Of a stretch of 64,000 bases of DNA, positions 1 to 64,000 are shown one piece after another. Numbering within the stretch: position 1 is the stretch's first letter; each line of letters opens with the position of its first letter. The stretch is from Oscillospiraceae bacterium (GTDB lineage: Bacteria > Bacillota > Clostridia > Oscillospirales > Acutalibacteraceae). Location: NCBI GenBank assembly GCA_015065845.1, contig SVPQ01000007.1, forward strand, positions 3,805-67,804, given 5' to 3'. The translations under genes were made by a program, and so were the position numbers. The notes under the pieces were generated by a model. The model worked only from the letters and a program-made list of their open reading frames with translations. It was not told the origin of the DNA and did not search any database.

Positions 1-251
1 TTTCTGTAAATGAAAAGACAAGAAAAACCAACCATATCGTCAGTTACCTTGATAGAATAACTGTTTATGGAAGAATATTGAAAGACGATATCTCAATAGT
101 TGATTATCTTGAAGTATTTACTTTGGCTCAAATAACAGAATTTATAAATTTAGCGTCAGAAAATAATTGCACTAATGTGGTTGCTGCGTTACTTAATTAC
201 AAAAAAGAGCAATATTCTGATTTTGACCCAATGGCAGAGTTTGTATTATAA
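1..251 (+). CDS. 3-prime end of a CDS truncated by the window edge; helical module related to the central spacer of the downstream LRR paralogs
   Basis: Frame 3 is open from base 3 to TAA at 249-251 (...LASENNCTNVVAALLNYKKEQYSDFDPMAEFVL*). It resembles the AFLLDYKNKNY helix block of the LRR genes. The next gene starts 12 nt downstream. Confidence 0.5.
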   Translation, partial: SVNEKTRKTNHIVSYLDRITVYGRILKDDISIVDYLEVFTLAQITEFINLASENNCTNVVAALLNYKKEQYSDFDPMAEFVL

Positions 252-263
252 GGAGAATAAAAA

Positions 264-1766
264 ATGAGCGATGTTAAAGATTTTGTAATTGAAAATGGAG
301 TGCTGAAAAAATACATAGGTATTGATGCAGAAGTTGTTATCCCAGAGGGTGTAACGAGTATTGGTATTTGGGCTTTTGAAGGTTGTGTAAACCTCACAAC
401 AATCACTATCCCCGATAGTGTGACAAGTATTGATGATAATGCTTTTAGAGACTGCACAAACCTTACAGCAATCGCTATTCCAGATAGCGTTTTAAAAATT
501 GGTTGGTGGGCTTTTTATGGTTGTAATAGTCTTACAACTATAAATATCCCAAATAGTGTAACAAGTATTAGCAAACAGGTTTTTTGTGGTTGTAGTAAAC
601 TTACAACTATCACTATTCCTAAAAGTGTAACAAGTATTGGCAATTTGGCTTTTGAGAATTGCACAGGACTTACAACAATAGATATCCCAGAAAGTGTAAC
701 AAGTATTGGCAATTTGGCTTTTGAAAATTGCACAGGACTTACAACAATAGATATCCCAGAAGGTGTAACGAGTATTGGTGATAAGGCTTTCAGTGGTTGT
801 AGTAATCTTGCCACTATCATTGTTCCCAAATCTGTAAAAAAAGTCAGCACTGGGTGTTTTTCTGAAAAAACAAAAGTGTTTTTAGAATCTCCTACAATGT
901 TAGAAAATACTATCCTACAAAATCATCCTATTCTAGCAATAGTTGCACCACATATTAAGTTAACTGATTACAAAGATAGTATCCACAAATTTTCATTGAC
1001 GCTGGGCTATTTAGTTTCCCCGGATTTGTATTCAGACCAGGAGATTGCATCTGAATACAAAAAATATGCAAAAAAAGAGTTTGTAAAAATAATTGATTTT
1101 GTTGTAAAAAATGATTTACCTGAAGCAATTGAAACTTACATAACACTTGGTAAAATTACTTCTGCGAATGCAGAAAGTTATATTTTAAGCCTTGCAGAAC
1201 AGAACAATGCAACGGAATGTATAAATCACTTGAAAACTTGGATTTCAAGTAATTCACAATCTGAAAATAGCGAAGATTCTACAACAGAAAGTAAAATGCT
1301 TTCTGTAGCAGAAGTTAAAAAAATGTTTGGTTATTATGAAAAAGAAGATAGTACACTTTGCATTTATTCATATAAGTTACCATTAAGAGTTGTGGATTTC
1401 CCATCAATTATTGGTAAAAAAATAGTTTCTGAAATTGGTTGCAGTAAAAGTGGTAAAAATTTTGACTGGGGAAAAACAAAGATAAAAAGCGTAATGATTC
1501 CAGACAGTGTAACAAGTATAGGTAATTATGCATTCTGGTTGTGTAAAAACCTCACTACAATCACAATACCAGACAGTGTGACAAGTATTGGTGATTATGC
1601 TTTCGGATGTTGCGAAAATCTTACAACAATTACCATCCCAAACGGTGTTACGAGTATTGGTGATGAAGCTTTTTACAATTGCGAAAAACTAACTATTCAC
1701 GCCCCTAAGGGTAGTTATGCTGAGCAGTATGCAAAAGAAAATAAAATAAACTTTGTGGCAGAATAA
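264..1766 (+). CDS. BspA-type leucine-rich repeat (LRR_5-like) protein, paralog 1, no signal peptide
   Basis: AAGGAG RBS. N-cap [17 protein letters not shown]. About 23-aa repeats IPxSVTSIGxxAFxxCxxLTxI, then a non-repeat helical middle and a second LRR block. C-cap HAPKGSYAEQYAKENKINFVAE. Confidence 0.9.
   Translation: MSDVKDFVIENGVLKKYIGIDAEVVIPEGVTSIGIWAFEGCVNLTTITIPDSVTSIDDNAFRDCTNLTAIAIPDSVLKIGWWAFYGCNSLTTINIPNSVTSISKQVFCGCSKLTTITIPKSVTSIGNLAFENCTGLTTIDIPESVTSIGNLAFENCTGLTTIDIPEGVTSIGDKAFSGCSNLATIIVPKSVKKVSTGCFSEKTKVFLESPTMLENTILQNHPILAIVAPHIKLTDYKDSIHKFSLTLGYLVSPDLYSDQEIASEYKKYAKKEFVKIIDFVVKNDLPEAIETYITLGKITSANAESYILSLAEQNNATECINHLKTWISSNSQSENSEDSTTESKMLSVAEVKKMFGYYEKEDSTLCIYSYKLPLRVVDFPSIIGKKIVSEIGCSKSGKNFDWGKTKIKSVMIPDSVTSIGNYAFWLCKNLTTITIPDSVTSIGDYAFGCCENLTTITIPNGVTSIGDEAFYNCEKLTIHAPKGSYAEQYAKENKINFVAE
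624..761 (+). repeat. 69-bp tandem duplication (2 units, 1 mismatch) inside LRR paralog 1
   Basis: Units 624-692 and 693-761 both encode SVTSIGNLAFENCTGLTTIDIPE. They differ only at gagaattgc versus gaaaattgc. Confidence 0.9.
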
Positions 1767-1778
1767 AGGAGTATTATT

Positions 1779-3827
1779 ATGAGTGATATTAAGGATTTTG
1801 TAATTGAAGATGGTGTGCTTGAAGAGTACACAGGTAACGATGCAGAGGTTGTCATTCCAGAGGGTGTAACAAGCATAGGTGATAGTGCGTTTTCTGGATG
1901 TACAAACCTTACCGCAATTACCATCCCAGACAGTGTAACAAGCATAGGTAATTATGCGTTTGGAGAATGTACAAACCTTACCACAATCACAATACCAGAC
2001 AGTGTGACAAGTATAGGTGGAAATGCGTTCTGGGGTTGTAAAGGGCTTGCAGATAAAAAAGGTTTTGTAATTATAAACGGAACTTTATATTATTACTGCG
2101 GTTTCGAAAAAAATGTGGTTATACCTGAGGGTGTAACAAGTATAGGTGGTGCATTTGAGTATTGTGAAAATATTGAATCAATCACAATTCCTAACAGTGT
2201 GACAAGTATAGGTGATAGTGCGTTTAAATATTGTACAAATCTCACTACAATCACCATCCCAGAAAGTGTGACAAGTATAGGTCATGGTGCATTTTCTGGA
2301 TGTACAAACCTCACCGCAATTACCATCCCGGACAGTGTAACAAGCATAGATGCTTGGGCGTTTTCTGGATGTGAAAAACTCACCACAATCACAATACCAG
2401 ACAGTGTTACAAGCATAGATGCTTGGGCGTTTGGAGAATGTACAAACCTCACCACAATCACAATACCAGACAGTGTGACAAGTATAGGTGATAAAGTGCT
2501 TGGTGGTTGTAATAAATTGAACGTTATTAATCTTCCACAAAATATAACATCATTTAAAGGCTCTTCGCTTGAAGTAATATGGGATGCTTTATCAAAAACA
2601 GAATCGAAAGAAGTTGTTTTAAAATCATTTATCACTCAGTTACCGATTGATGTACTTAATGATGCAGATTTAAGCAAAAAAATAAAAGCAAATAAAAAAC
2701 TAATTATTGATTGTATAATAAAAAATGACGAAGCAGACGCTTTAGAAAAATTTTTCAGCTTATATAAAACAATTAAGCTTGATGAGCTTAATGAATACAT
2801 AGAAAAAGCGGAAGATTCAGTAAGTGTTTTAGCATTCCTTTTAGATTATAAAAATAAAAATTATACAATCGAAAAACAAGAAAAACACGAAAATGATAAG
2901 CTTGATAAAGAACTTGGGCTTAAAGAACTTACGCTTGCTGAATGGAAAAAGATTTACACATTTGATGTGAATGGTGATGAAGCAACTGTTACAGGATACA
3001 AAGGATTAGATTTAAATGTAATTATTCCTTCAAATATTGATAAGTATAAAGTTGTAGCAATTGCAGACTATGCTTTTAGTACAGAGGCAAGAGGTGTAAG
3101 AAAAGACATAAAAGAAATAAGAAGAAAAATAGAGTCTATTGTTATACCGGAAAGTGTAGTACGTATAGGTAATTATGCGTTTTCTGGATGTGAAAACCTC
3201 ACTACAATTACCATCCCAGACAGCGTGAGAAAAATAGGTGAATATTCGTTTTCTAAATGTACGAACCTCACCTCAATCACCATCCCAGACAGTGTAACAA
3301 GTATAGGTGCTTGGGCGTTTTATAAATGTACAAACCTCACCACAATTACAATACCAGACAGTGTGACAAGCATAGGTAATTATGCGTTTTATAAATGTAC
3401 AAACCTCACCACAATTACAATACCTAACAGTGTTACAAGCATAGGTAATTATGCGTTTGAAGAATGTACAAACCTCACCTCAATCACCATCCCAGACAGT
3501 GTAACAAGTATAGGTGGTGGCGCATTTTCTGGATGTAAAAACCTCACTACAATCACAATCTCAGACAGTGTGACAAGTATAGGTTTTAGAGCATTTTATG
3601 GTTGTAGAATTCTTGCATCTATTACAATTCCTGACGGTGTTACAAGTATAGGTGCTGGGGCGTTTTCTGGATGTGCAAACCTCACTACAATCACAATCCC
3701 AGACAGTGTTACGAGTATTGGTGAGGGTACTTTTTACAATTGCGAAAAACTAACTATCCACGCACCTAAGGGTAGTTATGCTGAGCAGTATGCAAAAGAA
3801 AATGAAATAAATTTCATAGCAGAATAA
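1779..3827 (+). CDS. BspA-type LRR protein, paralog 2 (LRR block, about 230-aa helical spacer, LRR block)
   Basis: Conserved junction taaaggagtattattATGagtgatatt. Caps MSDIKDFVIEDGVLEEY and HAPKGSYAEQYAKENEINFIAE. More than 15 repeats of 23 aa. No signal peptide. Confidence 0.9.
   Translation: MSDIKDFVIEDGVLEEYTGNDAEVVIPEGVTSIGDSAFSGCTNLTAITIPDSVTSIGNYAFGECTNLTTITIPDSVTSIGGNAFWGCKGLADKKGFVIINGTLYYYCGFEKNVVIPEGVTSIGGAFEYCENIESITIPNSVTSIGDSAFKYCTNLTTITIPESVTSIGHGAFSGCTNLTAITIPDSVTSIDAWAFSGCEKLTTITIPDSVTSIDAWAFGECTNLTTITIPDSVTSIGDKVLGGCNKLNVINLPQNITSFKGSSLEVIWDALSKTESKEVVLKSFITQLPIDVLNDADLSKKIKANKKLIIDCIIKNDEADALEKFFSLYKTIKLDELNEYIEKAEDSVSVLAFLLDYKNKNYTIEKQEKHENDKLDKELGLKELTLAEWKKIYTFDVNGDEATVTGYKGLDLNVIIPSNIDKYKVVAIADYAFSTEARGVRKDIKEIRRKIESIVIPESVVRIGNYAFSGCENLTTITIPDSVRKIGEYSFSKCTNLTSITIPDSVTSIGAWAFYKCTNLTTITIPDSVTSIGNYAFYKCTNLTTITIPNSVTSIGNYAFEECTNLTSITIPDSVTSIGGGAFSGCKNLTTITISDSVTSIGFRAFYGCRILASITIPDGVTSIGAGAFSGCANLTTITIPDSVTSIGEGTFYNCEKLTIHAPKGSYAEQYAKENEINFIAE
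2496..3190 (+). repeat. About 700-bp spacer module, copy 1 of 3 (near-identical copies in paralogs 2, 5 and 7)
   Basis: Runs from gtgcttggtggttgtaataaattgaa to gtagtacgtataggtaattatgcgttttctggatgt. It aligns by eye, with long identical runs, to 9244-9948 and 14044-14739. Confidence 0.85.
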
Positions 3828-3839
3828 AGGCGTATTATT

Positions 3840-4115
3840 ATGAGTGATATTAAATATTTTGTAATTGAAAATGGTGTGCTTAAAAAGTACAAAGGTAACG
3901 ATGCAGAAGTTGTTATTCCAGAGGGTGTAACAAGTATAGGTTATGGTGCGTTTTATAGTTGTGAAAACCTCACCACAATCACAATCCCAGACAGTGTGAC
4001 AAGTATAGGTGAAAGTGCGTTTTCTTATTGTAAAAACCTCACCATCCACGCCCATGCAGGAAGCTACGCAGAAAAATATGCAAAGAAAAATAAAATAAAA
4101 TTTGTGGCAGAATAA
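3840..4115 (+). CDS. Minimal BspA-type LRR protein (N-cap, about two repeats, C-cap; 91 aa)
   Basis: Same junction/RBS and the same caps ([17 protein letters not shown] ... [22 protein letters not shown]). Lies 20 nt upstream of the vWA gene. Confidence 0.8.
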
Positions 4116-4135
4116 AAAGAAAGAAATTTTAATTT

Positions 4136-5581
4136 ATGGATAATGAAAAATACGAAAAACTTAATAAGTTAGCAAAAGATGTACTTAATCTTTCAAGAAA
4201 TACGCTTCTTGTGAATTTAAGGTTTCTCGATATGGCTTTAAGTAGATTTCAGTACTTTAATTGTTCGGAGTCAACCTATTTTACAAACGGTGAATTTTTG
4301 TTGTATAACCCTGAGCATGTTTTAAAAAGCTACAAGCAGGAAAAAGAAGCTCCGGCAAGAGATTTTTTGCATATTGTTATGCATTGTATTTTTAGACACA
4401 TGTTTATGAATCCTAAACTTAACAGACCGTTGTGGGATTTAGCGTGTGATGTAGCTGTTGAAAACGTTATAAATGACCTTTGTTTAAAACAGGTAGATAC
4501 TGCGAGAGCGATAATACAACAGAAAGAAATTGCGAAGATTAAAGCTAATGTTAAAATTCTCACAGCCGAAAAAATATATAATTATCTTGTTGATAATTTA
4601 AGCGAGAGAGAAGCGGCAGAGCTTCGCGGATGCTTTTATGCCGATAACCACGAGGTGTGGTATATGACCGAAAGCGAAATTGCCGAAAAGTACAACCTCG
4701 TAGCAGTTGCGGATGGCAGCAAGCCTGATAACCCGCAAAGAGATAATAAAAGTGCAAGCGGTAGCGGTAACAAAGATGGCGACGAGCAGAGCAACAATGG
4801 TGATAGTGAAAACGATGGTCAGTCTGGTAATGGCAGTAGTAAAAGAAATGAGCTTAACCAGATGTGGCAAGAAATTTCTGAAAGAATGCAGACAGACCTT
4901 GAAACCTTCTCGAAAGAACAAGGCGACAAAGCCGGTGGTCTTGTGCAGAATCTTAAGGCGGTAAATCGTGAGAAATATGACTACACCGCATTTTTAAAGA
5001 AATTTGCAGTTTTAGGCGAAACAATGAAGGTAAATGACGATGAATTTGATTACATCTTTTACACCTATGGCTTGAAACTGTACGACAAAATGCCACTTGT
5101 TGAACCGCTTGAGTATAAAGAAGTAAAAAGAATTAAAGAATTTGTTATTGCTATTGATACATCCGGTTCTGTGCAAGGTGATTTAGTACAGAGCTTTGTG
5201 CAGAAAACCTATAATGTTTTGAAAAGTACAGAAAGTTTTTTCAGCAAAATAAATTTACATATTATTCAATGTGATGCCGATATTCAGGAGCATGTAAAAA
5301 TTACAACGCAAGAAGAATTTGATGATTACTTGAAAAATATGTCAATAAAAGGTCTTGGTGGAACAGATTTCAGACCTGTATTTAATACAGTCAATAAACT
5401 CATTATGGAAAAAGAGTTTACAAACCTTAAAGGGCTTATTTACTTTACTGACGGATATGGCGAGTTTCCGAAACAAAAACCTGACTACGATACTGCATTT
5501 GTTTTTATTGATGATGAGTACAACAATCCGGACGTACCACCATGGGCAATAAAATTAGTTTTACAGAAGGATGAGATATAA
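4136..5581 (+). CDS. vWA-domain protein with an N-terminal degenerate metallopeptidase-like domain (DUF2201_N/DUF2201-like architecture)
   Basis: C-terminal MIDAS-like motifs IAIDTSGSV (DxSxS), GGTDF and YFTDGYG. N-terminal FLHIVMHCIFRH looks like HExxH with the Glu lost. An acidic/Ser/Gly/Asn-rich linker (SGSGNKDGDEQSNNGDSENDGQSGNGSS) joins the two halves. Confidence 0.8.
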   Translation: MDNEKYEKLNKLAKDVLNLSRNTLLVNLRFLDMALSRFQYFNCSESTYFTNGEFLLYNPEHVLKSYKQEKEAPARDFLHIVMHCIFRHMFMNPKLNRPLWDLACDVAVENVINDLCLKQVDTARAIIQQKEIAKIKANVKILTAEKIYNYLVDNLSEREAAELRGCFYADNHEVWYMTESEIAEKYNLVAVADGSKPDNPQRDNKSASGSGNKDGDEQSNNGDSENDGQSGNGSSKRNELNQMWQEISERMQTDLETFSKEQGDKAGGLVQNLKAVNREKYDYTAFLKKFAVLGETMKVNDDEFDYIFYTYGLKLYDKMPLVEPLEYKEVKRIKEFVIAIDTSGSVQGDLVQSFVQKTYNVLKSTESFFSKINLHIIQCDADIQEHVKITTQEEFDDYLKNMSIKGLGGTDFRPVFNTVNKLIMEKEFTNLKGLIYFTDGYGEFPKQKPDYDTAFVFIDDEYNNPDVPPWAIKLVLQKDEI

Positions 5582-5587
5582 ATTACT

Positions 5588-6676
5588 GTGAGCGATAAAG
5601 ATTTAGTAATTATAAATAATAAGGTTATGTGCTACAGGGGAAATGATGAAAATATCGTTGTCCCGCAGGGTGTAACCTGTATTAGTGAAGATGCGTTTTA
5701 TAACTGTGTAAGTATTAAATCAATTACTTTGCCTGAAACTGTTACAGAAATTAAAGTTCTCGCCTTTTGTGGTTGTAAAAATCTTAAAGGAATAAATCTT
5801 CCAGATAAAATTACAACAATAAATTACAGTACCTTTAATGCTTGCTACAGTTTAGAAAAAGTAGTGCTTCCATACGATTTAAGGTTGATATGTTTAAATG
5901 CATTTTGTGATTGTAAAAAATTAAAACATATAATTTTACCGGAAAATATTACAAGTTTTAAATTCAGTTCATTAAAAGTGATATGGGACTATTTCACCGG
6001 AACAGAACATGCAGTAGCAATTAAATGTTCATTTCTGAAGCAGTATTTCCATTTTGTAAAAGAAGAAACAGAATTAAAAAGAAAAATTAAAGTGAGCAAG
6101 AAAAATATAGTAAAATTTGCTATTGAACTTGATGATGCGGAAATTGTAAAAAACTTGTTTTCACTTTATAAAAAAATCCAATTAGATGAGTTGGATGCTT
6201 TTTTAAGTGAAGCGGAAAATTCAGTTTCTGTTCGTGCATTTCTTCTGGAATACAAGAATTCAAAATATTCTGTTGCAGAGCAAGAGGGTTTCTGGAACCT
6301 TGAAGCAGAAAAATCGTTGGGGTTAAAAGAAAGATGTATTTCGGATTGGAAAAAGATTTTTGGCTTTTATGTGAAAGACGGAACTGCTATAATAACTAAA
6401 TATAAGTCATTGGAAAGTGTAGTAGAAGTTCCTGAAAAAATTGGTAAATATGTAGTTACCGGAATTTCAGAAAAGGCTTTTTCGGCTTATGCACCACGAC
6501 TTACGGATAAAGAAAAAATAAGCAGAAAAAAATTAGAACACATTACATTGCCGGTAACTATAAATAAAATAGCAGAAGATGCATTTTTCGGATGTACACT
6601 ACTCACTTTTCATAGTGAAGGAAATGATTATATAGAGCAATACGCAAAGAAACATAATATTCCAATAGAAAAATAA
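5588..6676 (+). CDS. Divergent LRR protein with the same overall layout (LRR, helical spacer, short LRR), GTG start
   Basis: GTG at 5588, 6 nt after the vWA stop. SDKDLVIINNKVMCYRGNDENIVVPQGVTCISEDAFYNC parallels the paralog N-cap. The spacer motif VSVRAFLLEYKNSKYS and the tail YIEQYAKKHNIPIEK are diverged versions of the family motifs. Confidence 0.8.
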   Translation: MSDKDLVIINNKVMCYRGNDENIVVPQGVTCISEDAFYNCVSIKSITLPETVTEIKVLAFCGCKNLKGINLPDKITTINYSTFNACYSLEKVVLPYDLRLICLNAFCDCKKLKHIILPENITSFKFSSLKVIWDYFTGTEHAVAIKCSFLKQYFHFVKEETELKRKIKVSKKNIVKFAIELDDAEIVKNLFSLYKKIQLDELDAFLSEAENSVSVRAFLLEYKNSKYSVAEQEGFWNLEAEKSLGLKERCISDWKKIFGFYVKDGTAIITKYKSLESVVEVPEKIGKYVVTGISEKAFSAYAPRLTDKEKISRKKLEHITLPVTINKIAEDAFFGCTLLTFHSEGNDYIEQYAKKHNIPIEK

Positions 6677-6693
6677 ATTTCAGGGGGTTAACC

Positions 6694-8205
6694 ATGAACA
6701 TCAAAGAAGCTAAAATTGAAATACAGAATGCTATGAAGGCATATTTTACAAAGGACCAATTCGGTAATTACGTTATACCGATTGAACGCCAACGCCCCGT
6801 TTTCTTAATGGGTGCACCCGGTATCGGTAAAACTGCAATTATGGAGCAGGTAGCTGCAGAGCTTGGTGTAAGCCTTGTTTCTTACTCAATGACGCACCAC
6901 ACAAGACAGTCTGCTATAGGCCTTCCGTTTATTGAAAGAAAAAATTACGGCGGCAAAGAGTATGACGTTTCAGAATATACAATGTCAGAAATTATTGCGT
7001 CTGTGTACGATATGATTGAAAAAACAGGTAAAAAAGAGGGTATTCTTTTTCTTGATGAGGTTAACTGTGTTTCTGAAACTCTTGCACCTGCAATGCTTCA
7101 GTTTTTGCAATATAAAGTATTCGGCAGACACAGAGTGCCTGATGGCTGGATTGTTGTTACTGCGGGTAACCCACCTGAATATAACAACTCAGTCCGTGAA
7201 TTCGACATTGTTACATGGGACAGACTCAAGAGAATTGATGTTGACCCTGATTTTGATGCGTGGAAGGAATATGCCTACAAAAAAGGTGTTCATGCTTCAA
7301 TAATTACTTATCTTGATATTAAAAAAGGTGATTTCTATAAAATAGAAACCACTGTTGACGGCAAAAGCTTTGTTACTGCCCGTGGTTGGTCAGATTTATC
7401 AGATATGATTCACCTTTATGAGCAGAATGATATTAAGGTAACAGAAAAATTTGTTGCACAATATATTCAAAATAAAAAAATAGCTAAAAGCTTTGCTACA
7501 TATTACGATTTATTTAATAAATATAAATCTGATTATCAAATTGACACAATTCTTAATGGTAAAGCAGGCGACGGAATTAAAATGCGTGCTAAAAACGCTA
7601 AATTTGATGAGCGTTTTAGTTTACTTGGACTTTTACTTGATGCGGTAACTGCAGAGCTTCGCACAGTTTGTGGTAGAGAGCTTTCATTGACGGAGCTACT
7701 TAATGCATTAAAGATGGTTAAAGTTGAACTTGTAAAGCCTACAGCAGATGCAACTTCTGTTATTGAAAAACAAATTGAGAAATATGAAAAAGATATTTCT
7801 GTCGGCAAAGCTGCTTCAAGCCTTTCTGTTGAAGATGAGCTTAAATTACGCTCTACAATTTCAGTGTTAGAAGAAATTATTGGCGTAATTAAAGAAAAAG
7901 AACCTCAGGACAATACAAAAGCATTCATTTTAATTAAAGAGTGCTTCGACAAACAAAGAGATGAACTTAAAAAAGGTGCTGATTCTTCAAGTAAAAAACT
8001 CTCAAATGTGTTTAAATTCTGCGAAGAAGTCTTTGGCGAGGGTCAGGAAATTCTCATTCTCGTAACAGAGCTTACTATAAGCTACTATGGTGCTCATTTT
8101 ATAAGCCGTTATGGGTGTAAAGAATATTTCGACCATAACAAAGAGCTTCTTTTCTACGAAAGACAAAAAGAGATTATAACAGAACTTGAAAACTTAGAGT
8201 TATAA
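6694..8205 (+). CDS. MoxR-like AAA+ ATPase (AAA_5-type) with a C-terminal helical extension
   Basis: Walker A GAPGIGKT, Walker B ILFLDEVN, sensor-1-like VVTAGNPPEYN. GGGGG RBS. Sits 17 nt after the preceding LRR gene. Confidence 0.85.
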   Translation: MNIKEAKIEIQNAMKAYFTKDQFGNYVIPIERQRPVFLMGAPGIGKTAIMEQVAAELGVSLVSYSMTHHTRQSAIGLPFIERKNYGGKEYDVSEYTMSEIIASVYDMIEKTGKKEGILFLDEVNCVSETLAPAMLQFLQYKVFGRHRVPDGWIVVTAGNPPEYNNSVREFDIVTWDRLKRIDVDPDFDAWKEYAYKKGVHASIITYLDIKKGDFYKIETTVDGKSFVTARGWSDLSDMIHLYEQNDIKVTEKFVAQYIQNKKIAKSFATYYDLFNKYKSDYQIDTILNGKAGDGIKMRAKNAKFDERFSLLGLLLDAVTAELRTVCGRELSLTELLNALKMVKVELVKPTADATSVIEKQIEKYEKDISVGKAASSLSVEDELKLRSTISVLEEIIGVIKEKEPQDNTKAFILIKECFDKQRDELKKGADSSSKKLSNVFKFCEEVFGEGQEILILVTELTISYYGAHFISRYGCKEYFDHNKELLFYERQKEIITELENLEL

Positions 8206-8226
8206 AATATTAAAAGGAGTATTATA

Positions 8227-10446
8227 ATGAGTGATATTAAAGATTTTGTAATTGAAGATGGTGTGTTGAAAAAATATAAAGGTAAAGAAACAGAGATTGT
8301 CATTCCAGACAGTGTAACAAGTATAGGTAGTGGTGTGTTTAGTGAATGTATAAACCTCACTACAATCACAATACCAGACAGTGTAACAAGCATAGGTGCT
8401 TGGGCGTTTAAATATTGTACAAATCTCACTACAATCACAATCCCAGACAGTGTGACAAGTATAGGTGTGGATGCTTTTAAATATTGTGAAAATCTTACAA
8501 CAATTACCATCCTAGACAGTGTGACAAGTATAGGTGGTGGTGCATTTTATGGATGTAGCAGCCTCACCGCAATTACAATACCGGATAATGTGACAAGTAT
8601 AGGTAAAAATGCTTTTTTTAGCACATCTTACTATAAGAATAAATCAAATTGGGAAAATGGTGTCTTACACATAGGTAACCATTTAATAAAAGCAAAAAAG
8701 AATATTTCAGGTACATATACAATAAGAAATGGTACAAAAACTATTGCTGACAATGCTTTTGAAGCTTGCGAATCTCTCACAGGCATTACAATACCAGACA
8801 GTGTTACAAGCATAGGTGCTTGGGCGTTTGAAGAATGTACAAACCTTACCACAATCACAATACCAGAAAGTGTTACAAGTATAGGTGTGGATGCTTTTAA
8901 ATATTGTGAAAATCTTACAACAATTACCATCCCAGACAGTGTGACAAGTATAGGTGGAAATGCTTTTTTTAGCACATCTTACTATAATAATAAATCAAAT
9001 TGGGAAAAAGGTGTCTTACACATAGGTAACCATTTAATAAAAGCAAAAAAGAATATTCCAGGTACATATACAATAAGAAATGGTACAAAAACTATTGCTG
9101 ACAATGCGTTTGGAGAATGTACAAACCTCACCACAATCACAATACCAGACAGTGTTACAAGCATAGGTGCTTGGGCGTTCGGAGAATGTACAAACCTCAC
9201 TACAATCACCATCCCAGACAGTGTGACAAGTATAGGTGATTATGTGCTTGGTGGTTGTAATAAATTGAACGTTATTAATCTTCCACAAAATATAACATCA
9301 TTTAAAGGCTCTTTGCTTGAAAGAATATGGGATGCTTTATCAAAAACAGAATCGAAAGAAGTTGTTTTAAAATCATTTATCACTCAGTTGTCGATTGAAA
9401 TGCTCAAAGATGCGGATTTGAGTAGAAAAATAAAAACAAACAAAAAGTTGATAATTGATAATATAATAAAAAATGATGATGCAGAAGCATTAGCCAAACT
9501 TTTAAACTTGTATAAAACAATTAAGATAGATGAACTTAACGAATATATTGAAAATGCGAAAGATTCAGTAAGTGTTTTAGCATTCCTTTTAGATTATAAA
9601 AATAAAAATTATACAATCGAAAAACAAGAAAAACACGAAAATGATAAGCTTGATAAAGAACTTGGGCTTAAAGAGAGAACACTTGCCGAATGGAAGAAAA
9701 TTTATTCATTTGATGTAATTGATGTAAATGGTGCCAAAGCAACTATTACAGGATATAAAGGCGTAGATTTAAATGTAATTATTCCTTCAAATATTGATAA
9801 GTATAAAGTTATAGCAATTGCAGACTATGCTTTTAGTACAGAGGCAAAAGGTGTAAGAAAAGACATAAAAGAAATAAGAAGAAAAATAGAGTCTATTGTT
9901 ATACCGGAAAGTGTAGTACGTATAGGTAATTATGCGTTTTCTGGATGTGCAAACCTCACTACAATTACCATCCCAGACAGCGTGAGAAAAATAGGTGGAT
10001 ATTCGTTTTCTGGATGTAAAAACCTCACCGCAATCACAATACCTGACGGTGTGAGAAGTATAGGTGATAGGGCGTTTGAAGAATGTACAAACCTTACCAC
10101 AATCACAATACCGGACGGTGTTACAAGTATAGGTGAATATTCGTTTTCTGGATGTGAAAATCTCACCACAATCACAATCCCAGAAAGTGTTACAAGTATA
10201 GGTGAACATGCGTTTTATAGTTGTACAAACCTCACCGCAATCACAATACCCGAAGGAGTAACAAGTATAGGTGAAGAAGCATTCCGTTGGTGTGAAAAAC
10301 TCACTACAATCACAATACCAGATAGTATAACAAGTATAGGTTATAGGGCGTTTTCTTATTGTAAAAACCTCACTATCCACGCCCATACAGGAAGCTACGC
10401 AGAAAAATATGCAAAGAAAAATAAAATAAACTTTGTGGCAGAATAA
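8227..10446 (+). CDS. BspA-type LRR protein, paralog 5 (739 aa) with an internal 351-bp-offset duplication
   Basis: Conserved junction and caps. The FFSTSYYxNKSNWExGVLHIGNHLIKAKKNI.GTYTIRNGTKTIADNAF insert occurs twice. The shared 700-bp spacer module is present. Confidence 0.9.
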   Translation: MSDIKDFVIEDGVLKKYKGKETEIVIPDSVTSIGSGVFSECINLTTITIPDSVTSIGAWAFKYCTNLTTITIPDSVTSIGVDAFKYCENLTTITILDSVTSIGGGAFYGCSSLTAITIPDNVTSIGKNAFFSTSYYKNKSNWENGVLHIGNHLIKAKKNISGTYTIRNGTKTIADNAFEACESLTGITIPDSVTSIGAWAFEECTNLTTITIPESVTSIGVDAFKYCENLTTITIPDSVTSIGGNAFFSTSYYNNKSNWEKGVLHIGNHLIKAKKNIPGTYTIRNGTKTIADNAFGECTNLTTITIPDSVTSIGAWAFGECTNLTTITIPDSVTSIGDYVLGGCNKLNVINLPQNITSFKGSLLERIWDALSKTESKEVVLKSFITQLSIEMLKDADLSRKIKTNKKLIIDNIIKNDDAEALAKLLNLYKTIKIDELNEYIENAKDSVSVLAFLLDYKNKNYTIEKQEKHENDKLDKELGLKERTLAEWKKIYSFDVIDVNGAKATITGYKGVDLNVIIPSNIDKYKVIAIADYAFSTEAKGVRKDIKEIRRKIESIVIPESVVRIGNYAFSGCANLTTITIPDSVRKIGGYSFSGCKNLTAITIPDGVRSIGDRAFEECTNLTTITIPDGVTSIGEYSFSGCENLTTITIPESVTSIGEHAFYSCTNLTAITIPEGVTSIGEEAFRWCEKLTTITIPDSITSIGYRAFSYCKNLTIHAHTGSYAEKYAKKNKINFVAE
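8608..9107 (+). repeat. Internal direct duplication in paralog 5 (8608-8756 versus 8959-9107)
   Basis: The two roughly 150-bp segments are near-identical by eye, at an offset of 351 bp. Confidence 0.85.
9244..9948 (+). repeat. About 700-bp spacer module, copy 2 of 3
   Basis: Aligns with 2496-3190 and 14044-14739. Carries a 9-nt insertion (attgatgta). Confidence 0.85.
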
Positions 10447-10539
10447 AGAGGATTATTTTGTGATATTGAGTGGAAATTTGATTAGATTTTAATTGTTATT
10501 AAATGATAATGAAGTTTTTAGGATTGAGGTTTTAGTCGA

Positions 10540-11175
10540 ATGAACGAAAGAAAAATATGTCCTGTTATCGACAATATGGACAAGCGTTATACATATGCAC
10601 AGCATAAGGGCAGGTACAGTCAAGCGATGAAATATGAGTTTTATTTCGAAGCGTTGATGATTGATTATGCTCTTATGGAAGACAGATTGAAATCGTTTTT
10701 GTATCATGCAGGTGTATTAAATTCAAGAACATCCCATAAAATTGATTGCAGTAAACCTAATAAGGCTTTGTTAAAACAAATTTATTGTAAGTATCGAAAT
10801 AAAACTGATGTCAATTTACCGAAGATTCAGAATATAAGCGGTAAGATTGATATTATAAGAGCTGTCCTTGAATGGGTAAGTAATACAGAACAAAATCCTA
10901 ATGATAGCCGATATCTTAGAACTTTAAAAAATCAATGTGAGTCTGTTGATATTGGCGATATGTTGAATACTTTGAAAATGATTGAAGATTGGTGTAAGTA
11001 TCGCAATGAGGTTGTTCATGCATTGATGAATAAAAATATTGATTCCCTGAGGAGTGTACTTTGTGATAAGGCAATCGAAGGGATGGAACTTGCCAATCGA
11101 CTTGATACCTATGTTCGTGATATGAAAAAGGGTAATAAGGTTCGTAAATCTGCAAATATGTGTATTGAAAAATAA
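10540..11175 (+). CDS. Small HEPN-like protein (Rx4H motif)
   Basis: KYRNEVVHAL (R at 11002-11004, H at 11017-11019) lies in the C-terminal third of an all-helical-looking 211-aa protein. No other recognisable domain. Confidence 0.6.
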   Translation: MNERKICPVIDNMDKRYTYAQHKGRYSQAMKYEFYFEALMIDYALMEDRLKSFLYHAGVLNSRTSHKIDCSKPNKALLKQIYCKYRNKTDVNLPKIQNISGKIDIIRAVLEWVSNTEQNPNDSRYLRTLKNQCESVDIGDMLNTLKMIEDWCKYRNEVVHALMNKNIDSLRSVLCDKAIEGMELANRLDTYVRDMKKGNKVRKSANMCIEK

Positions 11176-11200
11176 AAGATAAGACTTAAGGTGATAAGAA

Positions 11201-12277
11201 TTGCGCTATATAATCAACGATAAAAAATATCATTTTAAATCAGCTTTTGATACTGAAACAGGTGCTTATGTCCGTACCGGTATTCTCGATGAAAATGGTA
11301 ATGATACAGGTGTTGATCCGTTTATGGCTTCATATCCTCATTTAATAGATGTTGGCATTATGGGACACTGTATTCACGGTAAAACCGGACTTTGTGCAAA
11401 AGCAGGTATCGGATGTTATCAAAGCGGTATGTTAGTAGAACAACCCAATATGTCGGTTGAAGACTTCAGGTGGATTGCAGAACAATCCAAAGGCAAATGC
11501 AATCAATTTGCTCTCGGTGGCAGAGGCGACCCCGACCAGCACGAGCATTTTGAAGAAATACTTAAAATCTGTCGAGAAAATGTGCTTGTGCCTAATTTCA
11601 CTACATCAGGTTACGGTATGACCCCCGAAATAGCAAAGCTTTGCAAACAGTATTGTGGTGCTGTTGCAGTAAGCTGGTATAGAAGCGAATATACGTTAAG
11701 AGCAATTCAAATGTTGCTTGATGCAGGGGTAAAAACCAATATACATTATGTGCTTGGCAAAAACAGTATTGATGAAGCGATTGAAAGACTGCAAAATAAT
11801 GATTTTCCAAAAGGAATCAACGCAGTAATCTTTTTGCTACACAAGCCGGCTGGTCAAGGCACCAAAGCAAATATGCTTGAAGCGAACGACCCAAGAGTTG
11901 CAAAATTTTTTGCCGAGGTGGATAAACAGCATCCATTTAAAGTTGGTATGGATAGCTGTAACGTGCCTGGCGCTATCAATTTCTGCAAATCTATCTTACC
12001 AGAATCTCTTGATACTTGTGAAGGTGGCAGATATAGTTGTTATATCGGTGCCGATATGATTATGGTGCCTTGCAGTTTTGACCAAGAAAAGCGATATGAA
12101 GTTTCTCTTCGTGATATGTCTATCACCGAAGCGTGGAATAGCGAACCTTTTGAGCGTTTTCGTAACAAAATGCGTGGTGCTTGTCCGAATTGCGAAAAGA
12201 AAGAACTTTGCATGGGCGGTTGCCCACTAATGCCTGAAATCGTTTTCTGTGAAAGCATAAAAAGAAAAATAATATAA
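11201..12277 (+). CDS. SPASM-domain radical-SAM-like enzyme with a non-canonical N-terminal Cys triad
   Basis: TTG start with AAGGTGA RBS. C-terminal CPNCEKKELCMGGC is CX2CX5CX3C (12182-12223), preceded by CEGGRYSCYIGADMIMVPC, which fits the SPASM pattern. LGGRGDP is GGEP-like. The N-terminal cluster site reads HCIHGKTGLCAKAGIGC (CX7CX6C) instead of CX3CX2C. Confidence 0.7.
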   Translation: MRYIINDKKYHFKSAFDTETGAYVRTGILDENGNDTGVDPFMASYPHLIDVGIMGHCIHGKTGLCAKAGIGCYQSGMLVEQPNMSVEDFRWIAEQSKGKCNQFALGGRGDPDQHEHFEEILKICRENVLVPNFTTSGYGMTPEIAKLCKQYCGAVAVSWYRSEYTLRAIQMLLDAGVKTNIHYVLGKNSIDEAIERLQNNDFPKGINAVIFLLHKPAGQGTKANMLEANDPRVAKFFAEVDKQHPFKVGMDSCNVPGAINFCKSILPESLDTCEGGRYSCYIGADMIMVPCSFDQEKRYEVSLRDMSITEAWNSEPFERFRNKMRGACPNCEKKELCMGGCPLMPEIVFCESIKRKII

Positions 12278-12295
12278 ACCAAGGGAGTAAATAAC

Positions 12296-13447
12296 ATGAA
12301 AATTAGAACTGATTTTGTGACCAATTCAAGTAGCTCAAGTTTTACGCTTATGATTAAATTTGATTTGGTTAATGGTAAAAGTGTTGAGTTTTATGCTCAA
12401 GGAGGCTCAGGTGAAACCGGTAGAATTGACTATTTTGATGCTGAAGCTATAGTTAATGTAAGCCCTAAACAATTGGGTAACGCTAAAAATGTTGATGAAC
12501 TTATTCAATTGCTCGAAGAAGGTGTTGTTGACGGAGAGGATGAAACAAAAATTTTTGATGAATCTCGCCCCGTAGAAAGTGAGGTGGGTGCAGGTGTATT
12601 TGATGCCTACGATTTTGTTATTGAAATTCGTGAGAAGATTAAATCAATGGAAGATATAGAATCTATAACAATTACAGGTAATGAAGAAAATTATGAGAGT
12701 TATAAACGTAGTTACACATATAACCTAAAAACAAAAGAATATACAGGTACTGAAGACGGATATTTACTACTTGAGGTTGATGGTTCTAACGGTGGTGATT
12801 TATGCTTCGATGATTTGCAGTCATGTGTTGTGCAAGCTGATTTATCCGTGGAAGATGATGAGTATTGGGAAAAGGATTTTTCGGACCTCACCACAATCAG
12901 AATCCCAGACAGTGTGACAAGTATAGGTGATTGGGAGTTTGATGGATGTGAAAACCTCACCACAATCACAATCCCCGACAGTGTAACAAGTATAGGTGAG
13001 GGTGCATTTTATGGATGTATCAGCCTCACCGCAATCACAATACCAGACAGTGTAACGAGTATTGGTGCTGAGGCTTTTGCATATTGCGAAAACCTTACAA
13101 CAATAAATATCCCCGACAGTGTAACAAGTATAGGTGAAAGTGCGTTTTCTTTTTGTGTAAACCTCACCACAATCACAATCCCGGACAGTGTGACAAGTAT
13201 AGGGGAAAGCGCGTTCGAATATTGCTCAAGCCTTACATCAATCAATATTCCTGAGAGTGTAACAAGTATAGGTGAAAGTGCGTTTAAATATTGTACAAAA
13301 CTCACCACAATCACAATCCCCGACAGTGTAACAAGCATAGGTGCTTGGGCGTTTGATGGATGTAAAAACCTCACCATCCACGCACCTAAGGGTAGTTATG
13401 CTGAACAGTATGCAAAAGAAAATAAAATAAAATTCATAGCAGAATAA
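12296..13447 (+). CDS. Chimeric protein: unique about 195-aa N-terminal domain (MKIRTDFVTNSSSSSF...) fused to seven BspA-type LRRs and the family C-cap
   Basis: GGGAG RBS. The N-terminal domain resembles nothing else in the window. From [15 protein letters not shown] onward it is a typical paralog, ending HAPKGSYAEQYAKENKIKFIAE. Confidence 0.85.
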   Translation: MKIRTDFVTNSSSSSFTLMIKFDLVNGKSVEFYAQGGSGETGRIDYFDAEAIVNVSPKQLGNAKNVDELIQLLEEGVVDGEDETKIFDESRPVESEVGAGVFDAYDFVIEIREKIKSMEDIESITITGNEENYESYKRSYTYNLKTKEYTGTEDGYLLLEVDGSNGGDLCFDDLQSCVVQADLSVEDDEYWEKDFSDLTTIRIPDSVTSIGDWEFDGCENLTTITIPDSVTSIGEGAFYGCISLTAITIPDSVTSIGAEAFAYCENLTTINIPDSVTSIGESAFSFCVNLTTITIPDSVTSIGESAFEYCSSLTSINIPESVTSIGESAFKYCTKLTTITIPDSVTSIGAWAFDGCKNLTIHAPKGSYAEQYAKENKIKFIAE

Positions 13448-13458
13448 GGAGTGTTATT

Positions 13459-15177
13459 ATGAGTGATATCAGAGATTTTGTAATTGAAAATGGAGTGTTG
13501 AAAAAATATACAGGTAATGAAAAAGAGGTTGTCATTCCAGAGGGCGTAACAAGCATAGGTGAAAATGCGTTCTGGTGGTGTAAAAACCTCACTACAATCA
13601 CAATACCTGACAGTGTAACAAGCATAGGTGCTTGGGCGTTTAAATATTGTACAAATCTCACTACAATCACAATACCAGACAGTGTTACAAGTATAGGTTA
13701 TGGTGCGTTTTCTGAATGTGAAAACCTCACCGCAATTACAACAATCCCGGACAGTGTGACAAGTATAGGTGGAAATGCGTTCTGGGGTTGTAAAGGGCTT
13801 GCAGATAAAAAAGGTTTTGTAATTATAAACGGAACTTTATATTATTACTGCGGTTTCGAAAAAAATGTGGTTATACCTGAGGGTGTAACAAGTATAGGTG
13901 ATAGTGCATTTGAAAATTGTTCATCTCTTACCACAATTACAATACCAGATAGTGTGACAAGTATAGGCGACAGTGCGTTTTCTTATTGTAAAAACCTCAC
14001 TACAATCACAATCCCTGACAGTGTGAAAAGTATGGGTAAAGATGTGCTTGGTGGTTGTAATAAATTGAATGTTATTAATCTTCCACAAAATATAACATCG
14101 TTTAAAGGTTCTTCTCTTGAAATAATATGGGATGCTTTATCAAAAACAGAATCGAAAGAAGTTGTTTTAAAATCATTTATCACTCAGTTACCGATTGATG
14201 TACTTAATGATGCAGATTTAAGCAAAAAAATAAAAGCAAATAAAAAACTAATTATTGATTGTATAATGAAAAATGACGAAGCAGAAGCTTTAGAAAAATT
14301 TTTCAGCTTATATAAAACAATTAAGTTTGATGAGATTAATGAATACATAGAAAAAGCAAAAGATTCTGTAAATGTTTCAGCGTTTCTTTTGGATTATAAA
14401 AATAAGAATTACACAGTTGAAAAACAAGAAAAGCACGAAAATGATAAGCTTGATAAAGAACTTGGGCTTAAAGAGAGAACACTTGCCGAATGGAAGAAAA
14501 TTTATTTATTTGATGTAAATGGTGACGAAGCAACTATTACAGGATACAAAGGATTAGATTTAAATGTAATTATTCCTTCAAGTATTGCGAAGTATAAAGT
14601 TGTAGCAATTGCTGACAACGCTTTTATTCCTGAAGCGACTGGTTTAAGAAAAGACATAAAAGAAATAAGAAGAAAAATAGAGTCTATTGTTATACCGGAA
14701 AGTGTAGTACGTATAGGTAATTATGCGTTTTCTGGATGTAAAAACCTCACTACAATCACAATCCCAGACAGCGTGACAAGTATAGGTAAAATGGCGTTTT
14801 ATGGTTGTAGTGGCCTCACCGCAATTGCAATCCCAGACAGCGTGACAAGTATAGGTAAAATGGCGTTTTATGGTTGTAGTGGCCTCACCGCAATTGCAAT
14901 CCCTGACAGTGTAACAAGTATAGGTGAGAGTGCATTTGAGGGTTGTCAAAACCTCACCGCAATCACAATACCAGACAGTGTGACAAGTATAGGTGAAAGT
15001 GCGTTTTCTTGGTGTAAAAACCTTACTACAATCACAATTCCTGACAGTGTTACGAGTATTGGTAAGGATGCTTTTTACAATTGCGAAAAACTAACTATCC
15101 ACGCCTATGCAGGAAGCTACGCAGAAAAATATGCAAAAGAAAATAAAATTCATAGCAGAATAAAGGAGTATTGTTAA
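13459..15177 (+). CDS. BspA-type LRR protein, paralog 7, with a frameshifted C-terminal cap
   Basis: Conserved junction and N-cap. Shares a 150-bp identical block with paralog 2 (13751-13900 = 2000-2148). The tail reads YAKENKIHSRIKEYC* instead of YAKENKIKFIAE*. Confidence 0.85.
   Translation: MSDIRDFVIENGVLKKYTGNEKEVVIPEGVTSIGENAFWWCKNLTTITIPDSVTSIGAWAFKYCTNLTTITIPDSVTSIGYGAFSECENLTAITTIPDSVTSIGGNAFWGCKGLADKKGFVIINGTLYYYCGFEKNVVIPEGVTSIGDSAFENCSSLTTITIPDSVTSIGDSAFSYCKNLTTITIPDSVKSMGKDVLGGCNKLNVINLPQNITSFKGSSLEIIWDALSKTESKEVVLKSFITQLPIDVLNDADLSKKIKANKKLIIDCIMKNDEAEALEKFFSLYKTIKFDEINEYIEKAKDSVNVSAFLLDYKNKNYTVEKQEKHENDKLDKELGLKERTLAEWKKIYLFDVNGDEATITGYKGLDLNVIIPSSIAKYKVVAIADNAFIPEATGLRKDIKEIRRKIESIVIPESVVRIGNYAFSGCKNLTTITIPDSVTSIGKMAFYGCSGLTAIAIPDSVTSIGKMAFYGCSGLTAIAIPDSVTSIGESAFEGCQNLTAITIPDSVTSIGESAFSWCKNLTTITIPDSVTSIGKDAFYNCEKLTIHAYAGSYAEKYAKENKIHSRIKEYC
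14044..14739 (+). repeat. About 700-bp spacer module, copy 3 of 3
   Basis: Aligns with 2496-3190 and 9244-9948. Confidence 0.85.
14761..14898 (+). repeat. Exact 69-bp tandem duplication (2 units) inside paralog 7
   Basis: 14761-14829 and 14830-14898 are identical (atcccagacagcgtgacaagtataggtaaaatggcgttttatggttgtagtggcctcaccgcaattgca). Confidence 0.95.
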
Positions 15178-15448
15178 CGAATAATATCGGGCGGATAATT
15201 TAGCTGGTTGAGCCTTGACAATTTGACATAATTGATAGTGGTGGTATAGCGCTATTCGTAATGTGCATATTGAAAAAAATAAAAACTGCTGAAATCTTTG
15301 CCGTCAGGCAATTTCATTACAAAATGTTTCATTATGCAACATTTCATTATCGAAAGGTATCTTTATTTTTGCGTGAAGTTCAAAGGGTTTGAAATGAAGT
15401 TTGCTCCAGAAGTCGCAAAATGAAGTTGTGTTCTTGCGAACATAAAAC

Positions 15449-15481
15449 AAAAATCTCAAGTCTTGTGACTTGAGATTTTTT
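15449..15481 (-). terminator. Intrinsic terminator hairpin after the HIRAN gene (bidirectional-looking)
   Basis: aaaatctcaagtc-ttgt-gacttgagatttt, flanked by an A-run and a T-run. Confidence 0.7.
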
Positions 15482-15482
15482 A

Positions 15483-15971
15483 TTATCTTTTAAGTTCAAT
15501 AACAGTTTCTACAAAAAGCACCGCTTTTTTTGCGTGTCGGCTTCGCATTGAGATAGGCTCAACGAAGCTTACTGAAGCACTTTTAAACAATAAATGACCA
15601 TTATCATAAAGTGGGGCAATTGCGTTGCATAAATCTGCCGGTAAAGTACCTAAATTCTTATTCGATTCAGTAAATAACGAAAAATTATTTCGGTTGAAAG
15701 AATTTTCACCATCTCTTACAATATTGATTTTATCGTGGAGTTTTATAGATTCTATCTGCTCTGTTCTGCCCTCATAACGTGTGCCCATAGCTTCAAATTT
15801 TATTGTCATAGTGTCTGTGGCTTCATCATAACTTCCATAATACTGCTCAGGGTATTCCATAAAACCCGGTTCATAATAATCAGGACCTACAGTAAGGGAA
15901 TTCTCATATTTGTGATGAATTTTTTTTACTTCTTCAAGCAGATTGTTTATTAAAATATCATAATTATTCAT
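15483..15971 (-). CDS. HIRAN-domain protein
   Basis: GTRYEGRTEQIESIKLHDKINIVRDGENSFNRNNFSLF...LGTLPADLCNAIAPLYDNG fits the HIRAN pattern (Y-G..., NxxDxNA-like, lG.lp...a..lapl). The stop of the upstream gene lies 2 nt before its ATG. Confidence 0.65.
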   Translation of the reverse strand: MNNYDILINNLLEEVKKIHHKYENSLTVGPDYYEPGFMEYPEQYYGSYDEATDTMTIKFEAMGTRYEGRTEQIESIKLHDKINIVRDGENSFNRNNFSLFTESNKNLGTLPADLCNAIAPLYDNGHLLFKSASVSFVEPISMRSRHAKKAVLFVETVIELKR

Positions 15972-15973
15972 AA

Positions 15974-18913
15974 TTAATAAATTCCCTCCGCTTCTTCAAG
16001 TTCACGGTAATAAGCTTCTGCTGAAGAATAAAACCTGTCAAGAATGTTATCGTAATAGATTTCTGTTCCATGTAACCTATAGGTAACGTCTGACTTTTCA
16101 TTGATTTTACAACCATATCTTATCATTTCTTCCATAAGGTCATAAGTGTCAATAGAACCGTGTGTTTTAATAATCCACATTTCAAATGCTTTTATAGTAA
16201 CGGTTGTTTTTCCTTTATAGAGAACAATATTATTAAAAATCTGTTCAGAAGAATAACGCTCATCCCCCACAAGTATGTTTGCATAGAACCAGTCAGAGAA
16301 ACCGAGGTCAAAAAGTTCGTGCTCAAAGCCTGCTGATTTAATGGTTTTTATACTGAAAAATGTATTGTCTTCAACAAAATCGAAAACACTGTCGCAGAAA
16401 TTTTCAATGAGTTCATCTGTAATTCCGCCTGCCTCTAACTTTCTTTTACTTATCAGGTGGTCAGGGTCAAATTCAAAGACGATTTTATTGCTTTTGAGAT
16501 GCGTCAGCGTTCCTGAAAAAGCCTGTACATAAGCGAATTTTTTCCTGAGAGGCTTAATATCAAGAATATCGGACTTAGTTAAAAGATTTTTGAAATATGC
16601 GTCAAGTGAGGCGTGATTCTGGTAAGCGTATTTTGAAAGCACCGAAAAGCCTATATTTTTAAGATTGAACGGATTGATTTCAGATAAATCGGCACCAGGA
16701 AATAAATCCTTATATATTTTTTTGATTTCATCAATATAATAGAAATCCTTTGTAAGTTTTTCGCTGAGCAAGGTTTTCGCGTCATCACTCATAACTTTGT
16801 AGTCAACTCTGTAAGAACCCTGGTAATAATATTTGCTGAAATTCTTCCAGATTATTGCACCTGATTCAAATCCATATTCCTTGCGCACAAGGTCAAGTAA
16901 CTCTTCCTGTGTAAGTGGTGCATTGTTCATAATAAGCTCAGTAACAGCTTCATTTCTGTCAAATTCACCAAAGCAAAGTATTGGTGTTCTGCCACAACGG
17001 AAGTTATTGTAACTATTTTCAGGAACAATCTTTCTTAACAGATTATGTAACTCATACTGGTCTCTTATATCATACTTTTGCATAAGCTCAGGGTAATCAT
17101 CCATAAATTTAAGAGTTGATATTTCAATGTTTTCATAAGACTCAAAATTGAGTGTGTCAAATAATTCAGAATAATCTCTCGCATCAATGTCGTAATATCT
17201 TATTAATTCATTTTGTTTCCACAAAGCAATACGCGACTCTCCAAGATGATTTTTTCTTGTTTTTAAAACACCTTCAGTGTAGTAAAGTTTTTCATCATAA
17301 GGTATGTTTTCTGATTTGAGGAATAAGTTGAATTTTTCTGCAAAATCAGTGAATGAAATATCGTCCTGACAGAATTTACTTAAAAAATAGTTTTCAAGCT
17401 CAAAACGCTTTTTCTCAATCCACATACCATCAAGCAGGATTTTATTGCGGTTAAGGTAGTTTTTTACCTTGAGCTTTAAACCTATGTCAAGTTTGTTATC
17501 TTCAAGTGCAGAACGAAGGTCGTTTTTGCCTTGCTTTATATTACGCATATCCATATAGTTGAAAACAGCAGCATCAATACCGAACCATTTTTCTGCATCG
17601 CTTTTGTCAAAAGCGTATGTGCTGAAAAAGATTTCGTAGTAATCTTCATCAAAGCAAGCGACACCAGTTTCCTCTTTGCACTGGATACAAAGCTTGTTAA
17701 AATCTCTTTTTTCAATCTGTCGGATTCTTTCTCTTGTTACGTTGAATTCAGTGCCGATTGATTCGAGTGTGGCGCCATCAAGACGCTTTTCAATAAGCGC
17801 TTTGCTTCGTTCATCTATAGCGCATGATTTTTTTAGATAATTTTTAAATTTAGGGTATTTGCGATAACAACGATAATCAACATATTCAAGTTTTTTATCT
17901 GCTATCATTCTGCCTATTACACTTTTCAGACGACTTTCATCAACGTCAATTGGTAAATGCAGATTGTCGGTAAAATCTTTGAAGCTGAAGCCACGGAATT
18001 TATTATTTGCATACAACTCAAGAATGCTTTTACTGATTTCTTCTTCGGTAATAATAGCAGAAGAATCACCATCACAGAAAGCAAGAATTCTGGCTCTATG
18101 CTGCTCAAGATATTCTTTTCGCTTTTCGAGAATATTATCAACCGAGCCTTTTCCCATTGCAGGCATTCTGTAAAATTCTGCTTCAGATATAAAAATAATT
18201 TCGCTAAGATAAGAATAGCCAGCTTTACGAAGTTGATTTTTTGGTCGGTTTTCAATATTCCAGTCACCAATGAAAATATCGTTTGTGATTACATAAGAAC
18301 GTATTTTTTCTCTGTTGGCAGGTGAGTGGAGAATATCAAAAACAGTGTTTGTGGGATTTAAAGATTTTTTTATTGATTCATTGAATGCTGTAATGATATT
18401 GTCTTTTTGTGTTTCAACGTAAACAGTACAGCTTGTGGTTATTTCAGTAGCGGTGGAAATATCCATCATTTTAATGCTCATTAAATCATTTTTGTCTTCA
18501 AAAAGAATATCTTTAATAAATTTCTTACCAGCAAACATAAGAAGATTGTAAGCTTTTGAAGAAATATCAGAAAGGACGTTCAGTTCTGTGTTTGCTGCAT
18601 TGAAAAATTCTTTTATAAATTCTTTGCCACAGTCGGTTTTAGCCCATTCATAAAAATTGTCATCATTAAGCTCTGGCACGTAGCATTCTGCATCTTCATT
18701 GACGGTTGATTCAAAGTTGGCATTAGCATAAATATTAATTGTTTCAGCAACTTCGTTAACAGATTTTTCTCCCATATTAGGAAGATTCTGGAGTTCGCCT
18801 TTTTTGTAAAAAGCTACCATTTCACCGAATGTGGAAATACCGGCTCTGTGCAGACAATTCCTTGTGCGCACTGATAAATTTAATTCATCTATAGATAAAA
18901 CATTGATATCCAT
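15974..18913 (-). CDS. Large (979 aa) multi-HTH protein: three RpoA alpha-CTD-like HhH modules, a sigma-70 region-4-like HTH and a long uncharacterised C-terminal region
   Basis: DELNLSVRTRNCLHRAGISTFGEM...GEKSVNEV (residues about 5-62), with similar modules near residues 110-160 and 215-268. ATLESIGTEFNVTRERIRQIEKR lies at 17696-17818. I recognise no catalytic motif. Confidence 0.7.
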   Translation of the reverse strand: MDINVLSIDELNLSVRTRNCLHRAGISTFGEMVAFYKKGELQNLPNMGEKSVNEVAETINIYANANFESTVNEDAECYVPELNDDNFYEWAKTDCGKEFIKEFFNAANTELNVLSDISSKAYNLLMFAGKKFIKDILFEDKNDLMSIKMMDISTATEITTSCTVYVETQKDNIITAFNESIKKSLNPTNTVFDILHSPANREKIRSYVITNDIFIGDWNIENRPKNQLRKAGYSYLSEIIFISEAEFYRMPAMGKGSVDNILEKRKEYLEQHRARILAFCDGDSSAIITEEEISKSILELYANNKFRGFSFKDFTDNLHLPIDVDESRLKSVIGRMIADKKLEYVDYRCYRKYPKFKNYLKKSCAIDERSKALIEKRLDGATLESIGTEFNVTRERIRQIEKRDFNKLCIQCKEETGVACFDEDYYEIFFSTYAFDKSDAEKWFGIDAAVFNYMDMRNIKQGKNDLRSALEDNKLDIGLKLKVKNYLNRNKILLDGMWIEKKRFELENYFLSKFCQDDISFTDFAEKFNLFLKSENIPYDEKLYYTEGVLKTRKNHLGESRIALWKQNELIRYYDIDARDYSELFDTLNFESYENIEISTLKFMDDYPELMQKYDIRDQYELHNLLRKIVPENSYNNFRCGRTPILCFGEFDRNEAVTELIMNNAPLTQEELLDLVRKEYGFESGAIIWKNFSKYYYQGSYRVDYKVMSDDAKTLLSEKLTKDFYYIDEIKKIYKDLFPGADLSEINPFNLKNIGFSVLSKYAYQNHASLDAYFKNLLTKSDILDIKPLRKKFAYVQAFSGTLTHLKSNKIVFEFDPDHLISKRKLEAGGITDELIENFCDSVFDFVEDNTFFSIKTIKSAGFEHELFDLGFSDWFYANILVGDERYSSEQIFNNIVLYKGKTTVTIKAFEMWIIKTHGSIDTYDLMEEMIRYGCKINEKSDVTYRLHGTEIYYDNILDRFYSSAEAYYRELEEAEGIY

Positions 18914-18924
18914 AATAAGTCATC

Positions 18925-20658
18925 CTATAAAAGTTTTTTGAGATTTTCTGCTGTCTCAATAAGATTACTGAGTTCTGCATTAAGAGTTGATTTTTCATCC
19001 GGGTCAAGTTTTACAAAAAGTCGGGAATCAATATCTAATAATAGTGAAATACAACTTGCAATATTTTCTACCGGTCTTGCTTTTAACTCCTGAGCTCTGA
19101 GACTCAAAAGAGCTTTTTCCATTGAAAATCTCATTCTTTCTGCAAGAGCAGAATTTTCTTCAGCAAAACTATCAAGGGCTTCTTTGGTTTTGTTGCCTAT
19201 GCTTGCATATTTTTTGCTTATTTCCTGTGCGATTACTGATTGCTCATCAAAGTAATTTTTATAATTACCACTTCGTACAAGAGCTTTTATATCACGCATA
19301 AATTTGCGTTGGTCAGGAACTGCACCGATAAGTGTGTTATTAAAAGCAATAACCTTCATTTGATTTTTTTCATTTTCATCGCTGAGCGAGTTGAATAAAG
19401 GCAGCATCTCTCTGAAAAGGTCATGTACCTGATATTTACGAGCAATATGATATTGCTCAGGTATAGAAAGATATTCAAGGAATTCATTGATTAAACCAGC
19501 AATTTCAATACGCTTCTTTACATTTGCTACTGACTCATTTGATGTTTCGGCATATTCTTCTATTGTAAGAAGGTTGGTTTTGACAATATCTCTGTAAGTA
19601 CCGATTGTATGGTCTATGGCATCATAATCAACCTTCTTTTCTTCGCCGTGCTGAATAGCAAGCTCAAGAAGTTTTATTGTTTTTTTGTCTGCAATTATAT
19701 CCATTTCCATAATTACAGTTTCAAAATAAAGAGGCTCGGTTGTTTCTCTGCTGTTTATTCGTAAGCAGGTGAATCGACGGTTACCATCTACAATACGACC
19801 ATCAGAAAGTGTAACACCAGGCTCACGCTGACCCACAAGAGAAATATTTTTTCTTGTTTTCTGAATTGAGTCAGGATTGCTTTCGGTAATAAAGTTTTCA
19901 ATAATTCTGTTATAAATTGCTGAATTAAGTTCTTTAAGTGAATCTTTACCGTTTTCAGATTCATAAGCAGAAATCCACGTAGCAATACGGTCATTCTGGT
20001 CGTTGTAGTAAAGCAACTCAAGATTAACTCTGTAAACAGGATAAATAACAGTTTTTCCGTTATATGTGATTTTTCTTGTTAAATCTGTTTTCTGAACAAG
20101 GTCGGTACCTACATAATTAAGGAGACTTTCTGCAGGCGCTTCATCACGGTTGGAATCAGAAGCGGGTTGAGCAAGTCCTGTAAAGGTCTTTGTTACAGGG
20201 TTGAGTGATATGTCAGATGCTCTTGAACGTGCTTCTTTATATATTTCATTGATTTCTTCGGCAGCTTCTTCGTCACATTCCTTGCAGAGTAAATACATAG
20301 TGTTCAGCGCACGCTCTGCGAGGGGTTGGTCAAGGTCGCTCTGACCTATATGTGCAACCATATTTCTGATACCCATAAGCTCTTTTGCCCAACTGCGACA
20401 ATTTTGTGAAAGGTGATTTCTGAAAACGTTTGTCCATTGTCGGTCGATAATTCTTATGCAATTAGCAATATCAAGAGAATCAATTAATTCATTGTATTCG
20501 CCATAATATGGTAAATCTCTTTGGTCATCCAGAACACCGAGAACCTGCTCCCACCAGTTGTTTTTATATTCGAGGCACATTTTTTGCCCTATAAATCCTG
20601 ATAACGAAGATAAGAGTATTCTGAATCCTTTTTGAACGAGTTCATAGTTTTCGGTCAT
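18925..20658 (-). CDS. Swt1-like HEPN domain fused to a ParB/Srx-fold (DGxxR) domain and a helical C-terminal region
   Basis: GIRNMVAH Rx4H motif (20350-20367). LYYNDQNDRI ... GRIVDGNRRFTCLR (DGNRR at 19774-19788) is ParB N-terminal-domain-like. I prefer the ATG at 20658; the ORF also extends to a TTG at 20679. Confidence 0.7.
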   Translation of the reverse strand: MTENYELVQKGFRILLSSLSGFIGQKMCLEYKNNWWEQVLGVLDDQRDLPYYGEYNELIDSLDIANCIRIIDRQWTNVFRNHLSQNCRSWAKELMGIRNMVAHIGQSDLDQPLAERALNTMYLLCKECDEEAAEEINEIYKEARSRASDISLNPVTKTFTGLAQPASDSNRDEAPAESLLNYVGTDLVQKTDLTRKITYNGKTVIYPVYRVNLELLYYNDQNDRIATWISAYESENGKDSLKELNSAIYNRIIENFITESNPDSIQKTRKNISLVGQREPGVTLSDGRIVDGNRRFTCLRINSRETTEPLYFETVIMEMDIIADKKTIKLLELAIQHGEEKKVDYDAIDHTIGTYRDIVKTNLLTIEEYAETSNESVANVKKRIEIAGLINEFLEYLSIPEQYHIARKYQVHDLFREMLPLFNSLSDENEKNQMKVIAFNNTLIGAVPDQRKFMRDIKALVRSGNYKNYFDEQSVIAQEISKKYASIGNKTKEALDSFAEENSALAERMRFSMEKALLSLRAQELKARPVENIASCISLLLDIDSRLFVKLDPDEKSTLNAELSNLIETAENLKKLL

Positions 20659-20754
20659 AATAAAACCTGCTTTCAACAATTAATATACAAATTATAATGT
20701 ATTTAAGTCGAAAAAACAAGATTTTGTTTGTAAAATATAGAATTTACGTAAAAC

Positions 20755-20789
20755 AAAAACTCTCAAATCCTGAGACTTGAGAGTTTTTT
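20755..20789. terminator. Hairpin homologous to the 15449-15481 terminator
   Basis: aaaaactctcaa-atcctgagac-ttgagagttttt. Aligns with the 15442-15481 sequence, with a compensatory extra base pair and loop substitutions. Confidence 0.6.
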
Positions 20790-20793
20790 AGTT

Positions 20794-20815
20794 TGGTACG
20801 GGTGACAGGACTCGA
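20794..20815 (-). pseudogene. 22-nt duplicate of the tRNA-Leu 3-prime end (att-like remnant)
   Basis: tggtacgggtgacaggactcga versus tggtgcgggtgacaggactcga at 20948-20969 (1 mismatch). No matching 5-prime acceptor strand or anticodon arm lies upstream. Confidence 0.7.
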
Positions 20816-20911
20816 CGGTGCTCGCTACGCTTTGCCGTCAACGGCAACGATTGTGTTCACCTTCGGTGAGGGCAGGTTCAAGTCCTTAGTTGATTATCTA
20901 ATCAAAATATA

Positions 20912-20947
20912 AATAAAAAACAACCTTAGTATATCTACCAAGGTTGT
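20912..20947 (-). terminator. Terminator hairpin immediately after tRNA-Leu
   Basis: caacctt-agtatatctacc-aaggttg, followed on the minus strand by a T-run. Confidence 0.7.
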
Positions 20948-21032
20948 TGGTGCGGGTGACAGGACTCGAACCTGCAAGGATCGCTCCAATGGGACCTAAA
21001 CCCATCGTGTTTGCCAGTTCCACCACACCCGC
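20948..21032 (-). tRNA. tRNA-Leu (anticodon TAG), type II with long variable arm, encoded CCA
   Basis: The reverse complement is GCGGGTG...ATGGG-TTTAGGT-CCCAT...GGTTCGAGTCC...CACCCGC-A-CCA. The cloverleaf folds by hand. Confidence 0.9.
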
Positions 21033-21036
21033 ATAT

Positions 21037-21099
21037 GAATGCAAAATGCAGAATGCATAATGCGGAATTGAGGGGCGAAGCCGATTGTAATTGCTTCGC
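21037..21099. repeat. AATGCARA octamer tandem repeat plus GC-rich hairpin (intergenic element, copy 1)
   Basis: gaatgcaaaatgcagaatgcataatgcggaat followed by tgaggggcgaagcc...gcttcgc. A related element lies at 50228-50276. Confidence 0.7.
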
Positions 21100-21130
21100 T
21101 TTGACCGGGATTTTTGAATGAATTTAAGTT

Positions 21131-21167
21131 TGATTGAAACAGAATTTTTGAAATTCTGTTTCAATCA
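21131..21167 (-). terminator. Hairpin downstream of the glutamine synthetase gene
   Basis: tgattgaaacagaattt-ttg-aaattctgtttcaatca is a perfect 17-bp stem. The T-run is weak on the minus strand. Confidence 0.5.
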
Positions 21168-21177
21168 TTTCTTTTAT

Positions 21178-23271
21178 TTATCTTACACTATAGAGTATTT
21201 CGGTGTAGCTCGGATATGGCCAGTCTTCACGGGCAACTATTGTTTCTAACTCATCAACGATGCTTCTTAATGTATCCATAGCAGGAATCATTTTATCTCT
21301 GTAATAATCTGCTTCTGCCTGACTTGTTGAAAAATCGTCACTTTTTTCTGTTAATTGTTCAAGAGTTTTAAGTGCTCTGCCTAATTTCACAGATAATTTA
21401 GAAATTCTGAGTAAAAGTGATTTTTCAACTGAACAATCCATTTCTGCACCGATAGCAGTAAGTGCATTTATTTCGTTTGCAATTTTGCCTTTGAATTTTA
21501 TAACAGCAGGGAGAATGTCGCGTTTTGTCATTTCAAGCATTGTGAGAGCTTCAATTTTAAGTGTTTTCGAGTATGTATTGAGTTTAACATCTCGTCTTGA
21601 AATAAGTTCGCTTTCTGTGAACACTTTGTGCTGTGTGAAAAGCTTAACTGTTTTTTCATCGGCAACATAAGAAAGTGCGTCAGCAGTTGTATTAAGAGCA
21701 GGTAAACCGCGTTTTTTTGCTTCTTTGTGCCATTCTTCTGCGTAGTTGTTACCATTGAAAATAATTCTTTCGTGCTTTTTAATAGTTCTCTTGATAAGCT
21801 CAAGAACATCTGTGTCAAAGTCTTCTGAATTTTCAAGTTCGTCTGCAAACACTCTTAATGATTCTGCAATAGCAGTATTAAGAATTGTGTTTGTATCTGC
21901 AATTGAAGCAGAAGAACCGAGCATACGAAATTCAAATTTATTACCTGTGAAAGCAAAAGGAGAAGTACGGTTTCTGTCTGTTGTATCCTGCGGTAATTTA
22001 GGAAGCACTCTTGCACCTATCTCAAGGTCAGATGGCTTTCTTTCTTTGTAAAGTTCGCCTTTTTCAAGTGCTTCAAAAATTGCGGTTAATTCGTCACCTA
22101 AAAAGATAGAAATAACTGCTGGTGGTGCTTCACCCGCACCAAGTCTTCTATCGTTACCTGCAGTAGCGACAGAAGCGCGTAAAAGTTCCTGGTAATCATC
22201 AACTGCTTTAATAACTGCAGTAATGAAAAGTAAAAATCTTGTATTCTGTGATGGTGAATCGCCAGGGTTTAAAAGATTTATTTTATTATCTTCACAAATA
22301 GCCCAGTTGTTGTGCTTACCGCTACCGTTAATGCCTTCAAATGGTTTTTCATGAAGAATACAAACCATATCGTGTCTGTCGGCAACAGTTTTCATCATTT
22401 CCATAATAAGTTGGTTGTGGTCTGTCGCAACGTTAGCAGATGTGAAAATCGGTGCTAATTCGTGTTGAGCAGGAGCGGTTTCGTTGTGCTTTGTTTTTGA
22501 AAGAATGCCTAACTTCCAGAGTTCTTCATCAAGTTCTTTCATATAAGCAGAAACGCGAGGTTTGATTTTACCAAAATAGTGGTCGTCAAGTTCCTGACCT
22601 TTAGCAGAGCGGCAACCGAAAAGTGTGCGGTTGCAGAGTTTTAAGTCAGGGCGTTTGTTATAAACTTCTTTATCAATAAGGAAATATTCCTGTTCAGCGC
22701 CAACAGTTGTTGTAACTCTTGTAACATTATTTTCACCAAAGAGTCTTAATACTCTTAAAGCCTGTTTGTCGACTGCTTCCATTGAACGAAGAAGAGGTGT
22801 TTTCTTGTCAAGAGATTCGCCACCATAAGAACAGAAAGCAGTAGGAATACACAATGTATCATCTTTAATGAATGCAAAAGAAGTAGGGTCCCATGCAGTG
22901 TAACCTCTTGCCTCAAAAGTAGAACGAAGTCCACCGTTAGGAAGAGAAGAAGCATCAGGTTCACCACGGACAAGAGTTTTACCTGAAAATTCAAGCATAA
23001 CCTTACCACCTGAAACAGGGGTAATAAAACTGTCGTGCTTTTCAGCAGTAACATCTGTCATGGGTTGGAACCAGTGTGTAAAATGAGTCGCACCTTTTTC
23101 AATCGCCCAGTCCTTCATAGCATTCGCTATAACATTGGCAGTATCAATATCGAGAGTTTTACCGTCTTTAATAGTCTTTATAAGTGAACGGTAAGTATCT
23201 TTTGGTAAACGGCTTTGCATAACAGTTTCATTAAAAACCTGACAGCCGAATATTTCTTGAATATTTGTCAT
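21178..23271 (-). CDS. glnN: Glutamine synthetase, type III
   Basis: About 700 aa. The N-terminus MTNIQEIFGCQVFNETVMQSRLPKDTYRSL is typical of GSIII. GGAG RBS sits before the ATG at 23271; the longer ORF to 23337 lacks an RBS. Confidence 0.85.
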   Translation of the reverse strand: MTNIQEIFGCQVFNETVMQSRLPKDTYRSLIKTIKDGKTLDIDTANVIANAMKDWAIEKGATHFTHWFQPMTDVTAEKHDSFITPVSGGKVMLEFSGKTLVRGEPDASSLPNGGLRSTFEARGYTAWDPTSFAFIKDDTLCIPTAFCSYGGESLDKKTPLLRSMEAVDKQALRVLRLFGENNVTRVTTTVGAEQEYFLIDKEVYNKRPDLKLCNRTLFGCRSAKGQELDDHYFGKIKPRVSAYMKELDEELWKLGILSKTKHNETAPAQHELAPIFTSANVATDHNQLIMEMMKTVADRHDMVCILHEKPFEGINGSGKHNNWAICEDNKINLLNPGDSPSQNTRFLLFITAVIKAVDDYQELLRASVATAGNDRRLGAGEAPPAVISIFLGDELTAIFEALEKGELYKERKPSDLEIGARVLPKLPQDTTDRNRTSPFAFTGNKFEFRMLGSSASIADTNTILNTAIAESLRVFADELENSEDFDTDVLELIKRTIKKHERIIFNGNNYAEEWHKEAKKRGLPALNTTADALSYVADEKTVKLFTQHKVFTESELISRRDVKLNTYSKTLKIEALTMLEMTKRDILPAVIKFKGKIANEINALTAIGAEMDCSVEKSLLLRISKLSVKLGRALKTLEQLTEKSDDFSTSQAEADYYRDKMIPAMDTLRSIVDELETIVAREDWPYPSYTEILYSVR

Positions 23272-23337
23272 TCCACACACTCCGTATTTTGAAATAATTA
23301 TACAATTAAATATATCATTTTTTGTGTAAATTGTCAA

Positions 23338-24060
23338 TCACCAATTATCAATATGACTGCGTTTTATTGCACCAATAATTTTTTGTGGCACATCTTCATA
23401 TTGTTTGTTCAGTTCTTTTATAAGATTTTTAACATCTTCTCGTCTTGTGTTTTCATCAGCAGGGCATTTGCTTTTAACTACAGGTAAATTAAGTCTTTTA
23501 ATAGCCGACTCAACATCATTTTCTGTTAAGTGAATAAGCGGTCTTATCATTGTAATATTTTTTCTCGAAAGATATGTAACAGGCTGAAAGCAACCGATTC
23601 GTGCTTCACTTAAAAGGTTCATTAAAAATGTTTCTGCGGCATCGTCAAGGTGATGACCTAAAGCAATTTTGTTACAATCCAATTCTTTTGCGGTGTCGTG
23701 CAAAATTCCACGGCGCATTCTTGCACATAGGCTACACGGGTTACTTTCTTTTCGTACATTGAAAATTATATCAAAAAGTTCAGTTCGTCTTATTTCGTAG
23801 TGAACATTATATTCGTCACAAATTTTCTGAATTTCAGAAAAATCACCGTCAACATTATTAAAACGCATATCAAGAGTTATAGCGACAATTTCAAAGTCTT
23901 TAGGGTAAAATGCTTTTAGACCGCAAAGCGCTTTTAAAAGCAAAACAGAATCTTTACCGCCTGAAACACCAACTGCGATTTTGTCACCATCTTCAATCAT
24001 ATTATAAGTGTCAACCGCATTTCTGACACAACCAAGAATTCTTTGCACGAAGTTCACCAC
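23338..24060 (-). CDS. ttcA: PP-loop ATPase, TtcA-like tRNA 2-thiocytidine synthetase family
   Basis: SGGKDS PP-loop and the NPCSLCARMRRG CxxC motif. GTG start. Confidence 0.8.
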   Translation of the reverse strand: MVNFVQRILGCVRNAVDTYNMIEDGDKIAVGVSGGKDSVLLLKALCGLKAFYPKDFEIVAITLDMRFNNVDGDFSEIQKICDEYNVHYEIRRTELFDIIFNVRKESNPCSLCARMRRGILHDTAKELDCNKIALGHHLDDAAETFLMNLLSEARIGCFQPVTYLSRKNITMIRPLIHLTENDVESAIKRLNLPVVKSKCPADENTRREDVKNLIKELNKQYEDVPQKIIGAIKRSHIDNW

Positions 24061-24112
24061 GCTTTAATTTTATTACTGTTATATTTTAGGGATTAGAAAG
24101 GGGTTTGTCAAG

Positions 24113-24165
24113 AGTTAGGTGTTAGGTTTTGGGTGTTGGGGATTTTAGGTGTTAGGGGTTAGATA
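24113..24165. repeat. GGTGTTAGG-like short tandem repeats upstream of a promoter
   Basis: agttaggtgttaggttttgggtgttggggattttaggtgttaggggttagatattag. Confidence 0.7.
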
Positions 24166-24179
24166 TTAGAAAAGATATG

Positions 24180-24208
24180 TTGACAAGAAAGAAATATATT
24201 GTTACAAT
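24180..24208 (+). promoter_or_regulatory. Sigma-A-type promoter (TTGACA-17-TACAAT)
   Basis: ttgaca at 24180-24185, 17-nt spacer, tacaat at 24203-24208. Lies about 170 nt upstream of the GNAT start codon. Confidence 0.55.
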
Positions 24209-24240
24209 AATGGAAGATTATTGAAAGGTAGGTGGATGAA

Positions 24241-24297
24241 ATGACAATGAATACTATGTTACGAAACAGAGATGCCATTTTGTCCATTTGCGATTGA
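24241..24297 (+). CDS. Candidate 18-codon leader peptide (MTMNTMLRNRDAILSICD)
   Basis: AGGTGGA RBS 5 nt upstream. The ORF overlaps the sequence gagatgcc, which can pair with the 5-prime arm (ggcatctc) of the downstream terminator. Confidence 0.35.
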   Translation: MTMNTMLRNRDAILSICD

Positions 24298-24324
24298 TGT
24301 AATATATCTTTCTGTAAATATAAA

Positions 24325-24362
24325 AGGCATCTCCGTTTTCGGAGGTGCCTATATTTTTTTAC
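24325..24362 (+). terminator. Intrinsic terminator inside the 5-prime leader of the GNAT gene (attenuator)
   Basis: aggcatctccg-tttt-cggaggtgcct followed by tatattttttt. It sits 15 nt before the AGGAGG RBS. No upstream plus-strand gene exists for it to terminate. Confidence 0.65.
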
Positions 24363-24377
24363 AGGAGGAAAACTATT

Positions 24378-24905
24378 ATGTATATTAAAAATTATAAACT
24401 TGTTATACCAGACGAAACCTATGAAAAGCAGTACACAGAGATGATGGATAAATGGGAGTCCATTGAAGATAATATTCAACCTCAGTTGTTACGCAGATAT
24501 AGTAAATCATTGGGTGGAAATGTTTCATATTCAAAATGGTTGGAATGGTGTGAGGATGACCGAACAACAGGCTCAATGCTATCCACAGGAGTACCTTGTA
24601 CACTGTATTTTCTTGTTGATGATAGCAAAGAAATATATGGTGCTATAGTTGTAAATAGTGCCAATACTCACAGAGGACATCTTCATTCAGGGATTGCTCC
24701 TTGGCACAGAGGTAAAGGGATTGGCACCAAAATGCTTGAATTAGCCTTGGGAATTTGCAGGAACATGGGTATGACAAGTGTTGATATTATTCCGTATAAG
24801 TCCAATAATTCAGCTATCAAAACTATTCTCAAAAACGGTGGAATTTTAATGGATGAGTTCTATGAAGACGAAAAATGGTCACAAAGATACAGGGTATCAT
24901 TATAA
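24378..24905 (+). CDS. GNAT-family N-acetyltransferase
   Basis: AGGAGG RBS. The HRGKGIGTKMLELAL motif matches the acetyl-CoA-binding Q/RxxGxG/A pattern. Confidence 0.75.
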   Translation: MYIKNYKLVIPDETYEKQYTEMMDKWESIEDNIQPQLLRRYSKSLGGNVSYSKWLEWCEDDRTTGSMLSTGVPCTLYFLVDDSKEIYGAIVVNSANTHRGHLHSGIAPWHRGKGIGTKMLELALGICRNMGMTSVDIIPYKSNNSAIKTILKNGGILMDEFYEDEKWSQRYRVSL

Positions 24906-24917
24906 AGAGGTGTAAAA

Positions 24918-25925
24918 ATGGCAAAGCGAGTTGTAGTTGTTCCGTATAACGAACAATGGAAAACTGATTTTGAGACAATTAAAAAGTATCTTTTGACAGC
25001 AATAAAAGATATAATAATCAGCATTGAGCATATTGGCAGCACATCTGTTGAAGGGCTTTCTGCAAAACCGATTATTGACATTGATATTATTATCAAGGAC
25101 TATTCAGTATTTGATACAGTAGTTGAAAAATTAGCAACTCTCGGTTACATACACGAAGGAAATCTCGGTATAAAAGACAGAGAAGCCTTTGATTATAAGG
25201 GCGATGTAGATTTACCGAAACATCATTTATATGTTTGTCCTGAATTTTCTTTGGAGCTTCACAGACATATTTTTTTCAGAGACTATTTGAGAAATAATCC
25301 TGAAGCTGTGCTGAAATACAGCAAAGTAAAAGAAGATGGGGCAAAATTATTCCCTGATAGTATAGATGATTATATTAATTATAAGTCACCGTGTATTGAG
25401 GAGATTTATAAAAAATGTGGAGTTTATCCAGTTGTAGAATTCATTAAAATAAATAATAAAGAATTCAAAGTGTTTGCAAAATGGTCTGTAAATAACTATG
25501 CTGAAAATCTTATAAAATCAGGTGACGAAAAGTTCAAGTTAAAAGCAATAAAAACAGCAAAAGATGAATTTAAAAGTGTATTTCCTGATGGTGCTGATTC
25601 AAAGGATAATTATTTATATATCGTAACAAATGAAAATAATGAGAAAATCGGTGTAATAGGATATGAGAAAAGTCATTTTGAAGAAAATGCCGCTTTTGTT
25701 ACAGAGAATGTTATTAAGGAAGATTTTCGTGGCAAGGGTTATGGTAAAAGTGCATTTTTAAAACTACAAGAAGATGCAAAGAAAAAAGGTTTTTCCAAAA
25801 TGGTTTTGAATGTATTTAAGCACACTACTATTTCTTACTCAATGTATCAAAAATGCGGGTTTAAGGTAATTGAAGATTATGAGGATAGTGTTATTATGGA
25901 GAAAGTTTTTGAGAAGAAGGATTAA
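24918..25925 (+). CDS. GrpB-domain protein fused to a C-terminal GNAT acetyltransferase domain
   Basis: IEHIGSTSVEGLSAKPIIDIDI is the GrpB signature. The C-terminal FRGKGYGKSAFLKL is a GNAT motif A. Confidence 0.75.
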   Translation: MAKRVVVVPYNEQWKTDFETIKKYLLTAIKDIIISIEHIGSTSVEGLSAKPIIDIDIIIKDYSVFDTVVEKLATLGYIHEGNLGIKDREAFDYKGDVDLPKHHLYVCPEFSLELHRHIFFRDYLRNNPEAVLKYSKVKEDGAKLFPDSIDDYINYKSPCIEEIYKKCGVYPVVEFIKINNKEFKVFAKWSVNNYAENLIKSGDEKFKLKAIKTAKDEFKSVFPDGADSKDNYLYIVTNENNEKIGVIGYEKSHFEENAAFVTENVIKEDFRGKGYGKSAFLKLQEDAKKKGFSKMVLNVFKHTTISYSMYQKCGFKVIEDYEDSVIMEKVFEKKD

Positions 25926-25927
25926 CA

Positions 25928-26620
25928 ATGAACTACAAAGCAATATTCTTTGACCGTGATGGAACGCTTACATATTTTACAACTGAAAAAGAAGAATGGC
26001 GAGATAATCAAATAAGCAGTTGGAGTGGTAAACCATTTGAATTGCCTTACGAAAAGATGATGGATTTATTTAACCTTGCAAGTGAGGGCAGAAAACCGTG
26101 GTATAAAACACTCCAAGACGAGCAAGAGTTTTTTAAGAGATACTATTATCATTTGCTTACCGGTGAAGGTGTATCAGAAAATATTGAAGAAAAAGCAGAA
26201 TTGCTTTTCAAAGAACTTTGGTGTAACGGAGACAGAGCATTGTTTTCGGAAACAATAGAAGTGCTCGAATACTTTAAAAGTCATGGTTACAAAATGGGTG
26301 TTATCAGCGATACTTCGCCATCACTTGAATTTACATTACAACAACTTGGTATTGCGAAATATTTCACTTCGTTTACTGCAAGTTCATTAGTAGGTGCAGG
26401 CAAACCAAGTCCGATTATTTTTAATGCCGCTCTTGAAGCACAAGGTGTAACTGCTACAGAAAGTATCTTTGTTGATGATTGCAAGGAAGAAGCAGATGGC
26501 GCAAGAGAGCAAGGTTTTACCGCTTTTTATCTTGACCGAAGAGGAGAAAACAATGAAGAATGGACAATACACAATCTGAAACAGTTGATTGATTTTGTTA
26601 AGCGGCAAAAAAAGATGTAA
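25928..26620 (+). CDS. HAD-superfamily hydrolase
   Basis: IFFDRDGTL (DxDGT motif I), GVISDTS (motif II), GKPSP and VDD (motifs III/IV). Confidence 0.8.
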   Translation: MNYKAIFFDRDGTLTYFTTEKEEWRDNQISSWSGKPFELPYEKMMDLFNLASEGRKPWYKTLQDEQEFFKRYYYHLLTGEGVSENIEEKAELLFKELWCNGDRALFSETIEVLEYFKSHGYKMGVISDTSPSLEFTLQQLGIAKYFTSFTASSLVGAGKPSPIIFNAALEAQGVTATESIFVDDCKEEADGAREQGFTAFYLDRRGENNEEWTIHNLKQLIDFVKRQKKM

Positions 26621-26668
26621 TTCTATCATTTTGAGTTTACTAAAAACTTTAAATGATAGAATTTTTTA
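26621..26668 (+). terminator. Hairpin with T-run after the HAD gene
   Basis: ttctatcatt...aatgatagaa followed by tttttt. The loop is large. Confidence 0.5.
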
Positions 26669-26678
26669 TTTACTTTAA

Positions 26679-26715
26679 CACTTGAAACTTGCCACTTGCA
26701 AACTTGCAACTAAAT
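26679..26715. repeat. ACTTGCA-type heptamer tandem repeat upstream of a promoter (copy 1)
   Basis: acacttgaaacttgccacttgcaaacttgcaactaaa. The related block at 61044-61080 ends with the same acttgcaactaaa. Confidence 0.7.
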
Positions 26716-26721
26716 TCACTA

Positions 26722-26750
26722 TTGACTAATGAACAGTAGTGTGCTATTAT
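26722..26750 (+). promoter_or_regulatory. Sigma-A-type promoter (TTGACT-17-TATTAT)
   Basis: ttgact at 26722-26727, 17-nt spacer, tattat at 26745-26750. Confidence 0.5.
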
Positions 26751-26804
26751 GAATTTGCAAGGTACTGATTATTGCACAGTACCGATAAAAAAGGGGTTGA
26801 TTTT

Positions 26805-27563
26805 ATGAAAAACAAATTTATGCTAGAACTTGCTTACAGATTGTTGCCGTTAGTAAGTTTCAGTGAAATGAAAGAGATTTTAGACGATTATTCCGGTTTT
26901 ATGGTAGATAGTCAGGTGAATGAAAAACCGAAAGAAGTTATGAAATCACTTGAAATCCCAAAGAAAAACGGATTTATATCGGGGGTTTTGTTTGTTGCGT
27001 TTTGGCTGTTTTTTGTTTATTTTAATATGTGGTCGAGCAGAGCTTATGATGTACCGTTTTATATTCTTGGGTTTGTTACGATGGCTTTGGGTGCTGTCGG
27101 CTTATATGTAATATATTCAGTGTTGGCTAAGAAATTTGTGCTTATTTCAAAATTTTCTGGTAACAGAAGTTGTTCCAAGGTGGTAAATGTTACTTACGGT
27201 TTGATTGTAATAGTAGGAATGGTAGGTTTTATCTGTTGGATAATATCAACATTCATATATCCTTATGAGTACGAAAAACCAGAAAATGTTGGTATGTTTA
27301 TTGGTTCGTTATATGATTTGTTTACAGTTTTCCCTATAGTAAATTTATTTTTATTCTTAATAAAAGGTTCAGATTATTTCTTCTCTTTTTGCAGCTCATT
27401 GGTCTCGGTAACCGCCTTTACAGCAATAAAACTGTTTTTGTCTTCAATCAGTTCAATGGAATGGTACATATTTCCATATTTATATGCCGTTCTCGCTATA
27501 TTCATTGCAGAGATAATAATCGTAATCGTGCTTAGTAAAAGATTGAAAAAGGTGACGGAATAA
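26805..27563 (+). CDS. Polytopic membrane protein, DUF1700-like partner of PadR
   Basis: The N-terminal helical segment LELAYRLLPLVSFSEMKEILDDYSGF is followed by several hydrophobic spans. Its stop overlaps the PadR start. ATG at 26805 with an AAGGGG RBS. Confidence 0.65.
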   Translation: MKNKFMLELAYRLLPLVSFSEMKEILDDYSGFMVDSQVNEKPKEVMKSLEIPKKNGFISGVLFVAFWLFFVYFNMWSSRAYDVPFYILGFVTMALGAVGLYVIYSVLAKKFVLISKFSGNRSCSKVVNVTYGLIVIVGMVGFICWIISTFIYPYEYEKPENVGMFIGSLYDLFTVFPIVNLFLFLIKGSDYFFSFCSSLVSVTAFTAIKLFLSSISSMEWYIFPYLYAVLAIFIAEIIIVIVLSKRLKKVTE

Positions 27564-27877
27564 TGAATGCTCAAATAAAAAAAGGCATACTCGAAATGTG
27601 TATTTTCTGGTTAGTCAAGGAAAGTGAATCTATTTATGGGTATGACCTTATAAAAAAAGTAGGGGAGTATTTTAAAGAAGTAAATGAAAGTACCTTTTAT
27701 GCTATTTTAAGAAGACTTGAGCAAAGGGGTTCTTTAAAGTCAACAGTAGAAAAAAGCACGGAAGGTCCACCGAGAAAATATTTCTCAATTACTGATACAG
27801 GTGAAAATGAATTGCAAGAGTTTATAGATGAGTGGAATGAATTGAAAAGGATAATGGAGAGTTTGGGAATAAACTAA
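27563..27877 (+). CDS. PadR-family transcriptional regulator
   Basis: About 100-aa winged-HTH protein. ILEMCIFWLV...YGYDLIKKV...STFYAILRRLEQRG is typical of PadR. Confidence 0.8.
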   Translation: MNAQIKKGILEMCIFWLVKESESIYGYDLIKKVGEYFKEVNESTFYAILRRLEQRGSLKSTVEKSTEGPPRKYFSITDTGENELQEFIDEWNELKRIMESLGIN

Positions 27878-27925
27878 AAAAATGCACCCGAGGAACTATA
27901 AGTTCTTCGGGTGTAATGTTTTTTT
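27878..27925. terminator. Bidirectional terminator between the PadR and HtrA genes
   Basis: cacccgaggaact...agttcttcgggtg, flanked by an A-run and a T-run. Confidence 0.75.
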
Positions 27926-29462
27926 AATAACCAAACGGATTAAACGGGAATTGTTCATAGAATTCATCAGGGATTTGTTGTTGCTGTTGTTGTTCAGTTA
28001 CGGTTTCCTGATAAACTGTATCGCCCTTGTCTTCAACTAAAGTGATTTCTTCGTCAAAAGTATTAGCAACTGCGCCACTATTATCAAGACGGACAACAGT
28101 AAGTGTTAATTTATCACCGACTTTTGCATTTTCAATTGCTTCTAAAAGAATGTCGGTATCATCAAGTTTTTTGCCATTTACTGCGGTAACAATATCACCG
28201 ACTTTAATGTTTGTTTCGTTAAGACTGCTGTTTGTTGCAATACTTGCAATTACAATCGAACCATAAGGAAGATTGTTTTTCCATGCAAGTGCTGAGTAAG
28301 TTGAGTCATTTGAAACTGCGTAATACTGAATACCGAGCATTGGTCTGTTTGTAACATAACCATGTTCAATAAGTTCATTATAAATTTCAAGAACTTTTTC
28401 AGCAGGTACTGCAAAGCCCATACCTTCGTAGTCAGTTGCAGCAATTTTTGAAGAATTTATGCCGACAATCTGACCAAATTCATTAACTAAAGCACCGCCT
28501 GAGTTACCTGGGTTAATTGCTGCAGAGTGCTGAATGCAAGGTAAATCGTAGAAACCATTTTCAGTTGTTGCAATAGGTCTGTCAAGTGCTGAAACCATAC
28601 CATTTGTGAAAGAACCAAAAAATTCAGTGCCGGCAGGGTTACCAATAGCATAAACCGGGGCGCCAACTTTAAGTGAATCTGAATCACCAAATGTTGCTGC
28701 TTTAAAGCCTGTTTTCTTAACTCTTATAACGCCTATATCTGTTTTATTGTCTACACCGACAATCTGTGCATCGTATTCTTTTGAATCGTAAAATTGAACC
28801 TGAACATTCATACCGGTACCTGCAATAACATGAGCACAGGTGATTATATATGTGTACCCTGATTTTTCACCAACTATAACACCTGAACCTTCACCGGCTT
28901 TCTGGTTCTGGTAATAAACAAGAATTGCTACATTTGACTCTTTTACAGCATCATAAATCTGCGTTGGAGTCATAGAACCTTTACCTGAATATTCCTGTGC
29001 CTCGTAAGGTGATTTTTCAAGGTTTGGAACGGCACCATCAATTTTTTCAGTATTTGGTTTTGAATTACCACCATCTGAGAATGGAGTTTCATCTGAAAGA
29101 GATGTGCCGATAAGAATTGATGCAACTGCAACACAAAGAACAATAAGTATTGCAAAAACCACTTTACCTGATTTTGATTGTTTCTTTTTTACAGGGTTCT
29201 CAAAGGTTTGTGCAGGGTATGAAGCAGGTGTGGTGTATGGTTGTTGTGGCGCAGTATAACCCTGATTACCTGAATATTGGTTATTGAAATTGTAACCATT
29301 TGGTGATGTAGGGTAAGCGTTGTTTTGACCGAACCCGTTTTGTTGAAAATTAGTGTTTGGTGAAGTTGTGTACTGAGAATTATTAAAACCCTGGTTTTCA
29401 GTTTGTGTAGTTTCAGTGTTTTTTTCATTCTCTGGTGTGTTCTGACTTAAAAATTCGTCCAT
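27924..29462 (-). CDS. htrA: HtrA/DegP-family serine protease with a PDZ domain and a Q/N/Y-rich cytoplasmic N-terminus
   Basis: Triad context CAHVI ... GNSGGAL. C-terminal PDZ-like region (VGDIVTAVNGKKL). One TM segment (VVFAILIVLCVAVASILIG). Confidence 0.85.
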   Translation of the reverse strand: MDEFLSQNTPENEKNTETTQTENQGFNNSQYTTSPNTNFQQNGFGQNNAYPTSPNGYNFNNQYSGNQGYTAPQQPYTTPASYPAQTFENPVKKKQSKSGKVVFAILIVLCVAVASILIGTSLSDETPFSDGGNSKPNTEKIDGAVPNLEKSPYEAQEYSGKGSMTPTQIYDAVKESNVAILVYYQNQKAGEGSGVIVGEKSGYTYIITCAHVIAGTGMNVQVQFYDSKEYDAQIVGVDNKTDIGVIRVKKTGFKAATFGDSDSLKVGAPVYAIGNPAGTEFFGSFTNGMVSALDRPIATTENGFYDLPCIQHSAAINPGNSGGALVNEFGQIVGINSSKIAATDYEGMGFAVPAEKVLEIYNELIEHGYVTNRPMLGIQYYAVSNDSTYSALAWKNNLPYGSIVIASIATNSSLNETNIKVGDIVTAVNGKKLDDTDILLEAIENAKVGDKLTLTVVRLDNSGAVANTFDEEITLVEDKGDTVYQETVTEQQQQQQIPDEFYEQFPFNPFGY

Positions 29463-29535
29463 TAAAAATCCTCCAGGTTTGTTATTGAATTATTGTATTT
29501 ATATAATAACAAAATATTATTGAAAACAGATTGAA

Positions 29536-31032
29536 TTATTTTGGTAATTTTACAGTGAATTCAGTGAATTTATCAGGTTTACTTTTAACAGTAACTTTAC
29601 CGCCATGTAATTCTACTATACTTTTAACAATGTGAAGACCAAGACCTGTGCTTTTTGTGTCAGTACTTCTTGATTCGTCAACTTTGTAAAATCTGTCAAA
29701 TATGTTTTTTATATGTGCCGGTGGGATACCCTTACCGGTATTTGTAATTGTGAAATATGAATATTTAACTTCGCTTTTTGTTGTGAGCGAAATTTTACCG
29801 TTTTCATTAGTGAATTTTACAGCATTGTCTATGAGGTTATAAATAACCTGGTCAAGCATAGACTGGTCGCCCAAAACGGTAAGTTCCTCTAAATCTTCGA
29901 GACCTTCAATTGAAATATTTTTATCTGTTATGAGTTGCTCAAATGTTAAAAATGTATTTAAAAGATTTTTAGAAACATCAAAACGCTCTAATTTAAGATT
30001 TAAGTTACCTGTTTCAATTCTTGAAACATTGAGCATTGCATTAACCATCTTAGAAAGTCTTTTAACTTCCGCTGAAACAATTTCTAAATAATGATTTTGT
30101 TTTTCTGGGGGGATAGTACCATCAAGAATGCCGTTAATAAATCCACCAATTGTTGTCATTGGCGTTTTAAATTCGTGAGAAACACTTGAAACAAAGTTTC
30201 TTCTTGAGTTTTCAAGTGCTTCAAGAGATTCTGCCATTGAATTAAACTCAATGATAAGTTCAGTCATTTCGTTTTGTTCTGTAGGTTCAGGAACTTTATA
30301 TGAAAAATCACCTACGGAGTAGCACCTTGCCGCTTTTGCTAAATCTCTTATAGGTTTTGTCATTTTATCTGCAAGGAAGAAAAGCGCAAGAGTAAGTATA
30401 ATCAACGCAAAAACCGCGGCAGATAAAAATGAAGTTAAAAGTTTAATAAAGTAACCAGCAATCTGCCCCGAAATAGGACTGGTGCAAATAGTGAAACCAG
30501 CAATTTCGTTTTCAATTCTTATAGGTGAAATTGCAACTGCGTGAGTTTCTTCGAAAACACCACCGAGTGTTGTGTAGTCTGCGTAACCGATTGCTTCTGC
30601 TTTTACAATAAATGCTTTTGGAATGTGAATATTCTGATGTTCTTCACACACCGCGTGCTGAACAGTTTCAAAAGGTTTTTTTAAAGTGTCATCACACGCA
30701 ATGATTTTACCATCAGCATTACACATAAAAACCATACTGCCACTGGCATCTGCAGTGAGTTTTAAGTTGTTATAAAAAAGCAAGGCGGTTGCTTCCGGGT
30801 TATGAAGTGCTAAGTCTGAACATAATATTTCAGATGAAAAATCAGAAATCGCAATTGAGTTTTTACTTAAATTTGCTAAAGTCTCCTGTTTTGAAAAATT
30901 ATAAACAAAAGCCATAAGCGTAATACCAGTAATAATGAATCCTACTACAATTATTACGGCTAAAATAACGAAGTATTTAAGAAAGAAAGCACCGCGTTTA
31001 TTATTAGAAAATTTTGATTTTATTTTTTCCAT
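29536..31032 (-). CDS. Sensor histidine kinase (2 TM, HAMP, HisKA, HATPase_c)
   Basis: H-box SHEFKTPMT, N-box DNAVKFT, G-box GTGLGLHIVK. Confidence 0.85.
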   Translation of the reverse strand: MEKIKSKFSNNKRGAFFLKYFVILAVIIVVGFIITGITLMAFVYNFSKQETLANLSKNSIAISDFSSEILCSDLALHNPEATALLFYNNLKLTADASGSMVFMCNADGKIIACDDTLKKPFETVQHAVCEEHQNIHIPKAFIVKAEAIGYADYTTLGGVFEETHAVAISPIRIENEIAGFTICTSPISGQIAGYFIKLLTSFLSAAVFALIILTLALFFLADKMTKPIRDLAKAARCYSVGDFSYKVPEPTEQNEMTELIIEFNSMAESLEALENSRRNFVSSVSHEFKTPMTTIGGFINGILDGTIPPEKQNHYLEIVSAEVKRLSKMVNAMLNVSRIETGNLNLKLERFDVSKNLLNTFLTFEQLITDKNISIEGLEDLEELTVLGDQSMLDQVIYNLIDNAVKFTNENGKISLTTKSEVKYSYFTITNTGKGIPPAHIKNIFDRFYKVDESRSTDTKSTGLGLHIVKSIVELHGGKVTVKSKPDKFTEFTVKLPK

Positions 31033-31035
31033 AAT

Positions 31036-31734
31036 TTATGCTTTTGTGTCAAACTTGTAACCGACACCCCAAATGGTTCTTAACTCCCATTGGTCTGAAA
31101 CACCTTCAAGTTTTTCTCTTAAACGCTTAACATGAACATCAACTGTTCTTGAGTTTCCGTAATATTCAAATCCCCATACTTCATCCAGAAGCTGGTCACG
31201 GGTATAAACACGGTTAGGGTTACTTGCAAGATGATAAATGAGTTCAAGTTCTTTAGGTGGTGCATCAACATACTCACCATTGATTTTTAACTCATAGTTT
31301 GTAAGGTTTATTGAAAGTTTGTCGTAGGTAACAATTTTATTGGTTTCCTGTGAAGAAGTCTGAGCAGGTGCAGTTCTTCTTAAAACTGCTTTGATTCTTG
31401 CTATAACTTCTTTTGGTTCAAAAGGTTTTACAATATAATCATCCGCACCGAGCTCGAGACCTAAAACTTTATCAAAAACCTCGCCTTTTGCAGTAAGCAT
31501 AATTATAGGTGTTTGAGAAGTTTTTCTTATTTCTCTGCATATCTGCCAGCCGTCAAGACCAGGTAACATTATGTCTAAAAGAACAAGGTCGGGATTGGTT
31601 TCGGAAAAAACAGTCACTGCGTCAAGACCATTGTTGACAACTTCTGTAGAATACCCCTCTTTTTCAAGATATAATCTTAAAAGCTCACAGATGTTAACAT
31701 CATCATCAACAATAAGTATTTTTTCGGTAGCCAT
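31036..31734 (-). CDS. OmpR-family response regulator
   Basis: The receiver domain (ILIVDDD, DIMLPGLDG, LTAK) is followed by a winged-helix domain (TVDVHVKRLREKL, WGVGYKF). ATG at 31734 with an AAGGGG RBS. Confidence 0.85.
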   Translation of the reverse strand: MATEKILIVDDDVNICELLRLYLEKEGYSTEVVNNGLDAVTVFSETNPDLVLLDIMLPGLDGWQICREIRKTSQTPIIMLTAKGEVFDKVLGLELGADDYIVKPFEPKEVIARIKAVLRRTAPAQTSSQETNKIVTYDKLSINLTNYELKINGEYVDAPPKELELIYHLASNPNRVYTRDQLLDEVWGFEYYGNSRTVDVHVKRLREKLEGVSDQWELRTIWGVGYKFDTKA

Positions 31735-31859
31735 AAAAACACCCCTTTTCATTATTTTTTACTCAACTACCAGTTTCATTGTATACCAAATTTTACAAGA
31801 AAATATGAACAGAATTTTAAAAATGTATTATAGTTTATTATTGGTAGGTTTAGAGTGAA

Positions 31860-33659
31860 TTATTTTTTCTTTTTATCTTTTTTCTTTTGTTTTGCTTTTC
31901 TTACAGATTTTGTTCTTCTTCTCTTAATTGTTAATCTGTAATAAATGAAACCTGCAACACTGGCAGCAACTACAAGAAATATTGAGAAGTAAACAACAAT
32001 CATTTTAATTTCATCTTTGTTTAAAGCAGACGAAGATGAATCTTCGGCAGTAGTTGTTATACTATCAAGTTTTCCGATTGTTACAACGCCATTTGCATTT
32101 AAAATGTAACCATAACCTTCAGGAAGACTTTCTTTAACAGTGTCACTTATAACATTACCCTGACTGTCAACAAGTTGACCGAATTCGTTTATATGTAAAA
32201 CTTGTGGGTTTGCGTTCGGCGTAGCTACATTCGCATTGAGTGATGGATTTAAGTAGTCATAACTTGGTGCTATGGTGTTATTTAAGTTCATGGAAACATT
32301 ACCACCGAAACCAGAAACAATACCGGTTGCGTTTTCATCATCAGGTGCGTTTTCTATTCCCTGATAAACATTGATTTTGTAGGTAGTTGTTTCTGCAGAA
32401 GCACCATTATATTGAACATTGACATTGACAGTCTGTACAGGTTCTTTTGACAACGCAACTTTTGCATACTGTGCAAGGTCAACTATTTTGTCGTTGATTT
32501 TTACTGTCATGTAAGCATTGTCAATTGGTGTAGGGTTTATATAAATAGTTTCTCTGAAGTAATCAAGATATAAATTATATTCATAAATATCTGAGTAGAA
32601 TTCTTTTTCTAAATCAAATCGGTTTGTTTTTTGAAGAACGATATCAAACGCTTGTTCATAGGTGTATTTTGCAGAAGAAAGTGCTATGCCTTTATCTTCG
32701 TAAGCCATTCTCTGGATTATGTAATAAGCCAGTGTTTTTGCTCTGTTCGCTTTGAATACTGAATCAGGGTCTAAAGTTACATTGTACTGGGTGCCAAGCA
32801 TAGCCGCCATATATTTAATTTGAATTTCTTCGTCCGTTGCAGAACTTGCGTCAACTGAAATACCTGCATCTGAAATTGACATTATAGCAAGTCTTCTGAA
32901 CGCTTCGTTTCTTTCAATTGTAACAAGTTCGCGTGAAGTAACATAACCATTTGTATAAAGAGCAAAAAGACAGGTGTAGTAAACATAATCTTCAAGACTT
33001 ACTATTGATGTAATATCAAAATATTTGGAAACAAAAGCAATGAGTGAACGGTCATCGCCATCAAGAGCTACCATATACATCATAAGTGCCGCTTCAAGAG
33101 TTGTTCCAGGTGGTATTGATAATCTTTCTCCGGTGAAAACATAATAGAAATCATTTTTCCACAATGCATAAAGAGCACTTATCATAAATATAGAGTCTGG
33201 GTCTTCTTCCTGCTCTGGCGTGATAAGAATGCCCTGTTCTCTCAACCATTCTGCTTTTGACTGGTCAGTAGCGTCAGGGTCACCGATTATAGAGAGTGCA
33301 CCTAACTGTTGGAATACATAAATGTAAGCCGCTCTCTGAGATTCTTCATCAAGAGTGTAGTAGTGAGCGTATTCTTCAACTTCCTCTTTAAAACAAGGTG
33401 CATCTGTTATATAAGGGTAATCGGTAACAGGGTGCAAAGCCTTTTCTGTTATGATTCCATCGACAGAAAGCATATTTTCTTTGATGATGAATTTACGAAG
33501 CCATGATGGATTGTTTTCTTCATAAGCATATTGAGTTGAAATACCTAAATTGGTGTTGATTTGTTTTGCAAATTTTTTTGCTGAAACACTTAAAGTGAAA
33601 ATAGATGAGCAAGTGATTACAGCAAGAATTGCCGCTATAATGCGGTATCTTAATTTCAT
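31860..33659 (-). CDS. Hypothetical exported protein with a C-terminal TM anchor and a Lys-rich tail
   Basis: Signal-peptide-like N-terminus MKLRYRIIAAILAVITCSSIFTLSVSA. C-terminal IVVYFSIFLVVAASVAGFIYY is followed by RRRTKSVRKAKQKKKDKKKK. First gene of the two-component/HtrA operon. Confidence 0.6.
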   Translation of the reverse strand: MKLRYRIIAAILAVITCSSIFTLSVSAKKFAKQINTNLGISTQYAYEENNPSWLRKFIIKENMLSVDGIITEKALHPVTDYPYITDAPCFKEEVEEYAHYYTLDEESQRAAYIYVFQQLGALSIIGDPDATDQSKAEWLREQGILITPEQEEDPDSIFMISALYALWKNDFYYVFTGERLSIPPGTTLEAALMMYMVALDGDDRSLIAFVSKYFDITSIVSLEDYVYYTCLFALYTNGYVTSRELVTIERNEAFRRLAIMSISDAGISVDASSATDEEIQIKYMAAMLGTQYNVTLDPDSVFKANRAKTLAYYIIQRMAYEDKGIALSSAKYTYEQAFDIVLQKTNRFDLEKEFYSDIYEYNLYLDYFRETIYINPTPIDNAYMTVKINDKIVDLAQYAKVALSKEPVQTVNVNVQYNGASAETTTYKINVYQGIENAPDDENATGIVSGFGGNVSMNLNNTIAPSYDYLNPSLNANVATPNANPQVLHINEFGQLVDSQGNVISDTVKESLPEGYGYILNANGVVTIGKLDSITTTAEDSSSSALNKDEIKMIVVYFSIFLVVAASVAGFIYYRLTIKRRRTKSVRKAKQKKKDKKKK

Positions 33660-33746
33660 TATTATCCTCATTTCTGAAATGTTATAAATGAAGTTATATT
33701 ATACCAAATAAGTAATATATAGTCAATGAACTAAATGTTAATTATA

Positions 33747-34793
33747 TTATAAAGAGAAAGCGAAAACCGTTTGTGATTTATACTCTTCGTCTTTGTCATA
33801 TACGCATTTGCACCAATCCTGATGATTAGGTGAATCAGGGAATACCTGTGTTTCAAGACAGAAAGAACATCTTTTTGTAAGTGGTTTTTCTTGTTTACCG
33901 AGAATTGTACCATCAAGGAAGTTACCTGTGTAGAACTGAACACCAGGAAGTGTTGTTTTAACTTCCATTGTAATTCCTGATTTGTCACCCTTTGCAACAG
34001 CACAAGTTTTTAAAGTACCGTCAGAATCATTAATAATAAAGTTATGGTCATAACCATTACCATTTTTAATCTGTACACAGTCGGTATTGTTAATATCTTT
34101 ACCGATTTTTTTAGTGGTCCTGAAATCAAACGGGGTGTTATTTACTGCTTCTGCCATTTTTAACGGAATACTTGTTTCGTCAATTGGTGTGAAGTAATCA
34201 GCATCAATCTGTAAATCGTGGTCTAAAATATCACCGCTATCAAAACCATTAAGGTTAAAATAAGCGTGGTTTGTAAGATTTATAACAGTCTTTTTGTCTG
34301 AAATTGCATTGTATGCGAGGATTAACTCGTCATTGTCTGTAAGTTCATAAGTAACACTTGCTTTTACATTACCAGGGAAACCGTCAGTTCCATCTTTACT
34401 GAAATATGTAAAGGTTAATGACTTGTCAGAGGTTTCAGTGCCTGTCCACACAGCAGAAGAATATTCACCACCACCATGAAGACAAGTGATGCCATTATCA
34501 TTCTTGGTAAGCGTGTATTCTGTACCATCTATTGAGAATTTACCGCCTTTTATTCTGTTAGCGTACTGACCAACAACAACACCCTGGTAGTCACTTCTTT
34601 CAGTGTGACCTTCAAGTGTATCGTGTCCAGATAAAACATCAATAAAATTGCCGTTTTTGTCTTTTACAAAGAGTTTTTCTAAAGTAGCACCTTTCTCAAT
34701 GATTTCTGCTTTCATACCATTTTTATTTTCAAGTGTAAAGGTGTAAACTTTTACACCGTTTAATTCGCCATATAAAGATTTTGTAATTGCCAT
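33747..34793 (-). CDS. galM: Aldose 1-epimerase (galactose mutarotase)
   Basis: NLTNHAYFNL and CLETQ motifs. GGAGG RBS before the ATG at 34793. Confidence 0.8.
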   Translation of the reverse strand: MAITKSLYGELNGVKVYTFTLENKNGMKAEIIEKGATLEKLFVKDKNGNFIDVLSGHDTLEGHTERSDYQGVVVGQYANRIKGGKFSIDGTEYTLTKNDNGITCLHGGGEYSSAVWTGTETSDKSLTFTYFSKDGTDGFPGNVKASVTYELTDNDELILAYNAISDKKTVINLTNHAYFNLNGFDSGDILDHDLQIDADYFTPIDETSIPLKMAEAVNNTPFDFRTTKKIGKDINNTDCVQIKNGNGYDHNFIINDSDGTLKTCAVAKGDKSGITMEVKTTLPGVQFYTGNFLDGTILGKQEKPLTKRCSFCLETQVFPDSPNHQDWCKCVYDKDEEYKSQTVFAFSL

Positions 34794-34951
34794 AAGTACC
34801 TCCAAAAAATACACATTGTAAAACTATATAAACATACACTTTAATTTTACAATAGATAATGTGGTATTGTCAAGAAAGATTGATTATTTTGGAATAATAT
34901 TGTATAATAAAAAATTATATAACCAAAAACTGCTTTAAGGAAGTGAAAAAT

Positions 34952-36655
34952 ATGGAAGGATTTATTCTCGGTCTTACTACTGTGTCAAGATATGCACTTT
35001 TGTTAATTGCCTTTTATGTAGTTATAAGGGTAGTCCTCGCTATGTTTTTCAAAAAGGCGAGTAACCCTGTTCGAGGCAGACTTATAAACGATATAACAGG
35101 AGAGGTTATAACTTTAAGAGATAATGAAATATCAATAGGCAGAAATAAAAGTTGTGATGTTGTTTTAGGGTTTGATACTATTTCGCGTTTACACGCAGTT
35201 ATGGCGTTCAGAAATAAAGGGTTTGTGGTGTTTGACACAAACTCAAAATCCGGTGTGACTGTAAATGGTGAAAAAATAAAAAGTAAAGCAAATATTTATG
35301 ATGGTGACAGAGTTGGGTTCGGTGGTCTTGAATACACACTCTCTGTAAATAAATTCAAATATATAAAAGACAAAAGCGGAAAATTGGGCAGACCAAGTTA
35401 TTTTATAATTCTCATTCTTATTTCTGTTTTTAATCTTTTTACAATGCTTCTTACTTCGTTCCCCGAAAATAAGTTTGACTTTTTTGTGGCATCAGCATTT
35501 TTAGGGATGATAATTCTTATGTGGGGTTATTTTTTCTTTGCTTCATTCGTGATGCGTATAACAAGTTTTGAAGTTGAAAGTATTGCATTTTTATTTGCAT
35601 CAATCGGGCTTGGAATTGTTGCAAGTATTTATCCAGGGGGGGCTTTAAAACAATTTTTTGCAATTGTTATAGGTGTACTCGGTTTTTGTGCCTTGCTTTC
35701 ACTTCTGCGTTTTGTTGACACTATAAAAGTTTTTCGATATATGCTCTCTGTTGGTGCAGTAGGACTTTTAGCACTTACACTCCTGATTGCAGAACCAACA
35801 AATGGTGCTCTGAGTTGGGTGAATATCGGCGGTATCTCTTTACAACCCTCAGAACTCGTTAAAGTTGCGTTTGTTTTTGTTGGTGCAGTAACACTTGAAA
35901 AACTTCAGTCAATAAAGCAACTTACACTTTACATTGTTTTTGCCGCAATCTGTGTGTTAGAGTTGTTTTTAATGTACGATTTTGGTGCGGCACTTATATT
36001 CTTTTTTACATTTATCGTTATTGCATTTATGCGCTCAGGTGATATAAGGACAATAATGCTTATTTGTATTGCTGCTGCTTTAGGTGCAGTACTTATAATT
36101 CTTTTCAAACCTTATGTTGCGGCAAGATTTTCAGGTTATCTTCATATCTGGGAAAATATGGACACAACAGGTTACCAACAGACCAGAACTTTAATTTATT
36201 CTGCAAGTGGTGGACTTTTTGGTTTGGGACTTGGTAATGGAAAACTCCGCAATGTTTTTGCTGCGGCAGAAGATTTGGTTTTCGGTGTTGTTTGCGAAGA
36301 ATACGGAATAATTATGGGATTTTTAATTCCTGTTACATTTGCTTTGCTCGCTGTTGCAATAATCATAAATGCACAAAGGTCAAAATCGACTTTTTATGCC
36401 ATAAGCGGTGTTGCGGCAGTATCGCTGATTTTGTTTCAGACAATGCTTAACATTTTCGGTGTTACCGATTTATTACCACTTACCGGTGTTACCTTGCCAT
36501 TCGTAAGTAAAGGTGGTTCAAGTATTATCTGTTGTTTTTGTCTTCTTGCATTTATGAAATCGGTAGATACAAGAACATTCTCTAATTTTAAGCCGGACTT
36601 AGCAAGACCCGAGCCGAAGCAGAAAAGGAGGGCGAAAAATGAAGTCGACAACTAA
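34952..36655 (+). CDS. FHA-domain fused to an FtsW/RodA/SpoVE (SEDS) family protein
   Basis: The N-terminal TM segment and FHA domain (ISIGRNKSCDVVL...ISRLHA...SKSGVTVNG) are followed by about 9 TM segments of SEDS-like sequence. An alternative GTG start lies at 34943. Confidence 0.8.
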   Translation: MEGFILGLTTVSRYALLLIAFYVVIRVVLAMFFKKASNPVRGRLINDITGEVITLRDNEISIGRNKSCDVVLGFDTISRLHAVMAFRNKGFVVFDTNSKSGVTVNGEKIKSKANIYDGDRVGFGGLEYTLSVNKFKYIKDKSGKLGRPSYFIILILISVFNLFTMLLTSFPENKFDFFVASAFLGMIILMWGYFFFASFVMRITSFEVESIAFLFASIGLGIVASIYPGGALKQFFAIVIGVLGFCALLSLLRFVDTIKVFRYMLSVGAVGLLALTLLIAEPTNGALSWVNIGGISLQPSELVKVAFVFVGAVTLEKLQSIKQLTLYIVFAAICVLELFLMYDFGAALIFFFTFIVIAFMRSGDIRTIMLICIAAALGAVLIILFKPYVAARFSGYLHIWENMDTTGYQQTRTLIYSASGGLFGLGLGNGKLRNVFAAAEDLVFGVVCEEYGIIMGFLIPVTFALLAVAIIINAQRSKSTFYAISGVAAVSLILFQTMLNIFGVTDLLPLTGVTLPFVSKGGSSIICCFCLLAFMKSVDTRTFSNFKPDLARPEPKQKRRAKNEVDN

Positions 36656-38030
36656 ACGCGGTTTTATAGTGCTTTTGTTGGTGGCAGTTTTTACTGCGGG
36701 ACTTATTTACCTTGCTTTTAACTTAGGCACTAATGCAGAAAAATGGGCAACTTTAAGAGTTAATAATCATCTTGTGAATGATGATGGTAGTTTTATAGGT
36801 GCAGGTAATGTACTTGACCGTAATGGCGAAATTTTAGCCCAGACGGTTGATGGTGAAAGAGTTTACAATAATTCTGAAAGAATAAGGCGTTCTACACTTC
36901 ATATTGTTGGTGATAGTGATGGGTATATAGCGTCAGGTGTGCAGACTGCTTACAAAAGAGAACTTATAGGTTATAATCTTGTAACAGGTATTTATTCTCT
37001 CAAAAAGTATGAACGGGGTAATGATGTTACTCTTACTATTGATTCTTCAGTTTCTGCGACCGCCCTTGATGCGTTAGGTTCAAAAAAGGGGATTGTTGCG
37101 GCTTATAATTATAAAACAGGTGAAATTATCTGTTCTGTTTCAAGTCCGAATTTTGATATAAGAAACAAACCATCAACAGAAGAAATTGAAAAAAATGAAG
37201 ATGGAAAATATGAGGGGCTTTATCTTAATAGACTTCTGGATGGTCTTTATACACCAGGTTCTGTGTTTAAAATAATTACCGCTTCGTGTGCTTTAGAAAA
37301 TATTCCTGATATTGAAAGTTGGGAATATGAGTGCGAGGGTGAAATGTTTATAAATGGTGTAAGTGTAAGTTGCCCGAGAAAACACGGAAAGTTGGATATA
37401 GAAGAAGCATTCAGTCAGTCCTGTAACTGTGCATTCTCTGAACTTTCAAAAGAATTAAGTGCTACACAACTTACAAATACCGCAAATGCTTTCGGTTTTG
37501 GTAAAAATTTTGCTTTTGGCAATAGTTTTACTGAAGAAAGTATAATTAATTTAAATGATTCAAGTGCTTCAGATATTGCATGGGCATCTGTTGGTCAGTA
37601 CACTACGCTTATGAATCCTTACCACGCACTTACAATTGCAGGTGCTATTGCAAATAACGGTACTGCAAAATTACCTTTTGTTGTAAAGAATTTTGCTTCG
37701 CCCTCAGGACGAGTTGTGAAAGAGGTAACAGCAGAAGAGGTGGTTTACACAACTCCTGAAAATGCAAAAAAACTTAAAGAACTGATGCGTGGTGCAGTAA
37801 AAAACAACTATGGTGACTGGAATTTTTCAGGTGTTACAATGTGCGGTAAAACAGGTACTGCAGAAGTGTCTGATACGGAAAAACCACATTCATGGTTTTT
37901 AGGTTTTTCAGAAGATGAGAAGTGTCCTCTTGCAATAGTGGTAGTTGTCGAAAATGGTGGTTGGGGTTCAACTACTGCAATTCCTGTTGCTTCAGAGGTC
38001 ATAGAAGAAGCAAGTAAAGTAATTTCTTGA
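36639..38030 (+). CDS. Class B penicillin-binding protein (transpeptidase)
   Basis: SVFK (SxxK), SCN (SxN) and KTGT motifs. N-terminal TM anchor. AGGAGGG RBS. Overlaps the SEDS gene by 17 nt. Confidence 0.85.
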   Translation: MKSTTKRGFIVLLLVAVFTAGLIYLAFNLGTNAEKWATLRVNNHLVNDDGSFIGAGNVLDRNGEILAQTVDGERVYNNSERIRRSTLHIVGDSDGYIASGVQTAYKRELIGYNLVTGIYSLKKYERGNDVTLTIDSSVSATALDALGSKKGIVAAYNYKTGEIICSVSSPNFDIRNKPSTEEIEKNEDGKYEGLYLNRLLDGLYTPGSVFKIITASCALENIPDIESWEYECEGEMFINGVSVSCPRKHGKLDIEEAFSQSCNCAFSELSKELSATQLTNTANAFGFGKNFAFGNSFTEESIINLNDSSASDIAWASVGQYTTLMNPYHALTIAGAIANNGTAKLPFVVKNFASPSGRVVKEVTAEEVVYTTPENAKKLKELMRGAVKNNYGDWNFSGVTMCGKTGTAEVSDTEKPHSWFLGFSEDEKCPLAIVVVVENGGWGSTTAIPVASEVIEEASKVIS

Positions 38031-38083
38031 AAAGATTTAAATTGTTTATTATTTGTAAATTTATTTTTTGTTCTTTATTTTCA

Positions 38084-38112
38084 TTGACTAAAATTGTTAT
38101 TTATTGTAGAAT
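38084..38112 (+). promoter_or_regulatory. Sigma-A-type promoter (TTGACT-17-TAGAAT) followed by a 14-bp palindrome
   Basis: ttgact at 38084-38089 and tagaat at 38107-38112. gaacaagtttgttc follows directly. Confidence 0.5.
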
Positions 38113-38187
38113 ATAGAACAAGTTTGTTCAATTGTTTTCAGGTTGAGCAAAATGTATAAATTATTTAGTGTTGAAAGGCTGAATTAA

Positions 38188-38889
38188 ATGAGTTTTATAG
38201 AATTTGAGTCTGTTTATAAAACCTATAAAATGGGTGAAGTTACAATAAATGCTGCAGACGGAGTTACATTTAATATTGAACAAGGTGAGTTCTGTATTAT
38301 TTTAGGTGCTTCCGGTGCAGGTAAAACAACTATTCTTAATATTTTAGGCGGTATGGATGATTGTGATGATGGTAAAGTCCGTGTCGGCGGTGAATTGATT
38401 AATGAATATGACAATAAAAGTCTTATAGAATACAGAAGATTTGATGTTGGATTTGTGTTCCAGTTCTACAATCTTGTACCAAACCTTACCGCACTTGAAA
38501 ATGTTGAACTTGCAACACAGATAGGTGAAAAAGCTCTTAACCCTGTTAAAGTGCTTGAAAGAGTTGGTCTTGGTGAAAGACTTGATAACTTCCCTGCACA
38601 ACTTTCAGGTGGTGAGCAACAGCGTGTTTCTATTGCAAGAGCACTTGCCAAAAACCCTAAAATACTTCTTTGTGACGAACCTACTGGTGCGCTCGACTAC
38701 AATACAGGTAAACAGATATTGAAATTACTACAGGATACAAGCCGTGAGTCCGGTATGACAATTGTTGTTATTACCCATAACTCTGCACTTGCTCCTATGG
38801 CAGACAGAATTATTACAGTAAAAAGTGGACGCGTTGTAAAAAATGAAGTCAACGAAAATCCGGTTTCTGTTCAGGATATAGATTGGTAA
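38188..38889 (+). CDS. ABC transporter ATP-binding protein (MacB/LolD-like)
   Basis: Walker [10 protein letters not shown], signature [15 protein letters not shown], Walker [13 protein letters not shown]. Confidence 0.9.
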
Positions 38890-38929
38890 AAGTATTTATT
38901 CAACTTGATTTAGAAAGGATTTTTGAAAG

Positions 38930-41900
38930 ATGACAAGAGCGTATGCTATTGATACGGTCCGTTCAATAAAAAAGACAATAAGCCGTTTTATTTCTATTGT
39001 GGTAATTGTTGCTTTGGGTAGCGGTCTTTTTGTTGGTCTTAATTCCGTATCTACTGATATGACTGAGTCGGCGGATGTTTATTATAAAACAAACAATCTT
39101 ATGGATTTACGATTACAGTCATTTATAGGACTTTATGAAGAAGATTTGGAAAGAGTCCGTGTAATTGATGGTGTAAAAGCTGTTCAGGGTATGAAATTTG
39201 TTGATGGATTTGTTCAGGTACCCACAACAGAGGAAAGCGAAGAATTTGAAGGTATAGTTGATATCGACGGTTCAGAGCTTACAGTTCGTGTTTTTGGTAT
39301 GGATATGAATCAGGTGTATTCATTCCATCAGAATGGCGAAGATGACGAAAATTACATAAACAGACTTCAGTTAGTTGAGGGTAAATACCCTGAAAACGCA
39401 AATGAATGTGTTGTTACCTGTAGTGCTCTTACAACTCCTGACCAGTTTAAAATTGGTAATAAAATTAAAGTTGTTGGCGACAATGAAGAAATTTCTTATT
39501 ACTTAAGAGTCAATGAATTTGAAATTGTCGGAATTGTTCTTTCGCCTTACTGGGTTTCATTTGAGCGTGGTGCTTCTACTGCCGGTAGTGGTAAGTTAGG
39601 TGACTTTGTTTATGTTTCAAATGAAGCATTCCAACCAAGAATAGATTATTACAGTGAGGCATATATAACACTTAAAGACAGCGACAATTTTGTTGCTTAC
39701 TCTGATGATTATAATGAATATGTTGAAGAAATGCAGAACACAATTCTTTTAGCGTCAGAGTCAATTGTTAAAGATAGAGCGGCATCATTGGGTACTGGTC
39801 TTCCACAGAAACTTATAAGTGCTAAAAATCAGATTGCACAAGCAGAAGCAGGTATAAATTCTCAGTTGCAGGGTGCAAGAGATGAAATTGCAAAATACAG
39901 AGAGCTTGAAAAAACAGGTGAAGAAAAACTTGCTGCAGCACAGGCGGAACTTCAGGAAAAGTACAACGCTGCACAGTCACAACTTGAGTCAGGCAGTGAT
40001 CAGTATTTAGCGGCGGTTAATGAGTATAACTCGAAAATTACTGTTGTTGCCCAGAAACGAGCAGAGCACACTGCAAAAACTAATGAATATAACTTGAATA
40101 AAGCTACAGCAGATGAAGCAAAAGAAAAACTCAATACTGCCAATAATGAACTTTTAAGTGCGAAACTTAAAATTGAAACTACTGAGGCATTAATCGGAAG
40201 TACACAGTCAACACTCGATACTATTAAAAATAATCAGAATGTTTCTCAGGAAGATCTTGACCTTGATAAAATGGCAGAACGCCTTGAGCAGACAAACCCT
40301 GAACTTGCAAAGATTTTATTCTCTGCATCTAACTTAACGGCTCAGGGTATGGCAGCTGATGTTGTCATTGAAACAGAAGCATTACTTGAGCAATATAATT
40401 CAGAACTTGTAGTAGCAGAAGAAGAGTATGCAAGAGGTAAAGCTGCATACGATGAAAAATATGCTGAGTGGTATGATGCAGACCAGCAGTTGAAAAATGC
40501 AAAAACACAACTTGATAATGCTAATGCTCAATTAGAACAAGCTGAATCACAATTGGCACAATTCAAAGATCAGATTCAATCAAGTGGTTTTGACCTTCAG
40601 TTTGGTTCATTAAAAGCGCAGACTGAATATACTAACGCACAGACACAAATTACTTACCAGACTATGCAACTTCAGAATATTCAGCAGATATTAGAAAAAG
40701 CCGAAAAAGAACTTGAAGAAGCTGAATCAGAGGCGAATGCAAAATTAGGTGTTGTAAAAACTGAGTATTCAAAAGGTATTGCATTACTTGAATCAATAAA
40801 TAATGGTGCTAGTTGGTCAGTTTATGACCGTGATGATTCACCGGGTTACACAGGTTACGGTGAAGCGTCAGAAAATATGCAAAGACTTGCGTATATTTTC
40901 CCAACATTCTTCTTTATAGTTTCAACTCTTGTTTGTCTTACAACAATGTCAAGATTGGTTGAAGAACAAAGAACTCAGCTCGGTACTATGAAAGCATTGG
41001 GTTATGAAGATAAAACTATTATGAGTAAATATCTTATTTATGCTGCATCTGCAAGTACAGTAGGTAGTGTAATTGGTATTGCTGCAGGTTTCTCAGGGCT
41101 TCCTTATGCAATCTTCACCGCGTGGGGTATTATGTATGAAATACCTGAACTTAAAATAAAACTCCTTCCGGGGTATATACTTTTAGGTCTTATAATTTCA
41201 GTAGGGCTTACAACTTTTGCGGCATACCTTTCTTGCCACAAAGAACTCAAAACACCTGCGTCAATTCTTATGCGACCAAAACCACCTAAAGATGGTAAAC
41301 GCGTTTATCTTGAAAATTTCACAGGTATCTGGTCAAGGCTTAACTTTACTTCAAAAGTTACAGTAAGAAACCTTTTCAGAAACAAAAAGCGTTTTGCAGT
41401 TACTGTCATTGGTATAGCGGGTTGTACTGCACTTATGTTAGCAGCTTTCGGTCTTCAGAATGCTATTGGTACAGTTATTACTAACCAATATGGTGACGAA
41501 GGTGTTGCACAGTACGATTTACAGGTTGTTTTAAAAGATAACAAAGAGGATTACACTCCAAACAGCGAAACTGTAAAGAGTATTACGGAACTTCAGGGTA
41601 TAGAAACTTCTATGCTCGGTTACCTTAAAGTTTGTGAAGGATATTCTGACAGAAGTGACAAAGTTATGGAAGTTGATGTTTTAGTTCCACAGTCACCTGG
41701 TATGCTCAAAGAATTTATAAATATGAAAGACGGTAACAAAGATGTTCCGTTTACAGACGAAGGCGCAGTTATAACAAGGAAGTTTGCTGATAAAACCAAG
41801 ACAAAAATTGGTGATACAATTAAACTTTCATGGACAGAAGGTTCTAAAAAAGTAGAATATCAGGTAAATGTTACCGGTATTTCTGATAACTACACATTCC

Positions 41901-42505
41901 ATTATGTATATGTTACACCTGGTACATACTACAGAATGACAAATACTGTACCTGACTATAACTACTTGTTCTGTTCAATTGCAGACGGAATGACGGTTGA
42001 ACAAAAATCTGCACTCGAGTCTCAGATTGGTGATATTAAAGGCGTTAATGGTACAGTTTATACAACTGTTGTTATTGATAATTTCAATAATATAATTGAT
42101 GTTCTTACTATAGTTACTCTCATTCTTATATTTGCGGCAATTGTACTTGCATTTGTTGTTCTTTATAACCTTAACAACATCAATATAAATGAGCGTATCA
42201 AAGAACTTGCGACTTTAAAAGTTTTAGGTTTCTATGATGATGAAGTTTCTGCTTATATTTACCGTGAAAATGTAATACTTACATTCTTCGGTATTATTAT
42301 CGGTCTTGTTGCTGGTATATTCCTTAACTTAGCGGTTGTAGGCGTAGTAGATATTGATACGGTTACATTCAGTACAGACCTGAAATGGTGGAGTTTCCTT
42401 CTGGCTGGTTTCTGTACAGTATTCTTTGCGGTAATAGTAAATGTTATGATGCATAGAAAACTCAAGAAAATCAGTATGGTTGAATCACTTAAATCAGTTG
42501 AATAA
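38930..42505 (+). CDS. FtsX/MacB-type ABC permease with two FtsX modules and an approximately 350-aa coiled-coil extracytoplasmic insert
   Basis: TM segments flank each of the two large loops. The region of about 39750-40800 is Ala/Gln/Glu/Lys-rich and heptad-like (AQAELQEKYNAAQSQLESG...). The C-terminal ERIKELATLKVLGF motif is FtsX-like. Confidence 0.8.
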   Translation: MTRAYAIDTVRSIKKTISRFISIVVIVALGSGLFVGLNSVSTDMTESADVYYKTNNLMDLRLQSFIGLYEEDLERVRVIDGVKAVQGMKFVDGFVQVPTTEESEEFEGIVDIDGSELTVRVFGMDMNQVYSFHQNGEDDENYINRLQLVEGKYPENANECVVTCSALTTPDQFKIGNKIKVVGDNEEISYYLRVNEFEIVGIVLSPYWVSFERGASTAGSGKLGDFVYVSNEAFQPRIDYYSEAYITLKDSDNFVAYSDDYNEYVEEMQNTILLASESIVKDRAASLGTGLPQKLISAKNQIAQAEAGINSQLQGARDEIAKYRELEKTGEEKLAAAQAELQEKYNAAQSQLESGSDQYLAAVNEYNSKITVVAQKRAEHTAKTNEYNLNKATADEAKEKLNTANNELLSAKLKIETTEALIGSTQSTLDTIKNNQNVSQEDLDLDKMAERLEQTNPELAKILFSASNLTAQGMAADVVIETEALLEQYNSELVVAEEEYARGKAAYDEKYAEWYDADQQLKNAKTQLDNANAQLEQAESQLAQFKDQIQSSGFDLQFGSLKAQTEYTNAQTQITYQTMQLQNIQQILEKAEKELEEAESEANAKLGVVKTEYSKGIALLESINNGASWSVYDRDDSPGYTGYGEASENMQRLAYIFPTFFFIVSTLVCLTTMSRLVEEQRTQLGTMKALGYEDKTIMSKYLIYAASASTVGSVIGIAAGFSGLPYAIFTAWGIMYEIPELKIKLLPGYILLGLIISVGLTTFAAYLSCHKELKTPASILMRPKPPKDGKRVYLENFTGIWSRLNFTSKVTVRNLFRNKKRFAVTVIGIAGCTALMLAAFGLQNAIGTVITNQYGDEGVAQYDLQVVLKDNKEDYTPNSETVKSITELQGIETSMLGYLKVCEGYSDRSDKVMEVDVLVPQSPGMLKEFINMKDGNKDVPFTDEGAVITRKFADKTKTKIGDTIKLSWTEGSKKVEYQVNVTGISDNYTFHYVYVTPGTYYRMTNTVPDYNYLFCSIADGMTVEQKSALESQIGDIKGVNGTVYTTVVIDNFNNIIDVLTIVTLILIFAAIVLAFVVLYNLNNININERIKELATLKVLGFYDDEVSAYIYRENVILTFFGIIIGLVAGIFLNLAVVGVVDIDTVTFSTDLKWWSFLLAGFCTVFFAVIVNVMMHRKLKKISMVESLKSVE

Positions 42506-42514
42506 AAAACAAAT

Positions 42515-42553
42515 GCGAAGTCATCAAAGAGTTTGTCTCTTTGATGACTTCGC
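42515..42553 (-). terminator. Terminator hairpin (T-run on the minus strand), probably for the TetR gene
   Basis: gcgaagtcatcaaagag-tttgt-ctctttgatgacttcgc. Confidence 0.6.
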
Positions 42554-42560
42554 GAAATTT

Positions 42561-42606
42561 ACCGCTGTATTTAATTCAGAAAATCAAATACAGCGGTCTT
42601 TCTTTT
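42561..42606 (+). terminator. Terminator hairpin with a T-rich tail, probably for the ABC operon
   Basis: accgctgtattt...aaatacagcggt followed by ctttctttt. Confidence 0.6.
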
Positions 42607-43234
42607 ATTCATCGGCTTTTGAGTACGAAGCAAATTTTGATTTAGCGAAAAGTGAACCGCTTATGTACATATCAGCAATAAATTCCGCCATAACATTCGG
42701 GGAAATTACCATTCCATCATCCATCCAGTCAACAACTGTGCCTGTAAGTGAGTTAAGAGCAAAATTTAAAATAAATCTTCTCGGGTCATCCTGTGCGTAT
42801 TGTTCTCTTGCAACAGGAACATTTTTTGCAAGTAACTTTTTGATTTTTGTAAGAACTTTATTATTGTTGTATTCGCGAGTTATGACAAAACGCGCAATAG
42901 CAGGGTTTTGTTTGCAGAATATGAGAATATTTTCTACATATTTTACAAATGTTTCCGGTGTTGAAACGCAATCTTCTGCTCCTTGCAAAACATCTTCAAA
43001 TAAATCATAAGCTTCATTCTGAATCTGGTCTAACATATCGAAAATATCTGTATAGTAAAAATAGAAGGTTGCACGGTTAATATCTGCAACATCTGTTAAT
43101 TCTGTAACAGTTATTTCGTTTATTGATTTTTCCTGTAAAAGAGAAAAAAGTGAATCTCTTAAAAGCTTTTTAGTTCTTTTTACTCGTCTGTCGTTAGCGT
43201 TTACTTTTGATAAACGTTCGTCAATATTTGACAT
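42605..43234 (-). CDS. TetR/AcrR-family transcriptional regulator
   Basis: The HTH reads RTKKLLRDSLFSLLQEKSINEITVTELTDVADINRATFYFYY. GGAGGGG RBS before the ATG at 43234. Confidence 0.85.
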   Translation of the reverse strand: MSNIDERLSKVNANDRRVKRTKKLLRDSLFSLLQEKSINEITVTELTDVADINRATFYFYYTDIFDMLDQIQNEAYDLFEDVLQGAEDCVSTPETFVKYVENILIFCKQNPAIARFVITREYNNNKVLTKIKKLLAKNVPVAREQYAQDDPRRFILNFALNSLTGTVVDWMDDGMVISPNVMAEFIADMYISGSLFAKSKFASYSKADE

Positions 43235-43400
43235 GATGCCCCTCCATAGATAATACATCTCACCAAAGTTTTTAATCATTTTAGCACATTTTTGTTGGAT
43301 ATTCAAGAGAAAAAGGCGAAAATGTTTGATTTCTTAAAAAATATTAAGAAGAAAAAGTAAGAAATATGAAAGCAAGGTATATATTACATTCTGCAAATAC

Positions 43401-43429
43401 TTGATTTTTAAATGTGTTGTTGGTATAAT
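43401..43429 (+). promoter_or_regulatory. Sigma-A-type promoter with an extended -10 (TTGATT-17-TGgTATAAT)
   Basis: ttgatt at 43401-43406 and tataat at 43424-43429, preceded by tgg. Confidence 0.55.
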
Positions 43430-43469
43430 ATACTCGTTATATTTTGGCATAAATGAAGGAGTTGTTTGA

Positions 43470-44903
43470 ATGAAATACGATGTAGCCGTTATCGGCGCTG
43501 GTGTTGTAGGTTCGCTTATTACAAGAGAGCTTTCTAAATACAACATTAAGGTTGCATTGTTAGAAAGAGCAAACGATTGTGCTATGGGCGCAACTAAAGC
43601 AAACAGTGCAATTGTTCACGCAGGTTTTGACGCAAAACCTGGTTCATTGAAAGCAAAACTGAATGTTCGCGGTGTTGAACTTATGAAAGTAGCATGTGAA
43701 GAACTCAATGTTCCACTTAAAAATATTGGTGCTTATGTTGTAGCTTTTTCTGAAGAAGAGATTCCGCATTTACAGGAACTTCTTGAAAGGGGTAAAGAAA
43801 ACGGCGTTCCGGGGCTCGAAATAGTTTACAGAGATGAACTTGTAAAAAGAGAACCCAATATTGGTGACTCTGCAGTTGCGGCACTTTATGCTCCAACATC
43901 TTCAATAGTATGTCCTTATGAATTAACTATTGCAGGACTTGAAAATGCTGTTACAAATGGTGCGGAATTTTTAAGAAATTGCGAAGTAAAAGCAATTGAA
44001 CAAAATAGTGACAGTTTCACACTCGAAACAACATTAGGTGAAATTGAAGCGGGTATTGTTATAAATGCGGCAGGTGTTCATTCAGGAAAAGTTGCAGAAA
44101 TGATAGGCGACACTTCAATTGAAATAAAACCAAGACGCGGTGACTATTATCTTCTTGATAAATCACAGGGTGCATTAGCTTTTAGTACAATATTCCAGTG
44201 TCCTACAAAAATGGGTAAAGGTGTTCTTGTTTCACCTACTGTTGATGGCAACTTAATTGTTGGTCCATCTGCTATTGAACACGATGATGGTGACAATGTA
44301 GAAACAACTGCGGAAGGTCTCGAATCAGTTTATAATTCTGCTATAAAGAGTATTCCCGCAGTTTCTTTAAGAAATGCAATTACTTCGTTCAGCGGTAACC
44401 GTGCACACTGTACAGCGGATGATTTTATTATTGGTTCATCAGAAAAGAATAAAAAATTCATAAATGTTGCAGGTATTGAATCACCTGGTCTTTCTTCTGC
44501 TCCTGCTATTGCAGAGATGGTTAGTGGTATTGTAACCGAACTTCTTGGTAGTGTGGAAAAGAAATCAGCGTTTAATCCAAACAGACCTGCTCCGGTTCGT
44601 TTCAGAGAAATGACATCTAATCAGAGGGCAAAACTTGTTGAAAAAAATAAGGCTTATGGTAGAATTATCTGCCGTTGTGAAACAATTACAGAAGGCGAAA
44701 TTATAGATGCAATTCACGCTCCTGCAGGTGCAAGAGATGTTGACGGTGTCAAGAGAAGAACAAGGGCTGGTATGGGCAGATGTCAAGGTGGCTTCTGCGG
44801 TAGTAAAGTTGTTGAAATTTTAGCAAGAGAATTAAATGTTCCCGTTAATACAATAACAAAATTCGGTGGAAAATCTGAAATTATGTACGATAAAACAAAG
44901 TGA
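43470..44903 (+). CDS. FAD-dependent oxidoreductase (GlpA / L-2-hydroxyglutarate-oxidase-like) with a C-terminal BFD-like [2Fe-2S] domain
   Basis: VIGAGVVGSLITREL dinucleotide fold. ICRCETITEGEI...GMGRCQGGFC is BFD-like. Confidence 0.8.
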   Translation: MKYDVAVIGAGVVGSLITRELSKYNIKVALLERANDCAMGATKANSAIVHAGFDAKPGSLKAKLNVRGVELMKVACEELNVPLKNIGAYVVAFSEEEIPHLQELLERGKENGVPGLEIVYRDELVKREPNIGDSAVAALYAPTSSIVCPYELTIAGLENAVTNGAEFLRNCEVKAIEQNSDSFTLETTLGEIEAGIVINAAGVHSGKVAEMIGDTSIEIKPRRGDYYLLDKSQGALAFSTIFQCPTKMGKGVLVSPTVDGNLIVGPSAIEHDDGDNVETTAEGLESVYNSAIKSIPAVSLRNAITSFSGNRAHCTADDFIIGSSEKNKKFINVAGIESPGLSSAPAIAEMVSGIVTELLGSVEKKSAFNPNRPAPVRFREMTSNQRAKLVEKNKAYGRIICRCETITEGEIIDAIHAPAGARDVDGVKRRTRAGMGRCQGGFCGSKVVEILARELNVPVNTITKFGGKSEIMYDKTK

Positions 44904-44915
44904 GGTGGCAGGAAG

Positions 44916-46169
44916 ATGTTAAATTATGATTTAGTTGTAGTTGGCGGTGGTCCTGCTGGTATGGCGGCTGCTCTTCAGGCTAAAGAAGAGGGCGTTGAGA
45001 AAATCGTCATTTTAGAAAGAGCAGAAACACTGGGTGGTATTCTTGAACAGTGTATTCACACAGGTTTCGGTCTTCATTATTTTGGTGAAGAACTTTCTGG
45101 TCCTGAGTATGCTGGCAGATTTATTGCAGAGGTAGAAAAAACAGACATTGATGTTTACACCGACACAATGGTTCTTGATGTTTCAAAAGATAATGTTGTT
45201 ACTGCAGTTAACAACAAAGATGGTTTAATTCAGATTAAAGCAATTGCAGTAGTTCTTGCTATGGGTTGTCGTGAAAGACCAAGAGGTGCACTCTCTATTG
45301 CAGGTTCTCGTCCGGCGGGAGTTATGACTGCAGGTACTGCACAGAAATATGTTAATATTGACGGATATATGCCGGGTAAAAAAGTTGTTATTTTAGGTTC
45401 TGGTGATATTGGTCTTATTATGGCAAGAAGAATGACTCTTGAAGGTGCAGAAGTTAAAGTTGTTTGTGAACTTATGCCTTATTCGGGTGGTCTTAAAAGA
45501 AATATTGTTCAGTGTCTTGACGACTTCGGTATTCCGTTAAGACTCAGTTGTACAGTTATTGCTACTCACGGTAAAGAGAGACTCGAAGGCGTTACAATTG
45601 CCAATGTTGACGAGAAGTTAAAACCAATTCCTGGTACAGAGCAATATATAGAGTGTGACACACTTCTTTTATCAGTTGGTCTTATTCCTGAAAACGAACT
45701 TTCAAATGGTGTTGGTATAGAACTCGACCGAGTTACAGGTGGTCCTGTTGTTGACGAATACAGAGAAACTTTACACAAGGGTATTTTCGCTTGTGGTAAT
45801 GTTCTTCAGGTTCACGATCTTGTTGACTATGTTACAGAAGAAAGTAAAATTGCAGGTAAAGGTGCCGCAAATTACATTTTCGGTAAAAAACAGGGTGGTA
45901 CATTTATTAATACAAAAGGCATAAATGGTGTGCGTTACATTGTTCCGCAAAGAGTTAATATTGAAAATAAAGAAGATGTTAAACTTTACTTCAGAGTGGG
46001 ACAAGTTTACAAAGGTGCAAAAGTTGTTGTTGAATGTGATGGTAATATTCTTTCTTCAAAGAAGAAAGTTATGTTAGCACCGGGTGAAATGGAAAATGTT
46101 AAAATTACACCTGAAATGCTTAAAAATATGAACGAAAACAGTGAAATCACTGTAAGAATAGAAGAATAA
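44916..46169 (+). CDS. Pyridine nucleotide-disulfide / FAD-dependent oxidoreductase
   Basis: VVVGGGPAGMAAA and VILGSGDIGLIMA Rossmann motifs. Middle gene of the conserved trio with the DUF1667 gene. Confidence 0.8.
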   Translation: MLNYDLVVVGGGPAGMAAALQAKEEGVEKIVILERAETLGGILEQCIHTGFGLHYFGEELSGPEYAGRFIAEVEKTDIDVYTDTMVLDVSKDNVVTAVNNKDGLIQIKAIAVVLAMGCRERPRGALSIAGSRPAGVMTAGTAQKYVNIDGYMPGKKVVILGSGDIGLIMARRMTLEGAEVKVVCELMPYSGGLKRNIVQCLDDFGIPLRLSCTVIATHGKERLEGVTIANVDEKLKPIPGTEQYIECDTLLLSVGLIPENELSNGVGIELDRVTGGPVVDEYRETLHKGIFACGNVLQVHDLVDYVTEESKIAGKGAANYIFGKKQGGTFINTKGINGVRYIVPQRVNIENKEDVKLYFRVGQVYKGAKVVVECDGNILSSKKKVMLAPGEMENVKITPEMLKNMNENSEITVRIEE

Positions 46170-46182
46170 GGGGGTACGAAAA

Positions 46183-46545
46183 ATGAAAAAGAATTTAATT
46201 TGTGTATCCTGTCCGTTAGGTTGCCCTATTGAAGTGGAAATTGAAAACGGAGAAATTCTTTCTGTTACAGGTAACACCTGCAAACGCGGTGACAAATACG
46301 CAAGAGATGAACTCACAAACCCTGTAAGAAGTCTTACAACAACAGTAAAACTCATTGGTGGTGCTTTACCTGTTGTACCTGTTAAATCTTCAAAACCTGT
46401 TCCTAAAGAAAAGATGTTCCAGTGTATGAAACTTATAAACGAAGCATCTATAGAAGCACCTGTTAAAATTGGTGATGTTGTTATTAAAGATATTTTAGGT
46501 TCAGGTGCAGATATTGTTGTTACAAATAACGATAACGGAAAATAA
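46183..46545 (+). CDS. DUF1667-domain protein
   Basis: CVSCPLGCPIEV...GNTCKRG is a Cys-rich N-terminus typical of the third gene of this oxidoreductase trio. Confidence 0.7.
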   Translation: MKKNLICVSCPLGCPIEVEIENGEILSVTGNTCKRGDKYARDELTNPVRSLTTTVKLIGGALPVVPVKSSKPVPKEKMFQCMKLINEASIEAPVKIGDVVIKDILGSGADIVVTNNDNGK

Positions 46546-46549
46546 TCAG

Positions 46550-46588
46550 ATTATTGCAAGGCAACAAAAGGTGTTGCCTTGCAATAAT
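46550..46588. terminator. Perfect 17-bp-stem hairpin after the oxidoreductase trio
   Basis: attattgcaaggcaaca-aaagg-tgttgccttgcaataat. An A-run follows rather than a T-run, so a terminator function is uncertain. Confidence 0.4.
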
Positions 46589-46609
46589 TAAAAAAAGGAA
46601 TTTACATAT

Positions 46610-48025
46610 ATGAAACCTTATGAAATAGCGGCGGAAATTAAACCGTCAGAGCGTCAGTTAGAGTGGCAGAAAACCGAATTTTACGGTTTTATAAATATTG
46701 GTCTTCCTACTGTTGTAAACAGAGAATGGACTGATGGAAATGTGAAAGCAGAAAACTTTGTGCCTGATAAATTCAATGCAGAAGAATGGGTAACATTCTT
46801 TAAAAATGCAGGCTTTAAGGGTATGGTGCTTAATGTAAAGCATCACGATGGTTTTTGTCTCTGGTATTCTTCTTTAACAGATTACACAGTTGAAAATTCT
46901 TTTAACTGGGAAACAGAAAACAGAGATATGGTAGCAATGCTTTCAGAAGAATGTGAAAGACAAGGTCTTAAATTCGGTATTGCAATTTCACCACTCGACA
47001 GACACGCAAGTTGTTACGGTAAAGGCGAAGAATATAACGAGTATTTCAAGAAACTTTTAAGAGAAGTTCTTACAAAATACGGTGATATTTTCTATGTTCG
47101 TTTTGACGGTGCAGCAGAAGAAAATAAAAATGGCTACACTCAGGAATATGATTGGGAAGGTTACTATGAAGTTGTAAGAGAATGTCAACCAAATGCAGTA
47201 ATTGCACTTGTTGGTCCTGATGTTCGTTGGTATGGTAACGAATGGGGTGTAATCCGTAAAAATGAGTGGAGTGTTGTGCCGAAATATTATAGCATTGAAG
47301 AAGCTATAAAACGAAGCAAAGAACCACCATCAAGAAAAAATCTTAAACGCGAGAAAAAGCACGATATGGATTTAGGTTCAAGAAAAGCAATTAAAAAAGA
47401 ATCTGAATTTATATGGTATCCTTGTGAAGTTTCTGTTTCAATGCGTGACAGATGGTATTATCATAAAGAAGATGAATATTCTGCAAAAACAAAAGACAAA
47501 TTACAAAAACTTTATTTGGAATCTGTTGGTGCTAACTGTGCTTTGATGCTCGGTGTTCCACCAATGAAAGACGGTAGCTTTGCAGAAATGGATTATCAGA
47601 TTTTAACGGCGTTTGGTAAAACACAAAAGCAGACTTATAATTATAAAGTTTCAAGTATTGCAGAAATAACTGCAAGTAGTTCACTTTCACCTGAATATGA
47701 TGTTAAAAATCTTGTTGATGCAGATGAAAATAAAACATGGAAGCCCGCAAAAGATGATGTAGAACCAGAGATTATTTTCACATTCAAAGAAAAAGATATG
47801 TTTGACAGAGTGCTTATGATGGAGCATATAAAAAACGGTCAGCATGTTGAAGAATATGAAATTTATCTTGATACCGGTGACGGTAAATTCAAACGAATTG
47901 AAAAAGGCGGAATTGTGGGTTACAAGAGGATACATAAAATAACCCCAACCGAAGTACAGAGATTAAAAATAAAAATCACCTCTTACAGAGGCGAGTTGGA
48001 GTTACAGGAAGTAACACTTTATTAA
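46610..48025 (+). CDS. GH29 alpha-L-fucosidase with a C-terminal F5/8-type-C-like domain, no signal peptide
   Basis: EWQKTEFYGFINIGL and VKHHDGFCLW are GH29 motifs. The C-terminal roughly 130 aa look like a beta-sandwich. Confidence 0.8.
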   Translation: MKPYEIAAEIKPSERQLEWQKTEFYGFINIGLPTVVNREWTDGNVKAENFVPDKFNAEEWVTFFKNAGFKGMVLNVKHHDGFCLWYSSLTDYTVENSFNWETENRDMVAMLSEECERQGLKFGIAISPLDRHASCYGKGEEYNEYFKKLLREVLTKYGDIFYVRFDGAAEENKNGYTQEYDWEGYYEVVRECQPNAVIALVGPDVRWYGNEWGVIRKNEWSVVPKYYSIEEAIKRSKEPPSRKNLKREKKHDMDLGSRKAIKKESEFIWYPCEVSVSMRDRWYYHKEDEYSAKTKDKLQKLYLESVGANCALMLGVPPMKDGSFAEMDYQILTAFGKTQKQTYNYKVSSIAEITASSSLSPEYDVKNLVDADENKTWKPAKDDVEPEIIFTFKEKDMFDRVLMMEHIKNGQHVEEYEIYLDTGDGKFKRIEKGGIVGYKRIHKITPTEVQRLKIKITSYRGELELQEVTLY

Positions 48026-48030
48026 TAATA

Positions 48031-48064
48031 AAAACGACAAGTTTTTACTTGTCGCTTTTTATTT
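48031..48064 (+). terminator. Intrinsic terminator after the fucosidase gene
   Basis: cgacaagt-tttt-acttgtcg followed by ctttttattt. Confidence 0.8.
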
Positions 48065-48066
48065 AT

Positions 48067-48102
48067 GATACAAACTGATACTAATTAGTATCAATTTGTA
48101 TC
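48067..48102. promoter_or_regulatory. 36-bp near-perfect palindrome built from TGATAC/GTATCA half-sites
   Basis: gatacaaactgatacta-at-tagtatcaatttgtatc (one arm mismatch). A fifth gtatca follows. Lies upstream of the 48127 promoter. Confidence 0.4.
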
Positions 48103-48126
48103 AGTTGATTATTGTTTCCAAAAACA

Positions 48127-48155
48127 ATTGCATTTTGCAAATATTTATTGTATAA
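48127..48155 (+). promoter_or_regulatory. Sigma-A-type promoter (TTGCAT-17-TATAAT)
   Basis: ttgcat at 48127-48132 and tataat at 48150-48155. Confidence 0.55.
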
Positions 48156-48205
48156 TGATTTTGATTGATTTAATATTTAGTAATTATAGGTAAGGAGTTG
48201 GTAAA

Positions 48206-48910
48206 ATGAAACGGACAATTAAAAAAATTGCAATTGTTTTCGTTGTAGTAGTGTTAATTGCTATGTCTTGTTTGCCTATGGTTGCTTTTGAGGTTAAGCG
48301 TTATTATGGTGACCTTGACAATGACGGTAAAGTCACTGTGACAGACGCAAGAAATATTTTGTGTGAGGCTATTGGTATTTATGACAGTACTTTAGGTGAG
48401 CACGATTTTGCGGCGGTAGATATAGACAAAGATGGTGTTCTCACCACAAAAGATGCACGACTTGCTTTAAGGATTGCGGCACAATTAGAAGCACGGGAAT
48501 TTATGCCGACTTATGAATTCAATAAACACGAAGAAGAAATTTTAGGTTTCATTAACGAATACCGAAATAAACAGAGCGAGGGCGAATTGACTGCATTAAC
48601 TCTTTCAACTGAACTTTCTGCTGTGGCAGACCAGGCGGCAATGGAATTTGCTTTGCAGACGGGTACTGCATTAAGACGCGGTAACAAAACATATTACAAT
48701 ACATTACTTGATGAAAAGGGGATTTCTTACACCTTTGCAGATAAAGTAATGTGTGTTTCAACAACAAGTTATGCTCAGTGTTACGATAAAATGATGAGCG
48801 AAGCACAAAGCAGAAAAGCATTTTTAAGCGAGAATTTCACCGAGATAGGTGTTGGTGCTTTCTCAAGAGATGGCAGAACAGTTTACTGGTGTATTATTTT
48901 TACAGATTGA
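48206..48910 (+). CDS. Secreted dockerin-containing CAP/SCP-domain protein
   Basis: Signal peptide. Two dockerin Ca-binding segments, DLDNDGKVTVTDAR and DIDKDGVLTTKDAR. The C-terminal part is SCP/CAP-like (GFINEYRN...IGVGA...YWCIIF). Confidence 0.75.
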   Translation: MKRTIKKIAIVFVVVVLIAMSCLPMVAFEVKRYYGDLDNDGKVTVTDARNILCEAIGIYDSTLGEHDFAAVDIDKDGVLTTKDARLALRIAAQLEAREFMPTYEFNKHEEEILGFINEYRNKQSEGELTALTLSTELSAVADQAAMEFALQTGTALRRGNKTYYNTLLDEKGISYTFADKVMCVSTTSYAQCYDKMMSEAQSRKAFLSENFTEIGVGAFSRDGRTVYWCIIFTD

Positions 48911-48945
48911 TTTAAATAGTTGTTTGCTCGAAAGGAGATATTAAA

Positions 48946-50226
48946 ATGAGCGATTATAAAATAGAAACAAAATGTGTGCAGGGTGGTTACACACCAGGTA
49001 ATGGTGAACCAAGACAAATCCCTATTATACAGAGTACAACATTCAAATATGATACAAGTGAAGATATGGGTAAACTTTTTGACCTTGAAGCAACAGGTTA
49101 TTTTTACTCAAGACTTCAGAATCCTACCTGTGATTTAGTTGCAGCAAAAATTGCAGAACTTGAAGGCGGTAGTGCTGCTATGCTTACAGGTTCTGGTCAG
49201 GCGGCATCTTTCTATTCTGTATTCAATTTAGCATCAAATGGTGACCACGTTGTAAGTTCATCTGCTATTTATGGTGGTACATACAACCTATTTGCAGTTA
49301 CTATGAAAAGAATGGGTATTGATTTTACATTCGTTTCACCTGACTGCACAGAAGAAGAGTTGAACGCTGCATTCAAACCAAATACAAAAGCAGTTTTCGG
49401 CGAAACAATTGCAAACCCTGCTTTAGCAGTTCTTGACATTGAAAAATTCGCAAAAGCAGCACACGCACATGGTGTTCCGCTTATTATAGATAATACATTT
49501 GCAACACCTGTAAACTGCCGTCCTATTGAATGGGGTGCAGATATCGTTACACATTCAACTACAAAATACATTGACGGTCACGGTGCATCTGTTGGTGGTT
49601 GTATTGTTGATTCAGGTAAATTTGACTGGATGGCACATGCGGATAAATTCCCAGGTCTTTGCACACCAGATGACAGTTACCACGGTGTAACTTATGCTGA
49701 AAGATTCGGCAAAGAGGGTGCATTTATTACAAAAGCAACTGCACAACTTATGAGAGATTTAGGTTCAGTTCAGTCTCCACAAAGTGCATTTTATATTAAT
49801 TTAGGACTTGAAAGCCTTCATGTTCGTATTAAAAGACATTGTGAAAATGCCCTTGCAGTAGCAAAATTCTTAAAAGAAAGCGATAAAATTGAATGGGTTA
49901 CTTATGCAGGTCTTGAAGGCGACAAGTATTATGATTTAGCACAGAAATATCTTCCTGACGGTACTTGCGGTGTTGTAAGTTTCGGTGTTAAAGGCGGAAG
50001 AAAAGCTGCGGAAGAATTTATGAAAAAACTTAAGATGATAGCTATTGAAACTCATGTTGCAGACGCAAGAAGTTGTTGCTTACACCCTGCAAGTGCAACA
50101 CACCGTCAGATGAATGACGATGAACTTCGTGCAGCAGGTGTTTCACCGGATTTAGTTCGTCTTTCTTGCGGACTTGAAAATTCTATTGATTTGATTAACG
50201 ACATTAAACAAGCGCTTGGGGAATAA
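48946..50226 (+). CDS. metY: O-acetylhomoserine sulfhydrylase (PLP-dependent, Cys/Met metabolism family)
   Basis: HSTTKYIDGHG contains the PLP lysine. Family-typical N-terminus ETKCVQGGY. Confidence 0.85.
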   Translation: MSDYKIETKCVQGGYTPGNGEPRQIPIIQSTTFKYDTSEDMGKLFDLEATGYFYSRLQNPTCDLVAAKIAELEGGSAAMLTGSGQAASFYSVFNLASNGDHVVSSSAIYGGTYNLFAVTMKRMGIDFTFVSPDCTEEELNAAFKPNTKAVFGETIANPALAVLDIEKFAKAAHAHGVPLIIDNTFATPVNCRPIEWGADIVTHSTTKYIDGHGASVGGCIVDSGKFDWMAHADKFPGLCTPDDSYHGVTYAERFGKEGAFITKATAQLMRDLGSVQSPQSAFYINLGLESLHVRIKRHCENALAVAKFLKESDKIEWVTYAGLEGDKYYDLAQKYLPDGTCGVVSFGVKGGRKAAEEFMKKLKMIAIETHVADARSCCLHPASATHRQMNDDELRAAGVSPDLVRLSCGLENSIDLINDIKQALGE

Positions 50227-50227
50227 T

Positions 50228-50276
50228 AAATGCAGAATGCAAAATGCAAAATGCAAAATTAAGGGGCTACGCCGTT
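50228..50276. repeat. AATGCARA octamer tandem repeat plus GC-rich tail (intergenic element, copy 2)
   Basis: aaatgcagaatgcaaaatgcaaaatgcaaaat followed by taaggggctacgccgtt. Same orientation and layout as 21037-21099. Confidence 0.7.
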
Positions 50277-50305
50277 ATTATAATAAATGAAAGGGGCAAG
50301 AAAGT

Positions 50306-51223
50306 TTGCCTATTAAAATTCCAAATGGACTTCCTGCTGTTGATATTTTAGCGGATGAAAATATATTTGTTATGACGGATACAAGAGCGATTACGCAAGA
50401 TATTCGTCCACTTAAAATTTTACTCCTCAATTTAATGCCTAAAAAAATTGAAACAGAAACACAACTTTCAAGACTTTTAGGTAATTCACCTTTACAGGTT
50501 GAATTTGAATTGATTCACACAAAATCACATATTTCAAAAAATACTTCTCAGGAACATTTACTTGCTTTTTACAAGACTTTTGACGATATTAAACATCAGA
50601 AATTTGATGGTCTTATAATTACAGGTGCACCTGTGGAAAAAATGCCTTTTGAAGAAGTCGAATACTGGGAAGAACTCTGTGAAATAATGGAGTGGAGTAA
50701 AAAACATGTTACCAGCACATTTCACATTTGTTGGGGTGCTCAGGCTGGTCTTTACTACCACTATGGTATAAATAAAATTCCGTTAGATAAAAAACTTTCT
50801 GGTGTTTATAAACATACTGCCGATTATAAAAAGTCAATTCTTTTAAGAGGTTTTGATGATGAATTCTGGGTGCCTCATTCAAGAAATACTACTGTTAAAA
50901 GAGAAGATATTGAAAAAGTACCTGAACTTAAAATTTTAGCTTCTTCCCACGATGCAGGTGTTTATATTGTAACAACTGATAATGGTAAACAGATTTTTGT
51001 GACAGGTCACTCTGAATATGATGCAGATACTCTTAAAAATGAGTATATAAGAGATTTGAATGCGGGTATTGATCCTGATATTCCGGAGAATTATTTCCCG
51101 CAGGATAACCCTGATAATGAGCCTGTGGCAAATTGGCGTTCACACGCAACTCTTCTTTACAATAACTGGCTTAATTACTTTGTTTATCAGACAACACCTT
51201 ATGATATTGAAGAAATTGAATGA
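50306..51223 (+). CDS. metA: Homoserine O-acyltransferase (MetA family)
   Basis: TTG start. [15 protein letters not shown]...ILNLMP...HICWGAQA is typical of MetA. Confidence 0.85.
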
Positions 51224-51242
51224 AAAGCAAGGATGTATTTAA

Positions 51243-52991
51243 ATGGATATTTTTAATGTATTAACGCTTATAGGCGGACTTTGTCTTTTCCTTTTTGGTA
51301 TGAATGTTATGGGCAGTGCCTTAGAGCGAAGTGCTGGTAGTAAATTAGAATCTATGATTGGTAAGCTGACATCCGGTAAATTTGCAGGCTTGCTTACAGG
51401 ACTTGGTGTTACTGCGGTAATACAGAGCTCATCAGCCACGACAGTTATGGTTGTTGGTTTTGTTAACTCAAGTCTTATGACCTTAAAACAGGCAATTCAT
51501 GTTATTATGGGTGCAAATATTGGTACCACCGTTACAGCGTGGATTCTGAGTCTGAGTGGTATATCGGGGGACAGTGTTTTCATTAAATTACTCAAGCCGT
51601 CATCATTCACCCCGATTCTTGCATTGATAGGTATTGTGCTCTTTATGTTTATAAAGAGTAACAAGAAAAAGGATATTGGCGTGGTGCTTCTCGGATTTGC
51701 TACTCTGATGTTCGGTATGGAAACTATGACCGACGCAGTTTCGGGGCTCAGAGATATTCCTGCATTTCAGGATTTGTTTGTTATGTTTAAAAATCCGATT
51801 CTCGGTGTACTTGCAGGTGCTGTTCTTACCGCTATTATTCAATCAAGTTCAGCGTCTGTTGGTATTCTTCAGGCTTTAGCGGCGACAGGTGCAGTTTCAT
51901 ATGGTGCAGCTATTCCGATTATTATGGGACAGAATATCGGTACTTGTGTTACGGCAATGATTTCTTCAGTAGGAACAACGAAGAACGCCAAAAGAGCGGC
52001 ACTTGTGCATTTGTCATTTAATATTATAGGAACAGTTGTATGTTTAGTGGCTTTTTCTTTTGCAGATGCAATATTGGCTCCGGCACTATTAAATGAAGCT
52101 GCTACATTTGCCGGAATTGCAACAGCACACTCAGTTTTCAATATTGCGTGTACATTGATTCTTTTACCAATGTCAGGTTTACTTGAGAAACTCGCATATA
52201 AGCTTGTTCCAGATGCAAAAATGCCAGAGAAAGTGTCTGAACTTGATGACAGACTTCTTGCAACACCTGCTATTGCTTTGGAATGTGCGCATAACCTTAC
52301 TTTTGATATGGCTAAAATAGCAACCGAAGCACTCAGAAATAGTATTGAGTGTCTTGGAGCTTATGATAAAAACAAGGCACAGGCTGTTCGTGATGCCGAA
52401 GATAAGACAGACCACTTTGAAGATATTATTGGTAGTTACCTTGTTAAGATTAGTTCAAAACAACTTAATGAAATTGAAGGTGCAACTGCTTCTATGCTCT
52501 TAAAAGCAATCGGAGATTTTGAAAGAATATCTGACCACGCGGTGAATATTCTTGAATCTGCTGAAGAAATGCGTGAAAAGGGTATTGCTTTTTCAGACAG
52601 TGCAAAAATAGAAATGGAGTCACTTGCAGAGGCAACTCTTGAAATTGTGGCGTTGTCATATAACGCGTTTATTGAAAAGAATGCCGAGCAGGCAAATCTT
52701 GTAGAACCACTTGAACAGGTTATAGACAGAATGAAAGAACTTCTTCGTACAAGACATATTGACCGTTTGCGTCTGGGCGATTGCGGTATTGAGGCTGGCT
52801 TTGTGTGGAGCGACCTTATAACCAATATGGAAAGAGTTTCTGACCATTGTTCTAATATTGCAGGATGTGTTATGGACACTAAGGAGCAAAATATGAATCT
52901 TCATGAATCACTTAAATTAGTGAGAAGTGACAGTGTGTTTTACAGAGAAAAATATGCTGAATACACGAAAAAATATATTTCTTTTGTATAA
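51243..52991 (+). CDS. Na+/phosphate cotransporter family protein with a C-terminal PhoU-like domain
   Basis: Duplicated QSSSA(T/S) motifs in the membrane domain. The C-terminal helical repeats with ERISDH and ERVSDH are PhoU-like. Confidence 0.8.
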   Translation: MDIFNVLTLIGGLCLFLFGMNVMGSALERSAGSKLESMIGKLTSGKFAGLLTGLGVTAVIQSSSATTVMVVGFVNSSLMTLKQAIHVIMGANIGTTVTAWILSLSGISGDSVFIKLLKPSSFTPILALIGIVLFMFIKSNKKKDIGVVLLGFATLMFGMETMTDAVSGLRDIPAFQDLFVMFKNPILGVLAGAVLTAIIQSSSASVGILQALAATGAVSYGAAIPIIMGQNIGTCVTAMISSVGTTKNAKRAALVHLSFNIIGTVVCLVAFSFADAILAPALLNEAATFAGIATAHSVFNIACTLILLPMSGLLEKLAYKLVPDAKMPEKVSELDDRLLATPAIALECAHNLTFDMAKIATEALRNSIECLGAYDKNKAQAVRDAEDKTDHFEDIIGSYLVKISSKQLNEIEGATASMLLKAIGDFERISDHAVNILESAEEMREKGIAFSDSAKIEMESLAEATLEIVALSYNAFIEKNAEQANLVEPLEQVIDRMKELLRTRHIDRLRLGDCGIEAGFVWSDLITNMERVSDHCSNIAGCVMDTKEQNMNLHESLKLVRSDSVFYREKYAEYTKKYISFV

Positions 52992-52992
52992 A

Positions 52993-53053
52993 AATAAAAA
53001 ACCTATCATTTATAGTTGATACTAAACCAACTTGAATGATAGGATTTTTATTT
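52993..53053. terminator. Bidirectional hairpin between convergent genes
   Basis: aacctatcatt...aatgataggatt, with an A-run before and a T-run after. The loop is large. Confidence 0.5.
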
Positions 53054-53060
53054 GACTAAT

Positions 53061-54497
53061 TCAGGAATTTACAGCGTAATCTTTTTTGAACCCATGTGCA
53101 CCGAAGATTTGCCACTGACCTACTCCGAGTCGTTGCATAATCGCTTTTCTTTCTTCTGCACAAAGTGCTGGGTTTGTATCAACCGAAGTCATTAAAATCG
53201 GTGCATATTGATTGTACTCAGCTTGTTCATGTGTCAATCCGTGTGTATTTATAAAAATATCACCGGTAAATGCGATGTGGTGAGTGTAATCAATCAATAC
53301 GATTTCACCCGGTAAATGTCCGCCTTTGCCTTCATATACCTCAAAATGTAATTCTTCAAAATCGAAAAATCCGATTTGTGTTAAAGGTTCATTCAGATTT
53401 TCAATATTGTTCCATAATGTAACGATTTTTTCAGGGCTTACAGCTTTGTAAGATGTAAGTATTTTGCAAATATTTATATATGGCTTGTGTAACGGATTTT
53501 TTTCACGGTATCCATCGTTTCCAAGGAATTCATTTTTTAAACATTGTGCTGTTCTGTGACTTGCAATGATTTCGTCAAACATCGGTAATAAACCGCAATG
53601 GTCAACATCTGCGTGTGTAACCAGAATAGTTTTTGTGATATTTTCAAAATCAGGAATGTTTCTTTTTAAAAGCTTCTGCATTTCCTCACTGTAACAAGCG
53701 TAACCGCTGTCTATAAACAATATTTTATTATTACTCTTAACAATTATTGTGTTGCTACCACAAGGTGGCTCTATTAAAGTGATTTCTGTGTTGTCGGTTA
53801 TTTTGTGTATACTTATTCTGGGAATGAAAGCCTTGCCTTTTGAAATGCCTAAAAGCTCGGCAAATTTGCTTATACTATCAAAAGTTCTATAAGGTGACAG
53901 TCCTTGCTCGTCAAGAGTCTGCATTGCTAAATTGACATGAACCAATAATTCATTTTTCACATCTTCAGAAAGTCCCATAGTTTGAGAAAGTCCTGAAACA
54001 TAAGTGTTATAGAAAATGCTGTTGTCGTAAACTTTCTCGGAACTGTTGTAATCTATAACGCGGACTTTACAAAGCTTTTCTGCTTCTCTGAGAAACTCTG
54101 ATATTTTATTGGAATCGTCAACATATAGTCCCATTTTAAATTGTTGGTATTCTGTACCATTTTCCTGAGAACTTATATAAGAAATATTGAAATTAAAGTT
54201 ATTTATAAGCGTTAAAATGTTTGTAACACTACCAGGTATATCTTTTAAACAAAATTCAATTAAAACAACACTGGTTTTATCGGAGTTGCTTTGTAAATAT
54301 CCGATTTTTTCCAGTTCAATATCAGCTTTGCTCAGCTGTTCTTCTGTTCCTTCTGCATCAATGAATAAAGTGTGAGAGTCAACTGCTTTATTGTAACTTA
54401 CACGGGTAATGTTTATTCCTAGAGCAGAAAAACACTGACTTGCTTTTAAAAAAGCACCTATATGGTTTGGCATTGATGTTACATATGTTTTTTTCAT
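53061..54497 (-). CDS. ACT-domain(s) fused to an MBL-fold metallo-hydrolase
   Basis: The N-terminal part is ACT-like (two repeats, VTSMPNHIGAFLKA and LKDIPGSVTNIL). The C-terminal VTHADVDHCG is the HxHxDH motif. Confidence 0.7.
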   Translation of the reverse strand: MKKTYVTSMPNHIGAFLKASQCFSALGINITRVSYNKAVDSHTLFIDAEGTEEQLSKADIELEKIGYLQSNSDKTSVVLIEFCLKDIPGSVTNILTLINNFNFNISYISSQENGTEYQQFKMGLYVDDSNKISEFLREAEKLCKVRVIDYNSSEKVYDNSIFYNTYVSGLSQTMGLSEDVKNELLVHVNLAMQTLDEQGLSPYRTFDSISKFAELLGISKGKAFIPRISIHKITDNTEITLIEPPCGSNTIIVKSNNKILFIDSGYACYSEEMQKLLKRNIPDFENITKTILVTHADVDHCGLLPMFDEIIASHRTAQCLKNEFLGNDGYREKNPLHKPYINICKILTSYKAVSPEKIVTLWNNIENLNEPLTQIGFFDFEELHFEVYEGKGGHLPGEIVLIDYTHHIAFTGDIFINTHGLTHEQAEYNQYAPILMTSVDTNPALCAEERKAIMQRLGVGQWQIFGAHGFKKDYAVNS

Positions 54498-54652
54498 TAT
54501 TTAATCACCTTGGTGTTTAGTATCTGAATTTATTGTAGAAAAAATGATAGCACAATTTATTGGATACTGCAAGAGTGTAATTATATATGGGGTGGATTAA
54601 AGTGAAGTTGTGTTTTCAGAGAATAAAGAATGGATAATAATACAAAATGAAT

Positions 54653-54841
54653 TTATTCTTCAAATACGCTTTTCCCTTTTGTTCCATCAGCATTGATGTA
54701 ATAACCATCAACAATTTCTTTAAAACTACCACCGAAAAACCAACCTTTAGATTCAATAAATTCAATGAATTGTTTTTCAAATTCATCGAGTGTCAGTTCT
54801 GGTTGGAGTTCTATGCAACCAGTTATTTTTATTTCTTTCAT
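54653..54841 (-). CDS. Small hypothetical protein (62 aa)
   Basis: Protein-like balanced composition (MKEIKITGCIELQPELTLDEFEKQFIEFIESKGWFFGG...). The overlapping plus-strand ORF is Phe/Asn-rich and implausible. The RBS is weak. Confidence 0.5.
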   Translation of the reverse strand: MKEIKITGCIELQPELTLDEFEKQFIEFIESKGWFFGGSFKEIVDGYYINADGTKGKSVFEE

Positions 54842-54861
54842 ATATTACACAAACTTTCTTA

Positions 54862-57531
54862 TTAAAATGTGAATTCTAATGTTCTTGGGTTGTTTGCTTC
54901 AAATGTGATTTTTTCTTCATCTTCTGAAAGTCCGCAGGAAATGGTTAATGTCTGGTTGATTTCAGATGTAACAGTAGCAATTATAACAGAGTTTTCAAAA
55001 TCCCATATCAATGACTCTATAATGCATCTGTTTCTTGTTCTTATTCCGGCAATTTCACCATTTTCAAAACTTTTTGGTACAGCGGGTAAAAGTTCGATTT
55101 TATCATTGTAAGAGTATATAAGACTTTCGTTTACAATTCCTAAACAACCTATTGCAAAGTCGGTACAGTAACAACTGTTTCTGTCGTAGTCGTGGTTTGT
55201 CATCATAGAATCATAATATATTCCGTGATTCATAAGATTTAAAAGTGATTCTTCAACTGCTTCTGAATCTTTGAGTCTTGCACCGATTAATGCTCTGTGA
55301 ACTAGCGCGTGACTCGCTTGGTTTTCACTTGCTCTGTTTAAAATTGCCTGGTCACACGCTTTTTTGAGTGCTTCATCTTCTTGTGTTTCAAACATAGGCC
55401 AAGCACAATAAAGATGGCTTAAATGTCTGTGTAAATTGTTTTCAGTAAATTCGTTTGCCGCCCATTCTTTTAAAGCACCTGTTTCGTCATAGAGGTAAGG
55501 TGGCAATTTTTTTAAAAGTTCTTCCCAGTAACTTGTGTCGGCATTTTCGTCAATGCTTTTCTGAATTTCAATAAGCATTAAAAGATTGCTCTTACAAGCA
55601 GAAATATCTATTGCGGCATTTGCAACAGATGGACTTGGGTAATTTTCAGGATTATTTTCAGGTGAATAACTTGGGAGGATTGCGTAAGTTTCATCTTCAA
55701 GTAATTCTTTTTTCCCTTTTTTATAATGAACTTCGCCATTTTTGTCAGTGTAATATTCAGGGGTCATTATCTGGTCCCAGTAATTTGCAGATTTAGTAAG
55801 CAAAGGTAAAAGAATTTCAGTTCTTAAATCAAGGCAACCTTTTTCGGTTATTGCTTTTATATCTTCGTCTGTCAAATCTTCTTCCGTTACTGAAAGAACA
55901 GATTTCAACTTGTTTAAATCAAATTCACTTGAGAGCGGAATACTGACATCACCATAGCAAAGCAAAGTTTCATAAAGTGGGTTTAACATCCAGGAAGCAC
56001 CCGCATTCCAGTAACGGAAAGGGTAAGGGTAACAGGTTTCTGTTATAACTGCTTTGTCACCATCAGTATTTACCGGTGCCTGAATTGCATCAGTAAATCC
56101 GTGAGTTGCTTTTGCATTTTCTTCCCAGTCAGGCATTTGTCTTAAAAGGAAAGTAGCGTAGCCTATGTAACTTGATGGCATATTGCTGGTGTTGAGTGAC
56201 GAGGTCTGTAAATTGACATTTGCATCCATTGTGTATTTGCTACCCCAACCAGGTGCCCATTCACCGGTCCATAAACCACCGAGTCTTGAGGTTGAATAAC
56301 CTGAGCAACAAAGGTATGCATAACGACCTGAATAATATACTCTTTCTGCTAAATCAGTGTTGATTTTCTTTTTACCCATTTGTTTGAAAATGAGTTTTTC
56401 GTTAGAAACAACAGAGTTATTTTCGCCGAGTGAAAATGAAACTTTATTGTATTCGTCAGAGAAGATTTTTGTATGTTCTTCAATAGCTTTTTCGTAACTG
56501 AATACATCATCTTCTGAGTATTTCTTTTGAATGTTAACTGCTTTTTTCCTTAATTTCTCAATGAGTCTGAATTCTGTTTCTTTCTCAAATTCTTTCATTG
56601 TACCTGCTTTAAAATCTCTGTCAGAAATTGCAATAAGATAAACATTGTCAGCATCTGTAATTTGTATAGCAGGATTCTCTTTACCGCAATATTGATTATC
56701 TGTTACATCTTCCAGAGTAACTTTTTCTTTTGTTCCACCTTCAGTTATAACATAAACAACTGTTGCATACGCTCCATTTTTTAGTTCACTTTCTTTATAC
56801 TCAGGATAGTGTGCAATAAATGAAATAGTGTCAGTGTCTTCTGAAATGAGTTTTTTGTATTTTAAATCTACCTCGCTACCGTTTTCAAAGTTTGCAAAAG
56901 TAGAAATGTTGTCAAATGAAAGTGTTAAATTAACTTTTTCACCTTTTGATGATTTTGAAATTTTTGTGATGGTTGCGTTGTCGGTTTGTGAAGTGAAAGA
57001 AACTCTTTCCCAACTACCTGCAAAGTTAGAATATTTTACACCAACTTCAGCAGATTCATAATTTGTGTATCTGTAATATTTTGTTGTCGGTTGCCATTTG
57101 CTTTTTATTCTTAACGCACCACCCGGATGAAAAGAATAAACATCATCATAACTTGCGTCGTCAACAATATCTTTGCTTGCGGCAATATTTTGCTTTACTG
57201 TTTCTAATTCATCTGAAGTATCAGGGCAGTAACGCACTTTTTCATTAGGCATTATAAAGTGAATGTTCTGGTAAATAAGTGAATCGCTGTAGGGAGCACC
57301 ACTTGTAATTATACCTTGTAGTCCGTTGCCAGAAATCATACCATTACGCCACGCGTCAGTATTATTTTCTTTTGTTTCTGAAAGTTTGTAATATCTTTCA
57401 GAATAACACGCTTTATTTGTGCTGGTAAAAGAATCGCTTATGTAATCAAAACTGTCACCCGGCACAATAAAAGAACCTATAAATTGAAAAACTGTTAAGA
57501 TTAAACTTAATATCATTCTTACAACACCCAT
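54862..57531 (-). CDS. GH95-like glycoside hydrolase (alpha-L-fucosidase-related), N-terminal signal/anchor
   Basis: About 890 aa. YTMDANVNLQ resembles the GH95 DxNxNLQMNYW block, and the (alpha/alpha)6-like C-terminal half fits. I prefer the ATG at 57531; the ORF extends to a TTG at 57588. Confidence 0.65.
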   Translation of the reverse strand: MGVVRMILSLILTVFQFIGSFIVPGDSFDYISDSFTSTNKACYSERYYKLSETKENNTDAWRNGMISGNGLQGIITSGAPYSDSLIYQNIHFIMPNEKVRYCPDTSDELETVKQNIAASKDIVDDASYDDVYSFHPGGALRIKSKWQPTTKYYRYTNYESAEVGVKYSNFAGSWERVSFTSQTDNATITKISKSSKGEKVNLTLSFDNISTFANFENGSEVDLKYKKLISEDTDTISFIAHYPEYKESELKNGAYATVVYVITEGGTKEKVTLEDVTDNQYCGKENPAIQITDADNVYLIAISDRDFKAGTMKEFEKETEFRLIEKLRKKAVNIQKKYSEDDVFSYEKAIEEHTKIFSDEYNKVSFSLGENNSVVSNEKLIFKQMGKKKINTDLAERVYYSGRYAYLCCSGYSTSRLGGLWTGEWAPGWGSKYTMDANVNLQTSSLNTSNMPSSYIGYATFLLRQMPDWEENAKATHGFTDAIQAPVNTDGDKAVITETCYPYPFRYWNAGASWMLNPLYETLLCYGDVSIPLSSEFDLNKLKSVLSVTEEDLTDEDIKAITEKGCLDLRTEILLPLLTKSANYWDQIMTPEYYTDKNGEVHYKKGKKELLEDETYAILPSYSPENNPENYPSPSVANAAIDISACKSNLLMLIEIQKSIDENADTSYWEELLKKLPPYLYDETGALKEWAANEFTENNLHRHLSHLYCAWPMFETQEDEALKKACDQAILNRASENQASHALVHRALIGARLKDSEAVEESLLNLMNHGIYYDSMMTNHDYDRNSCYCTDFAIGCLGIVNESLIYSYNDKIELLPAVPKSFENGEIAGIRTRNRCIIESLIWDFENSVIIATVTSEINQTLTISCGLSEDEEKITFEANNPRTLEFTF

Positions 57532-57624
57532 AATACACCATCCATTCTTTATTGTGGTTATTGTAACATAAAAAGGTAACAGGTTCAATTGTAAAAAAAT
57601 AATTTTAAAATTTTAAAAAAATCA

Positions 57625-57653
57625 TTGACATTTAAAATCCAATGTGTTATTAT
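57625..57653 (+). promoter_or_regulatory. Sigma-A-type promoter for the tRNA-Ser pair (TTGACA-17-TATTAT)
   Basis: ttgaca at 57625-57630 and tattat at 57648-57653. Lies about 18 nt upstream of the first tRNA. Confidence 0.6.
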
Positions 57654-57670
57654 GTCACTCGTGAATAATT

Positions 57671-57759
57671 GCAGAGGTACCGAAGTGGTTATAACGGAAC
57701 GGTCTTGAAAACCGTCGTACGGCAACGTACCGTGGGTTCGAATCCCACCCTCTGCGCCA
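57671..57759 (+). tRNA. tRNA-Ser (anticodon TGA), encoded CCA
   Basis: GCAGAGG...ACGGT-CTTGAAA-ACCGT...long variable arm...GTGGGTTCGAATCCCAC-CCTCTGC-G-CCA. Confidence 0.9.
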
Positions 57760-57811
57760 CAGCCTTTCTTAGTGAAAGGCTAATTTAATAATAACCGAGA
57801 TGGTTACCAAT

Positions 57812-57902
57812 GGAGAAGTACTCAAGTTGGTGACGAGGCGCCCCTGCTAAGGGCGTAGGTCGGGAAACCGGCGCGAGAGTTCGAGTCTCTCCTTCTCCGC
57901 CA
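57812..57902 (+). tRNA. tRNA-Ser (anticodon GCT), encoded CCA
   Basis: GGAGAAG...CGCCC-CTGCTAA-GGGCG...long variable arm...GAGAGTTCGAGTCTCTC-CTTCTCC-G-CCA. Confidence 0.9.
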
Positions 57903-57966
57903 AATAAACTCATACACCTTTGGGTGTGTGAGTTTATTTTTTTGAGTAACAGACTCGAACTCGAGC
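57901..57966 (+). repeat. Terminator-hairpin module, copy A (repeated at 58282-58346)
   Basis: caaataaactcatacacctttgggtgtgtgagtttatttttttgagtaacagactcgaactcgagc. The hairpin plus T-run also serves as the tRNA-Ser terminator. Confidence 0.85.
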
Positions 57967-58099
57967 GACGAAGGCGCGGGCAAGGAACACGACCGCCGCC
58001 AGTGGCGGAAGAAGGGAGTGTGAGTTGGCGTAGTGGTCAAAATTCTGTGAGAGAAGCGAACAAAGAATTTTGGGTACCACAAGAGGGTTGCTGTGCAAA

Positions 58100-58122
58100 T
58101 TCGAGTCTCTCCTTCTCCGCCA
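58100..58122 (+). pseudogene. 23-nt duplicate of the tRNA-Ser(GCT) 3-prime end (att-like remnant)
   Basis: ttcgagtctctccttctccgcca is identical to 57880-57902. The upstream sequence does not fold into a tRNA of normal length. Confidence 0.75.
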
Positions 58123-58163
58123 AAACGAAAATCCGTTCACGCAAGTGGATGGATTTTCGTTTT
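58123..58163 (+). terminator. Hairpin with T-run after the tRNA-Ser fragment
   Basis: aaacgaaaatcc...ggattttcgttt. Confidence 0.6.
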
Positions 58164-58164
58164 G

Positions 58165-58204
58165 TATTATTCAATTTTCATTATTCAATATTCATTATTC
58201 ATTA
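58165..58204. repeat. TTCATTATTCA-type AT-rich short tandem repeats
   Basis: tattattcaattttcattattcaatattcattattcatta. Confidence 0.6.
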
Positions 58205-58281
58205 AAAAGAACGGATTTTCAACTTTGCACCCCCTAACCTCAAAAGGGGGGTGCATTTGTATCAAAATCAGGCTTAGTCTT

Positions 58282-58346
58282 CAAATAAACTCATACACCT
58301 TTAGGTGTGTGAGTTTATTTTTTTGAGTGTAGACTCGAACTCGAGC
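58282..58346 (+). repeat. Terminator-hairpin module, copy B
   Basis: caaataaactcatacacctttaggtgtgtgagtttatttttttgagtgtagactcgaactcgagc. Differs from copy A at a few positions. Confidence 0.85.
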
Positions 58347-58480
58347 CGATTGCAAAGCATTGTTTTATATGATACAATTATTTCAATAAATATACCATTC
58401 CACTCAAATTCGCTTTTCGGGGGATGTGAATTCTCGGTGAAAATGCTTATAATCAACTTAAAGTTTTTGGGGGTGACCTT

Positions 58481-58990
58481 ATGAATCAGCAAGTAATCGG
58501 AAAATTTATAACGCTTAAGCGAAAAGAAAAAAATCTGACACAGGAACAACTTGCCGAAAAAATCGGTGTGAGCAATAAAACTATTTCGAAATGGGAAAAC
58601 GGCAAGTGTATGCCTGATTATTCCGTAATAGAAATTCTTTGCAAAGAACTGGATGTTACAGTTTCTGAACTTTTAGATGGTGAAGAAAACGAAAAGAGTA
58701 TCCGTCTTTATGATGAAAAAGAAATAATTGGAATGATAAAAGATATACAGGAACTGAAAAAATCCAAAGATTCAAATTCAAGCTTCTTTCTTATAATTAT
58801 GGGTATTTCTTTACTTGCGCTTTCGTTTTGTATTGAGGGTTCTGAATTTAAAGACTTTGTTTCAGGTTTTTTATTGGGTATATCTGTTGTGGAAATGATT
58901 TTGGGAATTTATTTGTTAGTCAGAACAATGAATCATAATAAGGTCATTTATAAATTGAAAGTTCTGGTGAATAGGATTATAAAACGCTGA
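58481..58990 (+). CDS. XRE-family HTH regulator with C-terminal TM segments
   Basis: IGKFITLKRKEKNLTQEQLAEKIGVSNKTISKWENGKCMPD is a Cro/C1-type HTH. Two hydrophobic helices lie near the C-terminus. Confidence 0.85.
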   Translation: MNQQVIGKFITLKRKEKNLTQEQLAEKIGVSNKTISKWENGKCMPDYSVIEILCKELDVTVSELLDGEENEKSIRLYDEKEIIGMIKDIQELKKSKDSNSSFFLIIMGISLLALSFCIEGSEFKDFVSGFLLGISVVEMILGIYLLVRTMNHNKVIYKLKVLVNRIIKR

Positions 58991-59014
58991 TAGTGGTTTT
59001 TGGGGGAGTAGTAA

Positions 59015-59569
59015 GTGAAAAAGAGGTTTATTGTTTCAGTAGTAATTTTAGTTGTTGTGACAGGTGCTGTTTTCAGTCTTTTTGCAATAAATAAATCAGG
59101 TAATAATGAAAAACTGAATGTGGAAAAACAAGATGATTATATTTTGAAATTTGTGGTTTTTAATCCGTTATCTTATGAACGATATATTTTTTTGTTAGCC
59201 GATGAAAATACCATAATGGCACAATACCAAAATGGTTGTGGTGATTTTGAAGATTTGTCAGTAAAGTTAGACGAAACAATGCTCGATTTTATGCAACCTT
59301 ATATTGACACAGTTCTTTCTGTAACAGATAAAGATTTAACTGGTAATGTTAATTTTACGGATTTCTGGAATGTCAGTTTGTATTGTGGAGAGACAGAAGC
59401 TTTATATGATTATGGTGTTTCGGAGTGTAATGCTGCAAATATCTTGCTTGAACAAATTATAGGTTGTTGTGATTTTAAATCGGCAAATAAAGAAAAGTTA
59501 CAACCATTATGTGTACGACAACGGGAGTTTATGGAAATGTACTGTAAAAAGTATAAAGGTGATTTATGA
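59015..59569 (+). CDS. Hypothetical membrane-anchored/secreted Cys-rich protein
   Basis: GTG start with a GGGGGAG RBS. N-terminal hydrophobic segment FIVSVVILVVVTGAVFSLFA. Its stop overlaps the next gene's start. Confidence 0.6.
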   Translation: MKKRFIVSVVILVVVTGAVFSLFAINKSGNNEKLNVEKQDDYILKFVVFNPLSYERYIFLLADENTIMAQYQNGCGDFEDLSVKLDETMLDFMQPYIDTVLSVTDKDLTGNVNFTDFWNVSLYCGETEALYDYGVSECNAANILLEQIIGCCDFKSANKEKLQPLCVRQREFMEMYCKKYKGDL

Positions 59570-60243
59570 TGAAAAAGAAATTGATTGTTTTAGTATTATC
59601 ACTTGTAGTAGTTATTGTAACAGTTGTCGGGGCAATTAATTACCATGAGAAAAATTCGGAATGGACAATGGAAAGACTTGTTGAAGAATCAGACTGTTGT
59701 GTTCAAATCAGTACATCTTATATTGGTTATTGTTATCAGGCGATTCCGAAAGAACCGCTTAAAGAAGTGTATGAAAAAGATGGTAAGATTTATCAGGAAG
59801 TGGTAGTATCTACAAGTCCAAAAACAGTTAAATTTTTTGATGATATGGAGATTACTATAATTCAGGAAAATGAACAGTATTTAAATGAGCATGCGTACAT
59901 CGTATTTTTAACAAAGGCGGAAGAAGATGACTGCTATTATGTGTCAGGTGGTAAAAATGGTGTTATAAAACTTGTTAATTTTGGTTTTGGAGAACATGCA
60001 TACATAGAAGAATTTATTTACGGAAAATTTCGCTCGGACAATAAGGTTCTGGAAAAAGAATTTAACGAGAAATTTGAGGATTATAGTGCGTTTTGTGATT
60101 GGGAAGAATCCGAAGACAATAAATTTTCAGATAAAATGATTCCGATTGAGAAACCGACATTTATTGAGTTCGATATTAACAATACAACACTTCCGGATAT
60201 AGATTATAGTAATATAGAAACAACCGCACCCTGGAAAGATTAG
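59566..60243 (+). CDS. Hypothetical membrane-anchored protein, paralog A
   Basis: N-terminal anchor. Shares EESDCCV, Y(Y/I)V/ITGGK(N/S)G and FSDKM motifs with 60273-60893. Confidence 0.6.
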   Translation: MMKKKLIVLVLSLVVVIVTVVGAINYHEKNSEWTMERLVEESDCCVQISTSYIGYCYQAIPKEPLKEVYEKDGKIYQEVVVSTSPKTVKFFDDMEITIIQENEQYLNEHAYIVFLTKAEEDDCYYVSGGKNGVIKLVNFGFGEHAYIEEFIYGKFRSDNKVLEKEFNEKFEDYSAFCDWEESEDNKFSDKMIPIEKPTFIEFDINNTTLPDIDYSNIETTAPWKD

Positions 60244-60272
60244 TCATAGTTTAAATGAAAGTGGGAAGTATA

Positions 60273-60893
60273 ATGAAAAGGAAGTTAATTGTTCGTATAT
60301 CTGTAGTTGTATTCAGTGCCGTAGTAGGCGTAGTTCTTTTTATTTTTTCTAGAAATCAATCGGAACAAACGCTTGAAAAAATAATCGAAGAATCAGATTG
60401 TTGTGTTTGCCTTGGTTCAATAGGTGGAGCTACATTGTCATCTGATATTGATATTGGACTTACAGGCGATTTGAAATTTATAGAAAAAGAAAACAATGCC
60501 GAGACATGTGTTGAGAAAATGATAGGTCTTGGTGATGAAGATGTCTATTTTCCCGATTTCGAAGTAACCCTTGTAAAACAGTATGAAGATGGTAAAACAA
60601 TTATTGAGTATGCAGACGAGTTTGTTTGCGAAAAAATTTCTGATATAAGACCACTATATATTTTGTTTTTATCTAAATCTGATGATGGTGATTATTATTA
60701 CATAACAGGTGGTAAAAGTGGTGCTATGGAATTGAATGAAAGAGGAATGAAACCACTTGATAAAAGATTAACGCTTGGTGTGTTGCTTAAGTTTAAAAAT
60801 GATATTAATGTTTTTTGTGAGTGGTATGAAAATGAGTATGAGTTTTCAGATAAAATGGTTACCCGTAAAAAAATTGTAACCTATTACCAGTGA
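60273..60893 (+). CDS. Hypothetical membrane-anchored protein, paralog B
   Basis: Same motif set as 59566-60243. ATG at 60273 with a GGGAAG RBS; the ORF extends to 60255. Confidence 0.6.
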   Translation: MKRKLIVRISVVVFSAVVGVVLFIFSRNQSEQTLEKIIEESDCCVCLGSIGGATLSSDIDIGLTGDLKFIEKENNAETCVEKMIGLGDEDVYFPDFEVTLVKQYEDGKTIIEYADEFVCEKISDIRPLYILFLSKSDDGDYYYITGGKSGAMELNERGMKPLDKRLTLGVLLKFKNDINVFCEWYENEYEFSDKMVTRKKIVTYYQ

Positions 60894-60982
60894 AAATCAC
60901 TATTTCAAAAGAAAACTAAAAAGAATAGAGATTATAGAATAAATAATAAAGAATAAACCAAAACAGGAAACGGAGTGTATTT

Positions 60983-61080
60983 ACTCTGTTTCCTGTTTCC
61001 TATTTCCTGCTTCCTGCTCCCTGCTTCCTGAAAACTGACACCTCACTTGCAACTTGCAACTTGCACACTTGCAACTAAAA
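60983..61080. repeat. Two adjacent short-tandem-repeat blocks: TTCCTG-type (60983-61030), then ACTTGCA-type (61044-61080, copy 2)
   Basis: ctctgtttcctgtttcctatttcctgcttcctgctccctgcttcctga and cacttgcaacttgcaacttgcacacttgcaactaaaa. The first part also pairs with aaacaggaaacggagt (60961-60976) to form a hairpin. Confidence 0.7.
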
Positions 61081-61173
61081 AACTTGACAAACCACCCCAA
61101 AAAATGCAATAATATAGTGATTATATATTTTAAAATGCGAAAATGTGTAATTTTTGCATTACGAGGTGTTTTT

Positions 61174-61710
61174 GTGCGAGTAATTACAGGTTCACAGCGT
61201 GGTCGTAAACTTATGTCGCTTGAGGGCGATAGTGTAAGACCAACCACTGACAAAGTAAAAGAATCTATTTTTAATATTATTCAGTTCGATGTACCGGACG
61301 CTAAAGTGTTAGACCTTTTTGCAGGTTCTGGTCAATTAGGTATTGAAGCACTCAGTCGTGGTGCAGAAAGTTGTGTGTTTGTGGATTCTTCTTCAAAATC
61401 TATTGCAGTTGTAGAAGAAAATCTGAAAATTACTTCGTTCCGTGATAAAGCAAAAACAGTGCGTTCAGATTCATTAGGCTATTTGGACAGAGTTATTGAA
61501 ACTTATGATATTGCAATTTTAGACCCACCTTATAAAGCAGGTCTTATGGAAGATGCAATAGAACGAGTTGCACCACATATAAATGAAAATGGTGTAATTG
61601 TCTGCGAAACAGGTAGTGATGAGGTTTTACCTGAAAATATAGAAGGGTTCACTTCAAAAAGATATAAATACGGGAAAATTGCTTTGACTGTTTACAGAAA
61701 GGGTGAGTAA
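61174..61710 (+). CDS. rsmD: 16S rRNA (guanine966-N2)-methyltransferase RsmD
   Basis: GTG at 61174 with a GAGGTG RBS. RVITGSQRGRKL, RPTTDKVKESIFN, LDLFAGSGQLGIEALSRGA and DPPY motifs. Confidence 0.85.
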   Translation: MRVITGSQRGRKLMSLEGDSVRPTTDKVKESIFNIIQFDVPDAKVLDLFAGSGQLGIEALSRGAESCVFVDSSSKSIAVVEENLKITSFRDKAKTVRSDSLGYLDRVIETYDIAILDPPYKAGLMEDAIERVAPHINENGVIVCETGSDEVLPENIEGFTSKRYKYGKIALTVYRKGE

Positions 61711-62197
61711 ATTGGGTAAAACTGTTATTTGTCCGGGTAGTTTTGACCCACTTACAATAGGTCACTTAGATATTATCAAAAGGTCTTCTAAATTATTTGA
61801 CCAGGTAATTGTTGTTGTAATGAAAAATTTCAACAAAAACAGTGGTAGTTTTACAGTTGAAGAAAGAATGGAATTTATAAAGCGTTGCACCGAAGATTTA
61901 CCTAATGTAACTGTTGACAGTCACTTGGGCCTTCTTGCAGACTACGCAAGAGAAAAAGGTGCTTCTGCGGTAGTTAAAGGTCTTCGTGCTATTTCAGACT
62001 TTGACGATGAATTCCGTCAGGCACTTACTAACCAGAAGTTAAACAGTGAACTTGAAACCATTTTTTTAACTACAAGTGCAGATTATATGTTTTTAAGTTC
62101 AAGTGTTGTAAAAGAAGTGTGCAAATTAGGTGGCGATGTTTCAACATTCGTACCAGAACAAATCCGCGATGACATAATTGCGAGATTATCTAAGTAA
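61703..62197 (+). CDS. coaD: Phosphopantetheine adenylyltransferase
   Basis: CPGSFDPLTIGHLDII (T/HxGH motif) and a length of about 160 aa. The exact start (GTG 61703 or a TTG a few codons later) is uncertain. Confidence 0.85.
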   Translation: MSKLGKTVICPGSFDPLTIGHLDIIKRSSKLFDQVIVVVMKNFNKNSGSFTVEERMEFIKRCTEDLPNVTVDSHLGLLADYAREKGASAVVKGLRAISDFDDEFRQALTNQKLNSELETIFLTTSADYMFLSSSVVKEVCKLGGDVSTFVPEQIRDDIIARLSK

Positions 62198-62258
62198 TTT
62201 ATAAATAAGTTAATAATAAAATTTTATATACATTTATTATTGAAAGGTTGGTAAAAAT

Positions 62259-62807
62259 ATGAGTATTGATACATTACTTAATGATATGGATACCGTAATT
62301 GAGGAAGGCAGAAGTGTTCCTCTTGTTCCAAACAAACTTTTAGTTGATGTTGATGAACTTCGTAGAATTATTGAGGACATCAGACTCAATATGCCTGTTG
62401 AAATTACACAGGCTAAAAAAATTGCAGCTGAAAGACGCGATATTCTCAATGCGGCAGACGCAGCAGCAGAAGAAGTTATTGTAAAAGCTCGTCAGAGAGC
62501 AGACCTTATGGTTGAAGAACATCAGATTACAAAAGAAGCAAAAGAGGCTGCTTTAGCAATTATGCAACAGGCTAAAGATGAGTCAAACGCTCTTCTTAAC
62601 GCTTCAAAAGCAAAAGCTGATGAAATAATGAATAAAGCAGAGCGCTGGTCTAACGATATGCGTAAAAATGCAAGTAATTATGTTGAAAATGTAATAAAAG
62701 ATGCTGATGAAACACTTACAAGAAGTGTAAATGACATCAGAACTTTAAGACAAAGCATCCACGATGCACTTAATACACCTACTGAACCAAGACCTAATTT
62801 TGACTGA
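62259..62807 (+). CDS. Conserved coiled-coil protein (ATP-synthase-subunit-b/H-like annotation class), function unknown
   Basis: GGTTGG RBS. Ala/Glu/Lys-rich helical sequence (AAERRDILNAADAAAEEVIVKARQRADLMVEE...). Confidence 0.6.
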   Translation: MSIDTLLNDMDTVIEEGRSVPLVPNKLLVDVDELRRIIEDIRLNMPVEITQAKKIAAERRDILNAADAAAEEVIVKARQRADLMVEEHQITKEAKEAALAIMQQAKDESNALLNASKAKADEIMNKAERWSNDMRKNASNYVENVIKDADETLTRSVNDIRTLRQSIHDALNTPTEPRPNFD

Positions 62808-62827
62808 TAAAGGGCGGAGTTTTTACG

Positions 62828-64000
62828 ATGGAAAAAGAGCGACTTTGTTTACGCTGTATGAGAAAAATCGGCGAAAGCGAAGCTTGTCCTTATTGCAAAG
62901 ATGAAAGTCGTGAACCTCAACAAGCACCATATCTGCCACTTAAAACTGTTGTCGGCGGTAAATATCTTGTCGGCAAAAGAGTTTCAACAAATGGCGATGG
63001 CTCTACCTACTATGGTTTTGATTTGGATAAAAAACAAGCGGTTATGATTCGCGAGTGCTTCCCTGAGGGTGAAGTTACACGCGGTGATGATAACTATTGT
63101 CTTGTTAATGTTGGCAGAGCGGCTGCTTTCATTGATGCAAAGGCTAAATTCACAAAATTATGGAACACCCTTAAAAATATAACGGGGTGCTCTGCTATTG
63201 TGCCTGTTCTTGATGTTTTTGAAGATTTGGGTACAGCGTATGCTATAAGTGAATATCTTGGTGAGGGTGAAACTCTCAGAGATTATTTACTTAAAAATGA
63301 GCAGGGTTATATTTTATGGGAAGAAGCACGGGTTCTTTTAATGCCTGTACTTTCTGCTCTTGGTGTTCTTCACGAAAACGGAATAATTCACGGTGCTATA
63401 TCACCTAATTCGCTTATTGTAGATAAAGATGGTAAAGTTAAAATTACCGATTACAGTATTGACGATGTAAGAACAAAAGGTGGCAAACTTCCTTTAGAAT
63501 TGTCTGATGGATATGCTGCTATTGAGCAATACGCAGAAGATGGCGAATTAGGACCATGGACTGATGTTTATGGGTTTGCAACCGTGCTTTACAGAGTTCT
63601 TGTCGGCAGTACACCTATGAATTCAGTTTCAAGGGCTACTAATGATAAATTAATGATTCCTGGCAAATTTGCAGAAATTATTCCTGCTTATGTAATAAAT
63701 GCGTTAGTAAATGCGTTACAGATTCTCCCTGAAGACAGAACTGAAAATGTCGAATTTCTCCGTGACGACCTTTCTGCTTCACCTACTGCCGCAGTGAGTG
63801 CCGCAGAAGCATATTCTTCTTTTGCTCAGGAACGCCGTACTGAAAGGGAAGCCGAAATTTCTGACGAGCATATTGACGAATACGAAGAAACAGAAGACTA
63901 TATCCCACAGAAAAGTGGCATCAAAAGAAGCACACTTATCACTTTTATTGTGAGTGTAGTGGTTTGTCTTGCAATTCTTCTTGCAGTTGTTTTTGTTATT
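62828..64000 (+). CDS. Membrane protein with an N-terminal zinc ribbon and a degenerate Ser/Thr protein-kinase-like domain (3-prime end outside the window)
   Basis: GGAG RBS and ATG at 62828. CLRCMRKIGESEACPYC zinc ribbon. The kinase-fold motifs are altered: VMIRE for VAIK, IIHGAISPNS for HRDxKPxN, ITDYS for DFG. A TM segment (LITFIVSVVVCLAILLAVVFVI) lies at the window edge. Confidence 0.7.
   Translation, partial: MEKERLCLRCMRKIGESEACPYCKDESREPQQAPYLPLKTVVGGKYLVGKRVSTNGDGSTYYGFDLDKKQAVMIRECFPEGEVTRGDDNYCLVNVGRAAAFIDAKAKFTKLWNTLKNITGCSAIVPVLDVFEDLGTAYAISEYLGEGETLRDYLLKNEQGYILWEEARVLLMPVLSALGVLHENGIIHGAISPNSLIVDKDGKVKITDYSIDDVRTKGGKLPLELSDGYAAIEQYAEDGELGPWTDVYGFATVLYRVLVGSTPMNSVSRATNDKLMIPGKFAEIIPAYVINALVNALQILPEDRTENVEFLRDDLSASPTAAVSAAEAYSSFAQERRTEREAEISDEHIDEYEETEDYIPQKSGIKRSTLITFIVSVVVCLAILLAVVFVI

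Follow-up and report, generated by a model that had tools for sequence, protein, structure and literature searches.

AbiR, encoded on the L. lactis plasmid pKR223, has been known since 2000, and its mechanism is still opaque. A 2026 review describes a σ70-like protein (AbiRa/i), a ParB-like protein (AbiRb/ii) and a protein with an REase-like part and an SNF2 helicase (AbiRc/iii), predicted to form a three-protein complex; the system acts against phages, lowers phage DNA replication, needs the methylase M.LlaKR2I and is toxic without it, and its sigma-like protein may be the sensor (PMC13064643). A fusion of a Swt1-like HEPN domain with ParB (the Saro_3948 type) was tabulated in 2013 by Anantharaman et al. 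as a predicted defence RNase/DNase combination, a single table entry without described operon partners, sigma-like or HIRAN genes, or experiments (PMC3710099). In PglW, a defence protein of BREX type 2 (Pgl), nucleic acid is bound by a helical module resembling the alpha-CTD and by the several winged-helix modules that come after it (PMC12839542).

The locus described here, in a 64-kb window (the whole stretch of DNA that was analysed), comprises three co-directional genes on the minus strand: g1 (18925–20658), a 577-aa HEPN(Swt1)–ParB-like fusion; g2 (15974–18913), a 979-aa putative DNA-reading scaffold protein; and g3 (15483–15971), a 162-aa HIRAN protein. Gaps of only 11 nt (18914–18924) and 2 nt (15972–15973) separate them, and the three-gene layout proposed in a first-pass annotation (15483–20679) agrees with ours, save at one end. 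The listed g1 reading frame reaches a TTG at 20679, but its homologues are 574–577 aa long and the NCBI call is 577 aa, so the TTG is probably wrong and the likely start is the ATG at 20658 (M8). A predicted promoter, read from the sequence as TTGTTT-17 nt-TATAAT (20691–20719, minus strand), lies 33 nt upstream of this ATG, and a terminator-like hairpin (15449–15481, minus strand) directly follows the g3 stop codon.

The amino-terminal part of g1 is a Swt1-type HEPN domain (residues 10–127 in the 577-aa numbering; 20278–20631, minus strand), which scores 85.9 bits with PF18731 (HEPN_Swt1; E = 3e-24), where the cut-off is 27.5. Its RNxxxH motif, R98-N-M-V-A-H103 (R105 and H110 in the 584-aa numbering of the longer frame; 20350–20367, minus strand), keeps the catalytic Rx4-6H pattern intact, with R, N and H invariant in 32 homologues, which indicates a catalytic role and upholds the original assignment of a HEPN domain in Swt1-like surroundings. 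By architecture, g1 belongs in one class with the Saro_3948 type.

A ParB/Srx-like core (residues about 194–404; 19447–20079, minus strand) carries a D-G-N-R-R arginine patch (19774–19788, minus strand), invariant across the g1 family, that is followed by a ParB-HTH-like region; the confidently modelled remainder (residues 405–577; 18928–19446, minus strand) is all-helical and shared with stand-alone ParB-like proteins of ~400 aa. Direct searches for ParB in g1 with Pfam (including ParBc), NCBIfam, PHROGs, phmmer against the PDB, and profiles A1 and A3 returned none. Among the profiles, only one built from the diverse core (A5) reached ParB, with its best three PDB matches all being Myxococcus xanthus ParB (E = 0.05) and with the g1 GNRR placed on the ParB GERR and the subsequent HTH also aligned; low-complexity helical matches overwhelmed the results of A4, a diverse profile of full length. 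Of 31 family members, 16 gave sub-threshold matches to ddrB-ParB (best E = 7.5e-4), and one relative gave a GmrSD_N match of 18 bits, where 33 would be needed. Foldseek placed ParB, Noc or Spo0J at 13 of the top 20 positions (probability up to 0.93, E 0.06 or worse), the modest scores reflecting an AF2 model that is unreliable over residues 245–293, the GNRR region. PGAP names relatives of g1 ‘ParB N-terminal domain-containing protein’. The ParB-fold domain claimed at first reading therefore receives converging support from profile, fold and naming, although every match lies below curated thresholds and none is a direct Pfam match. We lean towards a ParB-superfamily, NTP-binding-type module with predicted nucleotide binding. 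Its closest fold and profile counterparts are the CTP-dependent clamps ParB, Noc and KorB; the resemblance to them is remote (E about 0.05), and the g1 core comes without parS or ParA and is fused to an RNase. As a stand-alone protein, the module populates 864 clusters at 50% identity.

The second protein opens with three alpha-CTD modules: module 1 at residues 3–61 (18731–18907), module 2 at about 110–168 (18410–18586) and module 3 at about 215–271 (18101–18271), all on the minus strand. As the first-pass annotation had proposed, these stretches together match RNA_pol_A_CTD (PF03118; 92.3 bits, cut-off 23.8, E = 1.5e-26); a profile search against the PDB (E = 5e-15) agrees, and Foldseek reaches a probability of 1.0 and TM-scores as high as 0.91. 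Module 1, which is 34–44% identical to real alpha-CTDs, retains the 265 determinant in nearly all homologues (R265 and N268 in 40/40, G296 and K298 in 39/40, S299 in 34/40, in the numbering of E. coli RpoA). In modules 2 and 3, only the R…N pair survives (R/K…N in module 2, which has lost the GKKS loop), and the family shows no conservation of the 261 determinant, through which alpha-CTD contacts proteins. Downstream lies a sigma-70 region 4 HTH (residues 356–416; 17666–17848, minus strand) with the motif TRERIRQIE, likewise called at first reading and scoring 30.2 bits against PF04545 (Sigma70_r4; cut-off 24.1); its five −35-contact residues (R-E-R-x-R-Q) are invariant in 40/40 homologues. 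A role for g2 as a sigma factor was rejected: the protein lacks regions 2 and 3, and no NCBIfam sigma equivalog comes near its cut-off. The roughly 570 residues initially described as having no recognized motif prove instead to be a tandem array of about seven winged-helix-like modules (residues 422–975; 15989–17650, minus strand; AF2 pLDDT 84.7), for which Foldseek finds UFL1, SelB, STK19 and Dcc1. The retained UP-element-contact (alpha-CTD) and −35-contact (sigma-4) residues point to g2 being a DNA-reading protein, with DNA binding as a prediction. In its succession of alpha-CTD-like and winged-helix modules it resembles PglW; PglW, however, is a kinase with a STAND-like C terminus, has a single alpha-CTD-like module and no sigma-4, and works with other partners.

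The third gene encodes, as first annotated, a stand-alone HIRAN domain (residues 57–136; 15564–15803, minus strand), whose 35.9-bit match to PF08797 exceeds the cut-off of 24.7. In eukaryotic HLTF, HIRAN binds forks and 3′ ends. HLTF/Rad5-type proteins join HIRAN to SNF2, and here the third component differs between two sister systems, being HIRAN in one and an SNF2-type helicase in the other; unlike in HLTF/Rad5 and Druantia, the HIRAN of this window forms a free-standing 162-aa protein, with no helicase within 64 kb.

No named system in PADLOC v2 was matched by the triad proteins. The first, g1, matches nothing there; the matches of g2, to MzaA and to PglW (the latter weak, residues 7–66), are short and confined to sigma-4 and alpha-CTD, and g3 has only weak HIRAN matches to the candidate PDC-M03B. 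The operon contains no minimal nucleotidyltransferase antitoxin gene or domain of the HEPN–MNT kind. A literature search on combinations of HEPN, ParB, HIRAN and alpha-CTD likewise found no description of the triad. The early view that the locus corresponds to no named system nevertheless needs qualifying, for its sigma-like and ParB-like parts have homologues that sit side by side in an operon of AbiR architecture. On plasmids of Lactobacillales (Enterococcus), a gene pair homologous to the ParB-like part of g1 and to the sigma-4/winged-helix part of g2 shares an operon with the gene for an SNF2 helicase; two of the Enterococcus proteins are WP_002362439 and WP_002403427. Residues 372–974 of g2 are homologous to the Enterococcus ‘sigma factor-like’ protein (BLASTP E = 6e-44, hhalign E = 2.7e-40), a link also recovered by reciprocal searches, and residues about 180–577 of g1 to the ParB-like gene. 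These Enterococcus homologues of g2 are devoid of any alpha-CTD module and still pair with the ParB-like protein. The sister operon is found on 66–67 plasmids, nearly all conjugative or mobilizable; in Enterococcus it occurs on 52 plasmids and on roughly 800–1,000 contigs; no mention of its protein accessions was found in the literature.

This sister operon has exactly the AbiR architecture as the review describes it, the comparison being with that description rather than with pKR223 sequences; no AbiR-named protein appeared among our search matches, and W1VBZ4 was not found among the cluster members. Like AbiR, the triad encodes a large σ70-like and a ParB-like protein together in one operon, and both systems are mobile. 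Unlike AbiR, it has neither the SNF2/REase protein nor the methylase and adds a HIRAN protein; its ParB-like module is fused to a HEPN RNase, its genes run in the opposite order, with the ParB-like one leading, and g2 is extended at its N terminus by three alpha-CTD modules and a winged helix. Homologues of the L074, L053 and L077 helicases occur nowhere in the 64-kb window, no helicase or methylase lies beside the triad there, and the annotated loci of relatives show no adjoining DNA methylase. By analogy with the architecture given in the review, the triad is an AbiR-like variant with a predicted HEPN/HIRAN output.

Conserved three-gene synteny had been named beforehand as a refuting test, and it held: g1, g2 and g3 stand side by side in 26 of the roughly 30 species-level GTDB loci with enough surrounding DNA to be usable, down to identities of 51%, 36% and 48%. 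The cassette recurs widely in Clostridia of the gut. Its distribution is patchy, with the triad present in 38 of 185,579 species representatives, drawn from Lachnospiraceae, Oscillospiraceae, Acutalibacteraceae, Erysipelotrichaceae and Collinsella. One copy resides in an integrative mobilizable element with integrases, RepA_N, NikA and WYL; elsewhere the neighbours include PIN_4, NERD-UvrD, transposases and phage-like genes. A divergent g1 is located behind a restriction–modification (R-M) operon, and stand-alone ParB-like genes lie within type III R-M operons or beside a Sau3AI-family endonuclease and Dcm. SbcCD adjoins the triad in six contexts, where the SbcD proteins are 64–68% identical across bacterial families and for that reason look co-mobile themselves. 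A DruE-like helicase (E = 7e-125) adjoins only the variant L063/L064, in one lineage, in which HIRAN is fused into a large 1,239-aa protein directly before the helicase; we rejected this fusion as a DruH, given that PADLOC, Pfam and the PDB match nothing in it beyond the HIRAN domain. The defence-type setting suggested at first reading accordingly fits the Pfam-annotated neighbourhoods of relatives, which are mostly of mobile-element or defence character, but not the window itself, where the triad lies among housekeeping genes (GSIII, a TilS-like ATPase and LRR surface proteins), with no defence island, SbcCD or Druantia DruE helicase.

The flanks of the triad show local features of their own. 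Its terminator-like hairpin falls in the right copy (15440–15482) of a 45-nt direct repeat whose left copy, also a terminator-like hairpin (20746–20790, minus strand), lies upstream of the putative promoter; the copies are 87% identical. Outside the system follow a 23-nt copy of the 3′ end of tRNA-Leu (20793–20815, minus strand), resembling an att scar, and tRNA-Leu(TAG) itself (20948–21032, minus strand). Both the tRNA adjacency and the bracketing repeats are thus real here, as first reported, but they are accidents of this locus: the repeats occur at none of 24 other triad loci and are confined to this lineage, and a tRNA is adjacent in 3 of 31 triad contexts. We rejected both bracketing repeats and tRNA targeting as general features of the cassette. 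An empty integration site was sought among contigs with an identical GSIII neighbour; every such contig has the triad.

We propose, with a probability of about 60%, that the triad is a self-contained, horizontally mobile cassette most likely serving as an abortive-infection defence against phages or other invading DNA. Its conserved DNA-surveillance core would be g2 together with the ParB-like domain of g1, as predicted for AbiR. Docked on promoter-like, AT-rich DNA, g2 would position g1, whose ParB-like module may act as a nucleotide-gated dimerization or clamp switch, while g3 would report free 3′ DNA ends, such as those of linear phage genomes or of replication and recombination intermediates. 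Together, these inputs would pair two HEPN domains into an active RNase that cuts host and phage RNA, stopping the infection. Compared with AbiR, a DNA-directed output (the REase-like SNF2 helicase, toxic without its methylase) would have been swapped for an RNA-directed one, which would explain why the triad has no methylase.

The unusual composition of g2 can also be read differently, with its alpha-CTD and sigma-4 modules as RNA-polymerase baits: capture of a phage take-over protein (anti-sigma or appropriator proteins, or ADP-ribosyltransferases of the alpha-CTD), not recognition of DNA, would then release the HEPN RNase. For a protein that simply binds DNA, three alpha-CTDs plus sigma-4 and no core-binding region are an unusual combination, the resemblance of module 1 to real alpha-CTDs (34–44% identity) suits a bait, MzaA of the MZA system is likewise a sigma-family protein and the sigma-like AbiR protein is a possible sensor (PMC13064643). 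Yet the residues that the g2 family conserves are exactly the DNA-contact ones, with the 261 determinant left to drift, and the Enterococcus homologues keep their ParB-like partner without any alpha-CTD, which makes this module an accessory rather than the core sensor; we consider such a guard function unlikely. Less probable again is that the ParB-like domain is itself the effector, nicking or cleaving DNA in the manner of Osa or GmrSD-type proteins and restricting it directly, while HEPN only binds RNA or regulates. The weak GmrSD_N match in one relative, the stand-alone ParB-like proteins inside R-M operons and the reduced phage DNA replication under AbiR would suit this role, which we think quite improbable in view of the invariant RNxxxH, the best matches being CTP-switch proteins (ParB, Noc and Spo0J, HTH included) rather than nuclease-type members, and the lack of an HNH or other nuclease partner domain.

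Two further readings concern whom the cassette serves. It might benefit its carrier element, through plasmid or ICE exclusion or HEPN-based post-segregational killing, instead of protecting the host from phages. The copy within an integrative mobilizable element, the largely conjugative or mobilizable plasmids bearing the sister operon and the role of ParB-superfamily nucleases when conjugative plasmids come into conflict (cited in PMC12839542) favour this idea, but many triad loci, this window included, are chromosomal without element genes nearby, no cognate antitoxin-like small gene is conserved with the triad, and AbiR, the closest architecture, acts against phages. Competition or addiction on behalf of the element is, in our judgement, distinctly unlikely. 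A housekeeping task, be it in transcription or in the repair of DNA ends (such as that of a factor bound at promoters and linked to fork or double-strand-break processing with SbcCD), could account for the six SbcCD-adjoining contexts and for a domain that in HLTF binds forks and 3′ ends; the patchy spread, the differing locations among relatives, the occurrence on mobile elements, the intact HEPN toxin domain, the seemingly co-mobile SbcD neighbours and the absence of SbcCD from the window leave it very improbable.

A wider reading, which we offer tentatively and regard as doubtful on present balance, would unite the triad, the AbiR-architecture operons of Enterococcus and other Lactobacillales, and the ParB-like/SNF2 add-ons of type III and Sau3AI-type R-M in one large unrecognized defence class, in which a nucleotide-gated ParB-like switch would be steered to promoter-like DNA by modules borrowed from RNA polymerase (readers of the UP element and the −35 element). 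The 864 clusters of the stand-alone module, and the 52 plasmids and roughly 800–1,000 contigs of Enterococcus that bear the sister operon, suggest that a system common in clinically and industrially relevant Firmicutes, yet unannotated, is at stake. By retaining the sigma-like/ParB-like pair while replacing SNF2/REase with HEPN and HIRAN, the triad would separate the sensor core from the effector and offer a methylase-independent, probably less clone-toxic version for study. If the proposed defence function is right, promoter-reading modules of RNA polymerase (alpha-CTD and sigma-4) would have been recruited into defence proteins, and immunity would join the known uses of ParB-type nucleotide switches. 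On the wider reading, a ParB clamp would serve immunity instead of segregation, and in the Clostridial form the sensing of transcriptionally active or free-ended invading DNA would be coupled directly to the destruction of RNA at the site of its transcription.

The cassette consists of three minus-strand genes, reproduced exactly as first annotated: g1 (listed as 18925–20679), encoding a HEPN(Swt1)–ParB-like fusion; g2 (15974–18913), a 979-residue protein with alpha-CTD, sigma-4 and winged-helix parts; and g3 (15483–15971), a 162-residue HIRAN protein. The intergenic gaps are 11 nt (g1–g2) and 2 nt (g2–g3). Because g1 homologues are 574–577 residues long and the NCBI call is 577, the true g1 start is almost certainly the ATG at 20658 rather than the upstream TTG; we use the 577-residue scheme, in which residue numbers are 7 lower than in the first-pass annotation. 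Along the minus strand, a terminator-like hairpin (20788–20751) is followed by a promoter-like TTGTTT-17-TATAAT element (20719–20691, read off the sequence), the three genes and a second terminator-like hairpin immediately past the g3 stop codon (15481–15449). Judged from sequence, the triad locus is a self-contained transcription unit.

The locus had been described as bracketed by repeats and adjacent to a tRNA gene. Both are true of the window, but neither repeats nor tRNA proximity generalizes, so these flanks inform on the history of this locus and not on the system: flanking repeats are absent from 24 other triad loci, and a tRNA gene lies nearby in merely 3 of 31 triad contexts. The 45-nt direct repeat (87% identity; 20746–20790 and 15440–15482) comprises the two terminator-like hairpins plus non-palindromic flanks. 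The 3′ end of tRNA-Leu(TAG) (T-loop to CCA, 20947–20969) recurs with one mismatch as a 23-nt copy at 20793–20815, 131 nt downstream of the tRNA, and resembles the att scar left when an element with a tRNA-targeting integrase is almost wholly lost; a search for an empty, triad-less integration site found none. A perfect inverted repeat of 17 bp, its loop 3 nt long, occupies 21131–21167 in the gap that separates tRNA-Leu from the stop codon of glutamine synthetase III; it is probably a bidirectional terminator. A BspA-type LRR_5 surface-protein gene array with a 69-nt (23-residue) periodic repeat occupies 8227–15177; it differs between two otherwise identical contigs (L006 and L007) and is therefore probably a variable surface locus.

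Pfam bears out four of the five original domain calls, each above its curated threshold: HEPN_Swt1 in g1 (E = 3e-24), three RNA_pol_A_CTD stretches in g2 (E = 1.5e-26), Sigma70_r4 in g2 (30.2 bits; cut-off 24.1) and HIRAN in g3 (35.9 bits; cut-off 24.7). The HEPN RNxxxH motif is invariant across 32 homologues. The proposed ParB/sulfiredoxin fold of g1 is more remote: Pfam, NCBIfam, PHROG and PDB sequence searches with g1 and close-relative profiles give no ParB match, but three independent lines converge. Foldseek with the AF2 model (pLDDT 70.6, weak precisely at the DGNRR region) places Spo0J, ParB and Noc at the top of the PDB matches (probability ≤0.93, E ≥0.06). A diverse core profile, built from an exhaustive HMMER search, has Myxococcus ParB as its top three PDB matches (E = 0.05), aligning GNRR over the GERR arginine patch and extending into the ParB HTH. 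Sub-threshold ddrB-ParB matches occur in 16 of 31 diverse family members, among which one matches HTH_ParB and one GmrSD_N. In PGAP annotation, several relatives are called either "ParB N-terminal domain-containing protein" or "ParB/RepB/Spo0J family partition protein". On this convergence, the g1 core is likely a remote member of the ParB superfamily.

A profile of 40 g2 homologues matches solved alpha-CTD (E = 5e-15) and sigma region 4 (~1e-7) structures. The 570 residues previously left without a motif can now be placed: they are well modelled (whole-protein pLDDT 84.7) as repeats of a helix-helix-helix-hairpin unit, for which Foldseek returns the tandem winged-helix arrays of UFL1, SelB WH1–4, STK19, Dcc1 and ESCRT-II. 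An additional winged helix precedes sigma-4. In E. coli numbering, alpha-CTD module 1 retains equivalents of the DNA-contact residues R265, N268, G296, K298 and S299 in 34–40 of the 40 homologues, modules 2 and 3 retain the R...N pair alone, and the sigma-4 equivalents of the −35-contact residues R584, E585, R586, R588 and Q589 are invariant; the 261 determinant, a protein-contact surface of alpha-CTD, is unconserved. With its DNA-contact residues conserved, g2 looks like a genuine DNA reader built from those RNA polymerase modules that recognize the upstream promoter, minus any core-binding region.

Database matches number 2,337 for g1 and >300 (full-length) for g2. A GTDB scan of one genome per species yielded 38 loci, mainly in gut and rumen Lachnospiraceae, Oscillospiraceae, Acutalibacteraceae and Butyrivibrio, with outliers in Collinsella, Erysipelotrichaceae and one short Alistipes-binned contig; one IMG/VR contig carries a complete triad. 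Three-gene synteny, the absence of which would have counted against the original reading, is conserved: the genes are adjacent and co-directional in 26 of ~30 loci with enough downstream DNA, at identities as low as 51% (g1), 36% (g2) and 48% (g3), and overlap in some. Neighbourhoods vary by genome, and include an integrative mobilizable element (two integrases, RepA_N, NikA-like, excisionase-type HTH, WYL and BRCT proteins), a giant PIN_4 protein with a NERD–UvrD helicase, transposases and phage-like genes in Butyrivibrio sp. LC3010, an integrase with CYTH and Macro proteins, and SbcCD in six contexts (L012/L014 2004–8642; L017, L031, L043, L059–L061, L003). The SbcD proteins share 64–68% identity between bacterial families, and the L012 pair has an extra 127-residue HIRAN protein before it and a DUF2779/Cas4-like protein after it; SbcCD may constitute a mobile module of its own, for DNA-end processing or defence. 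A Sel1-repeat protein recurs on either flank, with BRCT fused or adjacent in some (L059 15340–17847; L017, L022, L031, L034, L065–L068). In the window the triad has housekeeping neighbours, encoding glutamine synthetase III, a TilS-like ATPase and BspA-type LRR proteins, and no homologue of the helicases, methylases, SbcCD or Sel1 proteins occurs in the 64 kb; the triad can thus stand alone.

One pig-gut lineage replaces g3 with a 1,239-residue protein carrying HIRAN at its N terminus, directly followed by a DruE-like helicase (PADLOC DruE3, E = 7e-125; L063 14682–21734, also L064). The ~1,070 residues fused to HIRAN in L063/L064 have no detectable family; the two genes may form a Druantia-like pair with a novel protein in the DruH position, and a 60-residue remnant of the fusion partner persists in L015.

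Searching exhaustively with HMMER for the non-HEPN part of g1 (residues 170–577) gave 864 clusters at 50% identity, mostly stand-alone proteins of ~400 residues with consistent contexts. On viral-classified contigs and a Lactococcus plasmid these belong to type III R-M operons, in which the order is Mod, Res, ParB-like, SNF2 helicase; in Lactiplantibacillus plantarum they have a Dcm methylase on one side and an SNF2 protein, a Sau3AI-family endonuclease and Vsr on the other. In these R-M settings the ParB-like protein and the SNF2-type helicase form an unannotated two-gene add-on of Lactobacillales plasmids (L053 4810–13061; L076 4002–12016; L077 4751–12001). Butyrivibrio hungatei encodes a divergent 705-residue g1 relative, lacking g2 and g3, immediately after an R-M operon that includes two C5-methyltransferases; this HEPN form (L045 9974–12091) and some ParB-like proteins (P0245, P0249, P0253, P0258) carry an extra β-rich C-terminal domain of ~110 residues.

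On 52 Enterococcus plasmids the ParB-like gene (405 residues) is the middle of a three-gene operon, between an 864-residue "sigma factor-like helix-turn-helix DNA-binding protein" and a 620-residue DEAD/DEAH (SNF2-type) helicase. The operon (E. faecalis pQZ076-2, 4372–10047) occurs on ~800–1,000 contigs, annotated merely as hypothetical or generic proteins. Its 864-residue protein matches g2 at 26% identity over ~600 residues (BLASTP, E = 6e-44; hhalign, probability 100%, E = 2.7e-40) and recovers alpha-CTD-bearing g2-type proteins from the whole database (E = 5e-45 to 7e-30); it is a true g2 homologue from sigma-4 to the C terminus. What is conserved as the core is thus a pair, sigma-4/winged-helix protein plus ParB-like module.

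It is by architecture only that the Enterococcus operon is equated with AbiR, the lactococcal abortive-infection system of plasmid pKR223, whose published gene plan it follows exactly. According to a 2026 review of lactococcal Abi systems, AbiRi/a is like sigma-70 (aligned to an 820-residue model), AbiRii/b is like ParB, and AbiRiii/c combines a restriction-endonuclease-like N terminus with an SNF2-type helicase, the three being predicted to form a complex; AbiR lowers phage DNA replication, and needs the LlaKR2I methylase, being toxic without it (PMC13064643). Of the proteins compared here, none matches a PADLOC v2 model except through generic SNF2 similarity. The triad, originally unmatched to any named system, has a core pair homologous to that of an operon of AbiR-like architecture. 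A 2013 HEPN survey lists the Swt1-HEPN plus ParB architecture in a table (PMC3710099), and the alpha-CTD and winged-helix DNA-binding part of PglW from BREX is comparable to g2 (PMC12839542); literature searches found no description of the triad. It is best filed as AbiR-like, with the sensor pair in common and a different effector set.

We put at about 60% the probability that the triad serves in defence or abortive infection with HEPN as its effector. The original interpretation is supported, with corrections to the flanks, the g2 array and the AbiR link. Confidence in the individual mechanistic steps is much lower. The g2 protein and ParB-like module would form a DNA-surveillance core common to the triad and AbiR-type operons. 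The AbiR-type output would be a DNA-directed helicase-nuclease needing restraint by host methylation; that of the triad would be a HEPN RNase fused to a ParB-like switch, and an RNA-directed abortive output, needing no methylase, would fit the absence of one beside the triad. HEPN RNases require dimerization for their active site and ParB N-domains dimerize on binding nucleotide, which makes nucleotide-gated, DNA-dependent pairing of two HEPN domains the most economical model. HIRAN would contribute sensing of free 3′ DNA ends, such as those of linear phage genomes or of intermediates in replication and recombination. HIRAN and SNF2 co-occur in eukaryotic HLTF/Rad5; as they are alternative third parts here, and HIRAN lies beside DruE in one lineage, the analogy suggests that they act on the same DNA structures.

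Other readings compete with this defence role. That g2 acts as an RNA polymerase decoy is weakened by the nature of its conserved residues, which are the DNA-contact ones, and by Enterococcus homologues devoid of alpha-CTD; a housekeeping function in repair or transcription likewise sits poorly with the patchy, mobile distribution. An element-selfish role in exclusion or addiction is a further, unlikely rival, as is a ParB-like part that is itself a DNase effector; the module resembles CTP-switch ParBs more than nuclease-type members. The domain inventory, the intact catalytic and DNA-contact motifs, the conserved synteny, the mobility and the core-pair homology are shown, and the mechanism built on them is inferred.

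The triad is uncharacterized and missing from PADLOC. Its architecture is unusual, each part familiar, and its ParB-like family is large, reaching Enterococcus and dairy plasmids; through the triad, the 25-year-old question of AbiR becomes tractable.
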